A stretch of DNA of 64,000 bases from an uncultured bacterium (lineage in GTDB: Bacteria; Myxococcota_A; Bradymonadia; UBA7976; VGTA01). The stretch is taken from NCBI GenBank assembly GCA_943788935.1, contig CALSSE010000001.1:87269-151268 (forward strand), given 5' to 3'. Made by a program: the position numbers and the translations under genes. The notes under the pieces are model-generated. The model did no database searches. It saw nothing but the letters and a program-made list of their open reading frames with translations, and was not told the origin of the DNA. Of this stretch, positions 1 through 64,000 are shown piece after piece (positions within the stretch are counted from its first letter, which is position 1; each line of letters starts with the position of its first letter).

Positions 1-1425
1 AGGCATGTTGATCAATGGAATAAGATGTGCGAGCAGCTGCCGCCTCTAGAGACTATTTTTAGATCAGATCCAGCGGTGATAGAAGATAGAGCAGAGCCTC
101 TCTCTCGTTTACTTCGTAACCTCATCGAACGTTTTGATGGTAGACGAACCGCGCTTGAGGTCATCGATATCTCCTCAGAGGATGATCTGAAGGTTCTTCA
201 AGGGCTCACTCAGCTTTATTTTGAGGGGCTGATATATGAGATCCGCGAAGCGTTACCCGAAGACGATGCCCCTGATCCCATCTTTTTGGATCCGCAAGAC
301 GCAGCCGCTCCGCCTTCACCTCCAGTAGAAGATATGGTGAGCGCAGAGATGCTCTCTGATGATGGTGGTCTATACCCACCAGCTATAGATGATGAGTCAG
401 GACCTCCACCGGTGGGAGCGATATCGGCAGAGGAAATACCAGAAGAGGGTCAAGACCTCCTCGCTGAGCTGTACTCTGCGCCTTCATTAGGAGATGAACA
501 CGACCAAACACCCCCTCCTGTACCCGATGATCTTGACTCTGATTCTGATCAAGCAGATGAGACTTATTCAACTCTCTTTGGAATAGATGGCGCCTTCGAC
601 TATGACGAAGAAGAAGAAGATTTCTTCAATGGCGCCCTAGATGAAGATCCGGATCCATTCGCAGGCACCCCAATCGAGAAACCGCCGATGAGCACATCGG
701 CAAAGATGTTTTCGGCTCTCCTGTTGGGTACTCTCGCGGCGGCGATCGCTTTCTATATGCAGGATCGTATCTACCCCATAGAGCTGATAGACAACGCTAG
801 CGCACACAGTCAATGGCATCTGCTTGAACTTGATGTTCTCCCTTCAGAATATTCGACTCAAGCTATCGATGCTGAATGGAAGATAGAGATAGAGGACAGC
901 GCCTCGTTGGTCACTGATTTAGCGGTCAAGGTAGGGATCGCGCCCAGCAAAGGAGTTGTCGCCAGCGCTAAGTCCGGCACAAGTCGCAAGGTGAGTAAGC
1001 GTGACAAACGAAAGATAGCGGGGATGCTCAGTGAAGCGTTAGCGCTGAAAAACAAGGGTGGAAAGTCGAATTGGCTGAAAGCCGCTGATCTCTCTGACAA
1101 GGCTTTAGCGTTGCAACCGGGGAATCTCTATGCGCTCTTGCTCTCAGCGAGTGTTCATATGGAGCTTGAGAACGATCGAGACGCTCTCTCACGTTTGCAG
1201 AAGATTATGCAGATCGACCCTAGCTACGGTAACACCAAAGTAGGTGGGGCGGCTTTCAGTAAAGGCGTCGTTTATCCGCTGATCGGAAGTACACTCCAAA
1301 ACTTGGGAGATACTCGTGAAGCCCTAAAGTTCTATGAAAACTATCTGCGTAAGTTTCCTGATGGGAGTCAGGCTGGAGAAATTCGACGATTGGTGCAAAG
1401 TATCAAGCGTCGTAGCGGTAAGTAA
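1..1425 (+). CDS. 5'-truncated protein: DUF4388/PATAN-associated helical region, acidic linker, one TM helix, C-terminal TPR domain
   Basis: Frame is open from base 1 (AGG CAT GTT GAT CAA TGG AAT AAG ATG), so the gene starts upstream. The FDGRRTALEVID...LYFEGLI segment resembles the region following DUF4388. It is followed by a D/E/P-rich linker, the hydrophobic helix MFSALLLGTLAAAIAFYM and TPR-like helices (ALKFYENYLRKFPDG). Confidence 0.6.
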   Translation, partial: RHVDQWNKMCEQLPPLETIFRSDPAVIEDRAEPLSRLLRNLIERFDGRRTALEVIDISSEDDLKVLQGLTQLYFEGLIYEIREALPEDDAPDPIFLDPQDAAAPPSPPVEDMVSAEMLSDDGGLYPPAIDDESGPPPVGAISAEEIPEEGQDLLAELYSAPSLGDEHDQTPPPVPDDLDSDSDQADETYSTLFGIDGAFDYDEEEEDFFNGALDEDPDPFAGTPIEKPPMSTSAKMFSALLLGTLAAAIAFYMQDRIYPIELIDNASAHSQWHLLELDVLPSEYSTQAIDAEWKIEIEDSASLVTDLAVKVGIAPSKGVVASAKSGTSRKVSKRDKRKIAGMLSEALALKNKGGKSNWLKAADLSDKALALQPGNLYALLLSASVHMELENDRDALSRLQKIMQIDPSYGNTKVGGAAFSKGVVYPLIGSTLQNLGDTREALKFYENYLRKFPDGSQAGEIRRLVQSIKRRSGK

Positions 1426-1439
1426 CGATTGGGGATAAT

Positions 1440-2501
1440 GTGATCATACTCGCGATAGAGAGCAGCTGTGATGAGACCGCTGCCTCGGTGGTCAAAGACG
1501 GAGAGTTGGTGCTCTCTGATGTAGTGCGCTCTCAGGTGGAAATCCACGCTAAGTGGGGTGGAGTGGTACCAGAGATCGCGAGTAGGAATCATCTCGTCGA
1601 TACCATACCTGTAGTCGATCAAGCTATCGCAGAGGCCGGTGTAACGTGGGAAGAGATAGACGCGATCGCTGTCACTCAAGGTCCAGGACTCGTTGGCGCC
1701 TTATTAGTCGGTCTACAGGTCGCTAAATCGCTCGCTTTTGTACATCACAAGCCCCTCATCCCTGTCCATCATTTGAAAGGTCATCTTAGCGCGGTCGCTT
1801 TGAGATCACCGACAGAGTCGCAACCAGCTACTCCAAGTTATCCGTTTTTAGCCTTGGTAGTAAGCGGTGGGCATACAGCGATCTATCGGGTTAATGGCTT
1901 TGATGAGATCAAAGTGATCTCCAATACACTAGATGACGCAGCCGGCGAGGCATTCGATAAGGTCGCGCGAATGCTAGGACTAGGGTATCCGGGAGGTCCG
2001 GTTATTGAACGAATGGCCGCCGGGGGAGACGAGCGTAAATATCGATTCACGACCCCCCAAATTAAGGCCTCTCCATTAGATTTCTCCTTCTCTGGATTAA
2101 AAACAGCGGTGCTCACTTGCATAAAGCGCCATGGGAGTCTCCCGGAGGGTGAGGCGCTACGAGACCTCCTCGCCAGCTTTCAAGCAGCGGCTGTCGAGCA
2201 GCTAGTGGATCGCTGTAAATCAGCGATTAAACAGGAGGGGATAACCCGTCTCAGTGTCTCTGGAGGAGTGAGCTGTAATACCCTTTTACGTTGTCGACTG
2301 ACCAAATTAATGAACGACTTAAAAGGTGAAGCCTATATTCCTCCAAAGCGTTGGTGTACCGATAATGCAGCGATGATCGGGGCGGCCGCTGCCGTGCAAG
2401 CTCTTCGCTATATGGAGCGTGGTCCACACCATCGAGATGATACCCTTAATGCTAAGAGCACTTGGCACATCGCAGAGCCGCCCGAGATCGTAGGCTTGTA
2501 A
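1440..2501 (+). CDS. tsaD: tRNA N6-adenosine threonylcarbamoyltransferase TsaD (Kae1/YgjD family)
   Basis: Motifs IESSCDETAA, GGVVPEIASRNH, TQGPGL, HHLKGH, LVVSGGHT, DDAAGEAFDK, FSFSGLKT, SGGV, CTDNAAMI. Confidence 0.97.
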   Translation: MIILAIESSCDETAASVVKDGELVLSDVVRSQVEIHAKWGGVVPEIASRNHLVDTIPVVDQAIAEAGVTWEEIDAIAVTQGPGLVGALLVGLQVAKSLAFVHHKPLIPVHHLKGHLSAVALRSPTESQPATPSYPFLALVVSGGHTAIYRVNGFDEIKVISNTLDDAAGEAFDKVARMLGLGYPGGPVIERMAAGGDERKYRFTTPQIKASPLDFSFSGLKTAVLTCIKRHGSLPEGEALRDLLASFQAAAVEQLVDRCKSAIKQEGITRLSVSGGVSCNTLLRCRLTKLMNDLKGEAYIPPKRWCTDNAAMIGAAAAVQALRYMERGPHHRDDTLNAKSTWHIAEPPEIVGL

Positions 2502-2633
2502 TGAGAAGTCTAGTTTGACGACCGCCTCTCACTATCACCTCTCAGCTGCCTATACCCTGATCATCCTTGAGGACTTAGATGGCTCATGTCTGTCTTCTAA
2601 TCAACCTCATCACCCCCTCAGAGGAGGTTGTTT

Positions 2634-3485
2634 ATGACGCCTAGAGTTTCCCGCCCTGAGAGTCTACCTAACCCTTATGATGTACTGCGAGCTCATGGAC
2701 TTAGACCGAAAAAGTCACTGGGTCAAAACTTCCTCGTAGACCCTAATATTCCAGCACAGATCGCAGGCTCCGGTGGAGTGAGAAGCGGGGATGTCATCTT
2801 TGAGATCGGCGCTGGTTGTGGCACCCTGACTCATTGTTTAAGTGGGCTCGCCAATAAAGTCATCGCGTTAGAATATGATGAGGATTTGGCCCCGATCGCC
2901 CAAGCGGAGCTCGCTTACGCCGAGCACGTGGAGATTCGACATGGAGATGTTCGTCAGCTCGATTGGCCAGCGCTCGCCGAAGAGATGGGCCAACCGATGG
3001 TGGTCTATGGTAATCTTCCCTATTACCTCAGTACAGACATCTTGTTATCGTTACTCACTCATCCAGAGGCTTGGCGGAGAGCCTGCTTTTTAGTTCAACT
3101 AGAGTTCGCTGAACGAGTGTGTGCACCACCCGGAGTTCGAGCGGCAGGCTCTATTTCAGCGCTCACCCATCTCTTGACCTATCCAAGTTTACTCTTTCAA
3201 GTCAGCCCTAAAGCCTTCTCTCCTGCCCCAAAGGTCACCTCGGCGGTGATGGTTCTTGAGAAGCGTGAGACCCTCGCCGCTGATGTTGGGGATATGACAG
3301 TGTTTCGCAGAGTGGTTAGAGCTCTGTTTGCTCAGCGTAGAAAAATGGCTCGATCCTCATTAAAACAGATTCATCCTAACCCGACAGCTCTTTTAGAGGA
3401 TTTAGGACTTGATTCTACGCTAAGAGGAGAGCGCTTTTCACTTGCAGAGATCGCCCTGATCTCTAAGACTTTACATGAGAGTTGA
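2634..3485 (+). CDS. rsmA: 16S rRNA (A1518/A1519) dimethyltransferase RsmA/KsgA
   Basis: Motifs KKSLGQNFL, EIGAGCG, GNLPYY, FSPAPKVTS, FAQRRK. SD GAGGAGG (2621-2627) favours ATG 2634 over TTG 2628. Confidence 0.95.
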   Translation: MTPRVSRPESLPNPYDVLRAHGLRPKKSLGQNFLVDPNIPAQIAGSGGVRSGDVIFEIGAGCGTLTHCLSGLANKVIALEYDEDLAPIAQAELAYAEHVEIRHGDVRQLDWPALAEEMGQPMVVYGNLPYYLSTDILLSLLTHPEAWRRACFLVQLEFAERVCAPPGVRAAGSISALTHLLTYPSLLFQVSPKAFSPAPKVTSAVMVLEKRETLAADVGDMTVFRRVVRALFAQRRKMARSSLKQIHPNPTALLEDLGLDSTLRGERFSLAEIALISKTLHES

Positions 3486-3500
3486 AGAGAGCTGCTCGAG

Positions 3501-3605
3501 CCTCTCTGTAATCAGCCTCTCTGTAATCAGCCTCCCTGTAATCAGCCTCTCTGTAATCAGCCTCTCTGTAATCAACCTCTCTGTAATCAGCCTCTCTATA
3601 ATCAG
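3501..3605. repeat. Intergenic 15-bp tandem repeat (CCTCTCTGTAATCAG)x7
   Basis: Seven contiguous units read directly, three carrying one substitution each. Confidence 0.97.
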
Positions 3606-3648
3606 TGGCGTGCTCTTATAGAGCTATAAATAACGTGGAGGGAAATTA

Positions 3649-6114
3649 ATGGTAGGGCAAAGATCAAGGCGTGACTTATGGCTCAATCGTCTAGTCGCCC
3701 TCGCTAGTTTTTTTCTAGCGATCTTCTGCTTATATTTAGCGCTCTCTCAACTTGGAGAGCGTCTCCTCACCGATCATCTAGTCAATAAGTTAAACGCCAA
3801 AGGGGTAGAGAGTAGCTGGGCACGAATCGAGTGGTCAGGTAGAGGAATCTGTGCTCATCTCGCTCGAGTACGGGTCCCGAAAGAGCGCTTCACTGCAGAA
3901 GTGAATCAGGTCTGTGCTCGATTAAGTCTCAAGGGGCAATGGCCATTCATCGGTGTCGATGATCTTCTCATTGATCAGCCAAAGATGTGGATCAATGTGA
4001 AGAGTCCCCGAAGAGAACAGATCTCAAGTCATGGGCATCGATCAGTAGAGGAGAGAGAGCTCGGTTATTATCTCTCTACATTCGATCGAGCATTAGCACT
4101 CGGGGCTACGACTTGGCGATCTTTAACCGGTCATTTAGCGACACTTGGTGAACAAGAAATCGAGGTTCGCGAAGGAGAGCTACAGCTTCTATTAAAACCT
4201 ACTCATGGGAGGGGAAGACCATCCCATCTCCTTTTTGGCGTAGAGCTTAACCTCAGCTCGACAGGAGGGAGCGGGAGAGTACGACTCGCTGAGCAGGCGC
4301 AAGTTGTTCATGTAGAGTTTATTCCACAAGAGATCTCCCTCCGCTCTCCACTTCGTTTTGAGGGGGTAGGATTAAAGTTAACAGTAGAGCCTGGAGCGAG
4401 ACTGCTTTATCGAAGAGGTTCTTTTAAATTCGAGAGCTTTATACGCCTTCAGAGGTTTGAGCGCTCAGTCAATAATGATGACTTAAGAGTCCGGATTGAG
4501 CTGTCACATCAAGAGAGTGAGCGGGGTAATGCTCTTGACGTCTCGTTATTGAATACAGCCACAGATGTTAACTCATCTCACCGGTCAAGGGGTCTTCAAG
4601 GTCTCTTTAGTGAGCTTTGTTTGAACGCTCTCTACCTGGGTCGAGAGGTGGAGAAACTACAGGTCACCTTCAAAGGATTAGAGTTCGCTGAGTTAAGTGA
4701 TCTCTTCGCCAACTTTAGCCTTTGGGATTCCTTGGGCTCAGCGTCAAGACTGAACGTGTCTAAGCGAGGTAAGCTAAGTCCCCCGACGACCTTGAGAGGA
4801 TCTCTGACAGGAGAGCTCTCATTGAATGAGAGTCTCTCGCCTCAGCAGGGGAAGCTCGGCTATAAACTCCGCATTAGGCGACCTGAGCTGAGAATGCTCG
4901 GCTTGCCTAAGTTAGGCTGGCCCGCAATCTCAGTGAGCGGCGATCTCGATTATCAGTGGGGGGAATCTAATCAGCGGCAAGCCTTGAGTAGAATAGAGAT
5001 TAAGGATGCTCAAGTTAGAGTGGAGACTCCTCAGTCAGGCCAGGTGAGGGCTTCGCTCACCACTTCATTAGTCACCGATCAGCCGGTGAGCGGATGGACC
5101 TCCCCATTAAAAGCGATTCAATCTCTCAAGTTCGCTCTTGAATCTAAGCGAACAGAGTGCCAAGCACTCTTTAATCTCATCCCGAAGTCTGTCTTAGGCC
5201 CGATTACATCAGCTCAACTCAGTGGGTCAACTGAACCTCAAGTAAGGTTTAATTATCGACGCGCCGTGAGCGGTGAAAAGAATAAAGAGCCTGCGAGTTT
5301 GCAGATCAAAGGGCTACTTCGCCGTTGCCGGTTTGAGGAGATGGGACTCAACCTCTCTCCCCGCCCCCAAGTTAAAGTGAGAGGACGTCGAGCCTCCTTG
5401 AGAGATGTCACTTGGCTCAACGAAGCCTTCACTTTTAAGGTAAATCCTGAGCTCGCTGAAGGAAAGAGGGTAATCATTGGACCGGCGAGTGATAACTTCG
5501 TGGCTTATAATGAGCTACCTGCTTATATTGGCGGGGCTATGTATTTAACCGAGGAGACAGGTTTTTGGAGAGGTGGCGCATTTAGCCCAGCGCTCTTGAA
5601 CCGAGCGATCAACACCAACCTCACCAAAGGGCGGTTTGTCTATGGCGGTTCTACGATCACTCAGCAGCTCGTAAAGAATCTATTTTTACATCGGGAAAAG
5701 ACCCTCACCCGCAAGATCAGAGAGGCTCTGATCTCTGCGAGAGTTATCGATGCCATTAGTAAACGGCGAGTCTTAGAGCTCTATCTGAACATGATCGAGT
5801 TTGGTCCTAAAATTTTTGGTATTCAAGCGGCGGCAAAGTTTTATTTTCAAAAAGAGGCGCGAGCGTTAAGTCCCGAAGAGGCTGTATTTTTAGCGATGTT
5901 AAAGGTCGCTCCTCACCGAGGGCCAAAGTGGGTAAAACGAGGAGTTTCTCCTACTTTCACTTGGTGGCGACAGCGGATGATTCAAGTCTTCAAGCGCTTG
6001 GTCTCAGAGGGGCTCATCACCCCCAAGCGAGCGTTAGGGGCAGCCCCTTTTGTGCTGAGGTGGTCAGAGGGTCAATATCAAGGGAGCGCGCCGATGCGTG
6101 GTGAGGAGAAATAG
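3649..6114 (+). CDS. Membrane-anchored protein with C-terminal GT51 (MtgA-like) peptidoglycan transglycosylase domain
   Basis: N-terminal TM helix. C-terminal GT51 motifs EETGF, GGSTITQQLVKNLFL, RKIREA, LELYLN.IEFG, GIQAAA..YF. No transpeptidase SxxK domain follows. Confidence 0.85.
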   Translation: MVGQRSRRDLWLNRLVALASFFLAIFCLYLALSQLGERLLTDHLVNKLNAKGVESSWARIEWSGRGICAHLARVRVPKERFTAEVNQVCARLSLKGQWPFIGVDDLLIDQPKMWINVKSPRREQISSHGHRSVEERELGYYLSTFDRALALGATTWRSLTGHLATLGEQEIEVREGELQLLLKPTHGRGRPSHLLFGVELNLSSTGGSGRVRLAEQAQVVHVEFIPQEISLRSPLRFEGVGLKLTVEPGARLLYRRGSFKFESFIRLQRFERSVNNDDLRVRIELSHQESERGNALDVSLLNTATDVNSSHRSRGLQGLFSELCLNALYLGREVEKLQVTFKGLEFAELSDLFANFSLWDSLGSASRLNVSKRGKLSPPTTLRGSLTGELSLNESLSPQQGKLGYKLRIRRPELRMLGLPKLGWPAISVSGDLDYQWGESNQRQALSRIEIKDAQVRVETPQSGQVRASLTTSLVTDQPVSGWTSPLKAIQSLKFALESKRTECQALFNLIPKSVLGPITSAQLSGSTEPQVRFNYRRAVSGEKNKEPASLQIKGLLRRCRFEEMGLNLSPRPQVKVRGRRASLRDVTWLNEAFTFKVNPELAEGKRVIIGPASDNFVAYNELPAYIGGAMYLTEETGFWRGGAFSPALLNRAINTNLTKGRFVYGGSTITQQLVKNLFLHREKTLTRKIREALISARVIDAISKRRVLELYLNMIEFGPKIFGIQAAAKFYFQKEARALSPEEAVFLAMLKVAPHRGPKWVKRGVSPTFTWWRQRMIQVFKRLVSEGLITPKRALGAAPFVLRWSEGQYQGSAPMRGEEK

Positions 6115-7342
6115 TTCAGTGTCTATTTATATGCTCTTCATGTTCTTCATCGTAAACTCAATCTCCTACGCTCTTAGCTATTATGCCTTGCATCGCCTCG
6201 TTTACTTGGGACGAGCGGTGGTCACTCCTGCTTACGATGTATCTTCATCTTGGGGGACTTGGCTCACAGACCCTAGAATGATGGTGTTAAGCGTGAGCTT
6301 AATTCTCTCTTATTTCTTGGTCGGTAAAATTTTGTCTGCGAAATGGATGAGGTGGTTGGGGTGGTTGAGCGGCTTATGGATGGGCTATATAACCTTGATC
6401 CTCTTTTATGGAGGGCCTCTTCATTTCTTGGAGCTCTCTCTGCTCTATCTGCTCGGTTCTCGTTTAGGAGCTGACTCAGGAGCGGTGACAGAGTTGATCT
6501 CTTGGGTGAGTCTGATCTCGATCCATTTAGGTTTATTGATAGGGGTCTTTGGCGCTTCTCGGAAGCCAAAGTTAGCGAGAGTTAGGGTGCAGCATGAGGG
6601 AATCACTGAGGCGTTTAGCGGCTTTCGAATTCTACAATTGAGCGATGTACACATCGGACCGACCATTGGGAGCGGTTTTATTAAGACTCTCTCTAAGCTC
6701 TGTGATGAAGCTCAAGCCGATTTGATCGTCATGACTGGTGACCTCGTTGATGGCGAAGTTCGCTTTCTCGGCGAAGAGGTCAAGACCTTCCTTAAATTGG
6801 GCAATAAGGCGCGGAAAGGGATGGTCTTGATTACCGGTAATCATGAATATATTTCAGGGGCAGGGCCATGGGTTCGATTTATCCAAGCAGAGGGGGGGCG
6901 AGTTTTAGAGAATGAGCATTTCATTATTGAAGAAGCTGATCAACGCTTAGCGATCATCGGCGTCGAGGATTGGGATGCTTCACGCTTTGATCCTCAACGA
7001 CGCTCCTCGCTCAGTGAAGCGCTTGAAGGTGTTCCCGAAGACGCCTTTAAGCTATTGCTTGCTCATCAGCCCAAATCAGCCCCCGAAGCGGCACAACTTG
7101 GGGTAGACCTTCAGCTTTCAGGACATACTCATGCTGGTCAGATCTTCCCTTTTAATTATCTGATCTATCTCGATCAACCCTATAACGTCGGCCGCTACCA
7201 ACTAGAGCGAATGATCCTCTATGTAAGCCCTGGAACAGGGTATTGGGGACCCCCTTTGAGACTTGGAACTCGGGCAGAGGCGACTCTGATCACTCTTCAG
7301 AGTATCGCTTCACCTACCAACGACGATAGGCAACATCTTTGA
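6098..7342 (+). CDS. Membrane-bound metallophosphoesterase (YkuE/MPP family)
   Basis: N-terminal TM helices, then motifs SDVH, TGDLVD, GNHEY, LLAHQP, SGHTHAGQ. True start may be an ATG near 6131. Confidence 0.9.
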   Translation: MVRRNSSVSIYMLFMFFIVNSISYALSYYALHRLVYLGRAVVTPAYDVSSSWGTWLTDPRMMVLSVSLILSYFLVGKILSAKWMRWLGWLSGLWMGYITLILFYGGPLHFLELSLLYLLGSRLGADSGAVTELISWVSLISIHLGLLIGVFGASRKPKLARVRVQHEGITEAFSGFRILQLSDVHIGPTIGSGFIKTLSKLCDEAQADLIVMTGDLVDGEVRFLGEEVKTFLKLGNKARKGMVLITGNHEYISGAGPWVRFIQAEGGRVLENEHFIIEEADQRLAIIGVEDWDASRFDPQRRSSLSEALEGVPEDAFKLLLAHQPKSAPEAAQLGVDLQLSGHTHAGQIFPFNYLIYLDQPYNVGRYQLERMILYVSPGTGYWGPPLRLGTRAEATLITLQSIASPTNDDRQHL

Positions 7343-9050
7343 GCGTGAGCGGTTGCTGTGAATCGAGCGCGGTGATTCGAAGTTGATAAAGAGGTCGTTT
7401 TCCTTCCTCTTCTCGATGATGCTCTTCTTCTCGATGATTTAGAGTGACCTCATCATGAAGAGGGAGCCTCATCGCTCCAAATGATGGTGAGAAGAGTGAG
7501 CAAGGGTCTGCACTAGCTGTCGATGATGAAGACTCATTAGGCCTAAAGTAAAGTCCCAAGGGAGCCTCTGATAATGCAGTAGATCTCGCAGAGGGAGGAG
7601 GCTCTTGTTGGAAATCAGTCATCGAAGGATCTAGCACTACTAGCTTTAGATGATCGAGCGACGTGAGTCTCCTCCACTGTTGGTCATTGGGCTGCTTGTA
7701 CTCAAAAGCTGCTGCCCCCGAGTCTGAGGTAAAGCTTAATGCGAGTTGAGGAGCGCGTTGTAGCATCTTTGAATCAACTCCTGAGGTACTAGGGAGAGTC
7801 TCCCAAGTGAGAGTTTGACCTCGCTCATCGATAGCTAGCCCTTCTTCTCTGTCTCTCTGTGATGTCATCTCTATAGGCCGAGCGCAGGAAGGAGGAAACG
7901 GAGAGGCGAAGAGAGATGGTGGGAGCTGGGTCAGCTCACCGCCCTCACTTGCTTTGAGTAGGCTGACCCCTCCTCTGAGCCATTCAGAAATCGCGAGAGT
8001 TTGCTCATCTGGAGAGATCGCTAGATGCCAAGGGTTGGTTTGAGTATCTAACATACGTCTCTCCACCCGCTCCCCACTATTGATATTGTATGTCCATAGA
8101 GCGCTCTCTGCAGAATGAAGAACGAGGACCTCATCTCCTCTGATCAATAGATCATTAGGGACTTGCCCTAGAGGAGGATCATAGACAAATGGATCTATTG
8201 AGCAGGTTGGGTCTTGAAGGTCTAGGGTATCTAGATCTATGTGACTCAGCAAACCAGAGAGTCCGAAACTGATCCATAACCGGTCTCCTCGGACCTTTGG
8301 TGTTTGAGCTCCCTCCATCACTTCCTCATATTGACCGAGCTCGGGTGAACAGGGGAGCGGAGCGCCAGAGTGGTCAAAAATATAAAGGCGGTCTTGATTA
8401 AATTCTATGAGCAACGTGTATGAGCGCCAGCTGGTCAGCGCTCCCAGTGAGAGGAGCTCTCTTGGAGCGAACCGTTGAGCGCTTACGTCTATGTCATGAT
8501 GTGTTTGAGCGACTCGCCATAATACTCCATCAACCCCTGAGGAGAGCTCCCAACTATGCTGAGATTCTTCTCGCTCAGGTGCGATGACGAAATCTACTAA
8601 ATAGCTCCCTTTAGGCTCGCTATATATCAATGTATCTTGAAGCGATGAGAGGTGATCACCGCTATACTCAAGAAGACTTAAACTAGACCATGACCCCTTA
8701 GGGTTAGCACCGAGGATAAGGGTTCCACTGCTCAGGATAGCAAGTTCACCCTCCACATAAGAGAGCGCTTGGGGGTTAGCGATGGGAGTGAACCATGCTA
8801 GGAGTGTTTCTTTACGCTGTATATCAACTAAAATGACCCTCCCTTCTCCCCACTTTCCACCATGATAAGCGCTGTCTGTGACAGCGATGACCGAGGGGGA
8901 GAGAAAGGAGATCGCTTGAAGGCGAGCTGTCGATTCATAGAGCGCTTTTGACTCGCTTTGATCGATCTCACAGGCCAAAAGTAGAGTGCTTAATGATAAG
9001 ACTACCATCGTTCGCCAATAGACTTGTTTCGATACCGTGATGAATCCCAT
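7314..9050 (-). CDS. Lipoprotein with YncE-like beta-propeller
   Basis: Lipobox LLLAC, repeated propeller-like blades (PQALSY, PNDLLI, PWHLAISPD). Confidence 0.6.
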   Translation of the reverse strand: MGFITVSKQVYWRTMVVLSLSTLLLACEIDQSESKALYESTARLQAISFLSPSVIAVTDSAYHGGKWGEGRVILVDIQRKETLLAWFTPIANPQALSYVEGELAILSSGTLILGANPKGSWSSLSLLEYSGDHLSSLQDTLIYSEPKGSYLVDFVIAPEREESQHSWELSSGVDGVLWRVAQTHHDIDVSAQRFAPRELLSLGALTSWRSYTLLIEFNQDRLYIFDHSGAPLPCSPELGQYEEVMEGAQTPKVRGDRLWISFGLSGLLSHIDLDTLDLQDPTCSIDPFVYDPPLGQVPNDLLIRGDEVLVLHSAESALWTYNINSGERVERRMLDTQTNPWHLAISPDEQTLAISEWLRGGVSLLKASEGGELTQLPPSLFASPFPPSCARPIEMTSQRDREEGLAIDERGQTLTWETLPSTSGVDSKMLQRAPQLALSFTSDSGAAAFEYKQPNDQQWRRLTSLDHLKLVVLDPSMTDFQQEPPPSARSTALSEAPLGLYFRPNESSSSTASADPCSLFSPSFGAMRLPLHDEVTLNHREEEHHREEEGKRPLYQLRITALDSQQPLTLKDVAYRRW

Positions 9051-9683
9051 CTATTGTGGGATATCCTTTAAAAAGTGCCCCATACGATCTCTCTTCACAC
9101 GTAGATAATTATGGTTGATCGAGTTAAGTCCGACCTCGATCGACTCTCGCTGTACTTCGAAGTCACCGGTGGCGGTGAGCGCCTCTATTTTGTCAGGGTT
9201 ATTGGTTAAGAGTCTAAGCCGGTTAAGGCCAAAATCCTTAAGAATGGAGATCGCAGCTTCATAGGTACGAGCATCTTCTTCGAAACCGAGCTCAGTATTG
9301 GCGTCTACAGTATCGAGACCCCTCTCTTGGAGAGCATAGGCTTGGACCTTAGCCCCCAGACCAATGCCTCGTCCTTCTTGAAAGAGATAGATCACTAATC
9401 CACAGCCCTCTGCTGTGATCGCTTTGAGCGCATAATTTAGCTGCTCTCGACAGTCACACTTAAGTGAGCCTAATACCTCACTGGTAAAGCAAGCGGAGTG
9501 GATCCGAACCAACGGTAATCTCTGATCCTCACCTTGATTTACTGCTTGGGGGAGTCCTATATAGATGGCTAAGTGTTCTTCGCCATTAGGTCCACGATAG
9601 ACAGTCATCTCAAAGTCGCCATGAGTTGTTGGTAACGTCGTTGAGCTAAACCGTTGAACGATAGGTTCTTGAAGATCAGTCAT
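9051..9683 (-). CDS. ribA: GTP cyclohydrolase II
   Basis: Motifs VRIHSAC..SE.LGSLKCDC, YL.QEGRGIGL..K..AY, LLTNNPDK, YL..K...MGH. An AGGA SD 8 nt upstream of ATG 9683 suggests this start rather than 9758. Confidence 0.95.
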   Translation of the reverse strand: MTDLQEPIVQRFSSTTLPTTHGDFEMTVYRGPNGEEHLAIYIGLPQAVNQGEDQRLPLVRIHSACFTSEVLGSLKCDCREQLNYALKAITAEGCGLVIYLFQEGRGIGLGAKVQAYALQERGLDTVDANTELGFEEDARTYEAAISILKDFGLNRLRLLTNNPDKIEALTATGDFEVQRESIEVGLNSINHNYLRVKRDRMGHFLKDIPQ

Positions 9684-9935
9684 AAATGATTTCCTACCGA
9701 TTAGTGATTGGATGTAATATTTCGTTATCTGTGTAAGTACGGAGAGATGGTCTCTCAATAGGGCGCCGAAGATTATCTGAAACTAGTCTATTATTCTAGT
9801 GCCATTCTAGTGCCAATGAGTATTGGATCTTTTAGTGGATTATACGTCGCTATTTTTTAAATACTTAAATAGATGATCACTAGATACTATTAATCACCAG
9901 ATACTACTGATCACACTGCCGGAGCGCTTCATTCT

Positions 9936-11012
9936 ATGCTCACTCTCTATTTTAATCGCAGTTTCTCTGCTACTTCTTTCTTGATCCGCTCGCTTCGTCA
10001 GCGATGGAGAGGTGAGGAACTTCAAATTATTATTAGTCACGGGCGAGAGGACCCTTATCTTAGGGAGGTCGCCGATCACTTTGAGCTAGAGCCAAAGGCC
10101 AAGGGGGAGTCATACTTTGACTATGTCTTTGAGGTCTGTAAGAGACACAAAGTTGATGTCTTTTTTCCACGCAAGCATGTGACTTATTTAGCGAGTCACC
10201 GTGATCGCTTTGATAGAATTGGGGTCAAAGTCGCCTTTGTTGGTGAACATCATATCTATGAACTTTTTGATCACAAGCTGAGAGCCTCTGAGGCGCTAGG
10301 AGGTCAGAATATTCTAGAGATCCCTGAGACCTCATTAGTGAGCGACTATAAGACCTTTCATCAGGAGTATGAGCGGATAAGAGAGAGTCCCCTTGTCCCT
10401 GACTCCTCTTCTCTAGAGACAGTATGCCTAAAACCTAATATTGGGATCGGAGGTAAAGGCTTTATGAGGATCGCTCATCAACGCACTGCGTTTGAGGACC
10501 TCTTTCGGGAGAGTATCCATTCTATTTCCTTTACTCGTCTTGATCAGGCGCTGAGAGACGCTGATCCTTTTCCGGAGCTGCTCCTCGCCACCTACCTGAA
10601 TGGCTTAGAGGTGAGCGTGGACTGTATTGGTAATAAGGGGCAACTCCTCGCTGCTTATCCTCGTATTTACGTCAATAAGTATGAGCAACGCTTTGATGAT
10701 TACCCTGAGTTGACCGACATCTGTCGGGCGATCTGTCAAACTTATAAGTTGAGTTATCTCTTTAATGTTCAATTTAAGCAACATCATGGCCGATGGTTCT
10801 TTATTGAGCTTAACACTCGAAGCGCAGCGGGAGCGCATCGTCTCTGTTCGTTGAAGGTGTGTCCGCTCAGCGCTGCTTTGAACCTCTGTCTCGATCAGTC
10901 GATAGACCAGCCTTTAGATATAGAGTGGGGATCAGTCGTTCGAAGAGTTGAGACTTATGAAGGGTGTACTGTTTTCCCTCAAGACTATCAAATAAGTGGT
11001 CCCGAAGCCTGA
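9936..11012 (+). CDS. ATP-grasp domain protein, ATPgrasp_Ter-like (PF15632) family
   Basis: N-terminal YFNRSFS and C(K/R)xHxVDVFFP pattern typical of this family, plus CLKPNIGIGGKGF, GLEVSVDC, FNVQFK, FFIELNTR. Confidence 0.75.
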   Translation: MLTLYFNRSFSATSFLIRSLRQRWRGEELQIIISHGREDPYLREVADHFELEPKAKGESYFDYVFEVCKRHKVDVFFPRKHVTYLASHRDRFDRIGVKVAFVGEHHIYELFDHKLRASEALGGQNILEIPETSLVSDYKTFHQEYERIRESPLVPDSSSLETVCLKPNIGIGGKGFMRIAHQRTAFEDLFRESIHSISFTRLDQALRDADPFPELLLATYLNGLEVSVDCIGNKGQLLAAYPRIYVNKYEQRFDDYPELTDICRAICQTYKLSYLFNVQFKQHHGRWFFIELNTRSAAGAHRLCSLKVCPLSAALNLCLDQSIDQPLDIEWGSVVRRVETYEGCTVFPQDYQISGPEA

Positions 11013-11140
11013 TCTCATGAGAAATGTGACCGGAGAGTGATAAGGTTTTTTATTATATAGGATGATGTTTTCATTGATTGGTTAACACATTAACTGTGAA
11101 CTTGACCGCACAAGAATGCTCATAAATAAAGGATAAGCAC

Positions 11141-11467
11141 ATGATATATGATCTCTTGACAAAGGCAGTCGAAGCAAAAGATGTCGCTGCATGGTCGGCA
11201 TTGTTCAGCGATGACTTTGAATTCGTCCGCCATAAGAGCGGAACCTCTCTCAATAAAACGCAGTCTGTTGAGATGATGAAACAGTTTATGGCCAGCGATA
11301 AAGTGGTCGAGCACAGTCGACGCTGTATCTATGAAAATGAAGACATCCTCGTCATTCACTCGGTGATGGATTTCGCTGACAATACCCGAGAGGCGATTAT
11401 CGCTGTATACACCATCAAAGATGGCTTGATTGTAGCCTCTGAGACCGGAGCGACTCTCTTAAGTTAG
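11141..11467 (+). CDS. NTF2/SnoaL-like small protein
   Basis: 108 aa with the NTF2-fold pattern (AKDVAAWSALFSDDFEF...RCIYENEDILVIHS...ETGAT). AAGGA SD upstream. Confidence 0.75.
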   Translation: MIYDLLTKAVEAKDVAAWSALFSDDFEFVRHKSGTSLNKTQSVEMMKQFMASDKVVEHSRRCIYENEDILVIHSVMDFADNTREAIIAVYTIKDGLIVASETGATLLS

Positions 11468-11470
11468 AGT

Positions 11471-11527
11471 GTCACCTTGGTTGGAGAGTCACCTTGGTTG
11501 GAGAGTCACCTTGGTTGGAGAGTCACC
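11471..11527. repeat. 17-bp tandem repeat (GTCACCTTGGTTGGAGA)x3 plus partial unit
   Basis: Read directly. The unit duplicates the last codons and TGA stop of the convergent 541-aa gene. Confidence 0.93.
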
Positions 11528-13131
11528 GGTAAGCCACTTCTGATCTGTTCGTCGATCCAAGAGCTCTCGCCGATAAGTTGAACCGATTCGGTGAGGTGTC
11601 CGTAGCTTAAAAAGAGAGCCCCCGAAGAGAGATCAACGCCTAGCGGGGCCTCACCTACAATCGACAAGGTTAAGGTGTCATTCACTTCAAAGGAGGCTCG
11701 GATCAAGCACCATCCTGACGTATGAAGTGTACATTGCCATTCATCTCCTGCCGAGGTGTTTACGCTGACTTCAAGACCTTCAGGAGAGCCGGTCATGAGC
11801 TCTAAGTGGAGGGCAAGACTCCCGATGAGTTGATTCGCTTGATCGGTGATCGACCCACAAATGCCTCTGCTAGTGATGATCGCTTCACCCCACAAATCCA
11901 CGAGGCCGACACAGTCTTCATCGCCAGTTTGACTAGAAATTAACTCTTGATCGACTTGAGGGAGATTAAGCTGACCGACGAGTCGGATACTACGGTTTTC
12001 ATTTGCTTGACCCATGGGACCTGAAGCCGCAGCAGCTGTGTTATCGAAACCAGACCCAGGTCCAGCTACAGATCCGTTTGATGGCAAGCCACCAATAGCA
12101 GAGAGCTCGCCTGACTCCAATATATCAATCTGTTCAGCATAGAGCTGAATAGAGCCCGCTGCGCCACCGGTCATATTACTCCAAGACGTCCCTGCTCCTC
12201 CGTGGGCGATCAGTGATCCGCCCAGTGACACAGAACGCGCATAGAGATGAATATCTCCACCTGATGCGCCATAGACACCTACTGTACTGCTATTGCGACT
12301 ACATGTGCTCGAATCTGGAGCTGAGGCGTCTATGATTGAGCCACGCTCTAGGCTGATGTCCTGAGCGTAAATATAGAGTCCTCCTCCTCCCTCATACCGG
12401 GGGGACAGACAGGGTTGATTAGACGGGAAACCAGCGCTTGAGTCAGGGGATATACTAAGCGCCACACCTTCGGTAAGTCGTAGCGACTGGAAACGATAGA
12501 CCCCTGGGGTGGCCTCTGAAGATTCTCGGAGAACACATTGGCTGGTGGGGCCTATTTTAAACTGATCAAAAGGACAAGATAAGTAATGGCCAAAACCGTC
12601 TTCATCAACGAAGCCATCACAGTCGTTATCTAAGCAATCACAACGCGTCTCAGATTGCTCGTAATCTTCGCCAAAGTCTTGGGGGAGACAGGTGACCCAT
12701 GACCCTTCATAGCAAGTTTTAAGGCGCCCTGCGCATACTCCTTGATTAGGTTCACAGCTTGGTGTGTCTCCAACGCACTCTTCAGAGTTTACTTCCATAT
12801 CGAGTGATTGATCTAGTCCCATATCGAGGGGAGCAGGAGCTCCTCTGTCGATTGAGTGATCAGGCTGCATATCTTCAGTGTTGTCGACCGCCGCATCTCT
12901 AGGGATCATATCTCTCATCGGTGATCCCCCCCTATCGAAGACCATCATCTCTTCACCGATAAAGAGGTCTTCAAGAGAAGGACCTTGGTCTTTAAGAGGT
13001 GCTAGAGGGCGCTGATCCTCTTCAAAGTTACGAACTTGAGGGAGATCTAGGCAGGCAGTAAGGCTCAGGCTGATTAAGGCAAAAAGACTGATTATAGTGG
13101 TGAAATGAAGATGACTTCTCTGAGCGATCAT
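11506..13131 (-). CDS. Cys-rich lipoprotein (MopE-like DNDCDG motif) with Gly-rich domain
   Basis: Lipobox SLTAC, CDCLDNDCDGFVDE motif, Gly-rich GASGGDIHL/GGAAGSIQL repeats. Paralogous to 13131-15359. Confidence 0.7.
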   Translation of the reverse strand: MIAQRSHLHFTTIISLFALISLSLTACLDLPQVRNFEEDQRPLAPLKDQGPSLEDLFIGEEMMVFDRGGSPMRDMIPRDAAVDNTEDMQPDHSIDRGAPAPLDMGLDQSLDMEVNSEECVGDTPSCEPNQGVCAGRLKTCYEGSWVTCLPQDFGEDYEQSETRCDCLDNDCDGFVDEDGFGHYLSCPFDQFKIGPTSQCVLRESSEATPGVYRFQSLRLTEGVALSISPDSSAGFPSNQPCLSPRYEGGGGLYIYAQDISLERGSIIDASAPDSSTCSRNSSTVGVYGASGGDIHLYARSVSLGGSLIAHGGAGTSWSNMTGGAAGSIQLYAEQIDILESGELSAIGGLPSNGSVAGPGSGFDNTAAAASGPMGQANENRSIRLVGQLNLPQVDQELISSQTGDEDCVGLVDLWGEAIITSRGICGSITDQANQLIGSLALHLELMTGSPEGLEVSVNTSAGDEWQCTLHTSGWCLIRASFEVNDTLTLSIVGEAPLGVDLSSGALFLSYGHLTESVQLIGESSWIDEQIRSGLPVTLQPR

Positions 13132-15359
13132 TATTCTGCCTCTAACTGAAATGAGAGACCTCGTTCTAGTTCATCCTCTCTCCACTCAAGCGATAATCGT
13201 GAAGTGTATCCCGAGATTCGGTCTCCGTATTCGATGTTGATCAGTCCATCGAAGAGGGGGGTTGGATAGTCGGGCTCTAAGCGCTGCTTGACTTGATAGG
13301 GGCGCTGAGTCAAGAGAGTGCTGTAGATGTTACAGTTATCATTTTGAGTGATACGACAGCTCCCGATCACGCTTTGAGTAGGGACGTCAATGAATTCGAC
13401 TTCGATACCGACTGGAGAATAGGAGCTATCAATGATCTCTATCATAAGGCTCGATTCGGGGTATTCCTCTGTACCGCTACATACCTGGTCGGCAGCGATG
13501 ATCGCCATCCCCCACAGATCAACGATCCCATCACACATCATATTGCCATCTCTACTCTCGATCATAGAGTTCTCCTCGGTCTCGATGACGATCTCCCCGA
13601 TGACTCGTACAGAGCGCTCTGGATCACCCTCTCCATCCGAAGCTGATCCAACCGCGTTAGGGTTAGCGAGGCCGGCTCCAGGTCCGGCACCTGAGGTTCC
13701 ATGACGCTCCCGAGAGATCGCTAGACCCCCATAAGCAGAGATCTTACCAGCGGCCCCTATGGTTAACAGGTCAGAGTAGACCTGAACTGATCCAGCGGTA
13801 CCTCCTCGACGACTACTCCATGGAGACCCTGCTCCGCCATGGGCGCTTAATCTTCCATTGAGATAAACCGAGGGAGCGTGAAGACCAATATCTCCTCCCG
13901 AGGCGCCCATGACCCCTACCCAGCTACTGTTTCGCTCACAGAAAGTAGAATTCGGCGCTGAGGCGTCTATACTCGAGCCCTCTTCAAGCCTAATTACATC
14001 AGCGAAGAGATATAGGCCCCCTCCACCCGGATAAGGAGTCATGGGAAAGACCTGAGTGTGACAAGGACGATCAGAGGGGTGACCTGCTCCAGAGTCAGCG
14101 ATGACACTGAGTGATACACCTTCAGCGATCGATAAGGAGCGGAAATGATACTCTCCTGTGGTGACATCAGAAGACTCTCGAAGAACACAATCACTAGTAA
14201 GACCTTGCTGAAAAGACTCAAAAGTACAGGAGAGCCACTCTCCATTCTCCGCCTCATCAACGATTCCGTCACAATCATTATCAAGACAGTCACAGAGGCT
14301 CTCTTCCTCTTCATAAGCTGAGCCAAACTGATCGTTAGTGCATTCTCTCCACCCTGCCTCTCCATCACAAATCTTTTGAGCGCTAGCGCACACTCCTAAA
14401 TCAAGGGCGCAAGGTTGGGGGGGGAGCTCTTCATCGAGCGCACCATCACAGTCGTTATCGATTCCGTCACAGAGCTCTTCTCGAGGTCTGATTTCTCCCG
14501 TGCAGATCACTTGTCCTGCAAAGCAGGAGGTGAGTCCGAGGCTACATTCGCCGGTATCCAAGCCGCATGGTAAACCTGCCCCATTAGGCTCAGCGATAAG
14601 TATCACTTGCTCATCGAGTAGAGGGAGAGGATGTAACTCCGTCGCTGACTCTCCCTCCACAGAAGGATAGGGCCCATCGATCAATCGTCCAGATTGATCA
14701 ATAATCTCTATCACCTCATACCCACTGAACCGACGACCTTGTGCGCTGACATTGTAGATCAAGCGTATCTGATGCCCAGGGACAATGACCGATTGACCTC
14801 TGAGCTGGTCACCTGTAAAGGGGCTACCGCTCACTGAGGCTCCATTTTCATCTATGATATCTAGGGTCGCATATTCAGGGTCAATGATCGTGTTTTCACT
14901 GAAGCGTACTGTCAGTTCAACATAAGCGGGGGATTCATCGATCTTTCCATCACAATCATTGTCTAGATCATCACAAATCTCGGGCTGTATGTCGCATGTT
15001 AATCCGTCATCAAAGTCGTCCCCATCGATCGATTGGTCCATGAGTCCATCGATAATAGACCCTTGATCTAACCCTTGATCATTGATGAGGTTTATCCCCT
15101 GATCATCGGAATCTTGGTCATCGGAATCTTGGTCATCGGAATCTTGGTCATCGGAATCTTGATCATCGAATCCTTGATCGATCTCTGAACACTCGCAGCG
15201 AAGCTCTGGATCATCAGGTGAGCAGAGACACTCTCCCTGGTCATTGAAGGAGGTGCTTGTCTCAGTGTGGAGATTAGGATCAATACATCCACTAGTTAAA
15301 GTTACGCAGCCTAATGAGAGCGATAAAGTTGCGAGGTTGAGTATCTTTGAAGGACTCAT
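13131..15359 (-). CDS. Cys-rich lipoprotein with three MopE-like motifs and Gly-rich domain
   Basis: Lipobox LTSGC, three E.CDx.DNDCDG.xDE motifs, (DDQDS)n linker. The stop overlaps the next start (TAATG). Confidence 0.7.
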   Translation of the reverse strand: MSPSKILNLATLSLSLGCVTLTSGCIDPNLHTETSTSFNDQGECLCSPDDPELRCECSEIDQGFDDQDSDDQDSDDQDSDDQDSDDQGINLINDQGLDQGSIIDGLMDQSIDGDDFDDGLTCDIQPEICDDLDNDCDGKIDESPAYVELTVRFSENTIIDPEYATLDIIDENGASVSGSPFTGDQLRGQSVIVPGHQIRLIYNVSAQGRRFSGYEVIEIIDQSGRLIDGPYPSVEGESATELHPLPLLDEQVILIAEPNGAGLPCGLDTGECSLGLTSCFAGQVICTGEIRPREELCDGIDNDCDGALDEELPPQPCALDLGVCASAQKICDGEAGWRECTNDQFGSAYEEEESLCDCLDNDCDGIVDEAENGEWLSCTFESFQQGLTSDCVLRESSDVTTGEYHFRSLSIAEGVSLSVIADSGAGHPSDRPCHTQVFPMTPYPGGGGLYLFADVIRLEEGSSIDASAPNSTFCERNSSWVGVMGASGGDIGLHAPSVYLNGRLSAHGGAGSPWSSRRGGTAGSVQVYSDLLTIGAAGKISAYGGLAISRERHGTSGAGPGAGLANPNAVGSASDGEGDPERSVRVIGEIVIETEENSMIESRDGNMMCDGIVDLWGMAIIAADQVCSGTEEYPESSLMIEIIDSSYSPVGIEVEFIDVPTQSVIGSCRITQNDNCNIYSTLLTQRPYQVKQRLEPDYPTPLFDGLINIEYGDRISGYTSRLSLEWREDELERGLSFQLEAE
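15101..15175. repeat. Coding 15-bp tandem repeat x5, encoding (DDQDS)n on the minus strand
   Basis: Units GGTCATCGGAATCTT and variants read directly. Confidence 0.92.
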
Positions 15360-15724
15360 CAGATAGACTCCTCTCTTAAGGACGAAGTTCTTAAGATTAT
15401 TAAGTATTGATGACTACTACTTAAACACTGATTGCGGTTGGTCTTCAATGATTAATGAAACATGCAATGTTAAGCCCTCAGCGGACGAAAACACAGTGAA
15501 GGCACACTCCGCTGATGAAGATAAAAAATCACTTGAAGCGACTCATACACATCTATGAACCCGAATAAGATCCTTTAGTGAAATCTGTCTTTAGTAAGAG
15601 CTTAACCATTAAGCCCTCCACCGGTGATCATGGTAAACTCAACAGAAACTAGGCTCGCTTGAATATTGTTTGAGTCGTTGTAGACTGCGTTTGCTCTATC
15701 AGTCACTCTTTATGGAGGGGAAGT

Positions 15725-17557
15725 TCAGCGCCTAAAATTAGCGCAAAGGGGTGAGGGAATGGCGAAAGCTCCATAAGATGAGGAGGGGCCACCGATCACT
15801 TGGTATTCTGGATCAAAAGTGCCATCGCCATTCCCGCGGTAGAGGCGAGTCTCTCCTGGCGTGTCATAACTGACAGTTCGGACCCCAATGATCAGATCCA
15901 TGAAGCCATCGAAGTCGAAATCAAAGGTCCGCCCGCTTGACTCTCGTCCGAGCCTCTCGCCACCACCCTGCTCGACAGCATCAGTAGGGTTAATATCGAT
16001 CGCGCTGATCGCCTGGTCATTGAATGTTCCATCACCTAAACCAAGATATGTCCACGCTTCGCCAGAGCGACCATCATCATCAAACCCCATAAGAACATCC
16101 CCCGCACCATCAGCATTAAAATCAGCGAATAAGATCGTGTTGACTGGGGCTTGTTCCCTATTGATGTTGTGTATAAATGACTGGGTGGGGTTAGAGAAAC
16201 CTCCTTGGCCATCTCCATTGAGGACATAGAGTCTAGTCGCTGAGTTTCCCCCAGAAGCATAGGTCGCTAAGGTGAGGTCAACAAAGTCGTCAATATCAGG
16301 GTTCAGGTTGACCGCTTGAGCGGCGATTCGAGCGGTCCACTCCCCAACGACCGCAGAGCTTATTGACATGGCGGGGAGGGTCATGAAAAAGCATTCATCT
16401 TCCGCGAGAGGGCTAGTCGCGCAGTTTGAATTGGGGTGGTCATTGTTGAGATACACTTGAATCTCTCCGGAGACAATATTCTGCCCACTAGGGCGAACAA
16501 TCTGTCGGCTGATAATATCAAATCGATCATCTCCGTTTACATCAGCAGTAATCCCAAAGATATCTTTAATCACGATACCTAGATCGTGACGGATAAACTC
16601 ATCGGCTTTGATATCTCTAGTAAAGTGATACATGTACCGTTCTCCAGTGCCAATATTGAACGGGGTTGATTGGGCCATAAAGTCCATGACCCCGTCTCCA
16701 TCGAAGTCACCAATTGAGAAATTAGTATAGCTCAAGGTTTCTCCGTTATGAATAATCGGCTCGCCGATGATGACAGACTCTCTAAAGCTACCGTCACGAT
16801 TACTAAGAAAGAGATCGATCTGCCCATCTTCTCTAGCGCGGAGCATAAACTCAGGGAAGGGGTCTCGTGGATATGGATCTTGATCATCGAGAATACCATC
16901 ACTATCGGTGTCATCATTTAAGTGACTAGAGAGACGGCAGTCTTCTCCATAGGCCTGCTCTTCGAGATCACTGAGTCCATCATTGTCATCATCTTCATCA
17001 GCCCCGTCTCCTATGCCGTCTCCATCGGTGTCTCTTGATTCATTCGGGTCATCGGGAAACAGATCAAGGTCATCGGGAACGCCATCTTGGTCACGGTCGG
17101 GGAGTGGCTCTTCACCAGCCATCTCACCTGCGACTTCACCGGCGGTCTCGCCAGCTGTTTCACCGGCAGTGTCACCGGCAGAGTCACCGGCAGTGTCACC
17201 GGCAGTGTCACCGGCAGTGTCACCGGCAGAGTCACCGGCAGAGTCACCGGCAGTGTCTCCAGCAGTGTCTCCAGCAGTGTCTCCAGCAGTGTCTCCGGCA
17301 GTGTCACCGGCAGTGTCACCGGCAGTGTCACCGGCAGTGTCACCGGCAGTGTCACCGGCAGTGTCACCGGCAGTGTCACCGGCAGTGTCACCGGCAGTGT
17401 CACCAGCGATTCCTGCATCCCGGAAGCGATTGTCAACGCCCACTGCGCTGTCATTAACCTGACAAGCGCAGAGCGATATGGCGAGTAAAGTGCTCGAATA
17501 GAGAGATACACTCATATGGTGGGTATCGGAGACTCGATTATGGAGTGATCTGATCAT
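15725..17557 (-). CDS. Lipoprotein with TSP3-like Ca-binding repeats and FG-GAP/VCBS beta-propeller
   Basis: Lipobox SLCAC, (AGDT)n linker, DxDxDG repeats (DRDQDGVPD, DTDGDGIGD), FG-GAP motifs GDFDGDG, ADVNGDD, ADFNADG, FDFDFDG. Confidence 0.82.
   Translation of the reverse strand: MIRSLHNRVSDTHHMSVSLYSSTLLAISLCACQVNDSAVGVDNRFRDAGIAGDTAGDTAGDTAGDTAGDTAGDTAGDTAGDTAGDTAGDTAGDTAGDTAGDTAGDSAGDSAGDTAGDTAGDTAGDSAGDTAGETAGETAGEVAGEMAGEEPLPDRDQDGVPDDLDLFPDDPNESRDTDGDGIGDGADEDDDNDGLSDLEEQAYGEDCRLSSHLNDDTDSDGILDDQDPYPRDPFPEFMLRAREDGQIDLFLSNRDGSFRESVIIGEPIIHNGETLSYTNFSIGDFDGDGVMDFMAQSTPFNIGTGERYMYHFTRDIKADEFIRHDLGIVIKDIFGITADVNGDDRFDIISRQIVRPSGQNIVSGEIQVYLNNDHPNSNCATSPLAEDECFFMTLPAMSISSAVVGEWTARIAAQAVNLNPDIDDFVDLTLATYASGGNSATRLYVLNGDGQGGFSNPTQSFIHNINREQAPVNTILFADFNADGAGDVLMGFDDDGRSGEAWTYLGLGDGTFNDQAISAIDINPTDAVEQGGGERLGRESSGRTFDFDFDGFMDLIIGVRTVSYDTPGETRLYRGNGDGTFDPEYQVIGGPSSSYGAFAIPSPLCANFRR
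17113..17400. repeat. Coding 12-bp tandem repeat: 20 near-identical units at 17161-17400 plus about 4 degenerate units, encoding (AGDT/AGET)n
   Basis: CACCGGCAGTGT units counted directly. Confidence 0.97.
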
Positions 17558-17687
17558 GTTTATCCTCTTTAACTCCTATTGTTTTAGGCTCAGAGGTTAC
17601 TAATTACCGATGAGCACGAGTTAGTCTAGAGTAAAAGCGAGTCCTCTCTCGATCTCCTCTCTTTAACGCTACTTAGGTTAGGCAGAC

Positions 17688-17729
17688 GCTGCTGTTGACT
17701 TGCTGCTGTTGACTTGCTGTTCTTGACTT
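17688..17729. repeat. Intergenic 14-bp direct repeat x3 (GCTGCTGTTGACTT) in the divergent promoter region
   Basis: Two identical units and a third with two substitutions. Each contains TTGACT. Confidence 0.85.
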
Positions 17730-17809
17730 CTGAGGTCGTCTAGCGAGACATTAATAGATCACATAATCTACTCTCGCTCGCGCGACTCAGACGACACAAG
17801 GAGTCTCAC

Positions 17810-19462
17810 TTGAACGCCCCTTTTCAATATGCCCCCCTCCTTCCCCTAGGTGACGATGAGACTGAATATCGTCTCCTCACCCCTGACTATGTCTCTACCT
17901 TTGAGGCGGAGGGAGAGCGTTTCCTTAAAGTACATCCTGAGGGACTCACTTATCTCACCGGAGTGGCGATGAAGGAGATCGCTCACTATTTACGCACTAG
18001 TCACCTCGCGCAGCTGCAGAGGATATTAGATGACCCAGAGGCTTCATCGAATGATCGCTTTGTCGCCCTCGATCTTCTCAAGAACGCCTCTATTGCCGCT
18101 GGTGGGATTCTCCCCTCCTGTCAAGACACTGGCACCGCGATTGTGATGGGTAAAAAAGGACAGAGAGTGTTTACCGGCGGGGGTGATGAAGAAGCGATCG
18201 CGAAAGGGGTCTATCAGACCTATACAGAGAGTAACCTCCGCTACTCTCAGCTCGCCCCGATGGGGATGTATACTGAGCAGAACACCAAGAACAACCTCCC
18301 CGCTCAAATAGAGCTCTATGCCGAAGACGGAGATGCTTATAAGTTCCTATTTATGGCTAAAGGAGGAGGGTCAGCCAATAAGAGCTATCTCTTCCAAGAG
18401 ACCAAAGCCTTGCTTAACCCAGAGAGTCTTAAGGCTTTCTTGGCTGATAAAATCGCCAAGATCGGCACTGCTGCTTGCCCGCCCTATCACTTAGCGATCG
18501 TCGTTGGAGGAACCTCTGCGGAGCACGCTCTCAAGGTCGCTAAATTAGCGTCTGCCCGCTACCTAGATGGGATGCCTACCGAGGGGAGCCTCGCAGGACA
18601 TGGAATCAGAGTTCCGGAGCTTGAGGAATCGGTATGGGAGATGACCAAACAAATGGGGATTGGGGCTCAATTTGGGGGGAAATACTTTTGCCACGATGTG
18701 AGGGTCATCCGTCTCCCTCGTCATGGCGCTTCCTGTCCAGTAGCGATCGCTGTCTCTTGCTCAGCCGATAGACAAGTGAAAGCTAAGATCAATGCTCAAG
18801 GTTTATGGATCGAGAGACTAGAGCATGACCCTGCTCAGTTCCTCCCTGCTCCGACCGGTGAAGAGCTTGGCGGTGAGGTAGTTAAGGTTGATCTTAACCA
18901 GCCGATGTCAGAGATTAGAGCTCATCTTAGCCAATATCCTATCAAGACTCGCCTCTCGCTCAGCGGGACGCTGATCGTTGGGCGTGACATCGCTCACGCC
19001 AAGCTCAAAGAGAGAATCGACAACGGAGAGGGCCTTCCCGATTATGTGAAGGACCACATTATTTATTACGCAGGTCCTGCTAAGACGCCTGAGGGTTATG
19101 CGAGTGGCTCATTTGGTCCGACGACTGCGAGTCGTATGGACGCTTATACTGACCTCTTCCAATCTCATGGGGGGAGTATGATTATGCTCGCTAAGGGGAA
19201 TCGCTCCCAAGCGGTCACTGACTCTTGCAAAGCCCATGGCGGTTTTTATCTAGGTTCTATCGGTGGGCCCGCCGCCCGCCTCGCTCAAGATTGTATTCGG
19301 AAGGTTGAGGTTCTCGAATATCCCGAGCTAGGAATGGAAGCGATTTGGAAGATTGAAGTTGAGGACTTCCCTGCTTTCATTGTCGTTGATGACAAGGGAA
19401 ATGACTTCTTCACCGCCATTAAGCGAGAGCGTGAAGCCCTAACTGTGATCGGGGGTTCTTAA
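17810..19462 (+). CDS. fumA: Fumarate hydratase class I (Fe-S)
   Basis: Motifs [73 protein letters not shown] before the TTG start. Confidence 0.95.
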
Positions 19463-21957
19463 TGAGACGATCTCTCCTGGTATCTAGATTACACTTTTTT
19501 GGTCATATCTTAAACTCTACTATCTTAGGCTACATCACTTTAAGTATTAGCTTGGTAAGCATAGCTCAGGCGCAGAATTCTCAGCCGAAAGAGATGGGTG
19601 ATGGTCAACTTAGCGCTGATCAAACAAAAAAGGTTGACCCATTGGCTTGTCAAGGTCAATGGGGAGGACATTGGTCTCCGTCTCGTGGAGATCAGGCTTC
19701 TTCTTGTGAATGTGTAGTTGGCGAATCGACATGGTCACTGATCTCCCGAGAACCGCTTACGACACAGAGCGTAAAGGAGCAATGCATAGCGCTATGTAAA
19801 GAAACAGCAGTGCCTACTCCTAAAGGAAAGTGCGGTCCATTAGCGGCAGTCTTGGCTAAAGCGATAAGTTATCCTGAGAGCAAACGGGAAGCAGTGAGTG
19901 AGACTCTTCATGGAGAGACCATCAGCGACCCATACCGTTGGCTGGAAGACGATCGTAGCGAAGAAACAGGAGAGTGGGTTAAGCGACAAAATAAACTCAC
20001 TCGCCAATATCTCGACACTCTGACACAACGCGACACCTTAAGAGCTAAGATAGAGGGTGTATGGAACTATGCTAAGATGTCTACGCCTACTCTCGTAGGG
20101 GACGCGGAGACAGGGCGGCTCTTCTACACCTATAATACTGGGTTAGAGAATCAAGCAAAGCTCTATACACGCTCAGTAAGTGAATCTCATCGCGAGGCGC
20201 GAGTGATCCTTGACCCCAATACTCTCTCCGAAGATGGAACAATCGCCTTAAAGCTCTATAAACCGAGCAAGCGAGGACACTATCTCGCTTATCAGTTCGC
20301 TAAAGGCGGCTCAGATTGGGTAGAGGTTAAAGTTCGTGATGTCCGCGCAGGCCAAGATCTAAAGGATCACCTCAAGTGGATAAAATTCAGTGGGATCACT
20401 TGGGATAAGGAGGGAAATGGATTTTATTACAGTCGCTATGATGCTCCGGATGAGGGCTCAAAGCTGACCGAGGTTAACGAATATCAAAAACTTTACTATC
20501 ATAAGCTAGGTCAAGATCAGTCTATGGATCAGTTGATCTATGCCCGTGCCGACCATAAAGAGTGGGGTTTTGATTCTGAGGTGAGCGAAGATGGGTCGTT
20601 GTTGATCATCACCATATGGCAAGGTGCTTCTGATAAGAATCAGCTCTTTTACAAGCGCCTAGATCAAGAGGGAAGCCCTGTGATCCCCTTAATCTCGGAG
20701 TTTAATCATAGTTATCGTTATCTAGGTAATGAAGGTGAGACCTTATGGTTGCAGACCGATCGTGACGCTCCTCGCGGTCAGGTAATCAAGATGCAGCTCA
20801 ACCAAGCTGACCCCTCAGGGTATACCACTGTTGTCCCCGAGCAAGCAGAGGCCCTCACCGACTCACAACTCATCTCTGATCGCTTGGTTCTTCATTACCT
20901 AAAAGATGCTAGCAGTCAGGTGAGGTTCTTTAATCTCTACGGCTCGTCTCAAGGGCAGCTTCCTCCTTTAGGTGTAGGGAGCATTGGGGCGCTCAGCGGT
21001 GGACGTGATAGCAATGTGAGCTATTTCTCATTTAGGAGTTTCTCTCAACCGACGATGATCTATCGATTCCATCACTTCACCCGATCGCTTAAGGTCGTCT
21101 TCCGACCAAAGTTAGATATAGACACTAGCGTCTTCAAGACCGAACAAGTGTTCGTGACCTCCAAAGATGGAGCTAAAATCCCTGCTTTCATTATCTCCTC
21201 GACTCAAGCGAAGGTCACGGGACCTCGTCCAACAGTGCTCTATGGATACGGTGGGTTTAATATCTCACTTACGCCTTATTTTAAGCCCGACCTCCTGCCT
21301 TGGTTACAACAAGGCGGAGTATATGTCGTCGCGAACCTAAGGGGGGGTGGTGAATATGGTGAGGAGTGGCACAAGGCAGGCATGAGAGATCAAAAGCAAA
21401 ACGTCTTTGATGATTTCATCGCAGTCGCTGAGTGGCTCATTGAGTCCAAGCGCACTCGCGCCGACCTCTTGGGGATTTATGGAGGCTCTAACGGAGGTCT
21501 ACTCGTTGGTGCTTGTGCTCAGCAACGACCCGACCTTTATGCTGCAGCCATGCCTGCGGTGGGAGTGATGGATATGCTTCGCTTTCATAAGTTTACTATC
21601 GGATGGGCATGGATTCCTGAGTACGGAGACCCTTCTTCGGCGAAGGACTTTCCTTTCCTGAGAGCATATTCTCCATTGCATAATATGAAAGAGGTTCGTG
21701 CACCAGCCACCTTAGTCTTGACCGCTGATCATGATGATCGAGTGGTCCCCGCACACAGCTTTAAGTACATCGCGACCCTTCAGGAGACTCACCGCGGAGG
21801 AGGGCCGACGCTGATCAGAATTGATCGTCAAGCGGGTCATGGGGCAGGGACTCCCACCGCCAAGCGGATTGACGCTGCTGCCGACCGATGGGCCTTCTTT
21901 GCTCACCACCTCAAGCTCGCTAAAGAAGTGATGACACCCTCTGGTTTGGAACATTAA
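19462..21957 (+). CDS. Prolyl oligopeptidase (peptidase S9A) with signal peptide and Cys-rich N-terminal extension
   Basis: DPYRWLE, catalytic GGSNGG, DHDDRV and AGHGAG. Start overlaps the fum stop. Confidence 0.95.
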   Translation: MRRSLLVSRLHFFGHILNSTILGYITLSISLVSIAQAQNSQPKEMGDGQLSADQTKKVDPLACQGQWGGHWSPSRGDQASSCECVVGESTWSLISREPLTTQSVKEQCIALCKETAVPTPKGKCGPLAAVLAKAISYPESKREAVSETLHGETISDPYRWLEDDRSEETGEWVKRQNKLTRQYLDTLTQRDTLRAKIEGVWNYAKMSTPTLVGDAETGRLFYTYNTGLENQAKLYTRSVSESHREARVILDPNTLSEDGTIALKLYKPSKRGHYLAYQFAKGGSDWVEVKVRDVRAGQDLKDHLKWIKFSGITWDKEGNGFYYSRYDAPDEGSKLTEVNEYQKLYYHKLGQDQSMDQLIYARADHKEWGFDSEVSEDGSLLIITIWQGASDKNQLFYKRLDQEGSPVIPLISEFNHSYRYLGNEGETLWLQTDRDAPRGQVIKMQLNQADPSGYTTVVPEQAEALTDSQLISDRLVLHYLKDASSQVRFFNLYGSSQGQLPPLGVGSIGALSGGRDSNVSYFSFRSFSQPTMIYRFHHFTRSLKVVFRPKLDIDTSVFKTEQVFVTSKDGAKIPAFIISSTQAKVTGPRPTVLYGYGGFNISLTPYFKPDLLPWLQQGGVYVVANLRGGGEYGEEWHKAGMRDQKQNVFDDFIAVAEWLIESKRTRADLLGIYGGSNGGLLVGACAQQRPDLYAAAMPAVGVMDMLRFHKFTIGWAWIPEYGDPSSAKDFPFLRAYSPLHNMKEVRAPATLVLTADHDDRVVPAHSFKYIATLQETHRGGGPTLIRIDRQAGHGAGTPTAKRIDAAADRWAFFAHHLKLAKEVMTPSGLEH

Positions 21958-21969
21958 GAGATACTCACG

Positions 21970-24432
21970 GTGAAGACTCGCGGGAGCGGCACAGTGAGCG
22001 CTGACTTGAGTATCGATCTTAAGACTCATTCAAGATATCCCTGTCGGGTCATACATAGTATGATCTTACCGATACTCCTCTTAGTGATCTTAAGCGCTTT
22101 AAGAGTCGATGGAGCACCGAGGCCAGAAGATGTAATAGGCTCATCTCCCAACTCGATGACTTCTCCTCCATGGCGATCTCTCTCTTGGGCTCTCGCTCAT
22201 CACACTGTCACTCATCAGTCACTTGAGCCACGCACTTATAGAGGAGACCAAACTCAAAGTGAGCGAGGTACTCTCATCGGTCAACGTTCTCGGGCTTATC
22301 TCTCACAGCCATTTTCACTTAAGGCAGAGTGGGAGGCATGGGTAGAAGTTCATGCTTTACTCTCTGACCCATTATCTATCCCTGATGGGGTACTAAACAG
22401 GAGTATAGTTAAAGGAAGGGCTTATAGAGGTGGTGAGTACAAAGAGCTCATATGGATGAGGAAGTCTTTTGCATGTAGTCACTGGCAGCGATATGAGCGC
22501 TTTGTTGAGCTCTCTCCAACGCTTCATCAGACGGCAGATCTCAGTCAGAGCTGTCCACAGCTCTCTCAATACCTCACTGACTATGGCGAGGCTAATATAG
22601 AATTACTCTTCATTGGAGATCTCACAGAGGATCCCGCCTCCGCTTTTGGGCACATGTTGTTAGGTGTTGAGGCTCACTCATCATCTATCGCTTTGCAGCG
22701 ATCGATGATTCTCTCTTTCTCGGTGCCCTCCATACAAGGAATGTGGCATGCGCTCCGTCTTCTATTTACAGGCGGAGAAGGTGTTTATCAATTCACTGAC
22801 CTGATCCAAACTTTGGAACGGTATCGCAACGGAGAGCGGAGAGATATCTGGCGTTATCCGCTAAAGCTCTCTTCGGTTGAGAAGAGAAGAGTACTCATGG
22901 GGATCTGGTCTCTCACCGGACTCAAAGAGACCTATACCTTTGCTGGTGATAACTGCGCATCGAAGATCTCTCTTCTGATGGCTAACGCGACTCAAAACTT
23001 TGACTTATATTCTAAGCTACCCTGGCCAAGAGCACCTCTTGAGCTTATCACTCTTTTTGCTCAAGCAGGATATCTCGCTCCACCTCATTATTTACCAAAC
23101 CCCATAAAGAGACAACGAGGGATTGAGGCTCTACTCGCTAAGCTCAGAGATCAATCATTACTCGATCAAACTGTATTTGATCGGTTAGCTCTTGAGGGAA
23201 AGCTCAATGAGCGAGCGATCAAAGAGGGAGAGGTTATGACCGAAAGAGGTGAGCGGTCAAAGAGAGAGAGAGAGGTCCTGTCTAATGAGCGAGCAGCGCT
23301 CCTACAGAGGATGGTCGTCCAAACTCCTCCGCGGGTAACTACAGTGACAAAGTTCCACATTATTAGTGAGAGCGCACCTCCTCATACAGCGACCGCTTAC
23401 CCTGAGTTGAAGTTAGGTATAAGGTGGAGAGAAACTAGCTCGGATAATGGGCACCAGCTTCTCTATGCATCTCCACTAAGCTACGCCATAAAGGGTCGTT
23501 GGCGAGGACAAGGCTTTGATGAACGGATCGGAATTGGTCAGATGTCTGATCGCGAATGGTCTCTGCTCGACCTCTCAGTTTTCGCTCTTCAAGACCCTCG
23601 CTTAAGAGGTGGAGAAGTGAGGGGACAGAACTCCTTGGTAAATGAGGCAGATGAGACAGTGAGACATACCACACGCCGATTATTACTAGGGCGGCTCTCC
23701 TTATTACAGATTAAGCAAAGGACACTCAGTGATGATGGATCTTGGTCATGGGATTTTCACTTAGCGTATGAGAGTGGTTTTTTCGCCCATTACTTATTAG
23801 GGAAGACTTGGGGGACATCTCCCTTAATCAGCGAATCTCTTTCATCTCTATCTAAATCTGAACAAGGGAGAGAACTCAGTGAGAAAGGGTTGAGCGCTCA
23901 TCAAGATCGAAGTCAACTCTTCTCTTGGCTCCCCGTCTTCCCCTCATCTTATTACTCAAGAGTCGCTAGAGGTAATATGTTCTCGTTATCACAGTGGCGA
24001 CTGTCACTCTTGGGAGGGACCACTCTTTTGCCCTGTCATCAGCTAACCTCTCTCTTGATAACTGACCAAAAAGGATTTTGCCTCAAAGAGGAGACACCCT
24101 TCTCTCTCAATCTCACTATAAACCTTCGAGGTGTTGTTCCGGTCTCTTCATGGATGAGTATGTATATTGATCATGCCTCAAGTGTCCAAAGCCTCTCTAA
24201 TAATAAAAGCCCGTTCTCTACACACCGAGATCACCTGTTTAACAATGATCTAACCATCTCATTCCATCCGACTTTTAGCCCTGACTCCAACTTTTGGGGT
24301 CTCTCTCTGTATACCCAAGTCGTTCACAGAGTAAGCCTTTATTATAATGTATCAGAGCGTTTGTCTCCTTCAGTCAGTGCGAGTAGAGAAGCGTCAACAA
24401 CACTCTCGATGGGTATACAAATAAATCGATGA
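21970..24432 (+). CDS. DUF4105 (Lnb_N-like) domain protein with probable C-terminal beta-rich/barrel region
   Basis: PASAFGHMLL, RDIWRYPL and YTFAGDNCAS match the DUF4105 GH and NC motifs. The true start is probably downstream of 21970. Confidence 0.72.
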   Translation: MKTRGSGTVSADLSIDLKTHSRYPCRVIHSMILPILLLVILSALRVDGAPRPEDVIGSSPNSMTSPPWRSLSWALAHHTVTHQSLEPRTYRGDQTQSERGTLIGQRSRAYLSQPFSLKAEWEAWVEVHALLSDPLSIPDGVLNRSIVKGRAYRGGEYKELIWMRKSFACSHWQRYERFVELSPTLHQTADLSQSCPQLSQYLTDYGEANIELLFIGDLTEDPASAFGHMLLGVEAHSSSIALQRSMILSFSVPSIQGMWHALRLLFTGGEGVYQFTDLIQTLERYRNGERRDIWRYPLKLSSVEKRRVLMGIWSLTGLKETYTFAGDNCASKISLLMANATQNFDLYSKLPWPRAPLELITLFAQAGYLAPPHYLPNPIKRQRGIEALLAKLRDQSLLDQTVFDRLALEGKLNERAIKEGEVMTERGERSKREREVLSNERAALLQRMVVQTPPRVTTVTKFHIISESAPPHTATAYPELKLGIRWRETSSDNGHQLLYASPLSYAIKGRWRGQGFDERIGIGQMSDREWSLLDLSVFALQDPRLRGGEVRGQNSLVNEADETVRHTTRRLLLGRLSLLQIKQRTLSDDGSWSWDFHLAYESGFFAHYLLGKTWGTSPLISESLSSLSKSEQGRELSEKGLSAHQDRSQLFSWLPVFPSSYYSRVARGNMFSLSQWRLSLLGGTTLLPCHQLTSLLITDQKGFCLKEETPFSLNLTINLRGVVPVSSWMSMYIDHASSVQSLSNNKSPFSTHRDHLFNNDLTISFHPTFSPDSNFWGLSLYTQVVHRVSLYYNVSERLSPSVSASREASTTLSMGIQINR

Positions 24433-24446
24433 TCAAATCCAATAAG

Positions 24447-24707
24447 TAAATAGCTCAGCTGAGCTATTTAAATGGACCAGCCTAGTTAATGATCATACTG
24501 AGGCAGGGTTAACGAGACAGGGTTAACGAGGTTTATTATCGCTTGAGTGAGTAAATAGCTCAACTGAGCTATTTAAATGGACTGATTTGGAGATGTGTTT
24601 TCGAAGGGCTCCCTATAAGTCTCTAATAGATAAATAGCTCAGTTGAGCTATTTAAATGAAGCAGACCTAGGATCTTGAACAGATAAATAGCTCAGCTGAG
24701 CTATTTA
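24447..24707. repeat. Four copies of the 24-bp palindrome TAAATAGCTCAGCTGAGCTATTTA (REP-like cluster) between convergent genes
   Basis: Copies at 24447-24470, 24552-24575, 24631-24654 and 24684-24707. Copies 1 and 4 are perfect; copies 2 and 3 carry one central mismatch. Confidence 0.95.
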
Positions 24708-26431
24708 TCCATAAAGAGTTCACCTTCAAAGAACTTGATCAGCTCGGTTCGATCAAGTAAGCGAGCGGCGGCGAGACTTAGCGCGAGGTAAGCATGCACC
24801 ACCACTTCTTTGGTAGGGTTACCCTTCACAGCCCCCCTTAAAGCGATTAAATGAGCCTCTATTGTATTGAGGTCTCCTCTCATGAGCGGTCCGGTAAGTT
24901 GTTCCTTGAACACTTGTAGCGGTGTGTGGGGGTCTTCATTTATAAGAGTATTCGTTGATTGATTATTGGTCGAAGTCTCAAGGTCGTTGAGATAGGCGCT
25001 CAATGCAGAATGGTATAAATGCTGGACAGCGGCTCGAGCCTCTCTTCGAGGTATTCCGATTTCTTCAAGTAAGAGCTCGCTAAGCGAGAGAGGTACCATG
25101 GACAGATTCGCTCCGATAACTGCCGCGGCATGATAGAGGAGACGATGATCCTCGTTAACAACATCAGGGCAGGAGTCAGAATATTTTTCTGCCAGTTGTT
25201 CTTGTTTATCTAGAGCTGAGTTGGCCAAAGAGGGTAGGTTGAGAACGTTCCCCTTGAGATCATTAACGAGACTTGAGAGGAGCTCATAAGCGGTGGCATG
25301 ACCCGTGATGAAATAAGCAACTCCATGAAGAGCCTCAGGTGGGGTTTGCGAAGTTTTAAACGAATAAAGTGGGTGACATTGAGCCGTTTGCATTCCCCAT
25401 TTTTTAAGAGGTTCTAATCGCCTTGGAGAAGCGATTCCTGAGCAGTGAGCAACGACTTGAGGAAGTGGGGAGTTATTTCTTGAGAGCTGGGAGGGTCGCA
25501 GAGAAGAGAGCAGAGAGGATAACAGCGAGGAGATCGGTTCGATTTTGTCATCTCTCGAGGCGATGAGCCAAAGGTCATAAGAGGAGGCTTTGGCAATTAA
25601 TGATCTCAAATCATCAATCGCCTCTCTCTCTTTGAGCGCGAGGAGCTCTCTGAGGCTGACCGAGCTTACTCTGAGTCCTGCTCCCCTTATTGCCAATGCT
25701 AAACTTCCTCCACAGCGACCTCTTCCCCAAATAAAAACCGAGGGCCTCTTGGTCTGTATTGAAGGCTCATGAGGATGAAGCGCGCTCTCCTCAGAGATGG
25801 GCTGCGAGGGGTTACTATACAGACGCGAGATCTCTTCTCTCAAGAGATGAGGGATCCAACTAAGCGGAGGCATCTCCCACTCTTGCTGTTCGATAGGTAA
25901 ACTCAGATGAGTTCTGATCTCACTCGATGAAACAGAGGGGAGGGCCGGCCCAATATCAAATTGAAGAGAGCTTTGGGCATTGATCATTGAGCTCTCATGT
26001 CCTGGGCGGCTCATTACGATTAAAGGCCATCGGTTACAGAGCTCATTAAATCGATACCATTTATGGGAGACTGATAAGTTGTCTGAACCGATGACTAACT
26101 TAAAGAGGGTTTCGGGGTAACGCTTAGAGAGCTCTTCTAACGTGTCATAAGTTCTCCCACTGAACATGGGTTCACTCTCTATTTCGCATATATGGACGTT
26201 CTGCATTGAAGCGCATGCCCGCCTAAGCAAGTGAGCTCTCTCTTCAAACGGACGCATGTTCTTGTTAAAGACATGCTTAAATGAAGGTAAGAACCACACC
26301 TCATCAATGTCAGCTCTAGTGATCAAGTAAGTCACGGTGAAGAGGTGAGCTAGGTGAGGTGGATTGAAAGCACCACCAAAGATAGCGATCGTTTTGGGTC
26401 GATGCTGATTAATCATCGACTTGATGACCAC
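24701..26431 (-). CDS. nadD: Fusion of nicotinate-nucleotide adenylyltransferase (NadD) with a Rossmann-like/DUF2520 (PanG-like) domain
   Basis: N-terminal FGGAFNPPHLAH, TYDTL, VIGSDN, SSSEIR. C-terminal IWGRGRCGGSLA, VAHCSG, CHPLYSF, YHAAAV, LTGPLMRGD..TI.AHL. Confidence 0.85.
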   Translation of the reverse strand: MVIKSMINQHRPKTIAIFGGAFNPPHLAHLFTVTYLITRADIDEVWFLPSFKHVFNKNMRPFEERAHLLRRACASMQNVHICEIESEPMFSGRTYDTLEELSKRYPETLFKLVIGSDNLSVSHKWYRFNELCNRWPLIVMSRPGHESSMINAQSSLQFDIGPALPSVSSSEIRTHLSLPIEQQEWEMPPLSWIPHLLREEISRLYSNPSQPISEESALHPHEPSIQTKRPSVFIWGRGRCGGSLALAIRGAGLRVSSVSLRELLALKEREAIDDLRSLIAKASSYDLWLIASRDDKIEPISSLLSSLLSSLRPSQLSRNNSPLPQVVAHCSGIASPRRLEPLKKWGMQTAQCHPLYSFKTSQTPPEALHGVAYFITGHATAYELLSSLVNDLKGNVLNLPSLANSALDKQEQLAEKYSDSCPDVVNEDHRLLYHAAAVIGANLSMVPLSLSELLLEEIGIPRREARAAVQHLYHSALSAYLNDLETSTNNQSTNTLINEDPHTPLQVFKEQLTGPLMRGDLNTIEAHLIALRGAVKGNPTKEVVVHAYLALSLAAARLLDRTELIKFFEGELFMDK

Positions 26432-26446
26432 CGAGCGTGAGGAGAC

Positions 26447-27835
26447 TCATTTTCCTTTTGTAAGCCCGATATATTTTTTGACTTGACTCTTCTCTTTACC
26501 TGTCTGTGCATATTTCCGAGCTGAAGACCATTCCTGGCGGGCTTTGCTGTAATTCTTCTGCTTGAAAGCCTTCATCCCTCTCTTAATATACGCACCAAAA
26601 CGAGCTTTCTTCTGTTTTGTCGTGAGAGACCCCTTCTTCTTAACGGCGGCTTTCTTAACGGCGGCTTTCTTAGCGGCGGCTTTCTTAGCGGCGGCTTTCT
26701 TAGCGGCGGCTTTCTTAGCGGCGGCTTTCTTAGCGACAGCTTTCTTAGCGGCGGCTTTATCAGCGGTAGCTTTCTTAGCGGCGGCTTTATCAGCGGCGGC
26801 TTTATCAGCGGCGGCTTTATCAGCGGCGGCTTTATCAGCGGCGGCTTTATCAGCGGCGGCTTTATCAGCGGCGGCTTTATCAGCGGCGGCTTTATCAGCG
26901 GCGGCTTTATCAGCGGCGGCTTTATCAGCGGCGGCTTTATCAGCAGCTTCTTTATCAGTAGCTTCTTTATCAGTAGCTTCTTTATCAGTAGCTTCTTTAT
27001 CAGTAGCTTCTTTATCAGCAGCTTCTTTATCAGTAGCTTCTTTATCAGCGGCGGCTATACTAGCAGCTTCTTTATTAGTGGTGGTTTTCTCTTCAATAAC
27101 GGTTTCATCAGCACCGAAATCGGTATAAGAATAATAAGTGACTACCGCAGCAGTAACCGCTAAGAGTCCCCCCAAGATAAAGGGGAACATATTGACCCGG
27201 TTTGGTTGTTGGTCGTCCACATAGGCGATATCTGAGTCAAACCAATCAACTTGTTTAACATTCAGAGTGTTTGCTATTGGAGTCAAATGGTCCGGCATAG
27301 GAGTTACGATCTCTTTGAGGATCGGGCTGTTAGAAGCGGGCTTGGCCAGTGTACTCGATTCACTGCTTACGGCGGACGTCTGTAATGGCTCAGCTGATCT
27401 AACTCTAAATACTGGGTCGGCTTTGTCAGCAGCGGCTTTGTCAGCAGCGGCTTTGTCAGCAGCGGCTTTGTTAGCAGCGGCTTTGTTAGCAGCGGCTTTG
27501 TCAGCAGCGGCTTTGTCAGCAGCGGCTTTGTCAGCAGCGGCTTTGTCAGCGGCGGCTTTGTCAGCAGCGGCTTTGTCAGCAGCGGCTTTGTCAGCGGCGG
27601 CTTTATCAGTAGCGGCTTTGTCAGAAGCGGCTTTGTCAGAAGCGGCTTTGTTAGCAGCGGCTTTGTCAGCAGCGGCCTTTGCGTGCTCCTCTCTCTCCCG
27701 ATCAAGAGTAGCTCTCATCTCTTCAGTCATGACGAAGCCAGCAACAGTTCTAGCGAGCTCAGGAGGCTTCTCTTTTTTTGAAGGAGTGGCCGGAGCATCG
27801 GATGAGTTAAGCGCAGTTTTGGACTCTTTTTGCAT
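26447..27835 (-). CDS. TolA-like low-complexity single-pass membrane protein with (AADKA)n/(AAKKA)n repeats and C-terminal TPR-like helices
   Basis: Two repeat blocks flank the TM helix [20 protein letters not shown]-terminus [17 protein letters not shown]. Confidence 0.7.
26630..27060. repeat. Coding 15-bp tandem array (about 28 units; DKEAT to DKAAA to KKAAA)
   Basis: Units such as CAGCGGCGGCTTTAT and TAGCGGCGGCTTTCT read directly. Confidence 0.93.
27417..27680. repeat. Coding 15-bp tandem array (about 17 units; AADKA)
   Basis: Units CAGCAGCGGCTTTGT read directly. Confidence 0.93.
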
Positions 27836-27928
27836 CTGAACTTTTCTCGGAAGGTGTCTACATACTGAGTGGGATCAGCGATTAATCGAAAGGAAGATTT
27901 AATACATTAGGTATCAAATAGTGGTTCA

Positions 27929-27952
27929 AGAGTCACGTTGTAAGATGACTCT
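27929..27952. promoter_or_regulatory. Inverted repeat AGAGTCA-N10-TGACTCT in an AT-rich divergent intergenic region; candidate operator
   Basis: Perfect 7-bp arms seen in the sequence. Function is inferred only. Confidence 0.35.
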
Positions 27953-28291
27953 ATAAACGATACTGAAAGACATAAACACTTTTATATCATCGTACATACT
28001 CTATCTCAAAGAGGAAAACTCGAGTTAAAGAGGGTTATGTTGTATCTTACTTGTATTCAACAAAAAAACATACTCAAGATCGATACTTTTACCCTGTTCC
28101 TAGAGATACTTTTAAGTGGGCACATTATGACCAAAGGTCTGACCTCGAGGGAAATCGACGTTATGCGAAACCGCCACGAAGGTCTTTCATCAAATAGGTA
28201 TTACATCTTTCTTGTGTAGTGTTCTTGCGTTCAAACACTCACCTGTAATAGACTTTTTTGGCACGATCGTACAAAGAAGAGAGCAATATTT

Positions 28292-29203
28292 ATGTCCGCT
28301 CAAAGTATAAAGCCTCAAGCTGAGTCAACCGTTAATGTGTCCCAAGACACGATTCCTTATCAAGAGTACCTACTCCGAGTCCTCTTCGCGAGCTTTCAAC
28401 CGGCTGTACGTCTTGGTCTTGAGCTCAATTATCCTTTGGACACCATCAAAGAGATGATGACCTTAGCTCTGTGGAAGGAGGCTAAGGCCAAACATAACAC
28501 CATTAACCTCATCTCACTCATATTCGGCAAGTCAACTAGAACGCTGAAAACCCTCTCGGCACGATACAATAGGGGACGTTTCTTCCAACAGAGTGAGATG
28601 AACCTTTGTAGACAAGTAGAAGACTTGCTTCAGAAAAGACCGATGTGTCTCGAAGAGCTCTCTAGGCGTCTCCCCCACTACAATGAGTTTGATGGCGCCT
28701 CTCTGGCCATACAGATGTTGCTGAAGACCGGTCGAGTAGAAGAGGAACTCCGAGAGGGTAAAGTTGTCTACATCCCCATCACTCGCCATCATAATCTATA
28801 CAGTGATGATTGGGAAATGAGAATAGATGCTTTATCCGAGCACAGTGCAGCAATCTCAGAGACTCTCAGGCTTAGGTTTCTTGAGTCAACCCCCGACCCT
28901 CGAACGATGGCGCGAACTTTCACTTTTCAAGCGAAAGAAGAAGACATTGTTGCTTTTCAAGAGGAGCTGCTCGATTTTATAAGAAAACGATATCGAGAGT
29001 TAGAAAAAAGTGCACTCGAGCATCAAGAGTCGGATGACCCTTCATCTTTCGAGGAAAACAGTGATGAGGCGACCCTATCTTCTCAGGTCTTCGATCAAAG
29101 ATCTAATCCTATTGCTGAAGAGATCGCTTCTGCAGTGTCAAGTTTTTCACTATACCTAGGGGTCACACCTACGCCTAAAGTAATAGGGACCCCCGATCAG
29201 TAA
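28292..29203 (+). CDS. DUF6502-like putative DNA-binding (HTH) protein
   Basis: QPAVRLGLELNYPLDTIKEM...ISLIFGKSTRTLK resembles the DUF6502 N-terminus. Second HTH-like segment and an RTFTF...FQEEL C-terminus. Confidence 0.5.
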   Translation: MSAQSIKPQAESTVNVSQDTIPYQEYLLRVLFASFQPAVRLGLELNYPLDTIKEMMTLALWKEAKAKHNTINLISLIFGKSTRTLKTLSARYNRGRFFQQSEMNLCRQVEDLLQKRPMCLEELSRRLPHYNEFDGASLAIQMLLKTGRVEEELREGKVVYIPITRHHNLYSDDWEMRIDALSEHSAAISETLRLRFLESTPDPRTMARTFTFQAKEEDIVAFQEELLDFIRKRYRELEKSALEHQESDDPSSFEENSDEATLSSQVFDQRSNPIAEEIASAVSSFSLYLGVTPTPKVIGTPDQ

Positions 29204-29256
29204 CCCGATCCAAGTACGATGATATTAAGATAGAAGACTAATCAACTCGTTAGGAA

Positions 29257-30048
29257 GTGAAGATGTTAGCTTACAACAGACTACTACAAGCATGTTGCAC
29301 AATCGCCCTCCTATTATTCGTGTCATGCGGTGAGGATGAGCAGTCCAACGCTATGAATGAGCACGCCGACTCAGAGTTGTTGACCGAGCTTTCATCAAAT
29401 GATCAAGAGTTAAACCTAAGTCAGCAGCTCCCCCTTGAATTTGAGTTATCTAACTCTGATAGATCAGAATATCGCTCTACATTGAATGGGATCTATCAGG
29501 AGTTAACCACCGATGAACAAGCTGTCGGCTCTTCGCCGGCTGCAGACCCCACTGAGAGCTGTGATCGATGTGGGAGGGAGACAGGCTTCTTGCCTGCGTT
29601 GGAGATCTCTATTGAGCAGTTTCTACATGTAGAGATGAAAGCATTGACCTTTGGCCTCGTCTCTTGGTCAATTGATCAAGATGAGCTCGCTAACGCGATT
29701 GAAGATATCCTCGGATCAGAATCACCTGAAACAATAGCGATGTCTTATCGTTTGACACTGGTGAGAGTCGATATGACTGAGATCAGTGAAGAGATGGCGA
29801 TGCTCGCCACCAATGGAGAGCTGCTCGCTAATGAGTCATCAGACGCGATCTCAGTCTCTAGGGTAGTCACAACAAGCGAAGAGATGGGGCTCACCTTAGA
29901 TCATGGCTTCTCTTATTTGCTCTTTGTCAATGCGACCGAAACTAGTACCAAGTTAAGCTCTTTAGCATCCGCTCCTGTACTCATACACTGCTTTGAAGGA
30001 GCGCATGATCAGGATAATGGCGGGTGTGTACAAATCACAAACCTTTGA
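29257..30048 (+). CDS. Hypothetical lipoprotein
   Basis: Lipobox LLFVSC, acidic body, additional Cys pairs. Confidence 0.6.
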   Translation: MKMLAYNRLLQACCTIALLLFVSCGEDEQSNAMNEHADSELLTELSSNDQELNLSQQLPLEFELSNSDRSEYRSTLNGIYQELTTDEQAVGSSPAADPTESCDRCGRETGFLPALEISIEQFLHVEMKALTFGLVSWSIDQDELANAIEDILGSESPETIAMSYRLTLVRVDMTEISEEMAMLATNGELLANESSDAISVSRVVTTSEEMGLTLDHGFSYLLFVNATETSTKLSSLASAPVLIHCFEGAHDQDNGGCVQITNL

Positions 30049-30200
30049 GGTCATGGAGAACTCTCCTCAAATCAGAGAGTCGGCGTGATTAAAACGAGAA
30101 TAGAGAAATACTGTTGACGAGCTCAATCTCACTCACTTAGCTTGCATTATACTTGGGGATGTGCGACCAAATATCTAAGGCAAATTGAGGTGAGGAGTCT

Positions 30201-32477
30201 ATGAGAAATCAGCAAGATCGAAAGATCAGCGTTCAGGTATTTGACCGTTATACAGAGCCCCATCTTCAAGGTGACAAACGAGAGAGTAAACGTGACCAAT
30301 GCTACGTTCTTCCTCAAGTGACGACCTCTGAGTTCAGCTATCGAGATGAGATCCCGACTCCCATTTCGCTCAGAGTGAAAGATCTGCTGGAGTCCAATAT
30401 CGGTGGGGCGGTGCTCTTCGCTGAGACGGATGGTCTCGAAGAAGCGCATGATGAGGTAAATCGTCAGCAGCCTGACCCTGTCGTAAAGGGAGGTCAGAAC
30501 GACTTCCTGCTTGATGAGACAGAAGAGATTAGTACTAGTGACATACTAGACTCTAGATTGTGGGAAGTCTGGGTACGTAGAGAGAATGAGGTCAGCCACT
30601 CTCAATCGAAACTTCATCCTACTCTATTGAGCCTCACTGCAGAGCCGTCCGAAAGATCTCAAAGAGTTAAACTTTGGAATCAAGTGCTCCCCCAATCAGT
30701 CGCGTTTAATAGTACCCCAGATAGGGCCGAGACCCAAGAGACACTAAGAGTCGATCCTTTTCTAGCTAATACGCTGAGTTTTGGTACTAAAGATACTCTA
30801 TTTGACATTGATGAAGACTTGGAGTCAGAGGTCCCCTCTGAGACAGAGGCCGACGAGACCAGCCAGATGTCTACATGTGGTTTCCAAGTGTTACAGTATA
30901 GAGTCATCCATCGTCCTCTCAAAATTACTAGACTCTCGAGTCTCGCGCATCAAGCTCGACCAAACCATGAAGAGCAGCATGATACCCGATCTACAAACCA
31001 GATCGTGAGGACGATAGATCATAAACATTTACAGGGCGTTTACGAATCGATCAAGCCACTGTTAAAGCTCGTTGAACAGCTTCATCTACGTGATCTGAGC
31101 CTAGGAGGGTTTGACCCTTCTCTCTTTGGCTATGACGAAGAGCTCACCGATACGGTTAAGCCTCTCTACCCTTTGCCCCTATACGATATGAGTAATGCAC
31201 AGCCCCCCATCAGCACATGTGGTGAAGAGTCTATGCTTCATACAGGGTTCTCACCGCCAGAGGTCTATGGGTATTTTGATGCTCGCCCAACAAAGCGTAG
31301 TGATGTATTTAGTGCTGGGATGGTCCTCTATTATGCTCTCACCGACTGTCCTCGATTCCCCGAGACGCGTCGTCCCTTCTTTAGACTCCCTTCTCCGTTT
31401 GTCTATCGTCAAGATTTAGCCCCAGAACTCGTCGCGGTGATTTATCGTGCGATATCACCCTGCCCCGATCGACGTCAGCAAAATCTTAGCGAGCTGATTA
31501 AAGATCTAGAGTGGGCTCTCAGCAGCAACTTAAAACGTCAGAAGAGACCTCAAGAGGGTCTCAGACTTGAAGCCGCTCATGAGATACATATTGGCCTACT
31601 AAAAGGACAATACAATCCCATCAATCAAGATGATCTCTTCTTAGGGTATCAAAATGAGATCGATCTCGGTCTGTTCGTTGTTACTGATGGAGTGAGTATT
31701 TGTGAGTATGGCTCCGGTGATCTCGCCAGTGGTTTTGTACGAGAGACCGCTGTAGAAAACTGGAGAGATCTCTGCCAATTACAGACCTTAACTGAAGACG
31801 AAGATACCCTCTCAGAGATTACATTAGGTATGATCGAGGGCGTCGCCGGTAATTATGGGAAATTTCTCACCCAATTGGTGAATGACTCGAATCGGCGTAT
31901 CGGAGAGTATGTTAATCAACAGCTCCCTGTGTTCCACGGACCACCAGAAGGTATTATGGCGGCTACGATTGTCGCAGCGGTGATCAATCAAGGTACCGCT
32001 ACTTTCACTTCGGTTGGCGACAGTCGTATTTACCTAGTCAGAGACGGCTATATAGTAAATCTTATGTACGATGAGGATTTATATACCCATCTTCTTCAGG
32101 CAAAACAGTCTCCTACGCAAGCTCAGCAGAGCCCATCTGCGAGCGCTCTTATTCATTGCGTCGGGGAGTTTACAAAGAATGAAGAACAGAAGTTAATCCC
32201 TTCTAGGATCTCTCCGCAACTAAAGGAACTTAAGCTACTACCTGGCGATCACCTGCTTCTGTGTTCAGATGGAATCCCTGATTATGCGGGGGTTAATGAA
32301 GAAGATGCAGAAGAGAAAATGAGAAAGTGTGTACAAGATTCGTACAATATTCATCATTCAGCCTTTGAGCTTATCTCTTTAGCTAATCGTGGCGGAGGAG
32401 GAGACAACTTATCGTGTATCGTATTGAAGTTTACGTCTGACTTCGATGAGGGTGATGAGAGAGAAGGTCAATCATGA
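30201..32477 (+). CDS. Pseudokinase-PP2C/PPM phosphatase fusion
   Basis: Kinase C-lobe motifs GFSPPE and SDVFSAGMVLY, with a degenerate catalytic loop. PP2C motifs NQDD, VTDGV, VGDSRIY, LLCSDG, GGGDN. Confidence 0.85.
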   Translation: MRNQQDRKISVQVFDRYTEPHLQGDKRESKRDQCYVLPQVTTSEFSYRDEIPTPISLRVKDLLESNIGGAVLFAETDGLEEAHDEVNRQQPDPVVKGGQNDFLLDETEEISTSDILDSRLWEVWVRRENEVSHSQSKLHPTLLSLTAEPSERSQRVKLWNQVLPQSVAFNSTPDRAETQETLRVDPFLANTLSFGTKDTLFDIDEDLESEVPSETEADETSQMSTCGFQVLQYRVIHRPLKITRLSSLAHQARPNHEEQHDTRSTNQIVRTIDHKHLQGVYESIKPLLKLVEQLHLRDLSLGGFDPSLFGYDEELTDTVKPLYPLPLYDMSNAQPPISTCGEESMLHTGFSPPEVYGYFDARPTKRSDVFSAGMVLYYALTDCPRFPETRRPFFRLPSPFVYRQDLAPELVAVIYRAISPCPDRRQQNLSELIKDLEWALSSNLKRQKRPQEGLRLEAAHEIHIGLLKGQYNPINQDDLFLGYQNEIDLGLFVVTDGVSICEYGSGDLASGFVRETAVENWRDLCQLQTLTEDEDTLSEITLGMIEGVAGNYGKFLTQLVNDSNRRIGEYVNQQLPVFHGPPEGIMAATIVAAVINQGTATFTSVGDSRIYLVRDGYIVNLMYDEDLYTHLLQAKQSPTQAQQSPSASALIHCVGEFTKNEEQKLIPSRISPQLKELKLLPGDHLLLCSDGIPDYAGVNEEDAEEKMRKCVQDSYNIHHSAFELISLANRGGGGDNLSCIVLKFTSDFDEGDEREGQS

Positions 32478-33964
32478 ACTCGGCGACAGATCACCTGAAA
32501 GTAAGCTCACTCTTTGGACTCTCTTATTCTGTACAACGGCAAAGCACTGAGCATCAGGGGACTTCGATCTCTGTGTTGATCTCTGCGGGGAGCGCAGAGG
32601 TTTTGAATATAGTAGAAGGCGATAGAGAGGATTGGGGGGTCCTCGTGACCCATGGTATTGAAACCGAGCATGTAAAGAATATTATTGAAGCGGTGGAGAT
32701 TTGCTCTGTTGATAATGTTAATCGGAGATTTATCACCACTGCAGGAGATGAACTCTTCACGGAGCGAATGTCAGTTGAGGAGAATAGAAAGTCTCTTAGA
32801 AGTAGACTCCCTATCCTCGCTCAAATCGTTGACTTACAGCAAAAGTTCATCAACGAGTCCAGTCTCACTCAAGAGTATGCACATCATCTCATGTCAGAGA
32901 AGACGACCGGATCTAATGACGCCGTCGCCGAAGATGGCCATTTGGAGACCGAGACTCGACCTTTCCAAGCGGATATGATCTCCAACACCGTGGACATTAA
33001 TCCGGATGATTTCTCGGATAAGGTGAAAGTGACTCACACAAAAGGTCATTTATTGATCATCGCTAGCGGTGCTTTTGAGTCGATAACCCCCAACCTTGTA
33101 CCCAAAGATCTTAAAAGTTTTGAGAGCATCACGATCTACTTCTGTGCTTCACATACTCTACAGCTCTCATGGCAGCGCTGGGCGAGCCAAGTGGGCGCAA
33201 CCTTATTCTGTGCTAAAGACTATCAGCCACACCTGCTCGCAGCTCGACTTCAGTGGGTGAGTCGCAGCGCTCCTCGACGAGCGATTCACCTCTCTACTGC
33301 CGATGGCTTTTCGATTTCAAGCGTGACTCACATCTCGCCGACTCCTAGCCCTGTACCGGTCGAATATAGAGGCCGAGAGCGAGCGGCTAGATCAGTGACA
33401 TTGTGGACTAATATCACCAATGGCCAAGATCGCTGGGTGACCGTGGTGTCTCTCCGTCGAATCAGCTCAAATACTACTCAACCGACCCTGTCGGTCGACC
33501 CTGGTGGGCAGCGTTTAATGACGTTATATATCGATGAACTCTCTGTTCCCATTATACTCTCTCAGCCACCGATGCCGACGACCGAGAACAAGAAAGCGGA
33601 GGCGAGGACAACCAGTGGGGCGTTCTCCGACCCTCTTAACGGCAAAAGGCTACCGAGGAGAGACTCACATATGATTGGAGTCGCCTTCTCCTTGCAGCTC
33701 ACTCACCGGGTGAGGCTCCTCGATAACTTGATGTTGACTATGCTCAGAGAGGAGACTCGGAAATCAGCGAAACTCTTAGATCAGCTGATTAAAATTACTA
33801 CTAATCTAGAAGGTTTAGAGAAGGTAGAGGGGCTGAAATCTTTGAAGGTTAAGCTGTTGGCTACTGGGTTACTAGAGCGTAGTGACCAAGAGTATATCGC
33901 AGCAATGATGACTCGGTCTACCCATAGGCTCTCCTTAAATGGCTCATGGCACAGCGTACCCTAG
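32474..33964 (+). CDS. Hypothetical protein, translationally coupled to the phosphatase gene
   Basis: 496-aa ORF with an ATGA overlap with the upstream stop. No recognised motif. Confidence 0.6.
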   Translation: MNSATDHLKVSSLFGLSYSVQRQSTEHQGTSISVLISAGSAEVLNIVEGDREDWGVLVTHGIETEHVKNIIEAVEICSVDNVNRRFITTAGDELFTERMSVEENRKSLRSRLPILAQIVDLQQKFINESSLTQEYAHHLMSEKTTGSNDAVAEDGHLETETRPFQADMISNTVDINPDDFSDKVKVTHTKGHLLIIASGAFESITPNLVPKDLKSFESITIYFCASHTLQLSWQRWASQVGATLFCAKDYQPHLLAARLQWVSRSAPRRAIHLSTADGFSISSVTHISPTPSPVPVEYRGRERAARSVTLWTNITNGQDRWVTVVSLRRISSNTTQPTLSVDPGGQRLMTLYIDELSVPIILSQPPMPTTENKKAEARTTSGAFSDPLNGKRLPRRDSHMIGVAFSLQLTHRVRLLDNLMLTMLREETRKSAKLLDQLIKITTNLEGLEKVEGLKSLKVKLLATGLLERSDQEYIAAMMTRSTHRLSLNGSWHSVP

Positions 33965-34026
33965 CCCCACTGTTAACCTTCCCTATCTCCTCTCCTTTGT
34001 ACTCGCAGAAAGATCACTAGGATACT

Positions 34027-35700
34027 ATGGATACTATTCACCATTCAGGGACTACTATGTTGGGTTTACGATTCTCGCGTTCATACATCAGTGAGCTCTC
34101 GACTCAAATAAAACTCAGTGTTGGGGTCGCTCTATGTTTGTCGTTGACTTTCGTAGAGATCTCTCAGATATCGGCGAGAGATCGTACTTGTGCATCGTTT
34201 AGCAAAGTGGAGGTCTCTTCTTGTTCCTATCGTCCTCTCTCTAGACTAGCGATTAAAGGGGTTAGAGTAGAAGTTCCTCTGCTCCTTTCACAAACGATGT
34301 GGTCAGCGTCATCTACTCCTCTCGGTGAGTCAGTGTTCACTGATCAAACATCAAATGATCAGATCGATTACGATCCGAGGAGGGCTTTTAACTTTCAGGC
34401 TCGTTTGGGGCTGAGTGTTGATACGCGAAAGCTCTACTACCCTTTCAGCTTCTCTGCTCATTATGAGCAAGATTTTATGAGTGGATTTTTCAGAGGAGGA
34501 GAGTCTGACGCTCAGGCGATCGCTCTACCTCTCCAACAAAATGCCTCTTATAATAAGATTCGTAAGGCCAACGCTCGACTCACTCTCGGCCCATTCCTCA
34601 CCATTCAAGGGGGACGGATGACAAGTCATTGGGGCTTGGGTCTCTTAGCCAACGATGGTGCGCACGGTTGGCGTCCAGAGAGCGCCTATTTTGGGGACCC
34701 TCGAGGAGGCGATCGGGTCAATAGACTGCAAGTCGCCACAGGTCCATGGACACGTCAAAAGATTTTGCTCTCCTTCGCTCTAGATCAAGTGGTTGAAGAC
34801 GATATTCTTCTCAATGAGGATGAAGCTAAACAAATGATCTTTGCAGCGATATATGGCTACAAGAAAAAGACTCAGATCGGTGCTTACGCGGTCAGCAGAA
34901 CACAAGATATACCTCAAGTGATCGATGGGGTTGATCGGCAAAAGCAGACTACAGTTCAAGTCTATGACATCTACGCCAAAACCCATTGGCCCATCGGAGA
35001 GCGTTATCGTCTTCATGCAGAACTTGAGGCGGTTTTTATCAATGGAGAGACCGATCTCGCGCCAAGTCCTGAGTTCATCAGTAGCGATGTAGTCCAATTA
35101 GCGATCGCCTCGAAATGGCAACTTAAGGGTCCGATGAGCGGAGGAGTTCTAGACGTCGTCTATGCGTCAGGTGATCAAAACTTTGATGATGGGGCTCAAA
35201 ATGCTTTCCGCGCTGACCCTAATTTTGAGATGGGCTTATTATTATTTCGACATATACTTACCGCCCAGTCAGGGAGGGCTCCCATCACGGCTAGCGACCC
35301 CAACTTGGTAGGTAGGCCAAACGAAGATCTAGATCGTTTCCCTACTCGAGGTAGCGTCACTAATACGATCGCTGTCTTCCCAAGAGGATGGGTGAGGCTC
35401 GGTGAAGGATTTGAGCTCTATGGTGGTCCGCTACTCGCTTGGGGCGATGTCCCTCTCGCTGATCCACGAAATAGTCGCTTTAATGGAGGGTACCCGGTGA
35501 ATCTCTTAGGAGGTCAAGGAGGCCGGTATCTCGGGACAGAGGTAGATCTCGGGCTCAGGTACCTACTGTATATGAACGGGGCGCAGCTTAACCTCGGTTT
35601 TGAAGGAGCAGCCTTTTATCCAGGCGATGCATTCGAGACGACTGGCGAGGCAATGCCGACGGTATATGGTGGACGCTTTATGGCCCAAGCTCGTTTCTAA
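34027..35700 (+). CDS. Outer-membrane beta-barrel protein (alginate-export-like)
   Basis: Signal peptide, amphipathic strands, GRMTSHWGLG motif, terminal Phe (QARF). Confidence 0.65.
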   Translation: MDTIHHSGTTMLGLRFSRSYISELSTQIKLSVGVALCLSLTFVEISQISARDRTCASFSKVEVSSCSYRPLSRLAIKGVRVEVPLLLSQTMWSASSTPLGESVFTDQTSNDQIDYDPRRAFNFQARLGLSVDTRKLYYPFSFSAHYEQDFMSGFFRGGESDAQAIALPLQQNASYNKIRKANARLTLGPFLTIQGGRMTSHWGLGLLANDGAHGWRPESAYFGDPRGGDRVNRLQVATGPWTRQKILLSFALDQVVEDDILLNEDEAKQMIFAAIYGYKKKTQIGAYAVSRTQDIPQVIDGVDRQKQTTVQVYDIYAKTHWPIGERYRLHAELEAVFINGETDLAPSPEFISSDVVQLAIASKWQLKGPMSGGVLDVVYASGDQNFDDGAQNAFRADPNFEMGLLLFRHILTAQSGRAPITASDPNLVGRPNEDLDRFPTRGSVTNTIAVFPRGWVRLGEGFELYGGPLLAWGDVPLADPRNSRFNGGYPVNLLGGQGGRYLGTEVDLGLRYLLYMNGAQLNLGFEGAAFYPGDAFETTGEAMPTVYGGRFMAQARF

Positions 35701-35807
35701 ACAGTATCCTCCTGTACCCCCTGCCTATTAAATGGTACAGAGCAAATAACATAAACTATCGACATCTTGTCGACATACAAAAGAGATCATGTTTAGGAGT
35801 GAGTGAC

Positions 35808-36999
35808 GTGGACACCAAAGAAATACTCAGCGCTTTGCAACCGATCATCGGACCCAATAACCAGAGCATTGTCGACCAAGAAATGGTCAGCGAGGTAGAG
35901 TTTAATAGCGGTGGACATCTCACTGACATTAAGTTTCCCCACTGGAGTGAGTCGTGACATCCGACATGCGGTTGAAGATGCCGTTTATGACACACTTGTT
36001 CAACTAGACGGAGTCGATGACGTAGAGATCGATGTGATGGTTCCCGATGTAGGTGCTAAGGCCGGCTCTACAGACCCTTCGGGATTGAGTACTTACGGTG
36101 CCGGTGGAGAGCGTGACAATGATAACTCAGGACCAAGCTCTACGCCTGAAAGCGCACCGACTCCTCCTAGAACCGCTGGGAGCGGTAGCGCTAATGTCAA
36201 ACACTTAGTCGCCATTGGGAGTGGAAAAGGTGGTGTAGGGAAATCTACCATCGCTGCCAACTTAGCGTTGAGCCTCGCCAAATCAGGGGCTAAAGTCGGA
36301 CTCTGTGATATTGACATGTATGGTCCATCAGCGCCCATTATCTTTGGGGTGAATGGCGCCAAGGTTAAAGCGGACGGTGAGCTCAAGCAATTTATCCCTG
36401 TAGAGGCTTATGGGATAAAGATCATGTCGATCGGTTTCTTGATTGATGAAGAGACCCCCGTCATTTGGAGAGGACCCATCGTTGGATCAATCGTTAAACA
36501 GTTTCTAGATGAGACTCATTGGGGAGAGCTAGATTATCTGATTATTGACCTCCCTCCTGGAACAGGAGATGCCCAGCTTACCCTCACTCAGTCGGCTACT
36601 ATCACCGGCGCGATCATGGTCACCACTCCTAGCGAGCTCGCTGTTGCCGATGCGATCAAGGGGATGCAGATGTTCCGTAAGGTGAACATTCCTATTCTCG
36701 GGGTTGTAGAGAACATGAGCTATTATGTCTGTAGTGAATGTGGACATGAGAGCAACCCTTTCAATCAGGGAGGCACAGAGAGGATGTGTGTTCACTTCGG
36801 TACTCAAGTACTTGTCAGGCTCCCTCTCGATGAGGCGACTCAGCGAGGTGGTGACGAAGGGAAACCGATCGTGGCGATTGCGCCTGACTCTTCGCTCTCA
36901 AAAAGTTTTGATGACTTAGCGCAGAGAGTGATTGAAAAACTTCCATATAAAGCGATTGAAAAACGGAGTGGTCTCTTGTCTTCTCTCTTTAAAAGTTAG
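35808..36999 (+). CDS. mrp: Mrp/ApbC Fe-S cluster carrier ATPase with N-terminal FeS_assembly_P (DUF59) domain; apparent +1 frameshift near 35910
   Basis: GSGKGGVGKST, DIDMYGPS, WRGP, DLPPGTGD, ENMS, CxxC. An AGGAG SD and GTG 35808 open a DUF59-like N-terminus in a different frame from the main ORF (35911). Confidence 0.9.
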
Positions 37000-37074
37000 A
37001 AGATAGACTCCCCTGTATAGGTGACCAGTCTCTACCTCGATGAGTTCACAGTAAGTCAGAGGAAAACATAGTTT

Positions 37075-38127
37075 ATGCTCTCTTCACTCAAAAGTAAGTC
37101 CCGTCATAAAAGATTCAGAGATTCTCTGTGTCTCGTTATACTCTCTACTGTTGCGCTTAGTCTCTCCATCTCTGTGTCAGCGAGCGCACAAGTACTCCTC
37201 AACCACTCAGATGGGCAATTCAGTCTAGAGAACCGAAGCGCCGCCGATCTCATCGATGTCACGAGAGGAATGAGGAGCATAGGTAAGCTCGCCTCAGGTG
37301 AGACATGGACTACCGAGGAACAAGTAGCGATTGACCTCGTCGGGAAGCCTCTTCCGCTGAACGTTGATGGTCATATCAAACTTGAACATTGGGGTGACGC
37401 TCTAAGTCAATTGCCGGGGAACCAGATCTGGGCCCGCATACAGCTACAGACAGCGGGTCTCGATGTAAACCGTGGTTTGACGATGGCTTCTTTGGTAGGC
37501 GCCAGGAGGTTGAGCGCCAATATCAGTTTACTCCGTCGAGCGACCGAAGAGATGGGAGAGGCGTGGATCACATCTGGTCCACTCACTCCGCTGAAGGCAG
37601 GGATCCTTGCTTTTGCCTCTCGATACACTCCAGTACCGGTACTACTGACTAAACTACTCAAACAAATTAAGCCTAATAATATCTCTCAGGATACCGCGAC
37701 GGTCGATCAAAGGGGTGCCAAGCGTTTTGAGATCGTAGATAAGCCTACGTGGCCCGAGGGATATGAAACACTACCTAGTCCTCGAAGTTCACTTAGACAA
37801 GCGATAGAGCATCATGGAGTAGAGGGACTGCGAGCGATTTTAAGCAGTAAAGAATGGTCTGTAGATCGTGGCTTCTCTGATATCCAACTCGCCTTCGCCC
37901 TCATCCCTGAGAATGAAGTGCTTGAAGCATTAAACGAGCGAGGTGACAGAAGAGAAGCTAAGTACTTCATCATTCGATTTAATGAGGAGAAGTCTCTCTC
38001 TGATGAGCTCGGACCTAAAGCTGCAGAGCAGATGATTCGAAAAATACTCAAAGCCAGAGAGCTAGGAGATAGTGGCGGCGCTATATCGCATGCTACTTCG
38101 ACAGCTTTTATTATGGCAGAGACATAA
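37075..38127 (+). CDS. Hypothetical secreted protein
   Basis: Signal peptide ending SASA-Q. The 3' end may be affected by a further +1 shift near 38072, giving an alternative C-terminus AALYRMLLRQLLLWQR that ends at TAG 38158. Confidence 0.55.
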   Translation: MLSSLKSKSRHKRFRDSLCLVILSTVALSLSISVSASAQVLLNHSDGQFSLENRSAADLIDVTRGMRSIGKLASGETWTTEEQVAIDLVGKPLPLNVDGHIKLEHWGDALSQLPGNQIWARIQLQTAGLDVNRGLTMASLVGARRLSANISLLRRATEEMGEAWITSGPLTPLKAGILAFASRYTPVPVLLTKLLKQIKPNNISQDTATVDQRGAKRFEIVDKPTWPEGYETLPSPRSSLRQAIEHHGVEGLRAILSSKEWSVDRGFSDIQLAFALIPENEVLEALNERGDRREAKYFIIRFNEEKSLSDELGPKAAEQMIRKILKARELGDSGGAISHATSTAFIMAET

Positions 38128-38159
38128 TATTAATCCCGATCCTAGTCAGGGTCGCTAGA

Positions 38160-38664
38160 GTGGTCTGTAGCTATATTGATATGGGCGCTCAGAGAGCGAT
38201 TAATGAGAAACAATTGATCGCCGCTCAAGCCTATCTCACCCTTGGTCAACGAGTCTGCTTTGGGCATCCATATTATCGGTCGAGAGCAGCGGAGTACATG
38301 AGAACGAGGGGAGATATCTCTTTCTTTGACCTTGATCTAGAAGGCGCGATCCATTGGTACAGAGCAGCGGTGATAATGAGTGATGAGCTGATCGATCGGG
38401 TTAGGCTCATCGACACCTTAGCGCCGGATCGCGATTATTGAGATTATCCAAGGTAACACGACACTCGCTAAAGAATATCTGAAAGAAGCTCGGCGACAAG
38501 AGACCCCGCAAGTTCCACCTCGTGAGATGCTTGTCATCGCTGATGATCTGATGCCTATACCTGACGAACGCGCTCGGATTGGGATGATCTTTCTCATAGT
38601 CCTCTTGGGGATTGGTGCTCTCTCCCAGATTCTTAAAGTTATATTTGGGCGAAAGAAGCGATAA
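38160..38664 (+). pseudogene. TPR-like protein with C-terminal TM helix, split by a +1 frameshift at about 38423
   Basis: Frame 38160 reads ...DRVRLIDTLA. The +1 frame continues RIAIIEIIQGNTTLAKEYLKEA...IGMIFLIVLLGIGALSQILKVIFGRKKR* to 38664. Confidence 0.65.
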
Positions 38665-38665
38665 G

Positions 38666-40133
38666 ATGGGGCATATCAGATGTAATGCACGAGGCTGTGA
38701 GCGAACCCTATGGATCCCAAGAGTAGGACTTGAGGGAGAAGATAGCTCAGCGACCTGCGATAGTTGCAAGCAGGTAGCGCTCTGTGTCGAGCACTTTTCA
38801 GTTCTGTGGAAGCGTGGAGGGCAATGTCCTAAATGTGGCTCCAAAAAGTGGTCATTAAATATCTTTAAGGGCACTCCTTTCTCTCCTATGCTCCAAGCAG
38901 AGTTGATCGCTGAGGGGGGTCACTTAAATATTATAGACGCGAGTCACCCAAGAGATCGTGATCAATATTCCTCTTCTGCGCAGCACAGTCCAGAAGTTAA
39001 ATACAGTGATGATCCCTATCTTAAAGAGCTCGCTGAGAGCAGCAATGATCGCTCCATGGTGACTTTAAAACGTAGCAGCAAAGAGCCAACAGCAGCTCGC
39101 CCCCGACCAGCCTTAGACCCTACTCCACCGCGGCCTCATGAGACTACAGATGACCCCTTTGGGAGTGTCCGGTTCCGAGGAGCTTATGATCAAGACCAGG
39201 TCTCACGCTCTTATGAGGAGCGATTCCAATCAAATGAGCCTTTCTCAGATATAAGGGATGATGCCCCTTGAGAATAGGCTAGCACCTTCCGCCGAGAGGG
39301 TGGCGTCTCATCACCCAAGCGGACCTCTCCGAGAGAGCGAGAGGTCTAGGTGGTGGAATCGCTATAGAGAGAGAGGGACCTCAGCTCATAAGGATGATGG
39401 ATGATGAACCGAATCATCAGACAAATCGAACTTGATGGAGAGATTATCCGTGTTAGTCAGAGCCCCCGTAAACAGCGATTAATCGTGGAGCGGTCTCGTG
39501 ATGGACAGCGAGAAGTTGTTTATTTCAGAGGGGAAAGAGCTGCAAGGGTTTATCACCAACCCCATCGTCGATGACTTTGAAGTCTTTGGGCGCGGAGTTT
39601 TTTAGTGAGACAGGCTTTGTTATTTTCTGTACCTCGTCCCGATGAACGTCTAGACCTTCGTGAAGGTCGATTTAAAAAGAGTAGACAAGTACAAACCCGA
39701 ATCGTCGGTTCGTCGATTAAGTCGGTCCCTTTAGCCCCTTCAATGTTCAATAAAGGACATCTCGTATTCTTCTTTAAGGAGGTCAGCGAGAATCGCTTCT
39801 TAACCTATTTGTCGTCGAATAAGTAATGGCGAAGACATCGTAGTCGGCGGAGAGCTCACTGAGCGTCCTATTATGCAGTCTGCGAGTAGAGACTCTATGA
39901 CGCTGGCATGGATCACTCACACCGGTGACGTATGGGTCAGCAGTGGTAGCAAGCACCCCTCACAACGTGTCAGTCAAACCGGCTCGAGTTTATTGGCGAT
40001 CTCTGCTGACGGTAGGCAGGTCGCGTGGGTAGGTGAGACCGAGTTTTTTACTTATGATGTCGAGGCGTATCGAATAGAGCGTTGGGAACTACCTGCCGGG
40101 TTATTAGCGATCGGCTGGCGAGGAACCTTTTAA
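38666..40133 (+). pseudogene. Zn-finger + linker + TolB-like beta-propeller protein fragmented by about 7 +1 frameshifts
   Basis: ORF-track fragments 38612-39271, 39605-39826 and 39873-40133 join into one 486-aa frame when one base is removed from each of seven short homopolymers. Confidence 0.7.
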
Positions 40134-40265
40134 GTCATCGTCCATATGATCTACCTAAAAATGACAGAGAGTACTTAAACCTATTTCCTACCCTTGAGCG
40201 TAATACCTCAATGTGTGACTTGGGTGATCAACATCACCTTCTCGGGATATACAAAAGGTTAGCTT

Positions 40266-40937
40266 ATGTTCCTACAATGTATGTTGATGGCTCTCTTCTC
40301 ACGACGCCGACAAACCTCGCTAGACTCGATGAGCGATGAAGAGTTGATAGGCGCTTATAATGGTGGGCGGGCAGATGCCTTTGCGATGCTCGTTAATCGG
40401 TTCGAGAGGCCGCTCTTCTTTTATATATTGAAGCGTGTTCATCAAGAAGAAGCCGCCCGAGATATTCTTCAAGACACATTTATGAAACTTACCCAGCACG
40501 CGCATCGTTATGAGGCGGGCTCTCCTCTCTCGGCTTGGCTGTACACCATCGCTCGTAACCGCTCTATAGATTACTTACGTAAGCGCAAACATCGTGAGGT
40601 GAGTTTAGACGCTCCACTAGGCGGGAGCGATGACTACAGCTTTCATCAGGTATTAAAAGATCAGTCTCCAAGCGCCTATGAGCGAACAGCGGGTAAGGAG
40701 TTTACTGAACGCTTAGATGGTGCCTTAAGAGAGATTAACCCTGATCAAAGAGAGATCTTTATCCTCCGTGAGTTACACGGTCTTAAGTTTATCGAGATCG
40801 CTGACGCGTTAAAGATTTCGGAGAACACTGTAAAAAGCAGAATGAGATATGCCTTAGAGGCATTACGGAGGGAGCTCTCTGACTTTATGCCTTCTGTCCC
40901 TGAGACGCTTCAATCAGTGAAGGAGGAGTCAAGATGA
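40266..40937 (+). CDS. ECF-family RNA polymerase sigma-70 factor
   Basis: Region 2 (AARDILQDTFMKL...AWLYTIARNRSID.LRK) and region 4 (QREIFILRELHGLKFIEIA..L..SENTVKSRMRYA). Confidence 0.95.
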   Translation: MFLQCMLMALFSRRRQTSLDSMSDEELIGAYNGGRADAFAMLVNRFERPLFFYILKRVHQEEAARDILQDTFMKLTQHAHRYEAGSPLSAWLYTIARNRSIDYLRKRKHREVSLDAPLGGSDDYSFHQVLKDQSPSAYERTAGKEFTERLDGALREINPDQREIFILRELHGLKFIEIADALKISENTVKSRMRYALEALRRELSDFMPSVPETLQSVKEESR

Positions 40938-42469
40938 GAGATGATTCCAAGACTGACATAACAAACGACCCCATACAGGCTTCTGCGGAAGAGTCACTGA
41001 TCAAAGATGAGTCTTGGGCCTTGATGGTCTCCCTCTATGGAGAAGAGTTCTCTCCGGAGGAGAGGGCGGAGGCCGTATTCATTCTTCAGTCTCCTAGCGC
41101 CATAGAGTGGCGTGAGTTTGGTGGAAACCTCGAAGGTTTGCGCGTCAAAGATGAGTTAAATACGAGTGAAGTGACAGGCCCTATAGGTTTATCAGACCAC
41201 GCCCGAGAGAACATCATGAAGATGGCGACCAATGTAGCTGAACGTCACTCGTCCTCATCGGAAGAGATGTTGACGCATCAGCTCACGACCAAACCTAGTC
41301 ATCTCATAGATTGGTTCTATCGTTATAGTAAAGTGCTGATATTCGTGAGCTCGATCAGCCTGTCCTTCATAAGTCTGTGGGAGTACCGTGAGAGTATCAC
41401 CCAAGAGCCGACTCTTAACTCACCGAAAGTGTTGAGCAGACCCTCTTCGTTTTTGGCTAAAAAGACGCTGAGTAGTGATCTTTCAGCCGATACCGCTGAT
41501 ACTGCTGAGACTGATGCTATCGCTGCTGAACCCCAAACTTCCAAAAACAAGACTGAGATCTCTCTCTTTACAGACAAGGAAGAGATAGAAGAAGAGATAG
41601 ACAAAGAGCAAACAGTTATGGCTCTTCCCTCAGTAAGACGAACAAATAAACGAACAAATGAACGAAGAGTGAGTAGAAAGAGCAGTAGAAAGAGCAGTAG
41701 AAAGAGCAGTAGAGAGAGCAGTAGAAAGAGCAGTAGAAAGAGCAGTAGAAAGAGCAGTAGAAAGAGCAGTAGAGAGAGTAAAGCTCCATCAGCGAAGCGG
41801 GCCCCCGTGCGTTCAGAAAGTCCTTCAAAGACAGCGACTCGCCTATTGAAAGGGGGACGAGGATCAGCGGGTGAGGGTAAGACGACAGGCTCAAGCTCAA
41901 CAGGCTCAAGATCAAAGAAAGCCAAAAGTACAGCTAAGGCGAGGGCTAAGCAGAGAGCGGTCATACCAAAAAGAGCATCAAGAGCCTCGAGGTCTTCTAG
42001 GAGGATCCAAGAAGGTCTTGTAAGTGAGAGAGCTGCGCCACCCTCTTCTGCCTCACAACGAGATGATCGTCCGATGAACAGGCCTTACCCCCCAAGCGAG
42101 ATCGATGATAAAGAGCTTACAGAAGGGTCGACCGATGATGTCGATAGAGCAGAGCCTGTCGGTCCGCCTCCACCTTGGAGCGATACCTTGGCTCTTTGGG
42201 GACGTGGAGAACAAGCGGCTGCCCTTGACCAGTTGATGGCTTGGGTTGAGCGAAATCCATATCATCGTCAGCGAAGAGTCGCCATCAGACTTGGCCAAAG
42301 TTGGGCGAGGGTACTCAAAGACCAAAAGGCCTTGGAGCGTTTAGAGACGATGACCGCTCAAGAGGAGGTCCGCCCACAGAGGAGACGATCAAAGCGAGCA
42401 GCAGACCAACAGAACTATATGAGCCCCTCTTCGCCAAAGATAGAGCCCTCTAAGTCTCGATCCTTCTGA
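40934..42469 (+). CDS. Putative anti-sigma factor (cytoplasmic ASD-like N-terminus, TM helix, basic low-complexity region, TPR-like C-terminus)
   Basis: ATGA-coupled to the ECF sigma gene. LYGEEFSPEERAE resembles an ASD helix; one TM helix (VLIFVSSISLSFISLW). Confidence 0.65.
   Translation: MRDDSKTDITNDPIQASAEESLIKDESWALMVSLYGEEFSPEERAEAVFILQSPSAIEWREFGGNLEGLRVKDELNTSEVTGPIGLSDHARENIMKMATNVAERHSSSSEEMLTHQLTTKPSHLIDWFYRYSKVLIFVSSISLSFISLWEYRESITQEPTLNSPKVLSRPSSFLAKKTLSSDLSADTADTAETDAIAAEPQTSKNKTEISLFTDKEEIEEEIDKEQTVMALPSVRRTNKRTNERRVSRKSSRKSSRKSSRESSRKSSRKSSRKSSRKSSRESKAPSAKRAPVRSESPSKTATRLLKGGRGSAGEGKTTGSSSTGSRSKKAKSTAKARAKQRAVIPKRASRASRSSRRIQEGLVSERAAPPSSASQRDDRPMNRPYPPSEIDDKELTEGSTDDVDRAEPVGPPPPWSDTLALWGRGEQAAALDQLMAWVERNPYHRQRRVAIRLGQSWARVLKDQKALERLETMTAQEEVRPQRRRSKRAADQQNYMSPSSPKIEPSKSRSF
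41672..41779. repeat. Coding 12-bp tandem repeat x9 (AGTAGAAAGAGC) encoding (SRKS)n
   Basis: Nine units counted, two with an AAG to GAG change. Confidence 0.95.
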
Positions 42470-42530
42470 GCACCCTCTGAGCAGTGGCTGAGATCTAGTT
42501 AAGATCCAGCAAAGATCTAGTAAAGAAAAC

Positions 42531-45128
42531 TCAAGGCGCACAATCAATGGTTAAGAGTTCAAGGGCTCCGGCGATGAGGACTAAGAGGTTCGGCCGATCC
42601 CCCGCTTGGTCATCATAAGCCGCATAATGAGCGCCACCAAAGCTATCCCGAGATACCTGTTCTCTGATCAATTCTCCTAAGAGGACGCCTGAGTCACTCA
42701 GTGAGTGCGCCCGGACGTTAATTCTTTGCAAGAAGCTGTCTTGTACCTCAGTGGGATCCTCGGTAAGCCCGACTGTGATCGCCAAGGATTCATGAACTGA
42801 GAGGCTCGCCCAGAGAGGCCACCGATGACCACCGATGGCAGTCCAGCCTACCCTCTCAACCCACACTTCTACGGTGGAGTGATCGACGATTCGGCTCAGC
42901 AATCCTACTCCTTCATTCGGTAACTGAATGGGGAGCTGTCGATCGAGAGCGGTGAGGTCACCAAGGGCGTTTGGTAGAAAGAGTTGGTCATCTTCGCCGA
43001 GGCTAACCTGCTCTAGATCATCGCGCCATAGACTGAGTTGATGACTCTCACCGATAGAGACCAGCCAATAGCTTTCTCCTAGAGTCTCAGTGCCCGTATG
43101 CCAACGGGTGATCCACCGTAGCTCCCCTTCTTCTGGAAATACTTCTTCAGTCGGCTCCTCTGTACTCGTGGTGAAGAGTTTAGAGAAGCCCTGACAATAG
43201 ACTCGAGTATGGTGCTCAGCGTTTAGAACAGTGATCGCCAATGGTGTACAAGGGAGTGGGGTCTGCGACCATGATCCGCTGACCTGCCTGTTTTGTAGTA
43301 GTATAGGCTCACCTGCCTCATTCTCAGCCGCGATAGAAACTAAAGATAGATAATTAGAGAAGTGAGTTAGGCGACTCACTCCGCTCCATTGAGCTCTGAG
43401 CGTGGCTTCTCCACCATTCGTCGAGAATGAGAATAAGCGACCGATCCCTTGGGAAGAGAGCGCGATTAAGGCTCCTAGTTCACTATCACCAGTAAACCAA
43501 GTGAGTTGGGGAAAGAGAACATCGCTGAGTCGGCTAGTCTCTGGGACTCCTACAGGGCAACATCTTTGATTTCTCAGCTCCCCATCACAGTCATGGTCAA
43601 CCTCATCACATCTCTCTGCTGATACGATACAGAGCTCATCATCATGGGCAGTGCTTGGTAACTCGAAGGGAGTCCATTGATCAACGGTGATCTCTCGTAG
43701 CTGTAACTCACTAGCGATTTCATCCCACACTAACAGAGACGGGGTCGCGCTTCGAAGTCGGATCGCAGCGAAGATCAATTGGGGACTCTCGGTAAGAGAA
43801 CGAACCACCCCAAAGCGAGTGAGGAGGCTGAGGTTTTGATCATCTTCGACTAACGCCTGTGGGTTATAGGTTTTACTCAACCATCGTTGTACTGAACCTG
43901 CTTGTAAATGGATCGCCTCTGCCGCTGATATGAGCTGAGGGCTTTCAACTTCAGGAGCGATTAACTCGCTCAAGTCGATCGCGTTAGCGATTAGCGGAGG
44001 CTCACTCTTCCCGGGAGTGCCCGACCAAACCCATACTCCACGACCTTGGGGAGTGTTATCTACTGCCCGCGGTAATGGACCAAACAGGGTCACACTAAAG
44101 TTATCGCCTAGGGTAACGCTATCTTGATCGCTATGACATCTCCAAGATCGCTGTATCCCTTCTCGCTCTGTGAGTACGAAGCACTGACCATGGGGCGCGC
44201 TCAGTACCCATGCCCCTAAACCACGAGAGAGACTCGATGGCGCTGGTATACCTACTTTATCAACTTGTAAAGCGCCCCATGCTCCCGATTGTTTAAACCT
44301 CCAAGCGGTCGCTCCGACCTCTCGAGATGTGATCACTTGAGGGTTTTCAAGCTCCTCTTGATCATCAACATCTTCATCTGTAGAGACTGGCGGAATCCAT
44401 TCTCGGCCCATTATTAATGATCCATCCTCCCCGTCGCCGACAATAAGGTCTCCGCTGATTCCCAAGGGAGTAGGAGAGACCAGTTCTCCTTGTAGTGGGT
44501 AACTTAGCGCCTCTGAGCTCTCTGAGCTAATGATGAGGGAGGGAGACAGAGGATCAACGATGTGGAGGTTAATCTTTTGTGACCGATAGTCTTCGGGAAG
44601 CTCAAACCACTCTTCTATGTCCAAGGCGATGGTTAAGTCACTGTCTTCATCACCACTCGGTCTCTCAAGGGTGCTGAGTCGGAGCTGGGCACGGTAAATG
44701 GTATCTACAGAGCGCCAAGCCACATAGACTTGATCTCTGGTCTCTAGAAAAGCTCGCTCGTCAATATTAGGTGACGGGAAAGTGACATCCTCTATCCCAC
44801 CCATATCGGTTATGATGGCCTCTCCTCCAACATTCATATCAGAGATGACCTCTCCGGCGGTCTCTCCGGCGGTCTCTCCAGCGGTCTCTCCAGCGGTCTC
44901 GCCCATGTCGGTAGGTGAGTGATGATCTCCTCCTTCAGGCGCACCTCTATCCCTAAGGGCGGTGACTCTCTGCTCAGCCCGCTCACACGCAGGCAGTGGT
45001 AGAGCAAGTATTAACATTGCAAAGCCTGCGCAGCGATAAAGTCCAATGGGGACGGTAGAGTTTCTCTCTACAGGTGTCTGTCTCGTCTGACTCTGCATTA
45101 TGGGGCTCCTCCTCTTATCTCTCCCCAC
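42531..45128 (-). CDS. Large lipoprotein with (AGET)n linker and one MopE-like Cys motif
   Basis: Lipobox PLPAC, ERCDEVDHDCDG motif, beta-rich body. Confidence 0.6.
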   Translation of the reverse strand: MGRDKRRSPIMQSQTRQTPVERNSTVPIGLYRCAGFAMLILALPLPACERAEQRVTALRDRGAPEGGDHHSPTDMGETAGETAGETAGETAGEVISDMNVGGEAIITDMGGIEDVTFPSPNIDERAFLETRDQVYVAWRSVDTIYRAQLRLSTLERPSGDEDSDLTIALDIEEWFELPEDYRSQKINLHIVDPLSPSLIISSESSEALSYPLQGELVSPTPLGISGDLIVGDGEDGSLIMGREWIPPVSTDEDVDDQEELENPQVITSREVGATAWRFKQSGAWGALQVDKVGIPAPSSLSRGLGAWVLSAPHGQCFVLTEREGIQRSWRCHSDQDSVTLGDNFSVTLFGPLPRAVDNTPQGRGVWVWSGTPGKSEPPLIANAIDLSELIAPEVESPQLISAAEAIHLQAGSVQRWLSKTYNPQALVEDDQNLSLLTRFGVVRSLTESPQLIFAAIRLRSATPSLLVWDEIASELQLREITVDQWTPFELPSTAHDDELCIVSAERCDEVDHDCDGELRNQRCCPVGVPETSRLSDVLFPQLTWFTGDSELGALIALSSQGIGRLFSFSTNGGEATLRAQWSGVSRLTHFSNYLSLVSIAAENEAGEPILLQNRQVSGSWSQTPLPCTPLAITVLNAEHHTRVYCQGFSKLFTTSTEEPTEEVFPEEGELRWITRWHTGTETLGESYWLVSIGESHQLSLWRDDLEQVSLGEDDQLFLPNALGDLTALDRQLPIQLPNEGVGLLSRIVDHSTVEVWVERVGWTAIGGHRWPLWASLSVHESLAITVGLTEDPTEVQDSFLQRINVRAHSLSDSGVLLGELIREQVSRDSFGGAHYAAYDDQAGDRPNLLVLIAGALELLTIDCAP
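44851..44898. repeat. Coding 12-bp tandem repeat x4 encoding (AGET)n on the minus strand
   Basis: TCTCCGGCGGTC/TCTCCAGCGGTC units. Confidence 0.9.
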
Positions 45129-45172
45129 CAGTGAGGAAGGTAAACATGCTCGATATCTTTAGTCATTTAAGG

Positions 45173-45199
45173 GTATCATTTGACCTTCGTATCATTTGA
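45173..45199. promoter_or_regulatory. Direct repeat GTATCATTTGA x2 (16-bp period) in a divergent promoter region
   Basis: Copies at 45173-45183 and 45189-45199. A regulatory role is inferred only. Confidence 0.3.
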
Positions 45200-45280
45200 A
45201 CTCTATATCAATGCCTCTGTATAGCTTGATCTACTCTGCAGATCAAAACAGAACCTATAGCTCAAATGTGATCATAGAAT

Positions 45281-45796
45281 ATGACTCAACAACAAGACCA
45301 GAGTGAACTCGACGATGTAGATCAAGGCCTCTACACTCAAGCTCAGCTCACTGAACTGATGGAACAGTTGATCCCCTTCAACGCCCACCTCGGAGTGAAA
45401 GTTTATCACTTTACGCGGGGTGATGTGACATTATTGCTCGAGCCAAGATCATCCTTTACAGGTGATCCGCTCCGACCAGCGCTTCATGGGGGTCTAGTGG
45501 CGACCTTGGCTGATACCGCGGCGGGCATGGCTGTCTTCAGCCTGCTACGCAAACCCTCCACGACGAGCACTATTAACCTTAAGATAGATTATCTGAGACC
45601 GGGAAAGGTCGACGCGCCACTATATGCCGAATCCAAAGTGATTCGGAAGGGGAGCAGAGTATGTTTTACCCAAACATCGCTCTATCAAAGAGACTCTCAG
45701 CAGCCGATCGCTATCTCTTCGGCGACATATAGTGTTGTCGAAGAGATAGATCTGCCCATCAAAGAATCATTAGATGAAGGCTCGAAAGAAGCCTAG
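45281..45796 (+). CDS. PaaI family (hotdog-fold) thioesterase
   Basis: PFNAHLG, LHGGLVATLADTAAG, TINLKIDYLRPG. Confidence 0.9.
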   Translation: MTQQQDQSELDDVDQGLYTQAQLTELMEQLIPFNAHLGVKVYHFTRGDVTLLLEPRSSFTGDPLRPALHGGLVATLADTAAGMAVFSLLRKPSTTSTINLKIDYLRPGKVDAPLYAESKVIRKGSRVCFTQTSLYQRDSQQPIAISSATYSVVEEIDLPIKESLDEGSKEA

Positions 45797-45862
45797 TGAT
45801 GAGCTTGCAAATATGGCACTTCAATGTAGGATGAGCTCACACTCACAATAAGGAGGATCAAT

Positions 45863-47419
45863 TTGTGGTCTCTATTACTCAGTTTATCACTCCTCGCGTT
45901 AAGCCCAACGCCGACTCTTTGGCAGTTTGATGGCCAGCTTGCCTCTCAAGCTCAGCAGTGGATTCAGCGCCAATATGGTGGAACGCTCACCGATCACCTC
46001 CTCGATGAAGCCTCTCTTAAAGCTCATCTTGAGTCTATAAGTCCGGCGACTCTCAAGAATGGAGACCCTCTCCTTCAAGGTTGCCTGCGGGCGGTCATTA
46101 GCTCAGAGCAGGCCGGCTGTCAGCTCGATGAGCTCCTCCTAAGAGAGGCGCAGCTTGCAGGAAAGGTTTATCTCAATGCATCGGTAAAGGGAGCGGAGTT
46201 TCAAATGACCTTAGTGATTGATAGACCTGGGGAAGAGCCCCAAGTGTTTCAGTCCACAGGGTCAGCATTGAAGACTGCAGGAAGAGGAGTCATCGAGAGA
46301 GCTTTCGGCATGGGAACTCTCACCCTCAGTGGTATTCCGGAAGAGGCCAAAGTCTTAGTGGACGGTGTTGAGATAGGTCGAGGGCCAGGGAGCTATGTCG
46401 TCACTGCAGAGCGACACCAACTCAAGGTGACCGCTACCGACTATCAAGAATATATAATGGCATTTGACTTGAAAGCGGGTCAGTTGATGAGTCAAGAGCT
46501 TACCCTGCTTAGCTCTCTTGCCACCCTAGATGTCAAAGTACTTCACAAAGAAGATCTTGAAGGATTAACGATCTTGATAGATGACAAAGAGCTAACGTCT
46601 GATGAGCGCAATGCACTGTATGAGCTGCCACCGGGCAAACATCGATACCGAATCAGCGCTGTTGACCGGCAGTCGGTTGAGCGAGATTTTGAGCTCAAGC
46701 CTGGTGAAGCAGGAAAGTTGGTCGTCAATCTCCAATATGACCGAGCACCATGGAAGATCGCTCTCAAGCGACCACATCCTGATACCGAGTATGGCCGACA
46801 ACAAATCGCTCTTCGTCTTCAGTCACAGACGCTGCGTTCTGGCGCATGGGAGGCTGATGTCAGCGACTATTCAGGTAACCCTGCCCCCAGCTCCTTACAG
46901 TCTCAGACGCAGAGCATGAATGGCTTTGGCTTTGACTTGAGCTTTGATTGGTTAATCTCCCCCGAGATGGGTGTCGGTCCCATGCGCTTAAACCCTATCG
47001 GGTATGGCTTTGAATATTTCGGAGAGTCCGAAGCGGGAGAAGAGCGATCTCTAGATAACCGTTCGGTCACCTCAGTGGGGAAGAGATATACGCTTAAGTC
47101 ATTAGCGCGCCATAAGACTCGTCTGTTGTGGGTTGGATATCAACTCCCTATGTGGCGAGTGGTCCCTTATGCCCAAGCGGGTCTATTATGGGTCTATGAG
47201 CGTGGAGAAATTGAGCGATCAACTTCGGTCGACAGCGGTATAGTTAGCGCTCATAGTCTTCGATTAGGGTGGGAACTAGGAGTGGATGTTCGCTTGAGTC
47301 CTGAGTGGGTGATTAAGGCCTCAATGATGAGTGATGTGTGGCCAGGAGAGCGAAGCGCGATTCAGACATTGATCGGCGGCGCCTATGCCTTTGACGCTTT
47401 GCACTCTCCCCTGCTATAG
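45863..47419 (+). CDS. PEGA-domain protein with C-terminal beta-barrel-like region
   Basis: Signal peptide, two PEGA-like repeats (A.V.VDG..IG; L.IDD...ELPPGKHR), amphipathic C-terminal strands. Confidence 0.75.
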   Translation: MWSLLLSLSLLALSPTPTLWQFDGQLASQAQQWIQRQYGGTLTDHLLDEASLKAHLESISPATLKNGDPLLQGCLRAVISSEQAGCQLDELLLREAQLAGKVYLNASVKGAEFQMTLVIDRPGEEPQVFQSTGSALKTAGRGVIERAFGMGTLTLSGIPEEAKVLVDGVEIGRGPGSYVVTAERHQLKVTATDYQEYIMAFDLKAGQLMSQELTLLSSLATLDVKVLHKEDLEGLTILIDDKELTSDERNALYELPPGKHRYRISAVDRQSVERDFELKPGEAGKLVVNLQYDRAPWKIALKRPHPDTEYGRQQIALRLQSQTLRSGAWEADVSDYSGNPAPSSLQSQTQSMNGFGFDLSFDWLISPEMGVGPMRLNPIGYGFEYFGESEAGEERSLDNRSVTSVGKRYTLKSLARHKTRLLWVGYQLPMWRVVPYAQAGLLWVYERGEIERSTSVDSGIVSAHSLRLGWELGVDVRLSPEWVIKASMMSDVWPGERSAIQTLIGGAYAFDALHSPLL

Positions 47420-47448
47420 ACTGTTCCCTTGCTGAGAGGATAATAATT

Positions 47449-48627
47449 ATGAGACTCCCTAAAATCGCTCGCACACTCTTAGTAGGATTAACTTTCTCTC
47501 AATGCTTCCTCGGAGGTTTTGAGGCAAGACTGGTGACTGAGAGAGTTCTTGTGCTTAGTCATGTGCAACAAGGGCTAGCAAAGAAAACAGGTAAGAAAAA
47601 GCAGTCGTCAGAGAAGCCTCGTCGAGACTTTGAGTCTTGGCGGGCAGAAGGGAAACGACATTATAAAGATCGTGACTACACCTCTGCCCAGCGAACATTT
47701 ATCAAACTAGTACAGCATAATTCGACTCACTACTCTGATTACTTACTGCTAGCGCGCAGCGCTAATCGTGCTGAGGACTACCTTATCTCCTCGGTTGCTT
47801 ATCAAATTTATTTTGAGTCGAAGACTGGTCGTCTTGATCGACAGGCCAAGGCAGAGCATGAAGAGGTGAGACGGCACTTAAGCGGCGGTGTTGACAAAAG
47901 AAAGCGTAAGGCACACAAAGCGCGGGTCAATGAAGTGCTCTTACTGATCAAGAAGGGGGAGATCTTTGGAAAACGGGGAGCGCTTATCGCTCTGTCCGAT
48001 ATCCACCGAGAGCGAATCTTTGATCCCCTTCTTCAAAGAGCCCATAAAAAAATAGCTCAGCGACTCTTAGGCGACAGAGAGAAGAGACTTAAGAGCGCGC
48101 TCTTAGGTGACTCCGCTGACAAGATGTCTCTTGATGAATATGCTAAGGGAGTGCAACGTTGGGGGAGGTCATCATGGGGAGATATAGAGGTCGCCAACCA
48201 AGAGATATTGGCTTTAGAGGCTTTCTCAATGGTCAACCGTTCACCCAAAGAGGCGCTCAAAGCGCTAGAAAAACTCGTTAAAGCGAACTATAAGGTCTCT
48301 CCCGAGCTTTTACGGAGCGCACAATTCTTAGTGATCTCAAAGCTCAATCGTCATGAAGAGGTCTATCTTATGACAGATGGGCTGATAGGTTCGCTTGAGG
48401 GAAGACTTTATGGGGAGAGTGGATCTCAGCTAGAGTTGGAGCGTCTTCGAGTGCTGAGAGCGATTAAGGGTGTTTATGGACGAGCGCTGAAGAAAGAAGA
48501 AGCCAACGAGTCTCTGACTCAAGCACTTCTCACCACTCCCTCCAAGATTAAGGCTCTGCTCAAGCGAGAAGCGTCGCGAGGCAGAATGCTCCCTAAAGTA
48601 CCGCCTGCTCAAGATTCACAGCAGTGA
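47449..48627 (+). CDS. TPR-like secreted protein
   Basis: Signal peptide, TPR-like helices (EGKRHYKDRDYTSAQRTF, YLLLARSA). Confidence 0.55.
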   Translation: MRLPKIARTLLVGLTFSQCFLGGFEARLVTERVLVLSHVQQGLAKKTGKKKQSSEKPRRDFESWRAEGKRHYKDRDYTSAQRTFIKLVQHNSTHYSDYLLLARSANRAEDYLISSVAYQIYFESKTGRLDRQAKAEHEEVRRHLSGGVDKRKRKAHKARVNEVLLLIKKGEIFGKRGALIALSDIHRERIFDPLLQRAHKKIAQRLLGDREKRLKSALLGDSADKMSLDEYAKGVQRWGRSSWGDIEVANQEILALEAFSMVNRSPKEALKALEKLVKANYKVSPELLRSAQFLVISKLNRHEEVYLMTDGLIGSLEGRLYGESGSQLELERLRVLRAIKGVYGRALKKEEANESLTQALLTTPSKIKALLKREASRGRMLPKVPPAQDSQQ

Positions 48628-49553
48628 GCTCCTCATCGATCGATGCGCTCCTCAGTATCTTTGAGAGAGAGAGAGCAGGTCTTAGCTTTGAAGAGTCACT
48701 CTCTCGTATCGATCATGCTGAGATGTGGGTAAGAATCGCAGTAGGGGATGAAGAGGTCGCTAATCGACTTTATCAGCAGTGCAAAGATTGGCTAGACACT
48801 GTGGAGAGCTCTCCCCTTCACGTAGGATTAGCCATGCACTATATTCGAAGTCTAGGTGCTCGACACCTCCTAGATTCGGTCGCGACGTGGTTATCAACCT
48901 TCATTCACAGTAAGGAGCAAACGTCTAGTCAAGAGCCTAGTCAAGATCAAGATCAGAGCTCTTGTTGGTTCACCACAGTAAATCCCCTCTCTCAATATAC
49001 CCCTGAGGCTACTCCATGGAGAGAGGCGCTAGAGGCTCGGGAGCGTCTCCGCGATGGGGTGAGTCGTTTTGCCCACCTCGCTCCGCTGTTCTCTGAGTCA
49101 AGTTTAGGCTACACTGCCCTTTCTTTGATTGGAGACTTGAGCATCTCAGGACATCCCGCGATGGGGAGAGCGCTCGCTCATGTCAGCGCTCACTTATCAG
49201 CCTCTGTAGGAGACAGGTTTTATACGGAGACCCTGAGCGCAGATGATAAGTTACGACTCTCAGCATGGCTTTGGGACCATCTAGATCTGAAAGCTGACCT
49301 CACTCCCCTTTTACCGGTCGCTGCTAAGTGCCTTAATGGACGCTCCGATCGAGCTGAAGTCTTAGCGATTCGACTCGCGCTACTCTCACCCGAGAGCGCG
49401 ACGCTTATCTGCCAATCATTAGTGTCACTTGAGCTTGAGCAGCGTCAGCGCTTCGCGATGATGCTAGAGAAGCAACTGAAGAGAGTTGGTAAAATAAGGC
49501 TCTGGGTGAGTTGCCGAGAGCTGCTCTTCGATCGCCCAAGAGGTCAGCGGTAA
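48624..49553 (+). CDS. Hypothetical helical protein
   Basis: 309-aa ORF with a GTGA overlap with the upstream stop. Confidence 0.5.
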   Translation: MSSSSIDALLSIFERERAGLSFEESLSRIDHAEMWVRIAVGDEEVANRLYQQCKDWLDTVESSPLHVGLAMHYIRSLGARHLLDSVATWLSTFIHSKEQTSSQEPSQDQDQSSCWFTTVNPLSQYTPEATPWREALEARERLRDGVSRFAHLAPLFSESSLGYTALSLIGDLSISGHPAMGRALAHVSAHLSASVGDRFYTETLSADDKLRLSAWLWDHLDLKADLTPLLPVAAKCLNGRSDRAEVLAIRLALLSPESATLICQSLVSLELEQRQRFAMMLEKQLKRVGKIRLWVSCRELLFDRPRGQR

Positions 49554-51175
49554 CGAAAACCGATCAGTGGATCAATAAAGGGCGCAGCGGTGATCCAAGC
49601 GATGGGGTAGGGAATCCATAATGCTCGCTCTCTATGAATGCGTTGAAAGTGATCCTCTGCCCGTCTTTGGGCATCGGTCATCTCTCTTGAGTCTTCGATG
49701 GTCAGTTCACCGATATGGGCATGAGTCTCCCTATAGAGAGTATGTACATGAGCTAATCTCTCTGCATATTGAATCTCACCTCGAAGCTGGTTGGCCATAG
49801 ATTGGTATTCTGAACAAAGCGAGCGGAGCAGCTCTAGTCTTCCTCCTATATCTCTGCCTCCTATATCTCTGCCTCCTATATCTCTGAAGACTAGCGGTTG
49901 CTTATCCTCACCGAAGGGGATTTGGTCTAAGAGAGGGTGCTCAAGGATAAGGATTGGGCCGCAGAGTTCGGTTAACCGAGCTTGAAGTGAGGAGACATGC
50001 TCGTTGACTTGACTAATGAGTTGATCAGCAGCGATCGGATCAATGTCGTTTAAGCTAGAGTCATCATGTTTATTGATAAGAGGGGAGTGACTTAAGCGTT
50101 GCTGATGGAGTGAGAGGAGCTGATCACGAGTTGTCTGTACTGCATGCAGGGCAGCATCAGCCGCTTGAGCATCGAGTTGGAGACGATAAGACTGAAAAAC
50201 GCCGATCATTTCACAGACCTTTAACGCCACTCGCCGGAGATGCAGTTGAGCCCTCAGAGTAGGTAGATTCTGTTGTGAAACCCATCCTTTACCAAAAGTA
50301 ATCTCTCGCCAAGCGCTGCGCAGCTCTGAGAGACTGCTTATCTCTTGACCATCAGCGAGCGTCATCTGGGCATTCGGAGGTACTTTAGGAATAAAGTCAT
50401 GAATAAATGCTTTAATCTCTGGGCGGTCCCAATAATGTTTAAGCCATTGTGGAGTGGTGAAGAGGTCAATCTTCTCCGCGTAGCTAGTCTCTTCGATCAA
50501 GAAGGCGAGCGCCTCAGCGCGTTGGCCTCGGCGTGAGGGGAGCTGAGGGAGAGCTCGATGACCATCGAGATACACCGAGAAGAGCCACTCCGCCCTCTCT
50601 TCCCCCACTAATCCTGAGGCAGCGAGAGCTTGGGGAGCAGTGAAGGCGATAGCGTGGCTTCGATGAGCACCGGCGGGCCATAGCTCTTCAAATAGCTCAG
50701 CTTCAGCCAGTAGCTCAGGAGCCTCAATATCTCCTAGATAGACGGCGCATGCTTCAGCGAGAGCGTGAAAACTGTGACGCTCTCGTGAGGAGATTAAAGA
50801 TAAGCCTCCACAGAGTCCAAAAGCAGCCCATAAGGCATGAACAGCCTCATGAATTTGATGATAGATCACCTTAACGCTAGATTGTTGAATGCTCTGTAGC
50901 CAACGATGATCACCAAACCCTGCGACACCTAAAGCATAATCAGTGAGGAGAGGAGTCACTCCTGAAAAGGGATTCCATTGTACTAAGAGAGGATCAGTCT
51001 CAGTAAGTACTAACCCTTGATGACCCAGCTGGTCAGCGGCTAGGAGTAGATCATGGAGCGTCTCTGGAAGAGTAAAGTCAAAGCCAATGTTGTTCAGAGA
51101 GTCGCTGATGCTGAGTCGCTGACCTGGGATGAGCACATATTTGGCGGCAAACTCGGAAAAGGCTTCATCGTCCAT
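49544..51175 (-). CDS. Hypothetical protein with HExxH zincin-like motif
   Basis: QIHEAVHALW followed by FHALAEACA (candidate third ligand Glu). Confidence 0.5.
   Translation of the reverse strand: MDDEAFSEFAAKYVLIPGQRLSISDSLNNIGFDFTLPETLHDLLLAADQLGHQGLVLTETDPLLVQWNPFSGVTPLLTDYALGVAGFGDHRWLQSIQQSSVKVIYHQIHEAVHALWAAFGLCGGLSLISSRERHSFHALAEACAVYLGDIEAPELLAEAELFEELWPAGAHRSHAIAFTAPQALAASGLVGEERAEWLFSVYLDGHRALPQLPSRRGQRAEALAFLIEETSYAEKIDLFTTPQWLKHYWDRPEIKAFIHDFIPKVPPNAQMTLADGQEISSLSELRSAWREITFGKGWVSQQNLPTLRAQLHLRRVALKVCEMIGVFQSYRLQLDAQAADAALHAVQTTRDQLLSLHQQRLSHSPLINKHDDSSLNDIDPIAADQLISQVNEHVSSLQARLTELCGPILILEHPLLDQIPFGEDKQPLVFRDIGGRDIGGRDIGGRLELLRSLCSEYQSMANQLRGEIQYAERLAHVHTLYRETHAHIGELTIEDSREMTDAQRRAEDHFQRIHRERALWIPYPIAWITAAPFIDPLIGFRYR
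49842..49886. repeat. Coding 15-bp tandem repeat x3 encoding (RDIGG)3 on the minus strand
   Basis: CCTCCTATATCTCTG x3. Confidence 0.92.
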
Positions 51176-51221
51176 CGCTGCCCCCTTTATCAGGTTTTAC
51201 AAACTTGGATTAGTGGTATAC

Positions 51222-52493
51222 TCAAGGCGTCATGGGTGCGGCGCTACGAATCACTGAAGAGACGGCTGCCCCCCACCATCGCTCAGATTGAACATTAATG
51301 ATAGCCACTTCTCTACTCGCTAGATCGATCACCAAAACCGAGCCGCTCTCATCGAACGCGAAGAGCTTTCCCCTCCAACCAGCGAGACCATAGATACTTG
51401 AATACCCATCGAGAGTGATAAAGTCTTCGACGTCGTTAGGATTAATGGGATTAACGCTAATGATAATATCACTGTTCACTCCCGCCCTCTTCACTGAGGC
51501 GTAGGTGCCGACTTCTTCAATCGAGAAAGCGTCACCGCTAGAGCGCTCATTAGGATAAATACCGAGGAGCTCATCGACAAGTATATCTCGTAAAAAGTCA
51601 AGTCTCCGCCAGCTACCAGTACTATCGATGCCTACCAAAACATCTCTAGGCTCTCCAAAGAATGAACCGGAGACGAAGGTCAACCCATTAAAGTTAGTAA
51701 ATGGCAGACGCGCTTGGTTTCGACACTCGCCGGTTTGAGGATGGCAGAGCCATAAGGTATTAAAAGTGATCGCCCATAAGACCCCTGCTCGATCAATCGC
51801 GATATCAGTGACTTGATGATTTCCGATGGTATCGAAACTAAAGTCTGCCACATGATTCAGGGTGAGACTCTTGACGTCAAGCGCATAGAGAGCGCTCGCG
51901 GTTTGGGCATAGACTGTATCGGGGAGAGCTCTCCCCGGCCACGCAGGGTCCATGGGTGAGGGGTCCCAGAGGTTAGGGATCCTGTCTCCATCGTCATCTG
52001 CTTCACAGACATCGCCCACGCCATTAGCATCGATATCTGATTGTTCGGGATTATACATATCGGGGCAGTTATCTTCTTCATTGGAGAGTCCATCATAGTC
52101 TCTATCATCCATGACAGTTTGCCCTGCTGATGGGGTCTCTGTCGTATCATCACCTCCTACAGCGAGACCTCCCATACCCTCTGAGCCTGAGGTGGTCATT
52201 TCAGTATTAAGGTCGCTTGCCTCTTCATCCCCACCGGCATCTGCACCCGCATCCGCATCCCCACCGGCTCGCTCACCAGCGCCGACTCCCCCCTGTGACC
52301 AAGGGCTCACTTCTCCCTCTGAAGATTCTTGATTTTGGTCACAGGAGAGAGCGGTCATACTGAGAATGAGCGCTACACAGCCTATGAAAAGATCGCTCAT
52401 TAAAAGTGAGGGAGACTTATTTAAGGTGTCAGTTTTATGTTGGATTTTCATTATCATGTTTGCTCGTGTTAAGGGCGGTGGCAAAGTGAGCAA
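51222..52493 (-). CDS. Lipoprotein with TSP3 repeats and C-terminal beta-propeller
   Basis: Lipobox TALSC, TSP3 motif DNCP..YNPEQSDIDANGVGDVC, propeller-like blades. Start uncertain (internal Mets). Confidence 0.72.
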   Translation of the reverse strand: MLTLPPPLTRANMIMKIQHKTDTLNKSPSLLMSDLFIGCVALILSMTALSCDQNQESSEGEVSPWSQGGVGAGERAGGDADAGADAGGDEEASDLNTEMTTSGSEGMGGLAVGGDDTTETPSAGQTVMDDRDYDGLSNEEDNCPDMYNPEQSDIDANGVGDVCEADDDGDRIPNLWDPSPMDPAWPGRALPDTVYAQTASALYALDVKSLTLNHVADFSFDTIGNHQVTDIAIDRAGVLWAITFNTLWLCHPQTGECRNQARLPFTNFNGLTFVSGSFFGEPRDVLVGIDSTGSWRRLDFLRDILVDELLGIYPNERSSGDAFSIEEVGTYASVKRAGVNSDIIISVNPINPNDVEDFITLDGYSSIYGLAGWRGKLFAFDESGSVLVIDLASREVAIINVQSERWWGAAVSSVIRSAAPMTP

Positions 52494-52498
52494 CTATT

Positions 52499-52514
52499 TG
52501 TAACGGTTGTTACA
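52499..52514. promoter_or_regulatory. Palindrome TGTAAC-GGTT-GTTACA (TGTA-N8-TACA); candidate transcription-factor operator
   Basis: Perfect 6-bp arms in an AT-rich region directly upstream of the minus-strand TSP3 lipoprotein gene. Confidence 0.4.
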
Positions 52515-52654
52515 TATAAGATCTTGTACGTTGTTTAGCGCTGTTAAATCAAGGGTAAACGGGAGTGCAGATGAGCGGACTGCCCGAATGAGACAACCAC
52601 ATGGGCTGACTAAGATGAAATATTAAGATAATGAGCAGGGCGTAATGAAGGGGT

Positions 52655-54157
52655 CTATATCCCTAGCGCAGCAGCGCCAGCGACGAGTCCGATTGTGCAT
52701 AGTGCAGTGCCTAAGAAAGTGTTTACGCTGTCTCCAAAAGAAGGAGCGAGGTCAGGGAAAGGAGTATCAGAGAGCTCTCCTGTACCACTTGTATGTCGGT
52801 CTACTCCTTCCAGATGATCCGCCACATAGAACAAGAGTTTTGCCCCCATATGCTTGGACTCTTCATCATCGGTGAGATTCAAGTAGACAGGTAACTGGTG
52901 GGGTCCTATCCGTTGTGTGACCTGCCCACCAAGTGAGTCGCTCACTATCGCAGGTTGCCAATCTCCTCGAGAGAGACCTCCCTCTTCTTGAGGAGTATAT
53001 CTCAAAGCCAATGGCTCGTCCCCCTCTCCTCCTGTGTAATACACTGACAGCGGTTGACCGCTCGATGACCAATTAAGCGCCATCGCTCCATCAGGGCCCA
53101 TGGCATAGTTCAGGCGACCTTGTGAGTCATACTCGATCTCAATGCGTTCATTTCCGGCGCTAAGTGAGCTGAGCTGAGCTCTCTCGTCATAGTGGTAAGT
53201 GATCTCTTGCTCATCTCCACTTTGAATCGCGCTTAAACGACCAAATGTGTCATATAATCGGCGAGTCTCATGTCCTGTCGGGCTAGTATAAACGAGGCGG
53301 GAGCCTCCCTCCTCTTTGGTAAAGCGCCACACTTGCCCCATCGAGTCTTCGATCCTCTCTAGCTGATTATCTACATACGCATAACGATCAACCGAGCCAT
53401 CGGGAGCGTGTCGCTCTGAAAGCTGACAATCAGAATCATAGATAAGATCATAGCAGAGATCTGCTCGGTCACAGTATCGGCTAGGTGACCCACAGTTGCC
53501 TTCCCACTCAAAACGTATCAATGGACGATCAGTCTCGTCTCGTGCGGTGATGAGTTGGCCCTCCTCATTGAGCTCAAAGAGCTCTCTCGCTTCAAGTTCA
53601 GTAGGCTCTATCGGTTCACCTATTTGATCTACTTCACTGATCACCTCTCCGCTCCATGAACGTTCAATAAGCTGCCCTGAGTCATTATAAATATAGTTGT
53701 GTCTTTCGAGTTCTGGACCATCAAGTGTCGCTCGGAGCGTCCATCGTTCTAGCGCTCCGGTCTCATTATAGCGATACTCGATGACTCGACCCGCTCCTCT
53801 CAGATAGCGTACTGTTTTAGTCTGCGAGTCGTATAGCTGAACTTCACACCCTCTTAAACTCTCTCGAGGATTTGTGCCCGCAGGACAGTGCCCTAGCGCC
53901 TCTCCATTTGCCCGATAGAGAAGCTCGTCATGTCGGTGATCTCGACTAACATGAGTGATCAGTCTAGGACTCTGAGCAGCGAGATATGAGAAGCGTGTCG
54001 TCACCTCAGCAGCATTTTGAATCTCTCTTAGACGTCCATTAGGGTCATAACTGAGAGTCGCCTGAAGAACAGGCTCACGCTCAACTCCAGCCTCATCAGC
54101 TTCATAGACGGATACCTCAACGGGGCGTCCTTCACTGTCTGTATTACGACTAATCAA
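52655..54157 (-). CDS. YD/RHS-repeat protein, short and possibly 5'-truncated
   Basis: Repeated Y.YD..G.L units (YNETGAL, YNDSGQL, YDTFGRL, YDERAQL, YDSQGRL). No RHS-core PxxxxDPxG motif seen; hydrophobic C-terminus. Confidence 0.75.
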   Translation of the reverse strand: MISRNTDSEGRPVEVSVYEADEAGVEREPVLQATLSYDPNGRLREIQNAAEVTTRFSYLAAQSPRLITHVSRDHRHDELLYRANGEALGHCPAGTNPRESLRGCEVQLYDSQTKTVRYLRGAGRVIEYRYNETGALERWTLRATLDGPELERHNYIYNDSGQLIERSWSGEVISEVDQIGEPIEPTELEARELFELNEEGQLITARDETDRPLIRFEWEGNCGSPSRYCDRADLCYDLIYDSDCQLSERHAPDGSVDRYAYVDNQLERIEDSMGQVWRFTKEEGGSRLVYTSPTGHETRRLYDTFGRLSAIQSGDEQEITYHYDERAQLSSLSAGNERIEIEYDSQGRLNYAMGPDGAMALNWSSSGQPLSVYYTGGEGDEPLALRYTPQEEGGLSRGDWQPAIVSDSLGGQVTQRIGPHQLPVYLNLTDDEESKHMGAKLLFYVADHLEGVDRHTSGTGELSDTPFPDLAPSFGDSVNTFLGTALCTIGLVAGAAALGI

Positions 54158-54272
54158 TGAGGTTCTAGTTTGCTTTGAGGGCTGTCACTTAGCAATGGAA
54201 TAGAGGAAAGTGCCTCTCCTCCTCATCTTCTTCCTCATCCTCCTTCTCATGAGAGAAGTCTTAATCTACTAT

Positions 54273-56345
54273 TTATTCAGGGTCACAAGCTCCATCACAG
54301 ACTTGGTTGATGAGCCCCTCCTCAATGAAGTCTATAATATGGCGACGATAGCTCTCTAGTCGCCTCACGGTTCCATGAGTTCCGTTATCTTCGGGCTGAG
54401 GTTGGTTCCCTTCTAGGTAAGGCGTGACTTGCTCATCATAGACGATCATGGCGCTAGAGAGGTCGAGCTGATCTCGCTCAGAGAGGGGAGCTTCGAGGGT
54501 GTCTAGACCCCAAATCGGCTTAGGACTAGGAGTCATAAGAGGAATGTTGGCGCTTCGAGCGACCCACTCAGTCACCATATTATGAACTTGACTGTCATGA
54601 ACCGCCATATGCAGTTGAGCTCTCAGCGGACGGCGTCCCTCAAAGCGTGGCGAAATCAGATGATCGACATAGTTGATAGGATCGACGGGGTCTAGCTGTT
54701 CTTGTAGCATCGCTAAATAGAGTTGGAGCTCAAGTGGGTCATCGAACTCTTGAGTGACGAGTAGACCGAGATTATTCCACTGGGTCGCTCTCTGTAGAAA
54801 GTGAGAGAGCCCTGCCCCTCCGACCACTAAGACAGCTTGCTCAATAAGGGTTGAGGTGGCGCTATACAGGTATCCAAATGTTCCTCCATTAGAGATCCCC
54901 ATATACACAATTCGTTGGGGATCAAGCTCGGGGTACTCAAGGCTTAATTGATTACGGAGATACCGGGTCATAATTGTATAATTAATCATAGTTTGCATTA
55001 CCTCCGCTCGAGCGAGGTGAAAGGCATTCAGGTCGCCGGTGAGGGCTCTGATCAATAAGGGGAGGACACCGCTATGCATTCCAAAGTTCATCCCGATCGC
55101 GTTAAAGCGACCACTAACACACAGGTCATTAAAAGAGGACCTCACCGCCTGAGGATGGTCCCCTAGGAACCCATGGCCATAGATGATGATCGGCCTCGGC
55201 TCGTCGACTGTACGCGGTATCGCCATCGAGAATGGGTATTGAGCGACACCTACTGCGATGGGGTGACCGCTCTCATCTCTCTCGAGCCCACGTTCTCCAA
55301 CATAGAGCGGCATCTCAAATACTCCTCGAATGATCCGATTGGTGGCGTCGACATTATCTTCAGTTACCTCATAAGTTGTGAGTGGCCATGAGGCAGCCTG
55401 CTCTTGCATCGTCAACAGATCACCGGTGAGCTGCTCTTCAGAGCGAGTATGAAAGCTCCAAGTCAAGATAACGCTCTCAAAGTCTATTCCGCTTTGCTCA
55501 ATGACAGCTTTTGACTCCATAAACTTAGGAATCTGAATATCTAGGGGTTCAAAACCGGTTATCTCTGTGTTCATGCTCGCCATCTTGAGCGCCATGAAAG
55601 CCTCTGACATCTCGTAGGAAGAGCCTTCGAGATCCTTCAAGTTTGAGCGAATCACGACCGTGTAACTCGCGTTAGCTTTCAGAACGATAGCAGGTCTTAG
55701 GATGAGCGCTCGGCGGAGAGGATCATCACTCATAAGGTCAATCTCTGCGATATGAGGGACCCGAGTTCCGGTTTGATGATGAATAATAAAAGTCGAGGAG
55801 GTATCAGCGATAGACTCTCCTAGGTTCTCTGAACTCGGCAGGGAGAGCCGGTCTATTCCCCTCGGCCAAGCGCTGAGGATCATGGGCAACCGAGAGAAAC
55901 CATCATGACCATCGAACGCCTCTGCTGGCAGAGAGCTGGGCATGAGCTGCTCGGGAATATTGACCTGATAGCCGGTGACCGTCTGAGGAGCCTCTTGGAG
56001 GAAATAGTCTGAGGGATAAGGATATAAGCCGACCTCGGGGTTGAGAGGGTTCCCTCCCTCAATGTTGGGTAAAGAGAAGGGAGGTTCGGCGTCAAGCTCA
56101 ATACCGGTATCAGAGAGACCCTCTCCCATATCTTCGAGGGTGGAGTCTTGGCTTCCCAGTCCTCCGTCAACATCGCCTCCATCAACATCGCCTCCATTAG
56201 GATCAATGACCTCGCGATCGAGAGGAGTCTCTACCGCCTGATCCATTAGGTCTGAGAGAGGGAGTGGCTTGTCTTCACAAGCACAAGCGAGAGAGCCAAT
56301 GATCAGAAAGAGAGAAGGGAGACTTAAGGTCTTGAGAGATCGCAT
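54273..56345 (-). CDS. Lipoprotein with Ig-like N-terminal region and alpha/beta-hydrolase domain
   Basis: Lipobox LACAC, YPYPSDYF and DGFS motifs, YGHGFLG oxyanion region, nucleophile elbow GISNGG. Confidence 0.7.
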   Translation of the reverse strand: MRSLKTLSLPSLFLIIGSLACACEDKPLPLSDLMDQAVETPLDREVIDPNGGDVDGGDVDGGLGSQDSTLEDMGEGLSDTGIELDAEPPFSLPNIEGGNPLNPEVGLYPYPSDYFLQEAPQTVTGYQVNIPEQLMPSSLPAEAFDGHDGFSRLPMILSAWPRGIDRLSLPSSENLGESIADTSSTFIIHHQTGTRVPHIAEIDLMSDDPLRRALILRPAIVLKANASYTVVIRSNLKDLEGSSYEMSEAFMALKMASMNTEITGFEPLDIQIPKFMESKAVIEQSGIDFESVILTWSFHTRSEEQLTGDLLTMQEQAASWPLTTYEVTEDNVDATNRIIRGVFEMPLYVGERGLERDESGHPIAVGVAQYPFSMAIPRTVDEPRPIIIYGHGFLGDHPQAVRSSFNDLCVSGRFNAIGMNFGMHSGVLPLLIRALTGDLNAFHLARAEVMQTMINYTIMTRYLRNQLSLEYPELDPQRIVYMGISNGGTFGYLYSATSTLIEQAVLVVGGAGLSHFLQRATQWNNLGLLVTQEFDDPLELQLYLAMLQEQLDPVDPINYVDHLISPRFEGRRPLRAQLHMAVHDSQVHNMVTEWVARSANIPLMTPSPKPIWGLDTLEAPLSERDQLDLSSAMIVYDEQVTPYLEGNQPQPEDNGTHGTVRRLESYRRHIIDFIEEGLINQVCDGACDPE

Positions 56346-56538
56346 ATGGTGCCTCGATGAGGAGTGATAAAGGGGGAACTAAGAAAAGAGGATATCTTCT
56401 GCCTATGAGATTTCATAGAGGATCATTGTAGATATCCACAGGGGTGGGCGATGGAGAGTCTAGAGTGGGGGTACGACTCAGATCTGTGCTTGTAACTAAA
56501 ACCGAATTGCTTCAAAACATAGACTCAGACTTGTTAGT

Positions 56539-59500
56539 TTGCAGTGTGTGTTGCTGCCGAGGGAGATGACCTTAACTTTGAATCGTTCGTTCAATGACAT
56601 GCCCTTCGACCCGACCCCCCACCCGGCTCATTTCGCCTTAGAGAGCTCAACGCCAACCGCAGATGACCCTCTCTGTCTCACTCTTCTTCAAGCGCCTCCT
56701 GGTCGACCTCAGCGTAAGCGAATTGATCGCTATGGCGTTAAACACGCCATCCCTCCTTTGGTATGGGGAGCGCACTATGTGAAGTGCGCTGATTACCAAA
56801 GCCTTGGGGAGTTGATGACCTTCTTGGAATATCAACCCTCATTGATCGTTATTCGAGGGTGTCCGCCTCAAGATAAAGCACATTATGCCCCTAATTTAGA
56901 GAGTCTCAGAGCGTCTATGGATCGACTTGAGCATTCTTGGAGCTTTGCTCAAGCGATCTATCAAGACCTCTCTGCCGCTAGGCGACTGTTTAAGAGACTA
57001 GAGGGAGAAGGTGATTCGACTCTTCAGCGTCGTCAAAAACTCACCGTCCAGATTCAAGAGTACTTTGATGGCTTATACGCGATCGGATGGCTCCCACGAC
57101 GTAAGTCGATCTTCAAAGAGGTACCGAGAAGTTGGGTTTGGCTCGATTTAGATCAAGGTCTAGAGCTTCCCTCTTCTTTTCAGCTTACCCATCGAGCGGA
57201 TCATCACGCGGCGCTTCGATGGATCGTGAGACAAGGGCTCCCCCCCTCTTTTCATGAGGTGAGCTTCGTCGGCCAATGGTCGAGCAGCGCCTTTATGAGA
57301 GGGATGAAAGTGAAGGCTCACTTCGCCTTTCTCTTTGAGCAACCGCTCAGCGAAGCGGCGCTGAAGGCTTGGCATGGGGTGAGAGGGGTCTATAATTGGC
57401 CGGTAAAGTGGGATCCCGCTACCTTTAGAACGGTACAACCTCACTTCACTGCGGCCCCAAAGTTTATCGACACCCCCTCGCCCATAAATGAGCGAACGTT
57501 TCCGGTCAACGGGCTCTATGACTCCGTCCCTCTAGATGACCTCTCGGTGATGAAATTGGAGGTACAGGGTCGATCTCTGAGCGGTGGACGCTCTAAGCGG
57601 CCGGCTCAAGCGACCTCTTCTTCGGTAACATCTAGAAAAGCGAAGCGACACTCTGCTCAATCAACAGCTAAAACCCACTTAGTAGACAAAACCCACTCAG
57701 CAGACAAAACTAATCAACCGGAGGGCGCTGACCACTTTCGACAGGGTCAAGAGGAGACTCTCGTTCGACCACAGTGGCGGGACTATCCCGCAGAGCAGCA
57801 CCCTGAAGTAGAGAGGGTCCTAGAGGTTCAAGTTGAACGATTGAGCCAAGCGGAAGAGGGGCAACGTAATCAAGCTCTCTACCGAGCGGCTTGCGTCCTT
57901 GGCCGATATCAAGGAGGAGGGCTGATCAGTCAAGCTGCGCTTAATCGAGCTCTATTACAAGGAGCAGAGCAATGTGGACTGCTCATTAAAGTGGGTGAGC
58001 CAGAGTGCCTCCGTCAGATCTATAATGGAGTCCGTTGGGGATCTAGTCGTCCCATTAATCCAACGACGGTGAGCTCCGCGCTTTCCCTGCGTGATCGGGG
58101 TTACACCGAACGGCTCTCTGCACGACTCCAACGAGCGATCGTTGAGGCTAAAGAAGACCCTCGTAAAATCCCAGTGATCGCTTTGACCTGTGGAGGAGGA
58201 AAAACCTCTGCGCTGAGAGCGCTGATGGCGGTTGATGCTGCTGCTGGAGAGCCGAGGGTAGTGCTCTGTCGAAATCATCTTATGGCCGCAGAATTTCTAG
58301 AGGCGCTTAATAGCTATGCTGAGACACATCAGCTCAACATTAAGAATAAGGTCCGACTGCTTGAGGGCATGCAGAGGCATTGTCGAGTCCTCAAAGAAGC
58401 CAGCCCTGCGCAGGCGAGCCGACTACACAGCGCGCTCGCTTATGGTCGGCAAGCCCTCTGCGGTCGGGGGAAGTCTCGCTGTGAATATGCGAAGAAGTGT
58501 CAAGGCTCTAAGCGACCGCAGGCTTTGAAGCGAGGAGTGACGATTGCGACCCATGCTATGGGCCCAATCCTTGAGATCCCCGAAGGAGCGGTCATCGTCA
58601 TCGATGAACTCCCGACCCCAGTAAAGGGGGTGAAAATTACCCTCTCGGACCTCGTTCCACTCTCTCGGGAGAGCGAGCAACGTGATTTACCTCTTCTAGA
58701 CTCCTTTCAAGGTTGGCGAGACGCACATCCCCAACTCCATGAGGTATCTAAAGCTGTTCAAGAAGTTTTAGACCAACTCGCTAAGAGCCCAAATCTCGCT
58801 GACCAAGATTATGGCCAAACGCTAGACCCTGAAGAAGCGTTGTTGATCTTCTCATCTCTGATCAATCCTCTCGCCGAGCTTCAGGCGGTTGAGCTGAGCC
58901 CGATGCCTTTACCGCCTCCGCAGAGCACTCGCCGTGGTGTTTGGCCTCAGCTCCCCAAACGTGGGGTGATCGAGGCGCTACTAGAGCTCGCACGAGAGGT
59001 CCCTGATGGAGTGTGGCCAAGCTCTATTTCTGTCCACTGGCGAAGACAAGAGGCCTGGCTAGAGTTGCGCGAAGTCTATGCGCTGCCTCAAGGCTCTTTG
59101 GTGTGTTTGGATGGGACAGCTCATAGAACAGAGCATATTTGGTCTCATCTCGCTAAGAGCTCGCCGTTGAGCCTTGAGAAGTCCTTCACTTCTAAGAGTA
59201 GAGCTCTATCCGAAGGAAGGCCCGTTCGCTCAGGAGACCTACCTTCACCTTATCAGCTCAACCGACGAGCATCGGGAAGAGATTCATTAAACGGTAATGA
59301 TGAGCGCCTCATAGAGCAAGTGCTAGATCGTCCGCAGAGCCATGACACCCCATTGGACAGGGTGAGGTGAGGTGAGGTTGAGGTTGAGGTTGAGGTTGAG
59401 GTTGAGGGGGATCGCTCTCGTGAGGTAGATATTTGGCCGATCGCCGCCGTAGGAGAACCTCCCCTCTTCTCCCGTTGGATCAAAACTCAATCTCTGAGGA

Positions 59501-60369
59501 CCTCTCAACTGATCCGTCGAGATGAGCGAGGGTGGATTCATTGGAGGCAGAGAGCCATTGGCACGCTAAAGAGGATCAGCTTTACCATCGAGAAGGCCGC
59601 TCGTGACGCCCGCCTCTCTACTGGCCAAACCGTTGGGATATTAGCCGCCAAGCATGTGGCTGACTTATTCCGATTCGCGCTCCAGCAAGAGACCCACCCT
59701 CAGTTCTCAGTGAAGAGTCCAATCGTTGATGCCCTGGCGTCAGAGATGAGGAGTGCGCTTGGTCATCGGGAGGTGATCATTGGGCATGTAGGGGCACATG
59801 ATATCGGCTCTAACCTCTTTAATGGCGTTGATCTTTTAGCCATGCTGGGCTCAAGTAAGCCCGATTGGGGATCAACGATTTCAGACTTGAGAGCGATCGG
59901 AGTGCCCGAGGATGAATGCGCTGAGGTGTATACCCATATTGTCTCCGCGAGAGATGTCCAAGGTCTCGCGAGAGCTCGACACCTTCGACGGCGAGGAGTA
60001 GGCTTACTCTATATCGGGGATATGCCTCCCCCTGTTGGACATGACCTCCCCGATGTTCGCTGGAGCCAAGAGGAGGCCGAGCATCTTAAGGTGAATGAGA
60101 CCCTACAAGGGACGGAGGCTCAGGCTTTCAATCTGTTAATGAGCCATGGCTTTATCACCGTCCCCATGCTGCGCACTGAGTTAGAGATGACTCGCGCGCG
60201 CGCAGAATCCGTCTGTAAAAGATTACAGCGTTGCTATGAACTCGTAGAGTGGGTTCATCGTAAGGGGGGGAGAGGTCGAGGGTCGAGAGCTTACGGAATG
60301 CCCGCCCATCACCCAGAGATGAGAGCGTCGGAGAGCCTCAAAGAGAGTGGGCGCTCTGATCATGATTAA
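56539..60369 (+). pseudogene. Primase/polymerase-like + PriCT-like + SF2 helicase + wHTH protein, interrupted by an in-frame TGA at 59368-59370
   Basis: ORFs 56539-59370 and 59656-60369 are in the same frame with no other stop between them. Motifs LDLD, KAHF, VQPHFTAAP; QRNQALYRAAC; TCGGGKT, IATH, VIDE, LDGTA; GSNLF, QGLARAR. Confidence 0.75.
59361..59405. repeat. Compound microsatellite (GGTGA)3(GGTTGA)5
   Basis: Read directly. The pentamer block places a TGA in all three frames; the hexamer block encodes (EV)n. Confidence 0.97.
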
Positions 60370-60471
60370 GGGATGCTTAATGACACAAGCATGACAGTCT
60401 TCGCCCCATGGAAACCTACATTAAATGGCTCAAATGAGCTATTATCTTGATGAGTCTCAGCGAGGAGAGCA

Positions 60472-60948
60472 ATGATGATAATCAGAGATATGCAGCCGGG
60501 AGATCTCCACAGAGTCTATGAGATCAACCAAGAGAACATACCCGCGGTCGGTGAAGAGAGTCTCGATCGCTTGGGGCAACTACGGGAGTACAGCTCGATC
60601 GCCCTAGTGATTGAGAGCGATGAGCAGGTTGTCGGTTTTTGTATCGTTCTTCCACATAGCACTCCTTATCAAAGCCCTAATTATTTGTACTTTTGTGAGA
60701 GATACACCGATTTAATCTACTTGGATAGAGTCGCGATCACCGCCGAATATCAAGGTCGAGGGTGGGGCGCTCAGTTATATCGTGTGGTAGAAGAGCGGTC
60801 GACAGCCTCATGGTTTGCGCTTGAGGTGAATGTGGTCCCTCCCAACGAAGGTTCGATTCGCTTCCATCAGCGACAGGGCTTTAAAGAGCTTTCTCAAGAA
60901 GAGACTCGCCCAGGCAAGATCGTCAGTATGATGGTGAAGGCTCTCTAA
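60472..60948 (+). CDS. GNAT family N-acetyltransferase
   Basis: AGGAG SD. YLDRVAI...QGRGWGAQLY, EVNVVPPNEGSIRFH...GF. Confidence 0.92.
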   Translation: MMIIRDMQPGDLHRVYEINQENIPAVGEESLDRLGQLREYSSIALVIESDEQVVGFCIVLPHSTPYQSPNYLYFCERYTDLIYLDRVAITAEYQGRGWGAQLYRVVEERSTASWFALEVNVVPPNEGSIRFHQRQGFKELSQEETRPGKIVSMMVKAL

Positions 60949-61075
60949 AGTAGCCGATAGAGCTTTATCTACTGGGTCGACCAAAGATCATTATTATAAA
61001 GATGACATTGAGCGCCTTTTATAATCATAATCACACTCATCATCCTCCTCATTGCATAGACTAAGGATAAACTTG

Positions 61076-64000
61076 ATGCCATCATGTTACACGTCTAATG
61101 ATCAACATCAGAGACTGACAGTGTCTGTCTCCGCTCTGTTGTTTTGTATTCTATCCCATGTGGTGCTGATCCTCTCTTTTGGGAGCGGCACTGCTTTCGC
61201 CAAGGTCTCTCCTCCTCCGGGACTTGAGGGATGGGCTCCATGGGTAAGTGAGGATTTAGATCATCTACAATGTGCGCAGCGTAGCAGCGGTCATTATTGT
61301 GTGTGGATGAGTGATCTAGAGATCGAAGTTCGAGGTCAGAGCGCGACCCTCAGCTACACCGTTCAGATGGGGAAAAGAGGGCTCGCTCCACTACTCGATG
61401 ATCATCGACTCTCTATCGGTGAGGTGAACTTAATCCATGATGATGGGCAGCCTGAACCACAAGTCGTGATTTGGCGAGATAAACGGGCTTGGGTGGAGCT
61501 CGCTAAAGGCCTGCATCATCTCCGCGCCTCGGTGACTTGGGATGAACAGATTAATTCGATCAAAATACCAAGAGATGTCGCTCGGGTGAAGCTCAGTGAT
61601 CAAGCTGGCGAGCGGTCATGGGTAGAGCGAGATCAAGAGGGGGCGGTCTGGCTAAAAGACCGAGCCACTAGAGCGGACAGCGTGAACAAAGAGCGCAAAA
61701 CCCACCCAGAGGCTACGGCGAAGATCTTTAGAGTTTGGCGAGATGAGATCCCTCTCAAAGTTGAGACTCATCTCCATCTTAATATCTCCGGTAAGCCAAG
61801 AGAGATCGTATTTGGTCAACTCTTACCTGCTGGGGCGATCGCTACTGATCTGGAGAGCGAGCTTGATGTCGATTGGGTCAGAGATGGTCTCAGAGTATAT
61901 GTACGTCCGGGTAAAGCGACGATTAAACTAAAAGCAGTATTCCCAAACCCAGTAACGACGCTGAGCGTGCCTAAAGTGACTGGTGGCGAGGTCGCGCCTC
62001 AAGAGGTTTGGGTGTGGCACAGCCAGGAGCTGTTGCGCAGTGTAAAACTCAGTGGACTTAACGAGGTTGACCCTGATTTTACAGCGCTTCCTGGGAAACT
62101 TCGTGGTGGGACCCATACTTGGTTAGCCTCCGCGGGAGAAAAGCTCGTAATCGAAGAGTTAAAGCGAGGCGTTAGTCGTCGTCCCTCCAATAAGTTAAGA
62201 TTAGAGAGATCCTTATGGCTCGACCTAGATGGGAGTGGTTACTCTGCTCGTGATAAAATTCATGGAGAGTTACGGGCGAGCTCACGGCTCAATGTGCTGA
62301 GCAAAGGGACTCTTGGACGGGCCTCGATGAGTTCGGATGGCCAAACTATCCCTTTGTTGATCACTCAAGATCATCCAGTCTCACAGCGGAACGGAAAAGG
62401 ACTGAACTCATCGGCGGATACTCCCGGACTCGAGGGACTAGAGCTCCGCGTTGAGCGATTAGATCTTGAAGCAGACTTTCGTTACTCGGAGCATAAAGCA
62501 GACATTCCCGCGCTTGATTGGTCAGAGTCAATGGAGTCTTTGATGGTTAAATTAAACCTCCCTCCAGGTTGGAAGCTCTTTACTGTGAGTGGAGCTGATC
62601 TATGCCCTGATGATTGGTTGACATCATGGGCCATGATCGATGTCTTCTTAGTCGCGTTAATCACCATTGGAGCTTATAAGCTCTTCGGCTTATTCTGGTC
62701 TATCATCGCCTTATTATGCTTAGTTCTCTTCCATGGAGATGCAGATTTTCACCTCGAGTGGCTAAGCCTCATCGTGGGATACTTCTTGCTTAGCAATGCT
62801 CTTGCCAATCGTCTATTTATGAAACTTATCTTAGTAGGGTTTTCTTTCGTTACGCTCCAATTTGTGGTCTTAACGCTTGATCTCTGCAAGACAGACATAC
62901 GCGTCGCGATCCACCCACAGGTTGATAAAGAGAACCTCGCGGGTTTTTCTTATGATAGTCATCATATGAATAGAAAGCCGTCAAAAAGTATCTCGCGGAT
63001 GAGTGAGGTACACATAAATGATGTCAGGGGATCTTGGAAAAAAAGTAAATATGGTGAAGTACAGGTTAACCGACAGCTGCAGTTACTCGATCAGAACACC
63101 GTCGTCCAAACTGGACCCGGGATCCCAAACTGGAGTTGGCGAGAACATGATATATATTTTGATAGCCCCGTAGAGTCTGGTCGAGCGATTACGATCACTC
63201 TGATTGAGCCCATTTGGCTTAGGACTCTCAGCGCCTCTCGTGCTCTTTTACTTCTCACCTTTTTGCTCTTCTTCCTCACTCGGCTTAGGAGACTTGATTG
63301 GCGACAACTTCGCGGAGAGCACTCCAATGAGTCGTTGAGTTCTCATAAAGCAGGCGCAACGCTCCTCGTCTTTACACTGATAACTTTAGGGGGAATGATC
63401 TCCGCTTCAGCTCAAGAGTCTTACCCCGTGCAAGACCCCGTGCAAGAACAACAGCAAGTGGTTGACGATGTGAACAACACTTTGAACGAGGGGGTGAAAG
63501 TAAACGAGAACTCGAACACTACTTTAAATCATCAGGTCAATCTTAATCAAACAGCCTCCCTTCGCCATAAGCGTCAAGACAGCTCGGTTAAAGCTAAAGA
63601 TAAGTCGTTGCTCTCTCTTCAGCCGACCGCTGAGTTGATGAAGGAGTGGAGAGAGCGGATGGTTGCTCAGAATCGCTGTCATGGTGAATGTATCTATCTT
63701 GGAGACATGAACCTCTCTCTTAAAGATCGGCTCATCGAGCTCACAGTGATGGTTCATGCAGAGCGCGATAGCTTTGTTATATTACCGGGAACGATCAATG
63801 ATGTTCAGTGGAAGGTAGTGACCGTAAAAGAGAGCTCTTTACCGCTTCGAGTAGAGATCGGTAAGGGAGATACTTCGGGGGGATACATCACCGCTCGAGT
63901 TCCTCGCGGCGTTCATTTGCTAAAGGCTTGGGGGTCAGTCTTAGAGGTCAACAGCTTTGACTTGGCGATTCATGATCTCCCCAAGAGGCTTGAGGTCTCT
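61076..64000 (+). CDS. Very large conserved hypothetical membrane/secreted protein, 3'-truncated by the window edge
   Basis: AAGGA SD and ATG 61076. The frame was open wherever checked (61076-61600, 61742, 63002, 63902-64000) and is absent from the track, consistent with no stop in the window. Signal peptide, WAPWV...C...CVW, LNLPPGWKL, a TM cluster, VQTGPGIPNWSW. Confidence 0.8.
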   Translation, partial: MPSCYTSNDQHQRLTVSVSALLFCILSHVVLILSFGSGTAFAKVSPPPGLEGWAPWVSEDLDHLQCAQRSSGHYCVWMSDLEIEVRGQSATLSYTVQMGKRGLAPLLDDHRLSIGEVNLIHDDGQPEPQVVIWRDKRAWVELAKGLHHLRASVTWDEQINSIKIPRDVARVKLSDQAGERSWVERDQEGAVWLKDRATRADSVNKERKTHPEATAKIFRVWRDEIPLKVETHLHLNISGKPREIVFGQLLPAGAIATDLESELDVDWVRDGLRVYVRPGKATIKLKAVFPNPVTTLSVPKVTGGEVAPQEVWVWHSQELLRSVKLSGLNEVDPDFTALPGKLRGGTHTWLASAGEKLVIEELKRGVSRRPSNKLRLERSLWLDLDGSGYSARDKIHGELRASSRLNVLSKGTLGRASMSSDGQTIPLLITQDHPVSQRNGKGLNSSADTPGLEGLELRVERLDLEADFRYSEHKADIPALDWSESMESLMVKLNLPPGWKLFTVSGADLCPDDWLTSWAMIDVFLVALITIGAYKLFGLFWSIIALLCLVLFHGDADFHLEWLSLIVGYFLLSNALANRLFMKLILVGFSFVTLQFVVLTLDLCKTDIRVAIHPQVDKENLAGFSYDSHHMNRKPSKSISRMSEVHINDVRGSWKKSKYGEVQVNRQLQLLDQNTVVQTGPGIPNWSWREHDIYFDSPVESGRAITITLIEPIWLRTLSASRALLLLTFLLFFLTRLRRLDWRQLRGEHSNESLSSHKAGATLLVFTLITLGGMISASAQESYPVQDPVQEQQQVVDDVNNTLNEGVKVNENSNTTLNHQVNLNQTASLRHKRQDSSVKAKDKSLLSLQPTAELMKEWRERMVAQNRCHGECIYLGDMNLSLKDRLIELTVMVHAERDSFVILPGTINDVQWKVVTVKESSLPLRVEIGKGDTSGGYITARVPRGVHLLKAWGSVLEVNSFDLAIHDLPKRLEVS

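Follow-up and report, generated by a model that had tools for sequence, protein, structure and literature searches.

The window, that is, the whole 64,000-nt stretch of DNA that was analysed, derives from marine metagenomes and is ordinary chromosome. Its protein domains may point to an organism of Myxococcota or Bdellovibrionota type, from an uncultured lineage. It carries tsaD, ksgA and ribA together with genes for a transglycosylase PBP, a class I fumarase and a prolyl oligopeptidase. It also encodes an Mrp/NUBPL ATPase and an ECF sigma factor, and PEGA, FG-GAP, MopE, TSP3 and PP2C proteins are numerous in it. The array considered here occupies a 268-bp spacer (24433..24700) between a gene with an Lnb_N domain and a fusion gene that joins a nadD-like part to DUF2520. 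The two genes are convergent, since the plus-strand Lnb_N ORF (21970..24432) stops 14 nt before the first palindrome and the other ORF lies on the minus strand. No homologue of the Lnb_N protein besides itself was found, which leaves the left flank without a closer relative.

A search of the window for the 24-mer TAAATAGCTCAGCTGAGCTATTTA with up to three mismatches returned exactly four matches, while shuffles of the window returned none. Two of the copies are exact (24447-24470 and 24684-24707) and the other two carry one central change each (CAaCTG at 24552-24575, CAGtTG at 24631-24654), with copies 2 and 3 being exact reverse complements of each other. The copies start 105, 79 and 53 bp apart, which leaves gaps of 81, 55 and 29 bp. 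An earlier note, made from the sequence alone, had described four 24-bp palindromes with these gaps between convergent genes, a fourth copy extended to 28 bp around the nadD stop, and a 13-bp duplication in gap 1. All of this is borne out. Copy 4 is laid out as an 11-bp arm, CAGCTG and a second 11-bp arm, and contains the stop codon TAG of the nadD-like gene (CTA on the plus strand, 24701-24703); the duplicated 13-mer is CAGGGTTAACGAG, present twice. The four copies are the only perfect palindromes with a stem of at least 10 in the whole 64 kb. The features of the locus are as follows.

21970..24432, plus strand: gene with an Lnb_N domain, convergent with the nadD-like gene
24447..24470, no strand: copy 1, perfect 24-bp palindrome TAAATAGCTCAGCTGAGCTATTTA, 14 nt 3' of the stop of the plus-strand gene
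24469..24492, no strand: degenerate copy with 16 of 24 bases, abutting copy 1
24500..24530, no strand: tandem repeat in gap 1, GAGRCAGGGTTAAC, period 14 nt, 2.2 copies (TRF)
24552..24575, no strand: copy 2, centre CAaCTG (CAGTTG in the X8 and X13 alleles)
24631..24654, no strand: copy 3, centre CAGtTG (CAGCTG in one X13 allele)
24682..24709, no strand: copy 4, 28-bp palindrome GATAAATAGCTCAGCTGAGCTATTTATC, holding the stop codon of the nadD-like gene
24701..26431, minus strand: nadD-like (CTP_transf_like, NadD family) and DUF2520 fusion gene, its 3' end running into copy 4 (Pfam)

The array is not an assembly artefact. Logan contigs from runs of four different studies (X1, X4, X6 and X7) cover it, none of them with an indel or a structural change, and the contig from X4 contains all four copies. 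The lone SNP in these contigs is a G>A change at 24595, in gap 2.

Because each copy is a perfect palindrome, any pair of copies is both direct and inverted. On the nadD-sense strand, GTCCATT precedes copies 1 and 2, and CTTCATT precedes copy 3. The exact 11-mer half-site AAATAGCTCAG has two further occurrences in the window, where 0.03 would be expected.

Several kinds of known element were considered and set aside. A CRISPR array was rejected, as the gaps are irregular and the window has no cas domains. The string TAGCTCAGYTG resembles a tRNA D-arm, and a tRNA-derived element was rejected because ARAGORN found no tRNA and Rfam had no match at gathering score; in E-value mode Rfam returned only generic long-hairpin (miRNA precursor) models, far below threshold. 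The cumulative GC skew has no switch at the array locus, and a replication origin or terminus was discarded on this ground. Similarity to phages and plasmids is at chance level only, and the core strings of the palindrome do not occur in the literature text searched. Pfam searches of all sizeable ORFs in the window found no transposase, Y1/RAYT, integrase, recombinase, Cas or ParB domain, and found no gene for a DNA-binding partner near the array among the window ORFs.

Conservation of the palindromes among strains

Divergent alleles of the array are carried by runs X8, X13 and X16. The X8 allele aligns from copy 1 to gap 2 with no indels and with 27 differences in 167 nt. The 22 listed differences comprise 18 in gap 1, two in gap 2 and two at the centre of copy 2 (AC to GT), and both units of the 14-nt repeat in gap 1 change in parallel. 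X13 differs in all three gaps and, among the palindromes, at two centres: AC has become GT in copy 2, and GT has become GC in copy 3. There is no listed change in copy 1 in the X8 and X13 alleles, and copy 4 has no differences in X16 and X13.

Taken over the divergent alleles, none of about 120 listed arm positions is changed, compared with 32 of 265 spacer positions (about 12%; Fisher P = 4e-6), these counts being limited to positions with listed differences and a few near the ends of the aligned pieces being unlisted. The unlisted end differences that could be traced, from loose-end sequences, lie outside the palindromes. Only the central two bases vary, among GC, AC, GT, AA and TG. Within the array itself the same contrast is found, as the palindromes differ at 2 of 96 positions and the alignable flanks at about 30%.

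Unchanged arms beside drifting spacers indicate purifying selection on the arms in place, with the central dinucleotide left free. Judged from these alignments, the arms are under such selection, and in this sense, as a selected element, the array is functional. Gene conversion by itself would not make strains diverge more slowly. Thus, public metagenome contigs can expose purifying selection on a non-coding element of only 24 bp.

The number of copies may nevertheless vary. One X13 contig joins ...TTATCGCT directly to TGAGCTATTTA, where a 21-nt deletion has probably taken the left arm of copy 2; if this is true, the copy number is not fixed.

The strain data contradict the fallback named in the earlier note, a neutral scar of local duplication without function. 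Such a scar would suit a genome rich in short intergenic tandem repeats, the similarities between the flanks suggest an origin by duplication, and relatives exist that have no array. However, the arms do not drift like the spacers, either between strains or between copies, and related copies occur at other loci and in other lineages (described below). We therefore regard this explanation as extremely improbable.

Site-specific recombination is another function that had been proposed. Copies 2 and 3 would then bound an invertible or excisable segment, or the copies would be the scars of integrated modules. The 11 + 6 + 11 bp architecture of copy 4 is what such a site might look like, copies 2 and 3 are reverse complements with opposite asymmetric centres, and the locus is a synteny breakpoint. 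Against this, the metagenome contigs covering the array contain no inversion or deletion joints, the centres vary among strains by simple transitions, and spacers of 29-81 bp are too short for modules. A dif/Xer-type or tyrosine-recombinase site was rejected on the lack of joints, of a recombinase gene in the window and of a skew switch, and to our knowledge the palindrome has no resemblance to the dif consensus. A recombination site is thus very unlikely.

Family members at other loci and in relatives

The motif is found at a second locus in the window, which brings the total over the 64 kb to two loci and five copies.

60422..60445, plus strand: diverged single copy TAAATgGCTCAaaTGAGCTATTat, 19 of 24 bases, with a G.U pair on the sense strand

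This copy matches the 24-mer at 17 of the 20 outer positions, whereas the next best sites in the window match at 13 of 20, and about 0.003 such sites would be expected per 64 kb. It lies in a 102-bp spacer (60370-60471) between co-directional genes, with the stop of ORF 59656..60369 52 nt upstream and a GNAT gene 26 nt downstream. In two divergent alleles of this locus the spacer has 9 and 6 changes, respectively, and the 24-mer is intact; pooled, 0 of 48 positions in the 24-mer are changed and 15 of 156 outside it (P = 0.02).

Relatives were compared at the nadD locus. The closest nadD-like protein, with 42% identity, is that of L031, where TAAATgGCTCAtgTGAGCTATTTt lies 26 nt after the nadD stop and agrees with the 24-mer at 20 of 24 bases (P ~5e-7 within 140 nt). 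In L027, L028 and L029 (nadD-like proteins with 40% identity) a decayed copy lies across the nadD stop and retains 19 of the 28 bases of copy 4, and the stop codon is shifted within it. The decayed copy of L027 corresponds to 17 of 24 bases of the 24-mer, and a second one, with 16 of 24, follows 18 nt further on (TGAGCTA). The motif is absent at the nadD locus of L026, L030, L032 and L034. The counterpart of the array spacer in relatives is 5 bp (L026), 46 bp or a gene overlap (L030). Since relatives live with a 5-bp spacer or with overlapping genes, the array is in principle dispensable. Proteins encoded by the L026 neighbours are 70-80% identical to those of the window between 26.4 and 32.8 kb, so that the relatives are moderately close and the nadD-like gene is simply fast-evolving.

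Synteny with every relative stops exactly at the nadD 3' end. It likewise breaks after the 237-aa gene ending at 60369, and L036 and L037 have different downstream genes at this second locus and no motif. All members found (the array, the 60422 copy and those of L031 and L027) lie 0-52 nt 3' of a stop codon. In gene-sense orientation the family consensus is T.CATT-TAAATrGCTCA-NN-TGAGCTATTT.

When 118 kb (the window and the loci of the relatives) were searched with a covariance model of the hairpin, no additional member emerged. The sole extra match is a weak one (E = 0.6) in a divergent promoter region of L026 (4629-4672). A scan with AATAGCTCARYTGAGCTATT gave 9 matches in genome_contigs and 16 in metagenome_contigs, which were rejected as unrelated, being all single and almost all AATT-centred; the collections scanned do not include the source genome, and the array's own four copies were not returned. 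Viral contigs gave no match to AATAGCTCARYTGAGCTATT and none to the refined pattern.

Among known elements, the REP/BIME/REPIN class of Enterobacteria and Pseudomonas comes closest. These too are short extragenic palindromes that often cluster in convergent gaps or at operon ends and form hairpins at RNA 3' ends. At 24-28 bp, in spacers of 268 and 102 bp, the palindromes described here are extragenic and within the REP size range of about 20-40 nt. REPs are scattered over a genome in tens to hundreds of copies and usually flank the gene of their cognate RAYT, a Y1/HUH transposase. Central bases differ between the copies of some REP doublet classes, the conserved A and T runs at the ends of REP doublets have been taken as a sign of co-option for termination, and up to five REPINs have been reported in a tandem array (PMC3337134). 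By analogy, the family of this lineage can be called REP-like. It adds a well-documented family of conserved extragenic palindromes in an uncultured marine lineage.

There are also clear differences. A REP is an imperfect palindrome with a conserved 5' tetranucleotide head of the GTAG type, whereas the 24-mer is perfect, has no GTAG and has the 5' flank T.CATT. Furthermore, the flanks form doublets in direct orientation (copies 1 to 3), the arms are kept in place across strains, and no RAYT was found in the window. Of the four readings that the earlier note had offered with no choice among them, that of a REP/BIME-like element gains support from the position 3' of stop codons and from the members elsewhere.

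It is rather improbable that the palindrome is a true REP or REPIN, in the sense of a mobile hairpin copied by a Y1 transposase (RAYT) encoded elsewhere, with a BIME-like cluster here and with incidental effects on transcripts. The motif is extragenic and clustered, and at two loci per 64 kb a genome of a few Mb would, by extrapolation, contain roughly a hundred. Synteny with the closest relatives breaks at each of the two loci. When the flanks of copy 1 are joined, they resemble the contiguous sequence after the nadD stop of L031, as expected of a 24+2 nt insertion, the P value of about 0.01 for this 'empty site' alignment being post hoc. A comparison of the L031 flanks with the window gaps by ordinary local alignment was discarded, as the similarity is not significant (P = 0.17-0.67). 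The long vertical persistence of REPIN-RAYT systems (bioRxiv 10.1101/2022.05.22.493013; PMC3337134) would explain a conserved sequence. However, no Y1 transposase was found in the window, the palindrome is perfect and headless, the doublets are direct rather than inverted, and the covariance model found no further copy in 118 kb. In addition, every arm is kept in place across strains, which points to selection at the locus and not only on a master copy.

Proposed hairpins at transcript ends and possible recognition of the sequence

In RNA, each copy would fold into a hairpin of 10-14 bp with a 4-nt loop. The predicted energies of the array copies are -11.7 to -19.2 kcal/mol each on either strand. 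An A-rich run, a GC core and a U-rich run follow one another in this order, and thus the hairpin would read alike from both strands. Both single copies (60422 and L031) have an A>G change in the 5' arm, giving a G.U pair on the sense RNA only: the 60422 copy is predicted to fold at -11.5 kcal/mol in sense and -6.3 in antisense, and the L031 copy at -9.8 and -7.4 kcal/mol, respectively. Copies 1 to 3 and the 60422 copy all have the 5' flank T.CATT, oriented alike with respect to the upstream gene.

The RNA data consist of low-depth assembled contigs rather than reads and carry no strand information. In the X25 metatranscriptome a 910-nt contig covers the gene upstream of the 60422 hairpin, crosses the hairpin and ends at 60460, 15 nt past it; the next gene has no RNA contig on it. 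RNA contigs are nearly absent across the array, with both flanking genes represented, and one contig (24366-24516) crosses copy 1.

Similarity to intrinsic bidirectional terminators is evident from the A-run, the stem-loop containing GC, the T-run and the position just after stops in a convergent gap. In contrast to ordinary terminators, the stem is AU-rich, the same sequence is present four times, and it is conserved across lineages. A scan for consensus terminators found nothing at the palindromes, where there is no GC-rich stem-loop directly followed by a canonical U-tract. The palindromes do not pass such a scan because the T-run is interrupted (TATTTA) and the stem is AU-rich. Only with AGCUC/GAGCU counted as the core stem are there 5 U among the 8 nt behind it, in copies 1, 3 and 4 in nadD sense. 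The earlier suggestion of a bidirectional terminator or RNA-stabilising element gains support, as does that of a REP/BIME-like element, from the sense-strand fold with its G.U pair and from the RNA contig end at 60460, and the consensus terminator scan is against a terminator.

The explanation that we favour, tentatively and at just short of an even chance, is that of a lineage-specific REP-like family of palindromes that form hairpins at RNA 3' ends and that have been multiplied here by local duplication. Like enterobacterial REP elements, the hairpins would pause or terminate transcription and block 3'-exonucleases, and would in this way both mark the 3' ends of transcripts and protect them. 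Within the convergent gap, both the nadD-like mRNA and the mRNA of the Lnb_N gene, which come from opposite strands, would make use of them, and the proposed use of both strands would account for the perfect symmetry kept in the array. The 60422 copy, which is between co-directional genes, may tolerate its G.U pair, which suits the sense strand alone. The role in termination or stabilisation is inferred, as is the history of duplication. If the hairpins are transcript-end signals, they could serve to mark operon ends in this lineage, whose genomes have no evident canonical terminators.

A bare hairpin does not require all that is conserved here. There is no compensatory covariation among the members: what is kept is the sequence rather than the pairing, and the A and T that close the loop never vary. 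Recognition by a sequence-specific protein therefore fits at least as well. Since conservation across relatives exceeds what a bare hairpin needs, and the sequence is still alike at distances over which ordinary terminators should have diverged, a sequence-specific partner of the 24-mer, either a protein or a REP-type transposase, is also implied. If a specific protein recognises the hairpins, it would be worth finding.

A precedent for hairpins whose sequence is also read is offered by the inverted pairs of DUS and USS in Neisseria and Pasteurellaceae. There, a conserved motif 3' of genes doubles as a terminator hairpin, its conservation is explained by a sequence-specific partner, and it occurs about once per kb throughout the genome. 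In contrast, half-sites of the present palindrome are only mildly enriched outside the array (14 found, 6 expected).

The partner may instead recognise duplex DNA. The copies would then be sites for a dimeric sequence-specific protein, each with two 11-bp half-sites and 2 uncontacted bp between them, together forming a multi-site array. The protein could be a regulator, one of nucleoid or partition type, or a roadblock halting RNA polymerase from both sides. This would agree with arms that are strict in strains and largely kept across relatives, the central 2 bp alone being free, and with the lack of covariation and the invariant A and T, which a tetraloop does not need. The distances of 105 and 53 bp between starts come near to whole numbers of helical turns, the extra AAATAGCTCAG half-sites exceed expectation, and the 60422 copy, at 26 nt, is upstream of a gene start. 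However, three of four loci are at gene 3' ends, two of them in convergent gaps without a promoter. The flank is oriented, and the asymmetric arm of the single copies always fits the sense strand. No gene for a DNA-binding protein, ParB or recombinase is nearby, the spacing differs by 1 nt in one strain, and a half-site is probably missing in one. On balance, duplex sites are somewhat unlikely, if still a serious alternative.

Operator, centromere and iteron-like arrays of the sopC/parS type have regular spacing and are located beside the genes of their binding proteins. The present array resembles the operator and centromere arrays in having clustered identical palindromic sites with variable central bases. 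It differs from them in its irregular spacing, its position at the 3' end of chromosomal genes and the lack of a partner gene nearby.

Two further possibilities are, together, unlikely. In the first, the 24-mer is read by a protein of the lineage and the four-site cluster acts as a two-sided transcription barrier or insulator, comparable, in bacteria, to roadblock termination. In the second, it is the hairpin of an undescribed REP-transposase system outside Proteobacteria, the group in which such systems are known. Either would explain why the sequence, and not just the pairing, is conserved across relatives and strains.

Spacing and origin of the array

The earlier note had placed emphasis on the arithmetic series of the gaps and on helical phasing. 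If gaps are uniformly distributed, three of them will form an exact arithmetic series with a prior probability of about 0.5%, and the pattern was picked post hoc. It requires at least two independent indels and it is broken in X13, where a 1-nt deletion at 24665 gives gaps of 81/55/28. For these reasons, the exact 26-bp step is most likely a coincidence, and the arithmetic spacing has no demonstrated meaning. The length of gap 1 is partly due to the 14-nt slippage repeat, which does not favour the earlier emphasis either.

More can be learned from the flanks. Copies 1 and 3 have longer flanks in common, on both sides, while copies 2 and 4 have a 3' flank in common. Gap 3 (AATGAAGCAGACCTAG...CTTGAACAGA) matches both ends of gap 1 (AATGGACCAGCCTAG...CTTGAGTGAG). 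Gap 1 exceeds gap 3 by 52 nt, and the slippage repeat falls within those 52 nt. From these similarities, we infer as the simplest history that a unit of two palindromes was duplicated and that later indels changed the gaps.

Short tandem repeats are numerous between the genes of the window, including another convergent gap (42491-42526; TRF), which suggests that local duplication is common in this genome. The four-copy cluster would thus have arisen by local duplication of the two-palindrome unit in a slippage-prone genome.

The centres of copies 2 and 3, described earlier as reciprocal variants, are best explained by repeated G:C>A:T transitions at the central GC, which is free to vary. If only this GC is free, and G>A occurs on either strand, two mutated copies will be opposite half the time. 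Pairing of copy 2 with copy 3 was rejected as the reason for their reciprocal centres, since chance suffices and other strains show other combinations, with GT in copy 2 and GC in copy 3.

Two minor features of the gaps may be added. The degenerate copy at 24469..24492 probably echoes an earlier duplication. Small ORFs within the gaps were set aside, being of only 20-25 aa and having TTG starts.

Divergence and gene order around the nadD-like gene

The nadD-like/DUF2520 fusion (24701-26431) shares only 35-45% identity with its counterparts in the relatives' loci (L026, L027, L030 and L031), and its neighbouring genes share 70-80%. A different gene lies downstream of the fusion in each relative, and thus the 3' end of the nadD-like gene is a recurrent synteny breakpoint. 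Upstream, the relatives keep the same order, with the repeat protein gene directly adjoining:

26447-27835, reverse strand: 462-aa repeat-rich protein, directly upstream of the nadD-like gene

This protein consists mostly of 15-nt (5-aa) repeats such as AADKA, EATDK and AAKKA, with about 45 units in two blocks, and it matches the histone-like HC2 family through low-complexity matches. For the convergent gene on the other side of the array, which encodes an 820-aa Lnb_N-domain protein (21970-24432, forward strand), a word-indexed search of 5.8 billion proteins returned only the protein itself.

An RNA contig that is abundant (depth 25-55) in three metatranscriptomes aligns within the prolyl oligopeptidase gene, at 21236-21416, but only over about 20 nt to the left and right of a skip of 136 nt (21260 to 21397), and it continues into unrelated sequence. 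Most likely, this is a chance or partial match of an abundant foreign transcript and not splicing.

Resemblances to the palindrome and its half-sites

Immediately after the nadD stop of L031, which has the closest nadD-like protein, positions 1952-1976 (GTCCATTTATTGGCTT) are similar to the joined flanks of palindrome copy 1, GTCCATT plus CTTATTGGATT (window 24433-24484), with P ~0.01 for what is a post hoc comparison. The likeness gives the impression of an insertion of 24+2 = 26 nt at copy 1. In L026, positions 4629-4672 (GATAAATAG-TTTGGAGATCTACAA-GCTATTTTC) keep the palindrome's outer frame, but the inner palindrome is another one, with AGATCT at its core. The site falls within a divergent promoter region in this relative, and its covariance-model match is weak (18 bits, E = 0.6).

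Within the array, TAGCTCAG(C/T)TG-AGCTA (24451-24466 and the other copies) is similar to the 5' part and D-arm of tRNA (TAGCTCAGTTGG...GAGC). Since tRNA and tRNA-like models gave no match, this likeness to the D-arm is probably coincidental.

The exact 11-mer half-site AAATAGCTCAG, one arm of the palindrome, occurs two further times, within ORFs, where 0.03 are expected. The positions are:

48050, forward strand: half-site
50690, forward strand: half-site
21017, reverse strand: also noted

Beyond the array, the 10-mer with at most one mismatch is present 14 times, where 6.2 +/- 2.6 would be expected. The excess may reflect codon or oligonucleotide bias, or genuine half-sites.

Tandem repeats in gap 1 and elsewhere

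In the divergent array allele from metagenome run X8, the 14-nt tandem repeat of gap 1 (24500-24530) is altered alike in its two units relative to the reference: GGTT is replaced by AACA in one unit and by AACG in the other. The second unit and the partial third unit also show G>T at their first base. Either concerted evolution of the two units or renewed formation of the repeat by slippage accounts for this.

The genome seems slippage-prone. The window's intergenic DNA is unusually rich in short tandem repeats (period 6-17 nt), such as AGCCTCTCTGTAATC x7 and AGGTTG x8.5, and another convergent gap also holds one:

Short intergenic tandem repeats
3499-3605
9793-9914
11463-11527
17688-17729
42491-42526
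45174-45210
59359-59407

What the first reader, a model, noticed from the sequence alone, without database searches (positions are those of the whole stretch)
59341..59660. Compound microsatellite acting as an all-frame stop switch inside the helicase
(GGTGA)3 is net in-frame (15 bp) but places a TGA in every frame, and it abuts (GGTTGA)5, which encodes harmless EV repeats. Deleting the three pentamers, or restoring one T in each, reopens the full protein. One or two pentamers would frameshift or stop it. The break falls in a low-complexity insert between helicase motif III and motif IV, so the OFF state would yield primase + RecA1 only. No in-frame start codon precedes the motif IV region, which argues against a separate downstream gene. 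This is a candidate SSR phase-variation switch toggling primase-only vs primase-helicase products; a basecalling error in the repeat is the main alternative.
Basis: partly seen in the sequence, partly recalled or inferred. Interest (0 to 1): 0.72.

Follow-up and report, generated by a model that had tools for sequence, protein, structure and literature searches.

The report
Hypervariable linker repeat with one-off stop
A real, fast-changing six-base repeat codes a floppy linker inside a large primase-helicase gene of an uncultured marine bacterium. The stop codon this window carries in it is seen in no other sample, so it looks like an assembly error or a rare dead allele, not an on/off switch.

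Summary
(GGTGA)3 at 59361-59375 abuts (GGTTGA)5 at 59376-59405. It puts the only in-frame stop (TGA 59368-59370) into a reading frame that is otherwise open from 56539 to 60369.

Full-length homologues of 1123-1250 aa show this is one gene. It has an N-terminal primase-like domain and a DinG/XPD-like iron-sulfur helicase. The stop lies in a lineage-specific, dispensable linker at the junction of the two motor domains.

The switch reading is not supported. In six other haplotype samples (one independent assembly, four short-read metagenomes, one metatranscriptome) the tract differs from the window, but every version is built of hexamers and is open. No pentamer copy-number variant was seen. The only ON state is zero pentamers. 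No indexed public run holds the words specific to the stop allele.

Variation downstream of the stop is 15 synonymous to 0 nonsynonymous, and the window keeps 101 of 102 family-invariant residues there. TGA is an ordinary stop elsewhere in the window, and no SECIS element, hairpin, promoter or usable restart codon was found.

My estimates: consensus error at a multi-allelic repeat about 55%, rare recent null allele about 30%, true phase variation about 7%. Raw reads of the source were not available, so error versus real null allele remains open.

The parts
56566..59370 (+). Upstream part of the gene. It is 934 aa from ATG 56566; the frame is open from TTG 56539. It holds the primase-like domain, a PriCT-like helical region, and helicase motor domain 1 with the FeS and Arch inserts, and ends at the in-frame TGA.
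   Evidence: L001's gene call starts at the equivalent ATG.
56647..57600 (+). N-terminal primase-like (AEP/replication-initiator-like) domain, with invariant WVWLDLD, SFVGQWSSSAF, KAHFAF and TVQPHFTA motifs.
   Evidence: PHROG 16950 'DNA primase' E 5e-10 to 9e-14. Model pLDDT 86. BFVD hits to phage replication origin-binding and primase-helicase proteins E 4.4e-7, TM 0.50. No significant PDB hit.
58192..58608 (+). Walker A (GGGKT, 58192-58206), four invariant cysteines (C606, C632, C639, C645; 58381-58500) and Walker B DE (58603-58608). This is the FeS-type insert within motor domain 1.
   Evidence: Invariant columns of A1. Foldseek to CasDinG, DinG and XPD. The CCCC motif between strands of MD1 defines DinG-like proteins (PMC11981726).
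59152..59421 (+). Lineage-specific low-complexity linker of about 90 aa between the LDGTA strand of motor domain 1 and the IAAVG strand of motor domain 2. It is absent from the more distant homologues.
   Evidence: Alignment A1 columns about 960-1053. Nonsynonymous polymorphisms cluster here.
59361..59375 (+). (GGTGA)3: three units each one base short of the hexamer. They carry TGA in all three frames. The in-frame stop is 59368-59370.
   Evidence: Not found in any other haplotype sample.
59376..59405 (+). (GGTTGA)5, read as (GTT GAG)n = (Val-Glu)n. This is the hypervariable hexanucleotide array.
   Evidence: Allele differences in L001, X1, X2, X4, X8 and X49.
59371..60369 (+). Downstream 332 codons in the same frame: the rest of the linker, helicase motor domain 2 (GILAAKH, GHVGAHDIGSNL...GSSKPDWG, SARDVQxLARARHLRR) and a C-terminal domain. 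It ends at TAA 60367-60369.
   Evidence: 101 of 102 family-invariant columns are retained, and 15 of 15 listed polymorphisms are synonymous.
59656..59658 (+). First canonical in-frame start codon (GTG) after the stop. A product starting here would lack 26 invariant positions of motor domain 2.

Best explanation
Shown: the tract is a genuine, hypermutable, in-frame hexanucleotide repeat. Its units are GGTTGA with GGGTGA and TGGTGA variants, read as Val-Glu or Gly-Glu. It codes a disordered acidic linker at the junction of the two motor domains of one roughly 1270-aa primase-like plus DinG/XPD-like FeS helicase protein. It varies among near-identical haplotypes, and every other version recovered is open.

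Inferred: slippage or misalignment in the array changes unit number and unit type, and this is tolerated because the linker is dispensable. The normal state of the gene is open.

Inferred, about 55%: the stop-bearing (GGTGA)3 version in this window is a consensus collapse at a multi-allelic repeat. Co-existing alleles carry GGTTGA, GGGTGA or TGGTGA at the same unit. Each adds its sixth base at a different place to the shared GGTGA core. If no single insertion reaches a majority, the consensus drops all of them, leaving GGTGA. This accounts for the loss of exactly one base per unit, the net in-frame length, the uniqueness of the allele, and the absence of its words from short-read data. On this reading it is not a regulatory switch.
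For: One gene: homologues of 1123-1250 aa span both halves. The linker is absent in P0008-P0015.

Hypervariable array: flanks are 99.7-100% identical, yet the tract differs in every sample.
- L001: TGGTGA(GGTTGA)3GGGTGA(GGTTGA)4, 54 nt against 45 in the window.
- X1: pure (GGTTGA), at least 5 units.
- X2 and RNA run X49: GGGTGA(GGTTGA)n.
- X4: TGGTGA GGTTGA GGGTGA....
- X8: 24 nt shorter.
All of these are open in frame.

The window matches X1 over about 20 kb with 2 substitutions and no indel outside the tract. No indexed run holds the stop-specific words; the top share of 0.5 comes from generic repeat words. Contigs of X3 and X48, identical to the window in the flanks, stop at 59357 and 59360.

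Purifying selection: 15 synonymous to 0 nonsynonymous sites downstream and 30 to 11 upstream. 101 of 102 and 198 of 199 invariant columns are kept.

The only other disruption of this gene is also a single-base indel in a run: CC to CCC at 58911 in L001. Contig_9135, the record behind L001, has a long-read-assembler style name. That indel is absent from contigs X1-X4.
Against: I could not see raw reads of the window's own source, and its sequencing platform is unknown. If it is a de Bruijn short-read assembly, the (GGTGA)3 words must exist in reads and the allele is real.

The window is otherwise indel-free against short-read contigs, so it is not a generally error-prone assembly.

A perfect pentamer triplet is also what slippage after a one-base deletion would produce.

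Logan contigs drop rare variants, and most break inside the array. They show presence, not absence. Full array lengths are known only for the window, L001 and X8.

In the alleles seen, the second unit is GGTTGA in all of them, so the collapse model needs register shifts between alleles of different length.
Confidence: 0.55

Rival explanations
1. Real but incidental null allele. In this haplotype the hypermutable array suffered a one-base loss followed by pentamer slippage, or three one-base losses. This created a premature UGA that truncates the protein after motor domain 1. It would be a recent, probably deleterious or low-frequency loss-of-function variant, not a regulated state.
For: The window is clean elsewhere, so a local error needs a special cause. 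A perfect (GGTGA)3 looks like slippage. The array clearly mutates far faster than its flanks. The downstream part is undecayed, as expected for a very recent lesion. A second haplotype (L001) also carries a disruption of the same gene.
Against: The allele and its words were found in no other sample or indexed run. It needs about three mutational steps through frameshifted intermediates on a haplotype only 0-2 substitutions per 20 kb from open ones. Strong purifying selection on the gene in the population (15:0 downstream) argues against tolerated nulls.
Confidence: 0.3
2. True contingency (phase-variable) locus. Slippage in the compound repeat toggles cells between full-length primase-helicase and a truncated primase plus motor-domain-1 product.
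For: The tract is hypermutable, and both open and stopped versions exist among near-identical haplotypes. A five-base unit is the kind that shifts frame. A second OFF lesion exists in L001. The gene is covered on both sides of the tract in a metatranscriptome.
Against: All observed variation is in hexamer units and in frame. No allele with 1, 2 or 4 pentamers was seen. By enumeration only zero pentamers is ON, so there is no one-step reversible path. Three copies is short for a slippage tract (my own knowledge of contingency loci). The OFF allele is seen once only. The RNA contig carries an open allele. Homologues have non-repetitive linkers, so the arrangement is not conserved.
Confidence: 0.07
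3. The UGA is decoded. Selenocysteine, near-cognate readthrough or a suppressor would make a full-length protein from this allele, and selection would explain why the 15 nt stay in frame.
For: The net in-frame length and the perfectly preserved downstream domain would be explained. UGA is the leakiest stop codon (my own knowledge).
Against: TGA ends 14 other long ORFs in the window. No Rfam match near gathering score, including SECIS families. Folding of 59360-59470 is no better than shuffles (z = 0.74). By inspection, +1 or -1 shifts and AGG-to-AGG hops do not return to the downstream frame. No other haplotype has a stop here.
Confidence: 0.03
4. Split gene. Motor domain 2 is translated separately after the stop by reinitiation, and the two pieces reassemble.
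For: SD-like GAGG strings abound in the tract. An in-frame ATT at 59431, preceded by GAGGT, sits just before the conserved DIWPIAAVG block (by inspection).
Against: There is no in-frame ATG, GTG or TTG before 59656, which lies past 26 invariant positions. No promoter-like site was found. All 14 homologues are single polypeptides. No split DinG/XPD helicase is described in the 2025 review of the family.
Confidence: 0.03

Closest known systems
In-frame coding tandem repeats (VNTR/SSR) in disordered linkers, e.g. the Ser-Asp dipeptide repeat region of staphylococcal ClfA/Sdr proteins (my own knowledge)
   Same: The unit is a multiple of three bases and codes a dipeptide repeat. The repeat sits in a spacer dispensable for the fold. 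It is polymorphic among near-identical strains through slippage. The same window holds many other period-12/15/18 coding repeats.
   Different: Here the repeat lies inside a cytoplasmic DNA enzyme, between the two motor domains of a helicase, rather than in a surface protein stalk. One recorded allele carries a stop.
SSR contingency loci of Neisseria, Haemophilus and Campylobacter, e.g. the CTCTT pentamer in opa genes and tetranucleotide repeats in mod and lic genes (my own knowledge)
   Same: An intragenic short repeat with a unit not divisible by three (GGTGA) that can abolish the reading frame. The tract is hypermutable.
   Different: There are only three pentamer copies. No copy-number variation of the pentamer was seen. 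Every copy number of one or more is OFF, so no alternating ON/OFF series exists. The observed variation is in hexamers and in frame. The gene is not a surface or restriction-modification gene.
DinG/XPD-like SF2 helicases (EcDinG, CasDinG, ExoDinG, XPD; review PMC11981726)
   Same: Two motor domains. Four invariant cysteines between Walker A and Walker B. Foldseek top hits are CasDinG, S. aureus DinG and XPD, with E 2.5e-10 to 1e-6.
   Different: No Pfam or NCBIfam model recognises it. It carries an N-terminal primase-like domain, an architecture the 2025 review does not mention ('primase' occurs 0 times). In this lineage it also has a roughly 90-aa insert at the junction of the two motor domains.
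Phage and plasmid primase-helicase fusions with AEP or PriCT modules (PHROG 16950; BFVD hits such as the Salmonella phage falkor 'replication origin binding protein')
   Same: The N-terminal domain matches these by profile (E 5e-10 to 9e-14) and by predicted fold (E 4.4e-7, TM 0.50). A primase-type domain precedes an NTPase or helicase in one polypeptide.
   Different: The helicase partner is DinG/XPD-like SF2, not an SF3, SF4 or D5-type ATPase. The gene sits among chromosomal housekeeping genes in relatives, with no integrase or phage genes nearby.

Membership tests
SSR phase-variable (contingency) locus | Intragenic or promoter repeat whose unit is not a multiple of three, long enough to slip | tested here: inconclusive
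   The (GGTGA) unit is 5 nt, but only 3 copies are present. The long part of the array is hexameric.
SSR phase-variable (contingency) locus | Copy-number polymorphism of that unit within or between populations that alternates ON and OFF frames | tested here: not met
   Six other haplotype samples show only hexamer-unit alleles, all open. No pentamer number other than 3 was seen. By enumeration only n=0 is ON.
SSR phase-variable (contingency) locus | Reversible high-frequency switching within a clonal lineage | not testable with these tools
   The organism is uncultured. Only assembled contigs of public runs were available, not raw reads.
In-frame coding SSR/VNTR in a dispensable linker | Unit a multiple of three, read in frame as a low-complexity peptide | tested here: met
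   GGTTGA is read as GTT GAG, i.e. (Val-Glu)n. Variant units GGGTGA and TGGTGA give Gly-Glu.
In-frame coding SSR/VNTR in a dispensable linker | Length or unit polymorphism among near-identical haplotypes that preserves the frame | tested here: met
   Window 45 nt, L001 54 nt, X8 24 nt shorter. X1, X2, X4 and X49 differ in their first units. Flanks are 99.7-100% identical.
In-frame coding SSR/VNTR in a dispensable linker | Host segment not conserved in homologues | tested here: met
   The linker columns are gaps in P0008-P0013 and unalignable among closer homologues. Homologue linkers are not repetitive.
DinG/XPD-like SF2 helicase | Two RecA-like motor domains with Walker A and Walker B | tested here: met
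   Invariant GGGKT and DE. Foldseek hits to CasDinG, DinG and XPD at E 2.5e-10, probability 1.0, target TM 0.45. The model has moderate confidence (pLDDT 67.7).
DinG/XPD-like SF2 helicase | FeS domain with a CCCC motif inserted in motor domain 1 | tested here: met
   C606, C632, C639 and C645 are invariant in 12 sequences, between Walker A and Walker B. The family definition is from PMC11981726. Cluster binding itself was not tested.
DinG/XPD-like SF2 helicase | Arch domain inserted in motor domain 1 | tested here: inconclusive
   A helical insert of about 130 aa lies between Walker B and LDGTA in the model. It was not aligned separately to known Arch domains.
AEP-type primase / prim-pol | Recognisable AEP-like catalytic fold | tested here: inconclusive
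   PHROG 16950 'DNA primase' E 5e-10 to 9e-14. BFVD phage replication proteins E 4.4e-7. PDB hits to ASFV PrimPol and HSV primase reach only E 0.26-1. No Pfam hit.
AEP-type primase / prim-pol | Catalytic acidic DxD motif and conserved histidine | tested here: inconclusive
   Invariant D194 and D196 (LDLD), H252 and H293 exist. Their placement in an active site was not checked.
Bacterial selenoprotein / programmed UGA recoding | SECIS-type stem-loop just 3' of the UGA, or another stimulatory structure | tested here: not met
   No Rfam match near gathering score. The fold z-score is 0.74. TGA is a normal stop in 14 other ORFs.

The most novel reading that the evidence does not exclude
The compound repeat is a true contingency locus in an uncultured marine Myxococcota-like bacterium. 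A hypermutable array at the junction of the two helicase motor domains stochastically yields cells that make only the primase plus motor-domain-1 fragment of a primase-DinG fusion. L001's frameshift would be a second OFF route, so the population would be kept heterogeneous for a DNA replication, repair or defence enzyme.
Probability: 0.07. Interest if true: 0.6.

Novelty: new member of a known kind. Interest (0 to 1): 0.22.

Why it matters
As a switch it would have been unusual, because phase variation is not expected in a cytoplasmic primase-helicase. The evidence points instead to an ordinary hypervariable coding repeat with one defective or mis-assembled copy, so the finding itself matters little.

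Two by-products are of some use. First, it is a concrete example of how a multi-allelic repeat in a metagenome can yield a stop codon that looks designed. This is relevant to anyone calling pseudogenes or recoding events in MAGs. Second, the host gene belongs to an undescribed, Pfam-less family that fuses a primase-like domain to a DinG/XPD-type FeS helicase. The family is conserved under strong purifying selection in a marine clade.

Tried and rejected
- Alternative genetic code: rejected. TGA ends 14 other long ORFs.
- SECIS or stimulatory RNA: nothing found.
- Frameshift or hopping: by inspection, the +1 frame after the stop runs into TAG within about 60 nt. Every downstream AGG landing site leads to TGA or to the +1 frame, so neither restores the downstream frame.
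- Internal promoter or terminator: none.
- Separate downstream gene: no canonical start before 59656.
- Pfam, NCBIfam and PDB sequence searches gave no significant hits on the protein.
- Search for the same stop allele elsewhere:
  - Exact N-terminal product is not on record.
  - Two JGI metagenome scans with flank and tract patterns found 0 hits.
  - The run index holds no run with the stop-specific words.
  - The Nanopore-library filter returned nothing.
  - Narrow lay of X3, X1, X2, X4, X7, X48, X49, X6 and X10 showed no contig with the pentamers.
- My first reading of the X1 allele as GGTGGA (from one search's gapped alignment) was an alignment artefact. It was corrected to pure (GGTTGA)n with the loose-end sequence.
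- Cyanobacterial origin, suggested by GATCGC motifs: rejected. Homologues are in Myxococcales/Deltaproteobacteria MAGs, and GCGATCGC is only modestly enriched.
Full report
**Observation.**

The sequence is as described. GGTGAGGTGAGGTGA occupies 59361-59375, followed by five perfect GGTTGA units at 59376-59405 and then GGGGGATCGC. TRF reports one period-6 array at 59359-59407 with 4% indels. Neither motif occurs in any of 100 dinucleotide-preserving shuffles.

The three TGAs fall in the three frames. The one at 59368-59370 is the only stop in a frame that otherwise runs from 56539 to 60369. The list of ORFs shows a 943-aa ORF and a 237-aa ORF in the same frame. The latter begins at the first canonical start after the stop, GTG 59656.

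The genome uses TGA as an ordinary stop: it ends 14 other ORFs of at least 250 codons in the window.

**One gene, and what it encodes.**

A search with the joined frame found 14 homologues of 1123-1250 aa that cover both halves, at 40-71% identity. They come from marine metagenomes and Myxococcales/Deltaproteobacteria MAGs. No Pfam, NCBIfam or PDB-sequence match is significant.

- Helicase part. A model of homologue P0010 (pLDDT 67.7, good over the helicase part) hits CasDinG, S. aureus DinG and XPD with Foldseek E 2.5e-10 to 1e-6. The alignment shows an invariant GGGKT, four invariant cysteines (C606, C632, C639, C645), an invariant DE, LDGTA, and then GILAAKH, GHVGAHDIGSNL...GSSKPDWG and ARDVQxLARARHLRR. 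This order is that of DinG-like proteins, with the CCCC FeS insert in motor domain 1 (PMC11981726).
- N-terminal part. About 320 residues match PHROG 16950 'DNA primase' (E 5e-10 to 9e-14). A confident model (pLDDT 86) resembles predicted phage replication origin-binding and primase-helicase proteins (E 4.4e-7, TM 0.50). PDB matches to AEP primases are only weak.

In relatives the gene lies among chromosomal genes (LepA, signal peptidase, RuvX, aminotransferases), with no integrase or phage genes nearby.

**Where the stop lies.**

The stop sits in a segment of about 90 aa between the LDGTA strand and the IAAVG strand. That segment is absent from the more distant homologues and unalignable among the closer ones. 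In close homologues it is not repetitive at the DNA level.

It is therefore a dispensable, lineage-specific linker at the junction of the two motor domains. A product ending at the stop would lack motor domain 2. A restart at GTG 59656 would lack 26 invariant positions.

**Population evidence.**

An independent ENA contig (L001) is 99.7% identical over 13.4 kb. It carries ACAG TGGTGA (GGTTGA)3 GGGTGA (GGTTGA)4, which is 54 nt instead of 45 and is open in frame (DSGEVEVEVEGEVEVEVEVEGD). It has an extra C at window 58911 (CC to CCC) that frameshifts the gene upstream.

Logan contigs of short-read marine metagenomes gave these 5' tract versions:

| Sample | Tract as recovered |
|---|---|
| X1 (depth 8.3) | ATAG (GGTTGA), at least 5 units: the pure form |
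| X2 | ACAG GGGTGA (GGTTGA)n |
| X4 | ACAG TGGTGA GGTTGA GGGTGA GGTTGA... |
| X8 (a lineage about 96% identical) | spans the array, 24 nt shorter |
| X49 (Illumina metatranscriptome, same study) | same version as X2; contigs on both sides of the tract at similar depth |

For X49, DNA carry-over cannot be excluded.

All of these read through without a stop. Contigs of X3 and X48, identical to the window in the flanks, simply end at 59357 and 59360. No indexed run holds the sampled words specific for the pentamer region. The exact N-terminal product is on no other contig, and two JGI scans found nothing.

Over about 20 kb the window differs from X1 by two substitutions and, outside the tract, no indel. 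So the array mutates, or is mis-called, far more than its surroundings, and the assembly is otherwise clean.

**Selection.**

Among the polymorphic sites that searches list against sister lineages, 15 of 15 downstream of the stop are synonymous. Upstream, 30 of 41 are synonymous, and the nonsynonymous ones cluster in the two low-complexity linkers. print only part of the variant sites, so these counts are a sample.

The window keeps 101 of 102 downstream and 198 of 199 upstream columns that are invariant in the 11 homologues. The two exceptions are conservative: A to V and I to V. The gene is thus under strong purifying selection in the population and shows no decay in the window.

**Interpretation.**

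What is firmly shown:
- a hypervariable in-frame hexanucleotide array coding a (Val/Gly-Glu)n linker;
- the open state as the norm;
- the stop allele seen only in this window.

The phase-variation reading fails its main tests.
- Variation is in hexamers and in frame.
- No other pentamer number is seen.
- By enumeration, one or two pentamers shift the frame and three or more place a TGA in every frame. Only zero is ON, so there is no stepwise reversible path.

Recoding is unsupported: there is no SECIS or other Rfam match, the fold is no better than shuffles, and by inspection frameshifts and hops do not regain the frame. No promoter-like site or canonical restart supports a split gene.

**Artefact or real null allele.**

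I cannot decide this without raw reads. I lean to artefact (about 55%) for four reasons.
1. Each of the three units lacks exactly one base relative to hexamers. Those hexamers differ in the population in where the sixth base sits (GGTTGA, GGGTGA, TGGTGA). A majority-rule long-read consensus of mixed alleles would drop all three minority insertions and leave GGTGA.
2. The only other lesion in this gene, in L001, is likewise a single-base run-length change. It occurs in a contig whose name style suggests a long-read assembler, and it is absent from the short-read contigs.
3. Two null alleles among about seven haplotypes sit badly with 15:0 purifying selection.
4. No short-read data set contains the allele's words.

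Against this, the window is otherwise indel-free. A perfect pentamer triplet is also what slippage would make. If the contig came from a de Bruijn assembly, the allele must be in reads. I give a real, recent, incidental null allele about 30%.

**Comparison and novelty.**

The tract behaves like the many in-frame coding tandem repeats known in bacteria, and like the 20-odd others in this same window. It does not behave like a contingency locus.

The host protein is the more novel item. A primase-like domain fused to a DinG/XPD-type FeS helicase is not among the DinG-like subgroups reviewed in 2025: the word 'primase' is absent from that review. The family has no Pfam model.

**Limits.**

- Logan contigs show presence, not absence, and most break inside the array.
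- Full array lengths are known only for the window, L001 and X8.

Noticed in passing
window 56566-60369 and homologues P0001, P0003-P0015: The host gene belongs to a small family with no Pfam or NCBIfam model: 15 hits among 5.8 billion proteins, all from marine or aquatic Myxococcota-like MAGs and metagenomes. It fuses a primase-like N-terminal domain and a PriCT-like region to a DinG/XPD-type helicase with four invariant cysteines. This architecture is not mentioned in the 2025 review of DinG-like proteins.
   Followed up: partly
L001 8347 (window 58911): The independent 99.7%-identical contig has an extra C (CC to CCC) that frameshifts the same gene about 450 nt upstream of the repeat. It is absent from short-read contigs X1-X4. 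It may be a second null allele or a second consensus error.
   Followed up: partly
whole window, e.g. 17136-17404, 26644-27056, 27418-27681, 41672-41778, 3499-3605, 11463-11527: The window is very rich in tandem repeats: 26 TRF rows in 64 kb. There are long period-12 and period-15 arrays of up to 27 copies inside ORFs, and period-11/14/15/17 arrays that look intergenic.
   Followed up: no
window about 57560-57750: A second low-complexity linker lies in the same protein, between the primase-like domain and the PriCT-like region. It contains an 18-nt repeat (57670-57710). Five of the eleven nonsynonymous polymorphisms upstream of the stop cluster here.
   Followed up: partly
window about 61086-64000 (L001 10521-14442): A very large gene on the + strand starts about 140 nt after the GNAT gene and runs off the window's end. 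It is at least 1509 aa in L001's record and has no Pfam hit on record.
   Followed up: no
window 38130-40260: About 2 kb has only short ORFs (219 aa at most) on either strand, between well-filled coding regions. It was not examined for RNA genes or gene remnants.
   Followed up: no
window 742, 1662, 18194, 18743, 34516, 35101, 61835: The palindrome GCGATCGC occurs 7 times against 1.2 expected from shuffles. This is a mild HIP1-like enrichment in a genome that is not cyanobacterial.
   Followed up: no
window 49544-56345 (- strand): Upstream neighbours are large secreted-type proteins: RHS repeat, thrombospondin type 3 repeat, and 690-aa and 543-aa proteins with no family. Relatives of the helicase gene have quite different neighbours, so the gene's context is not conserved.
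   Followed up: partly
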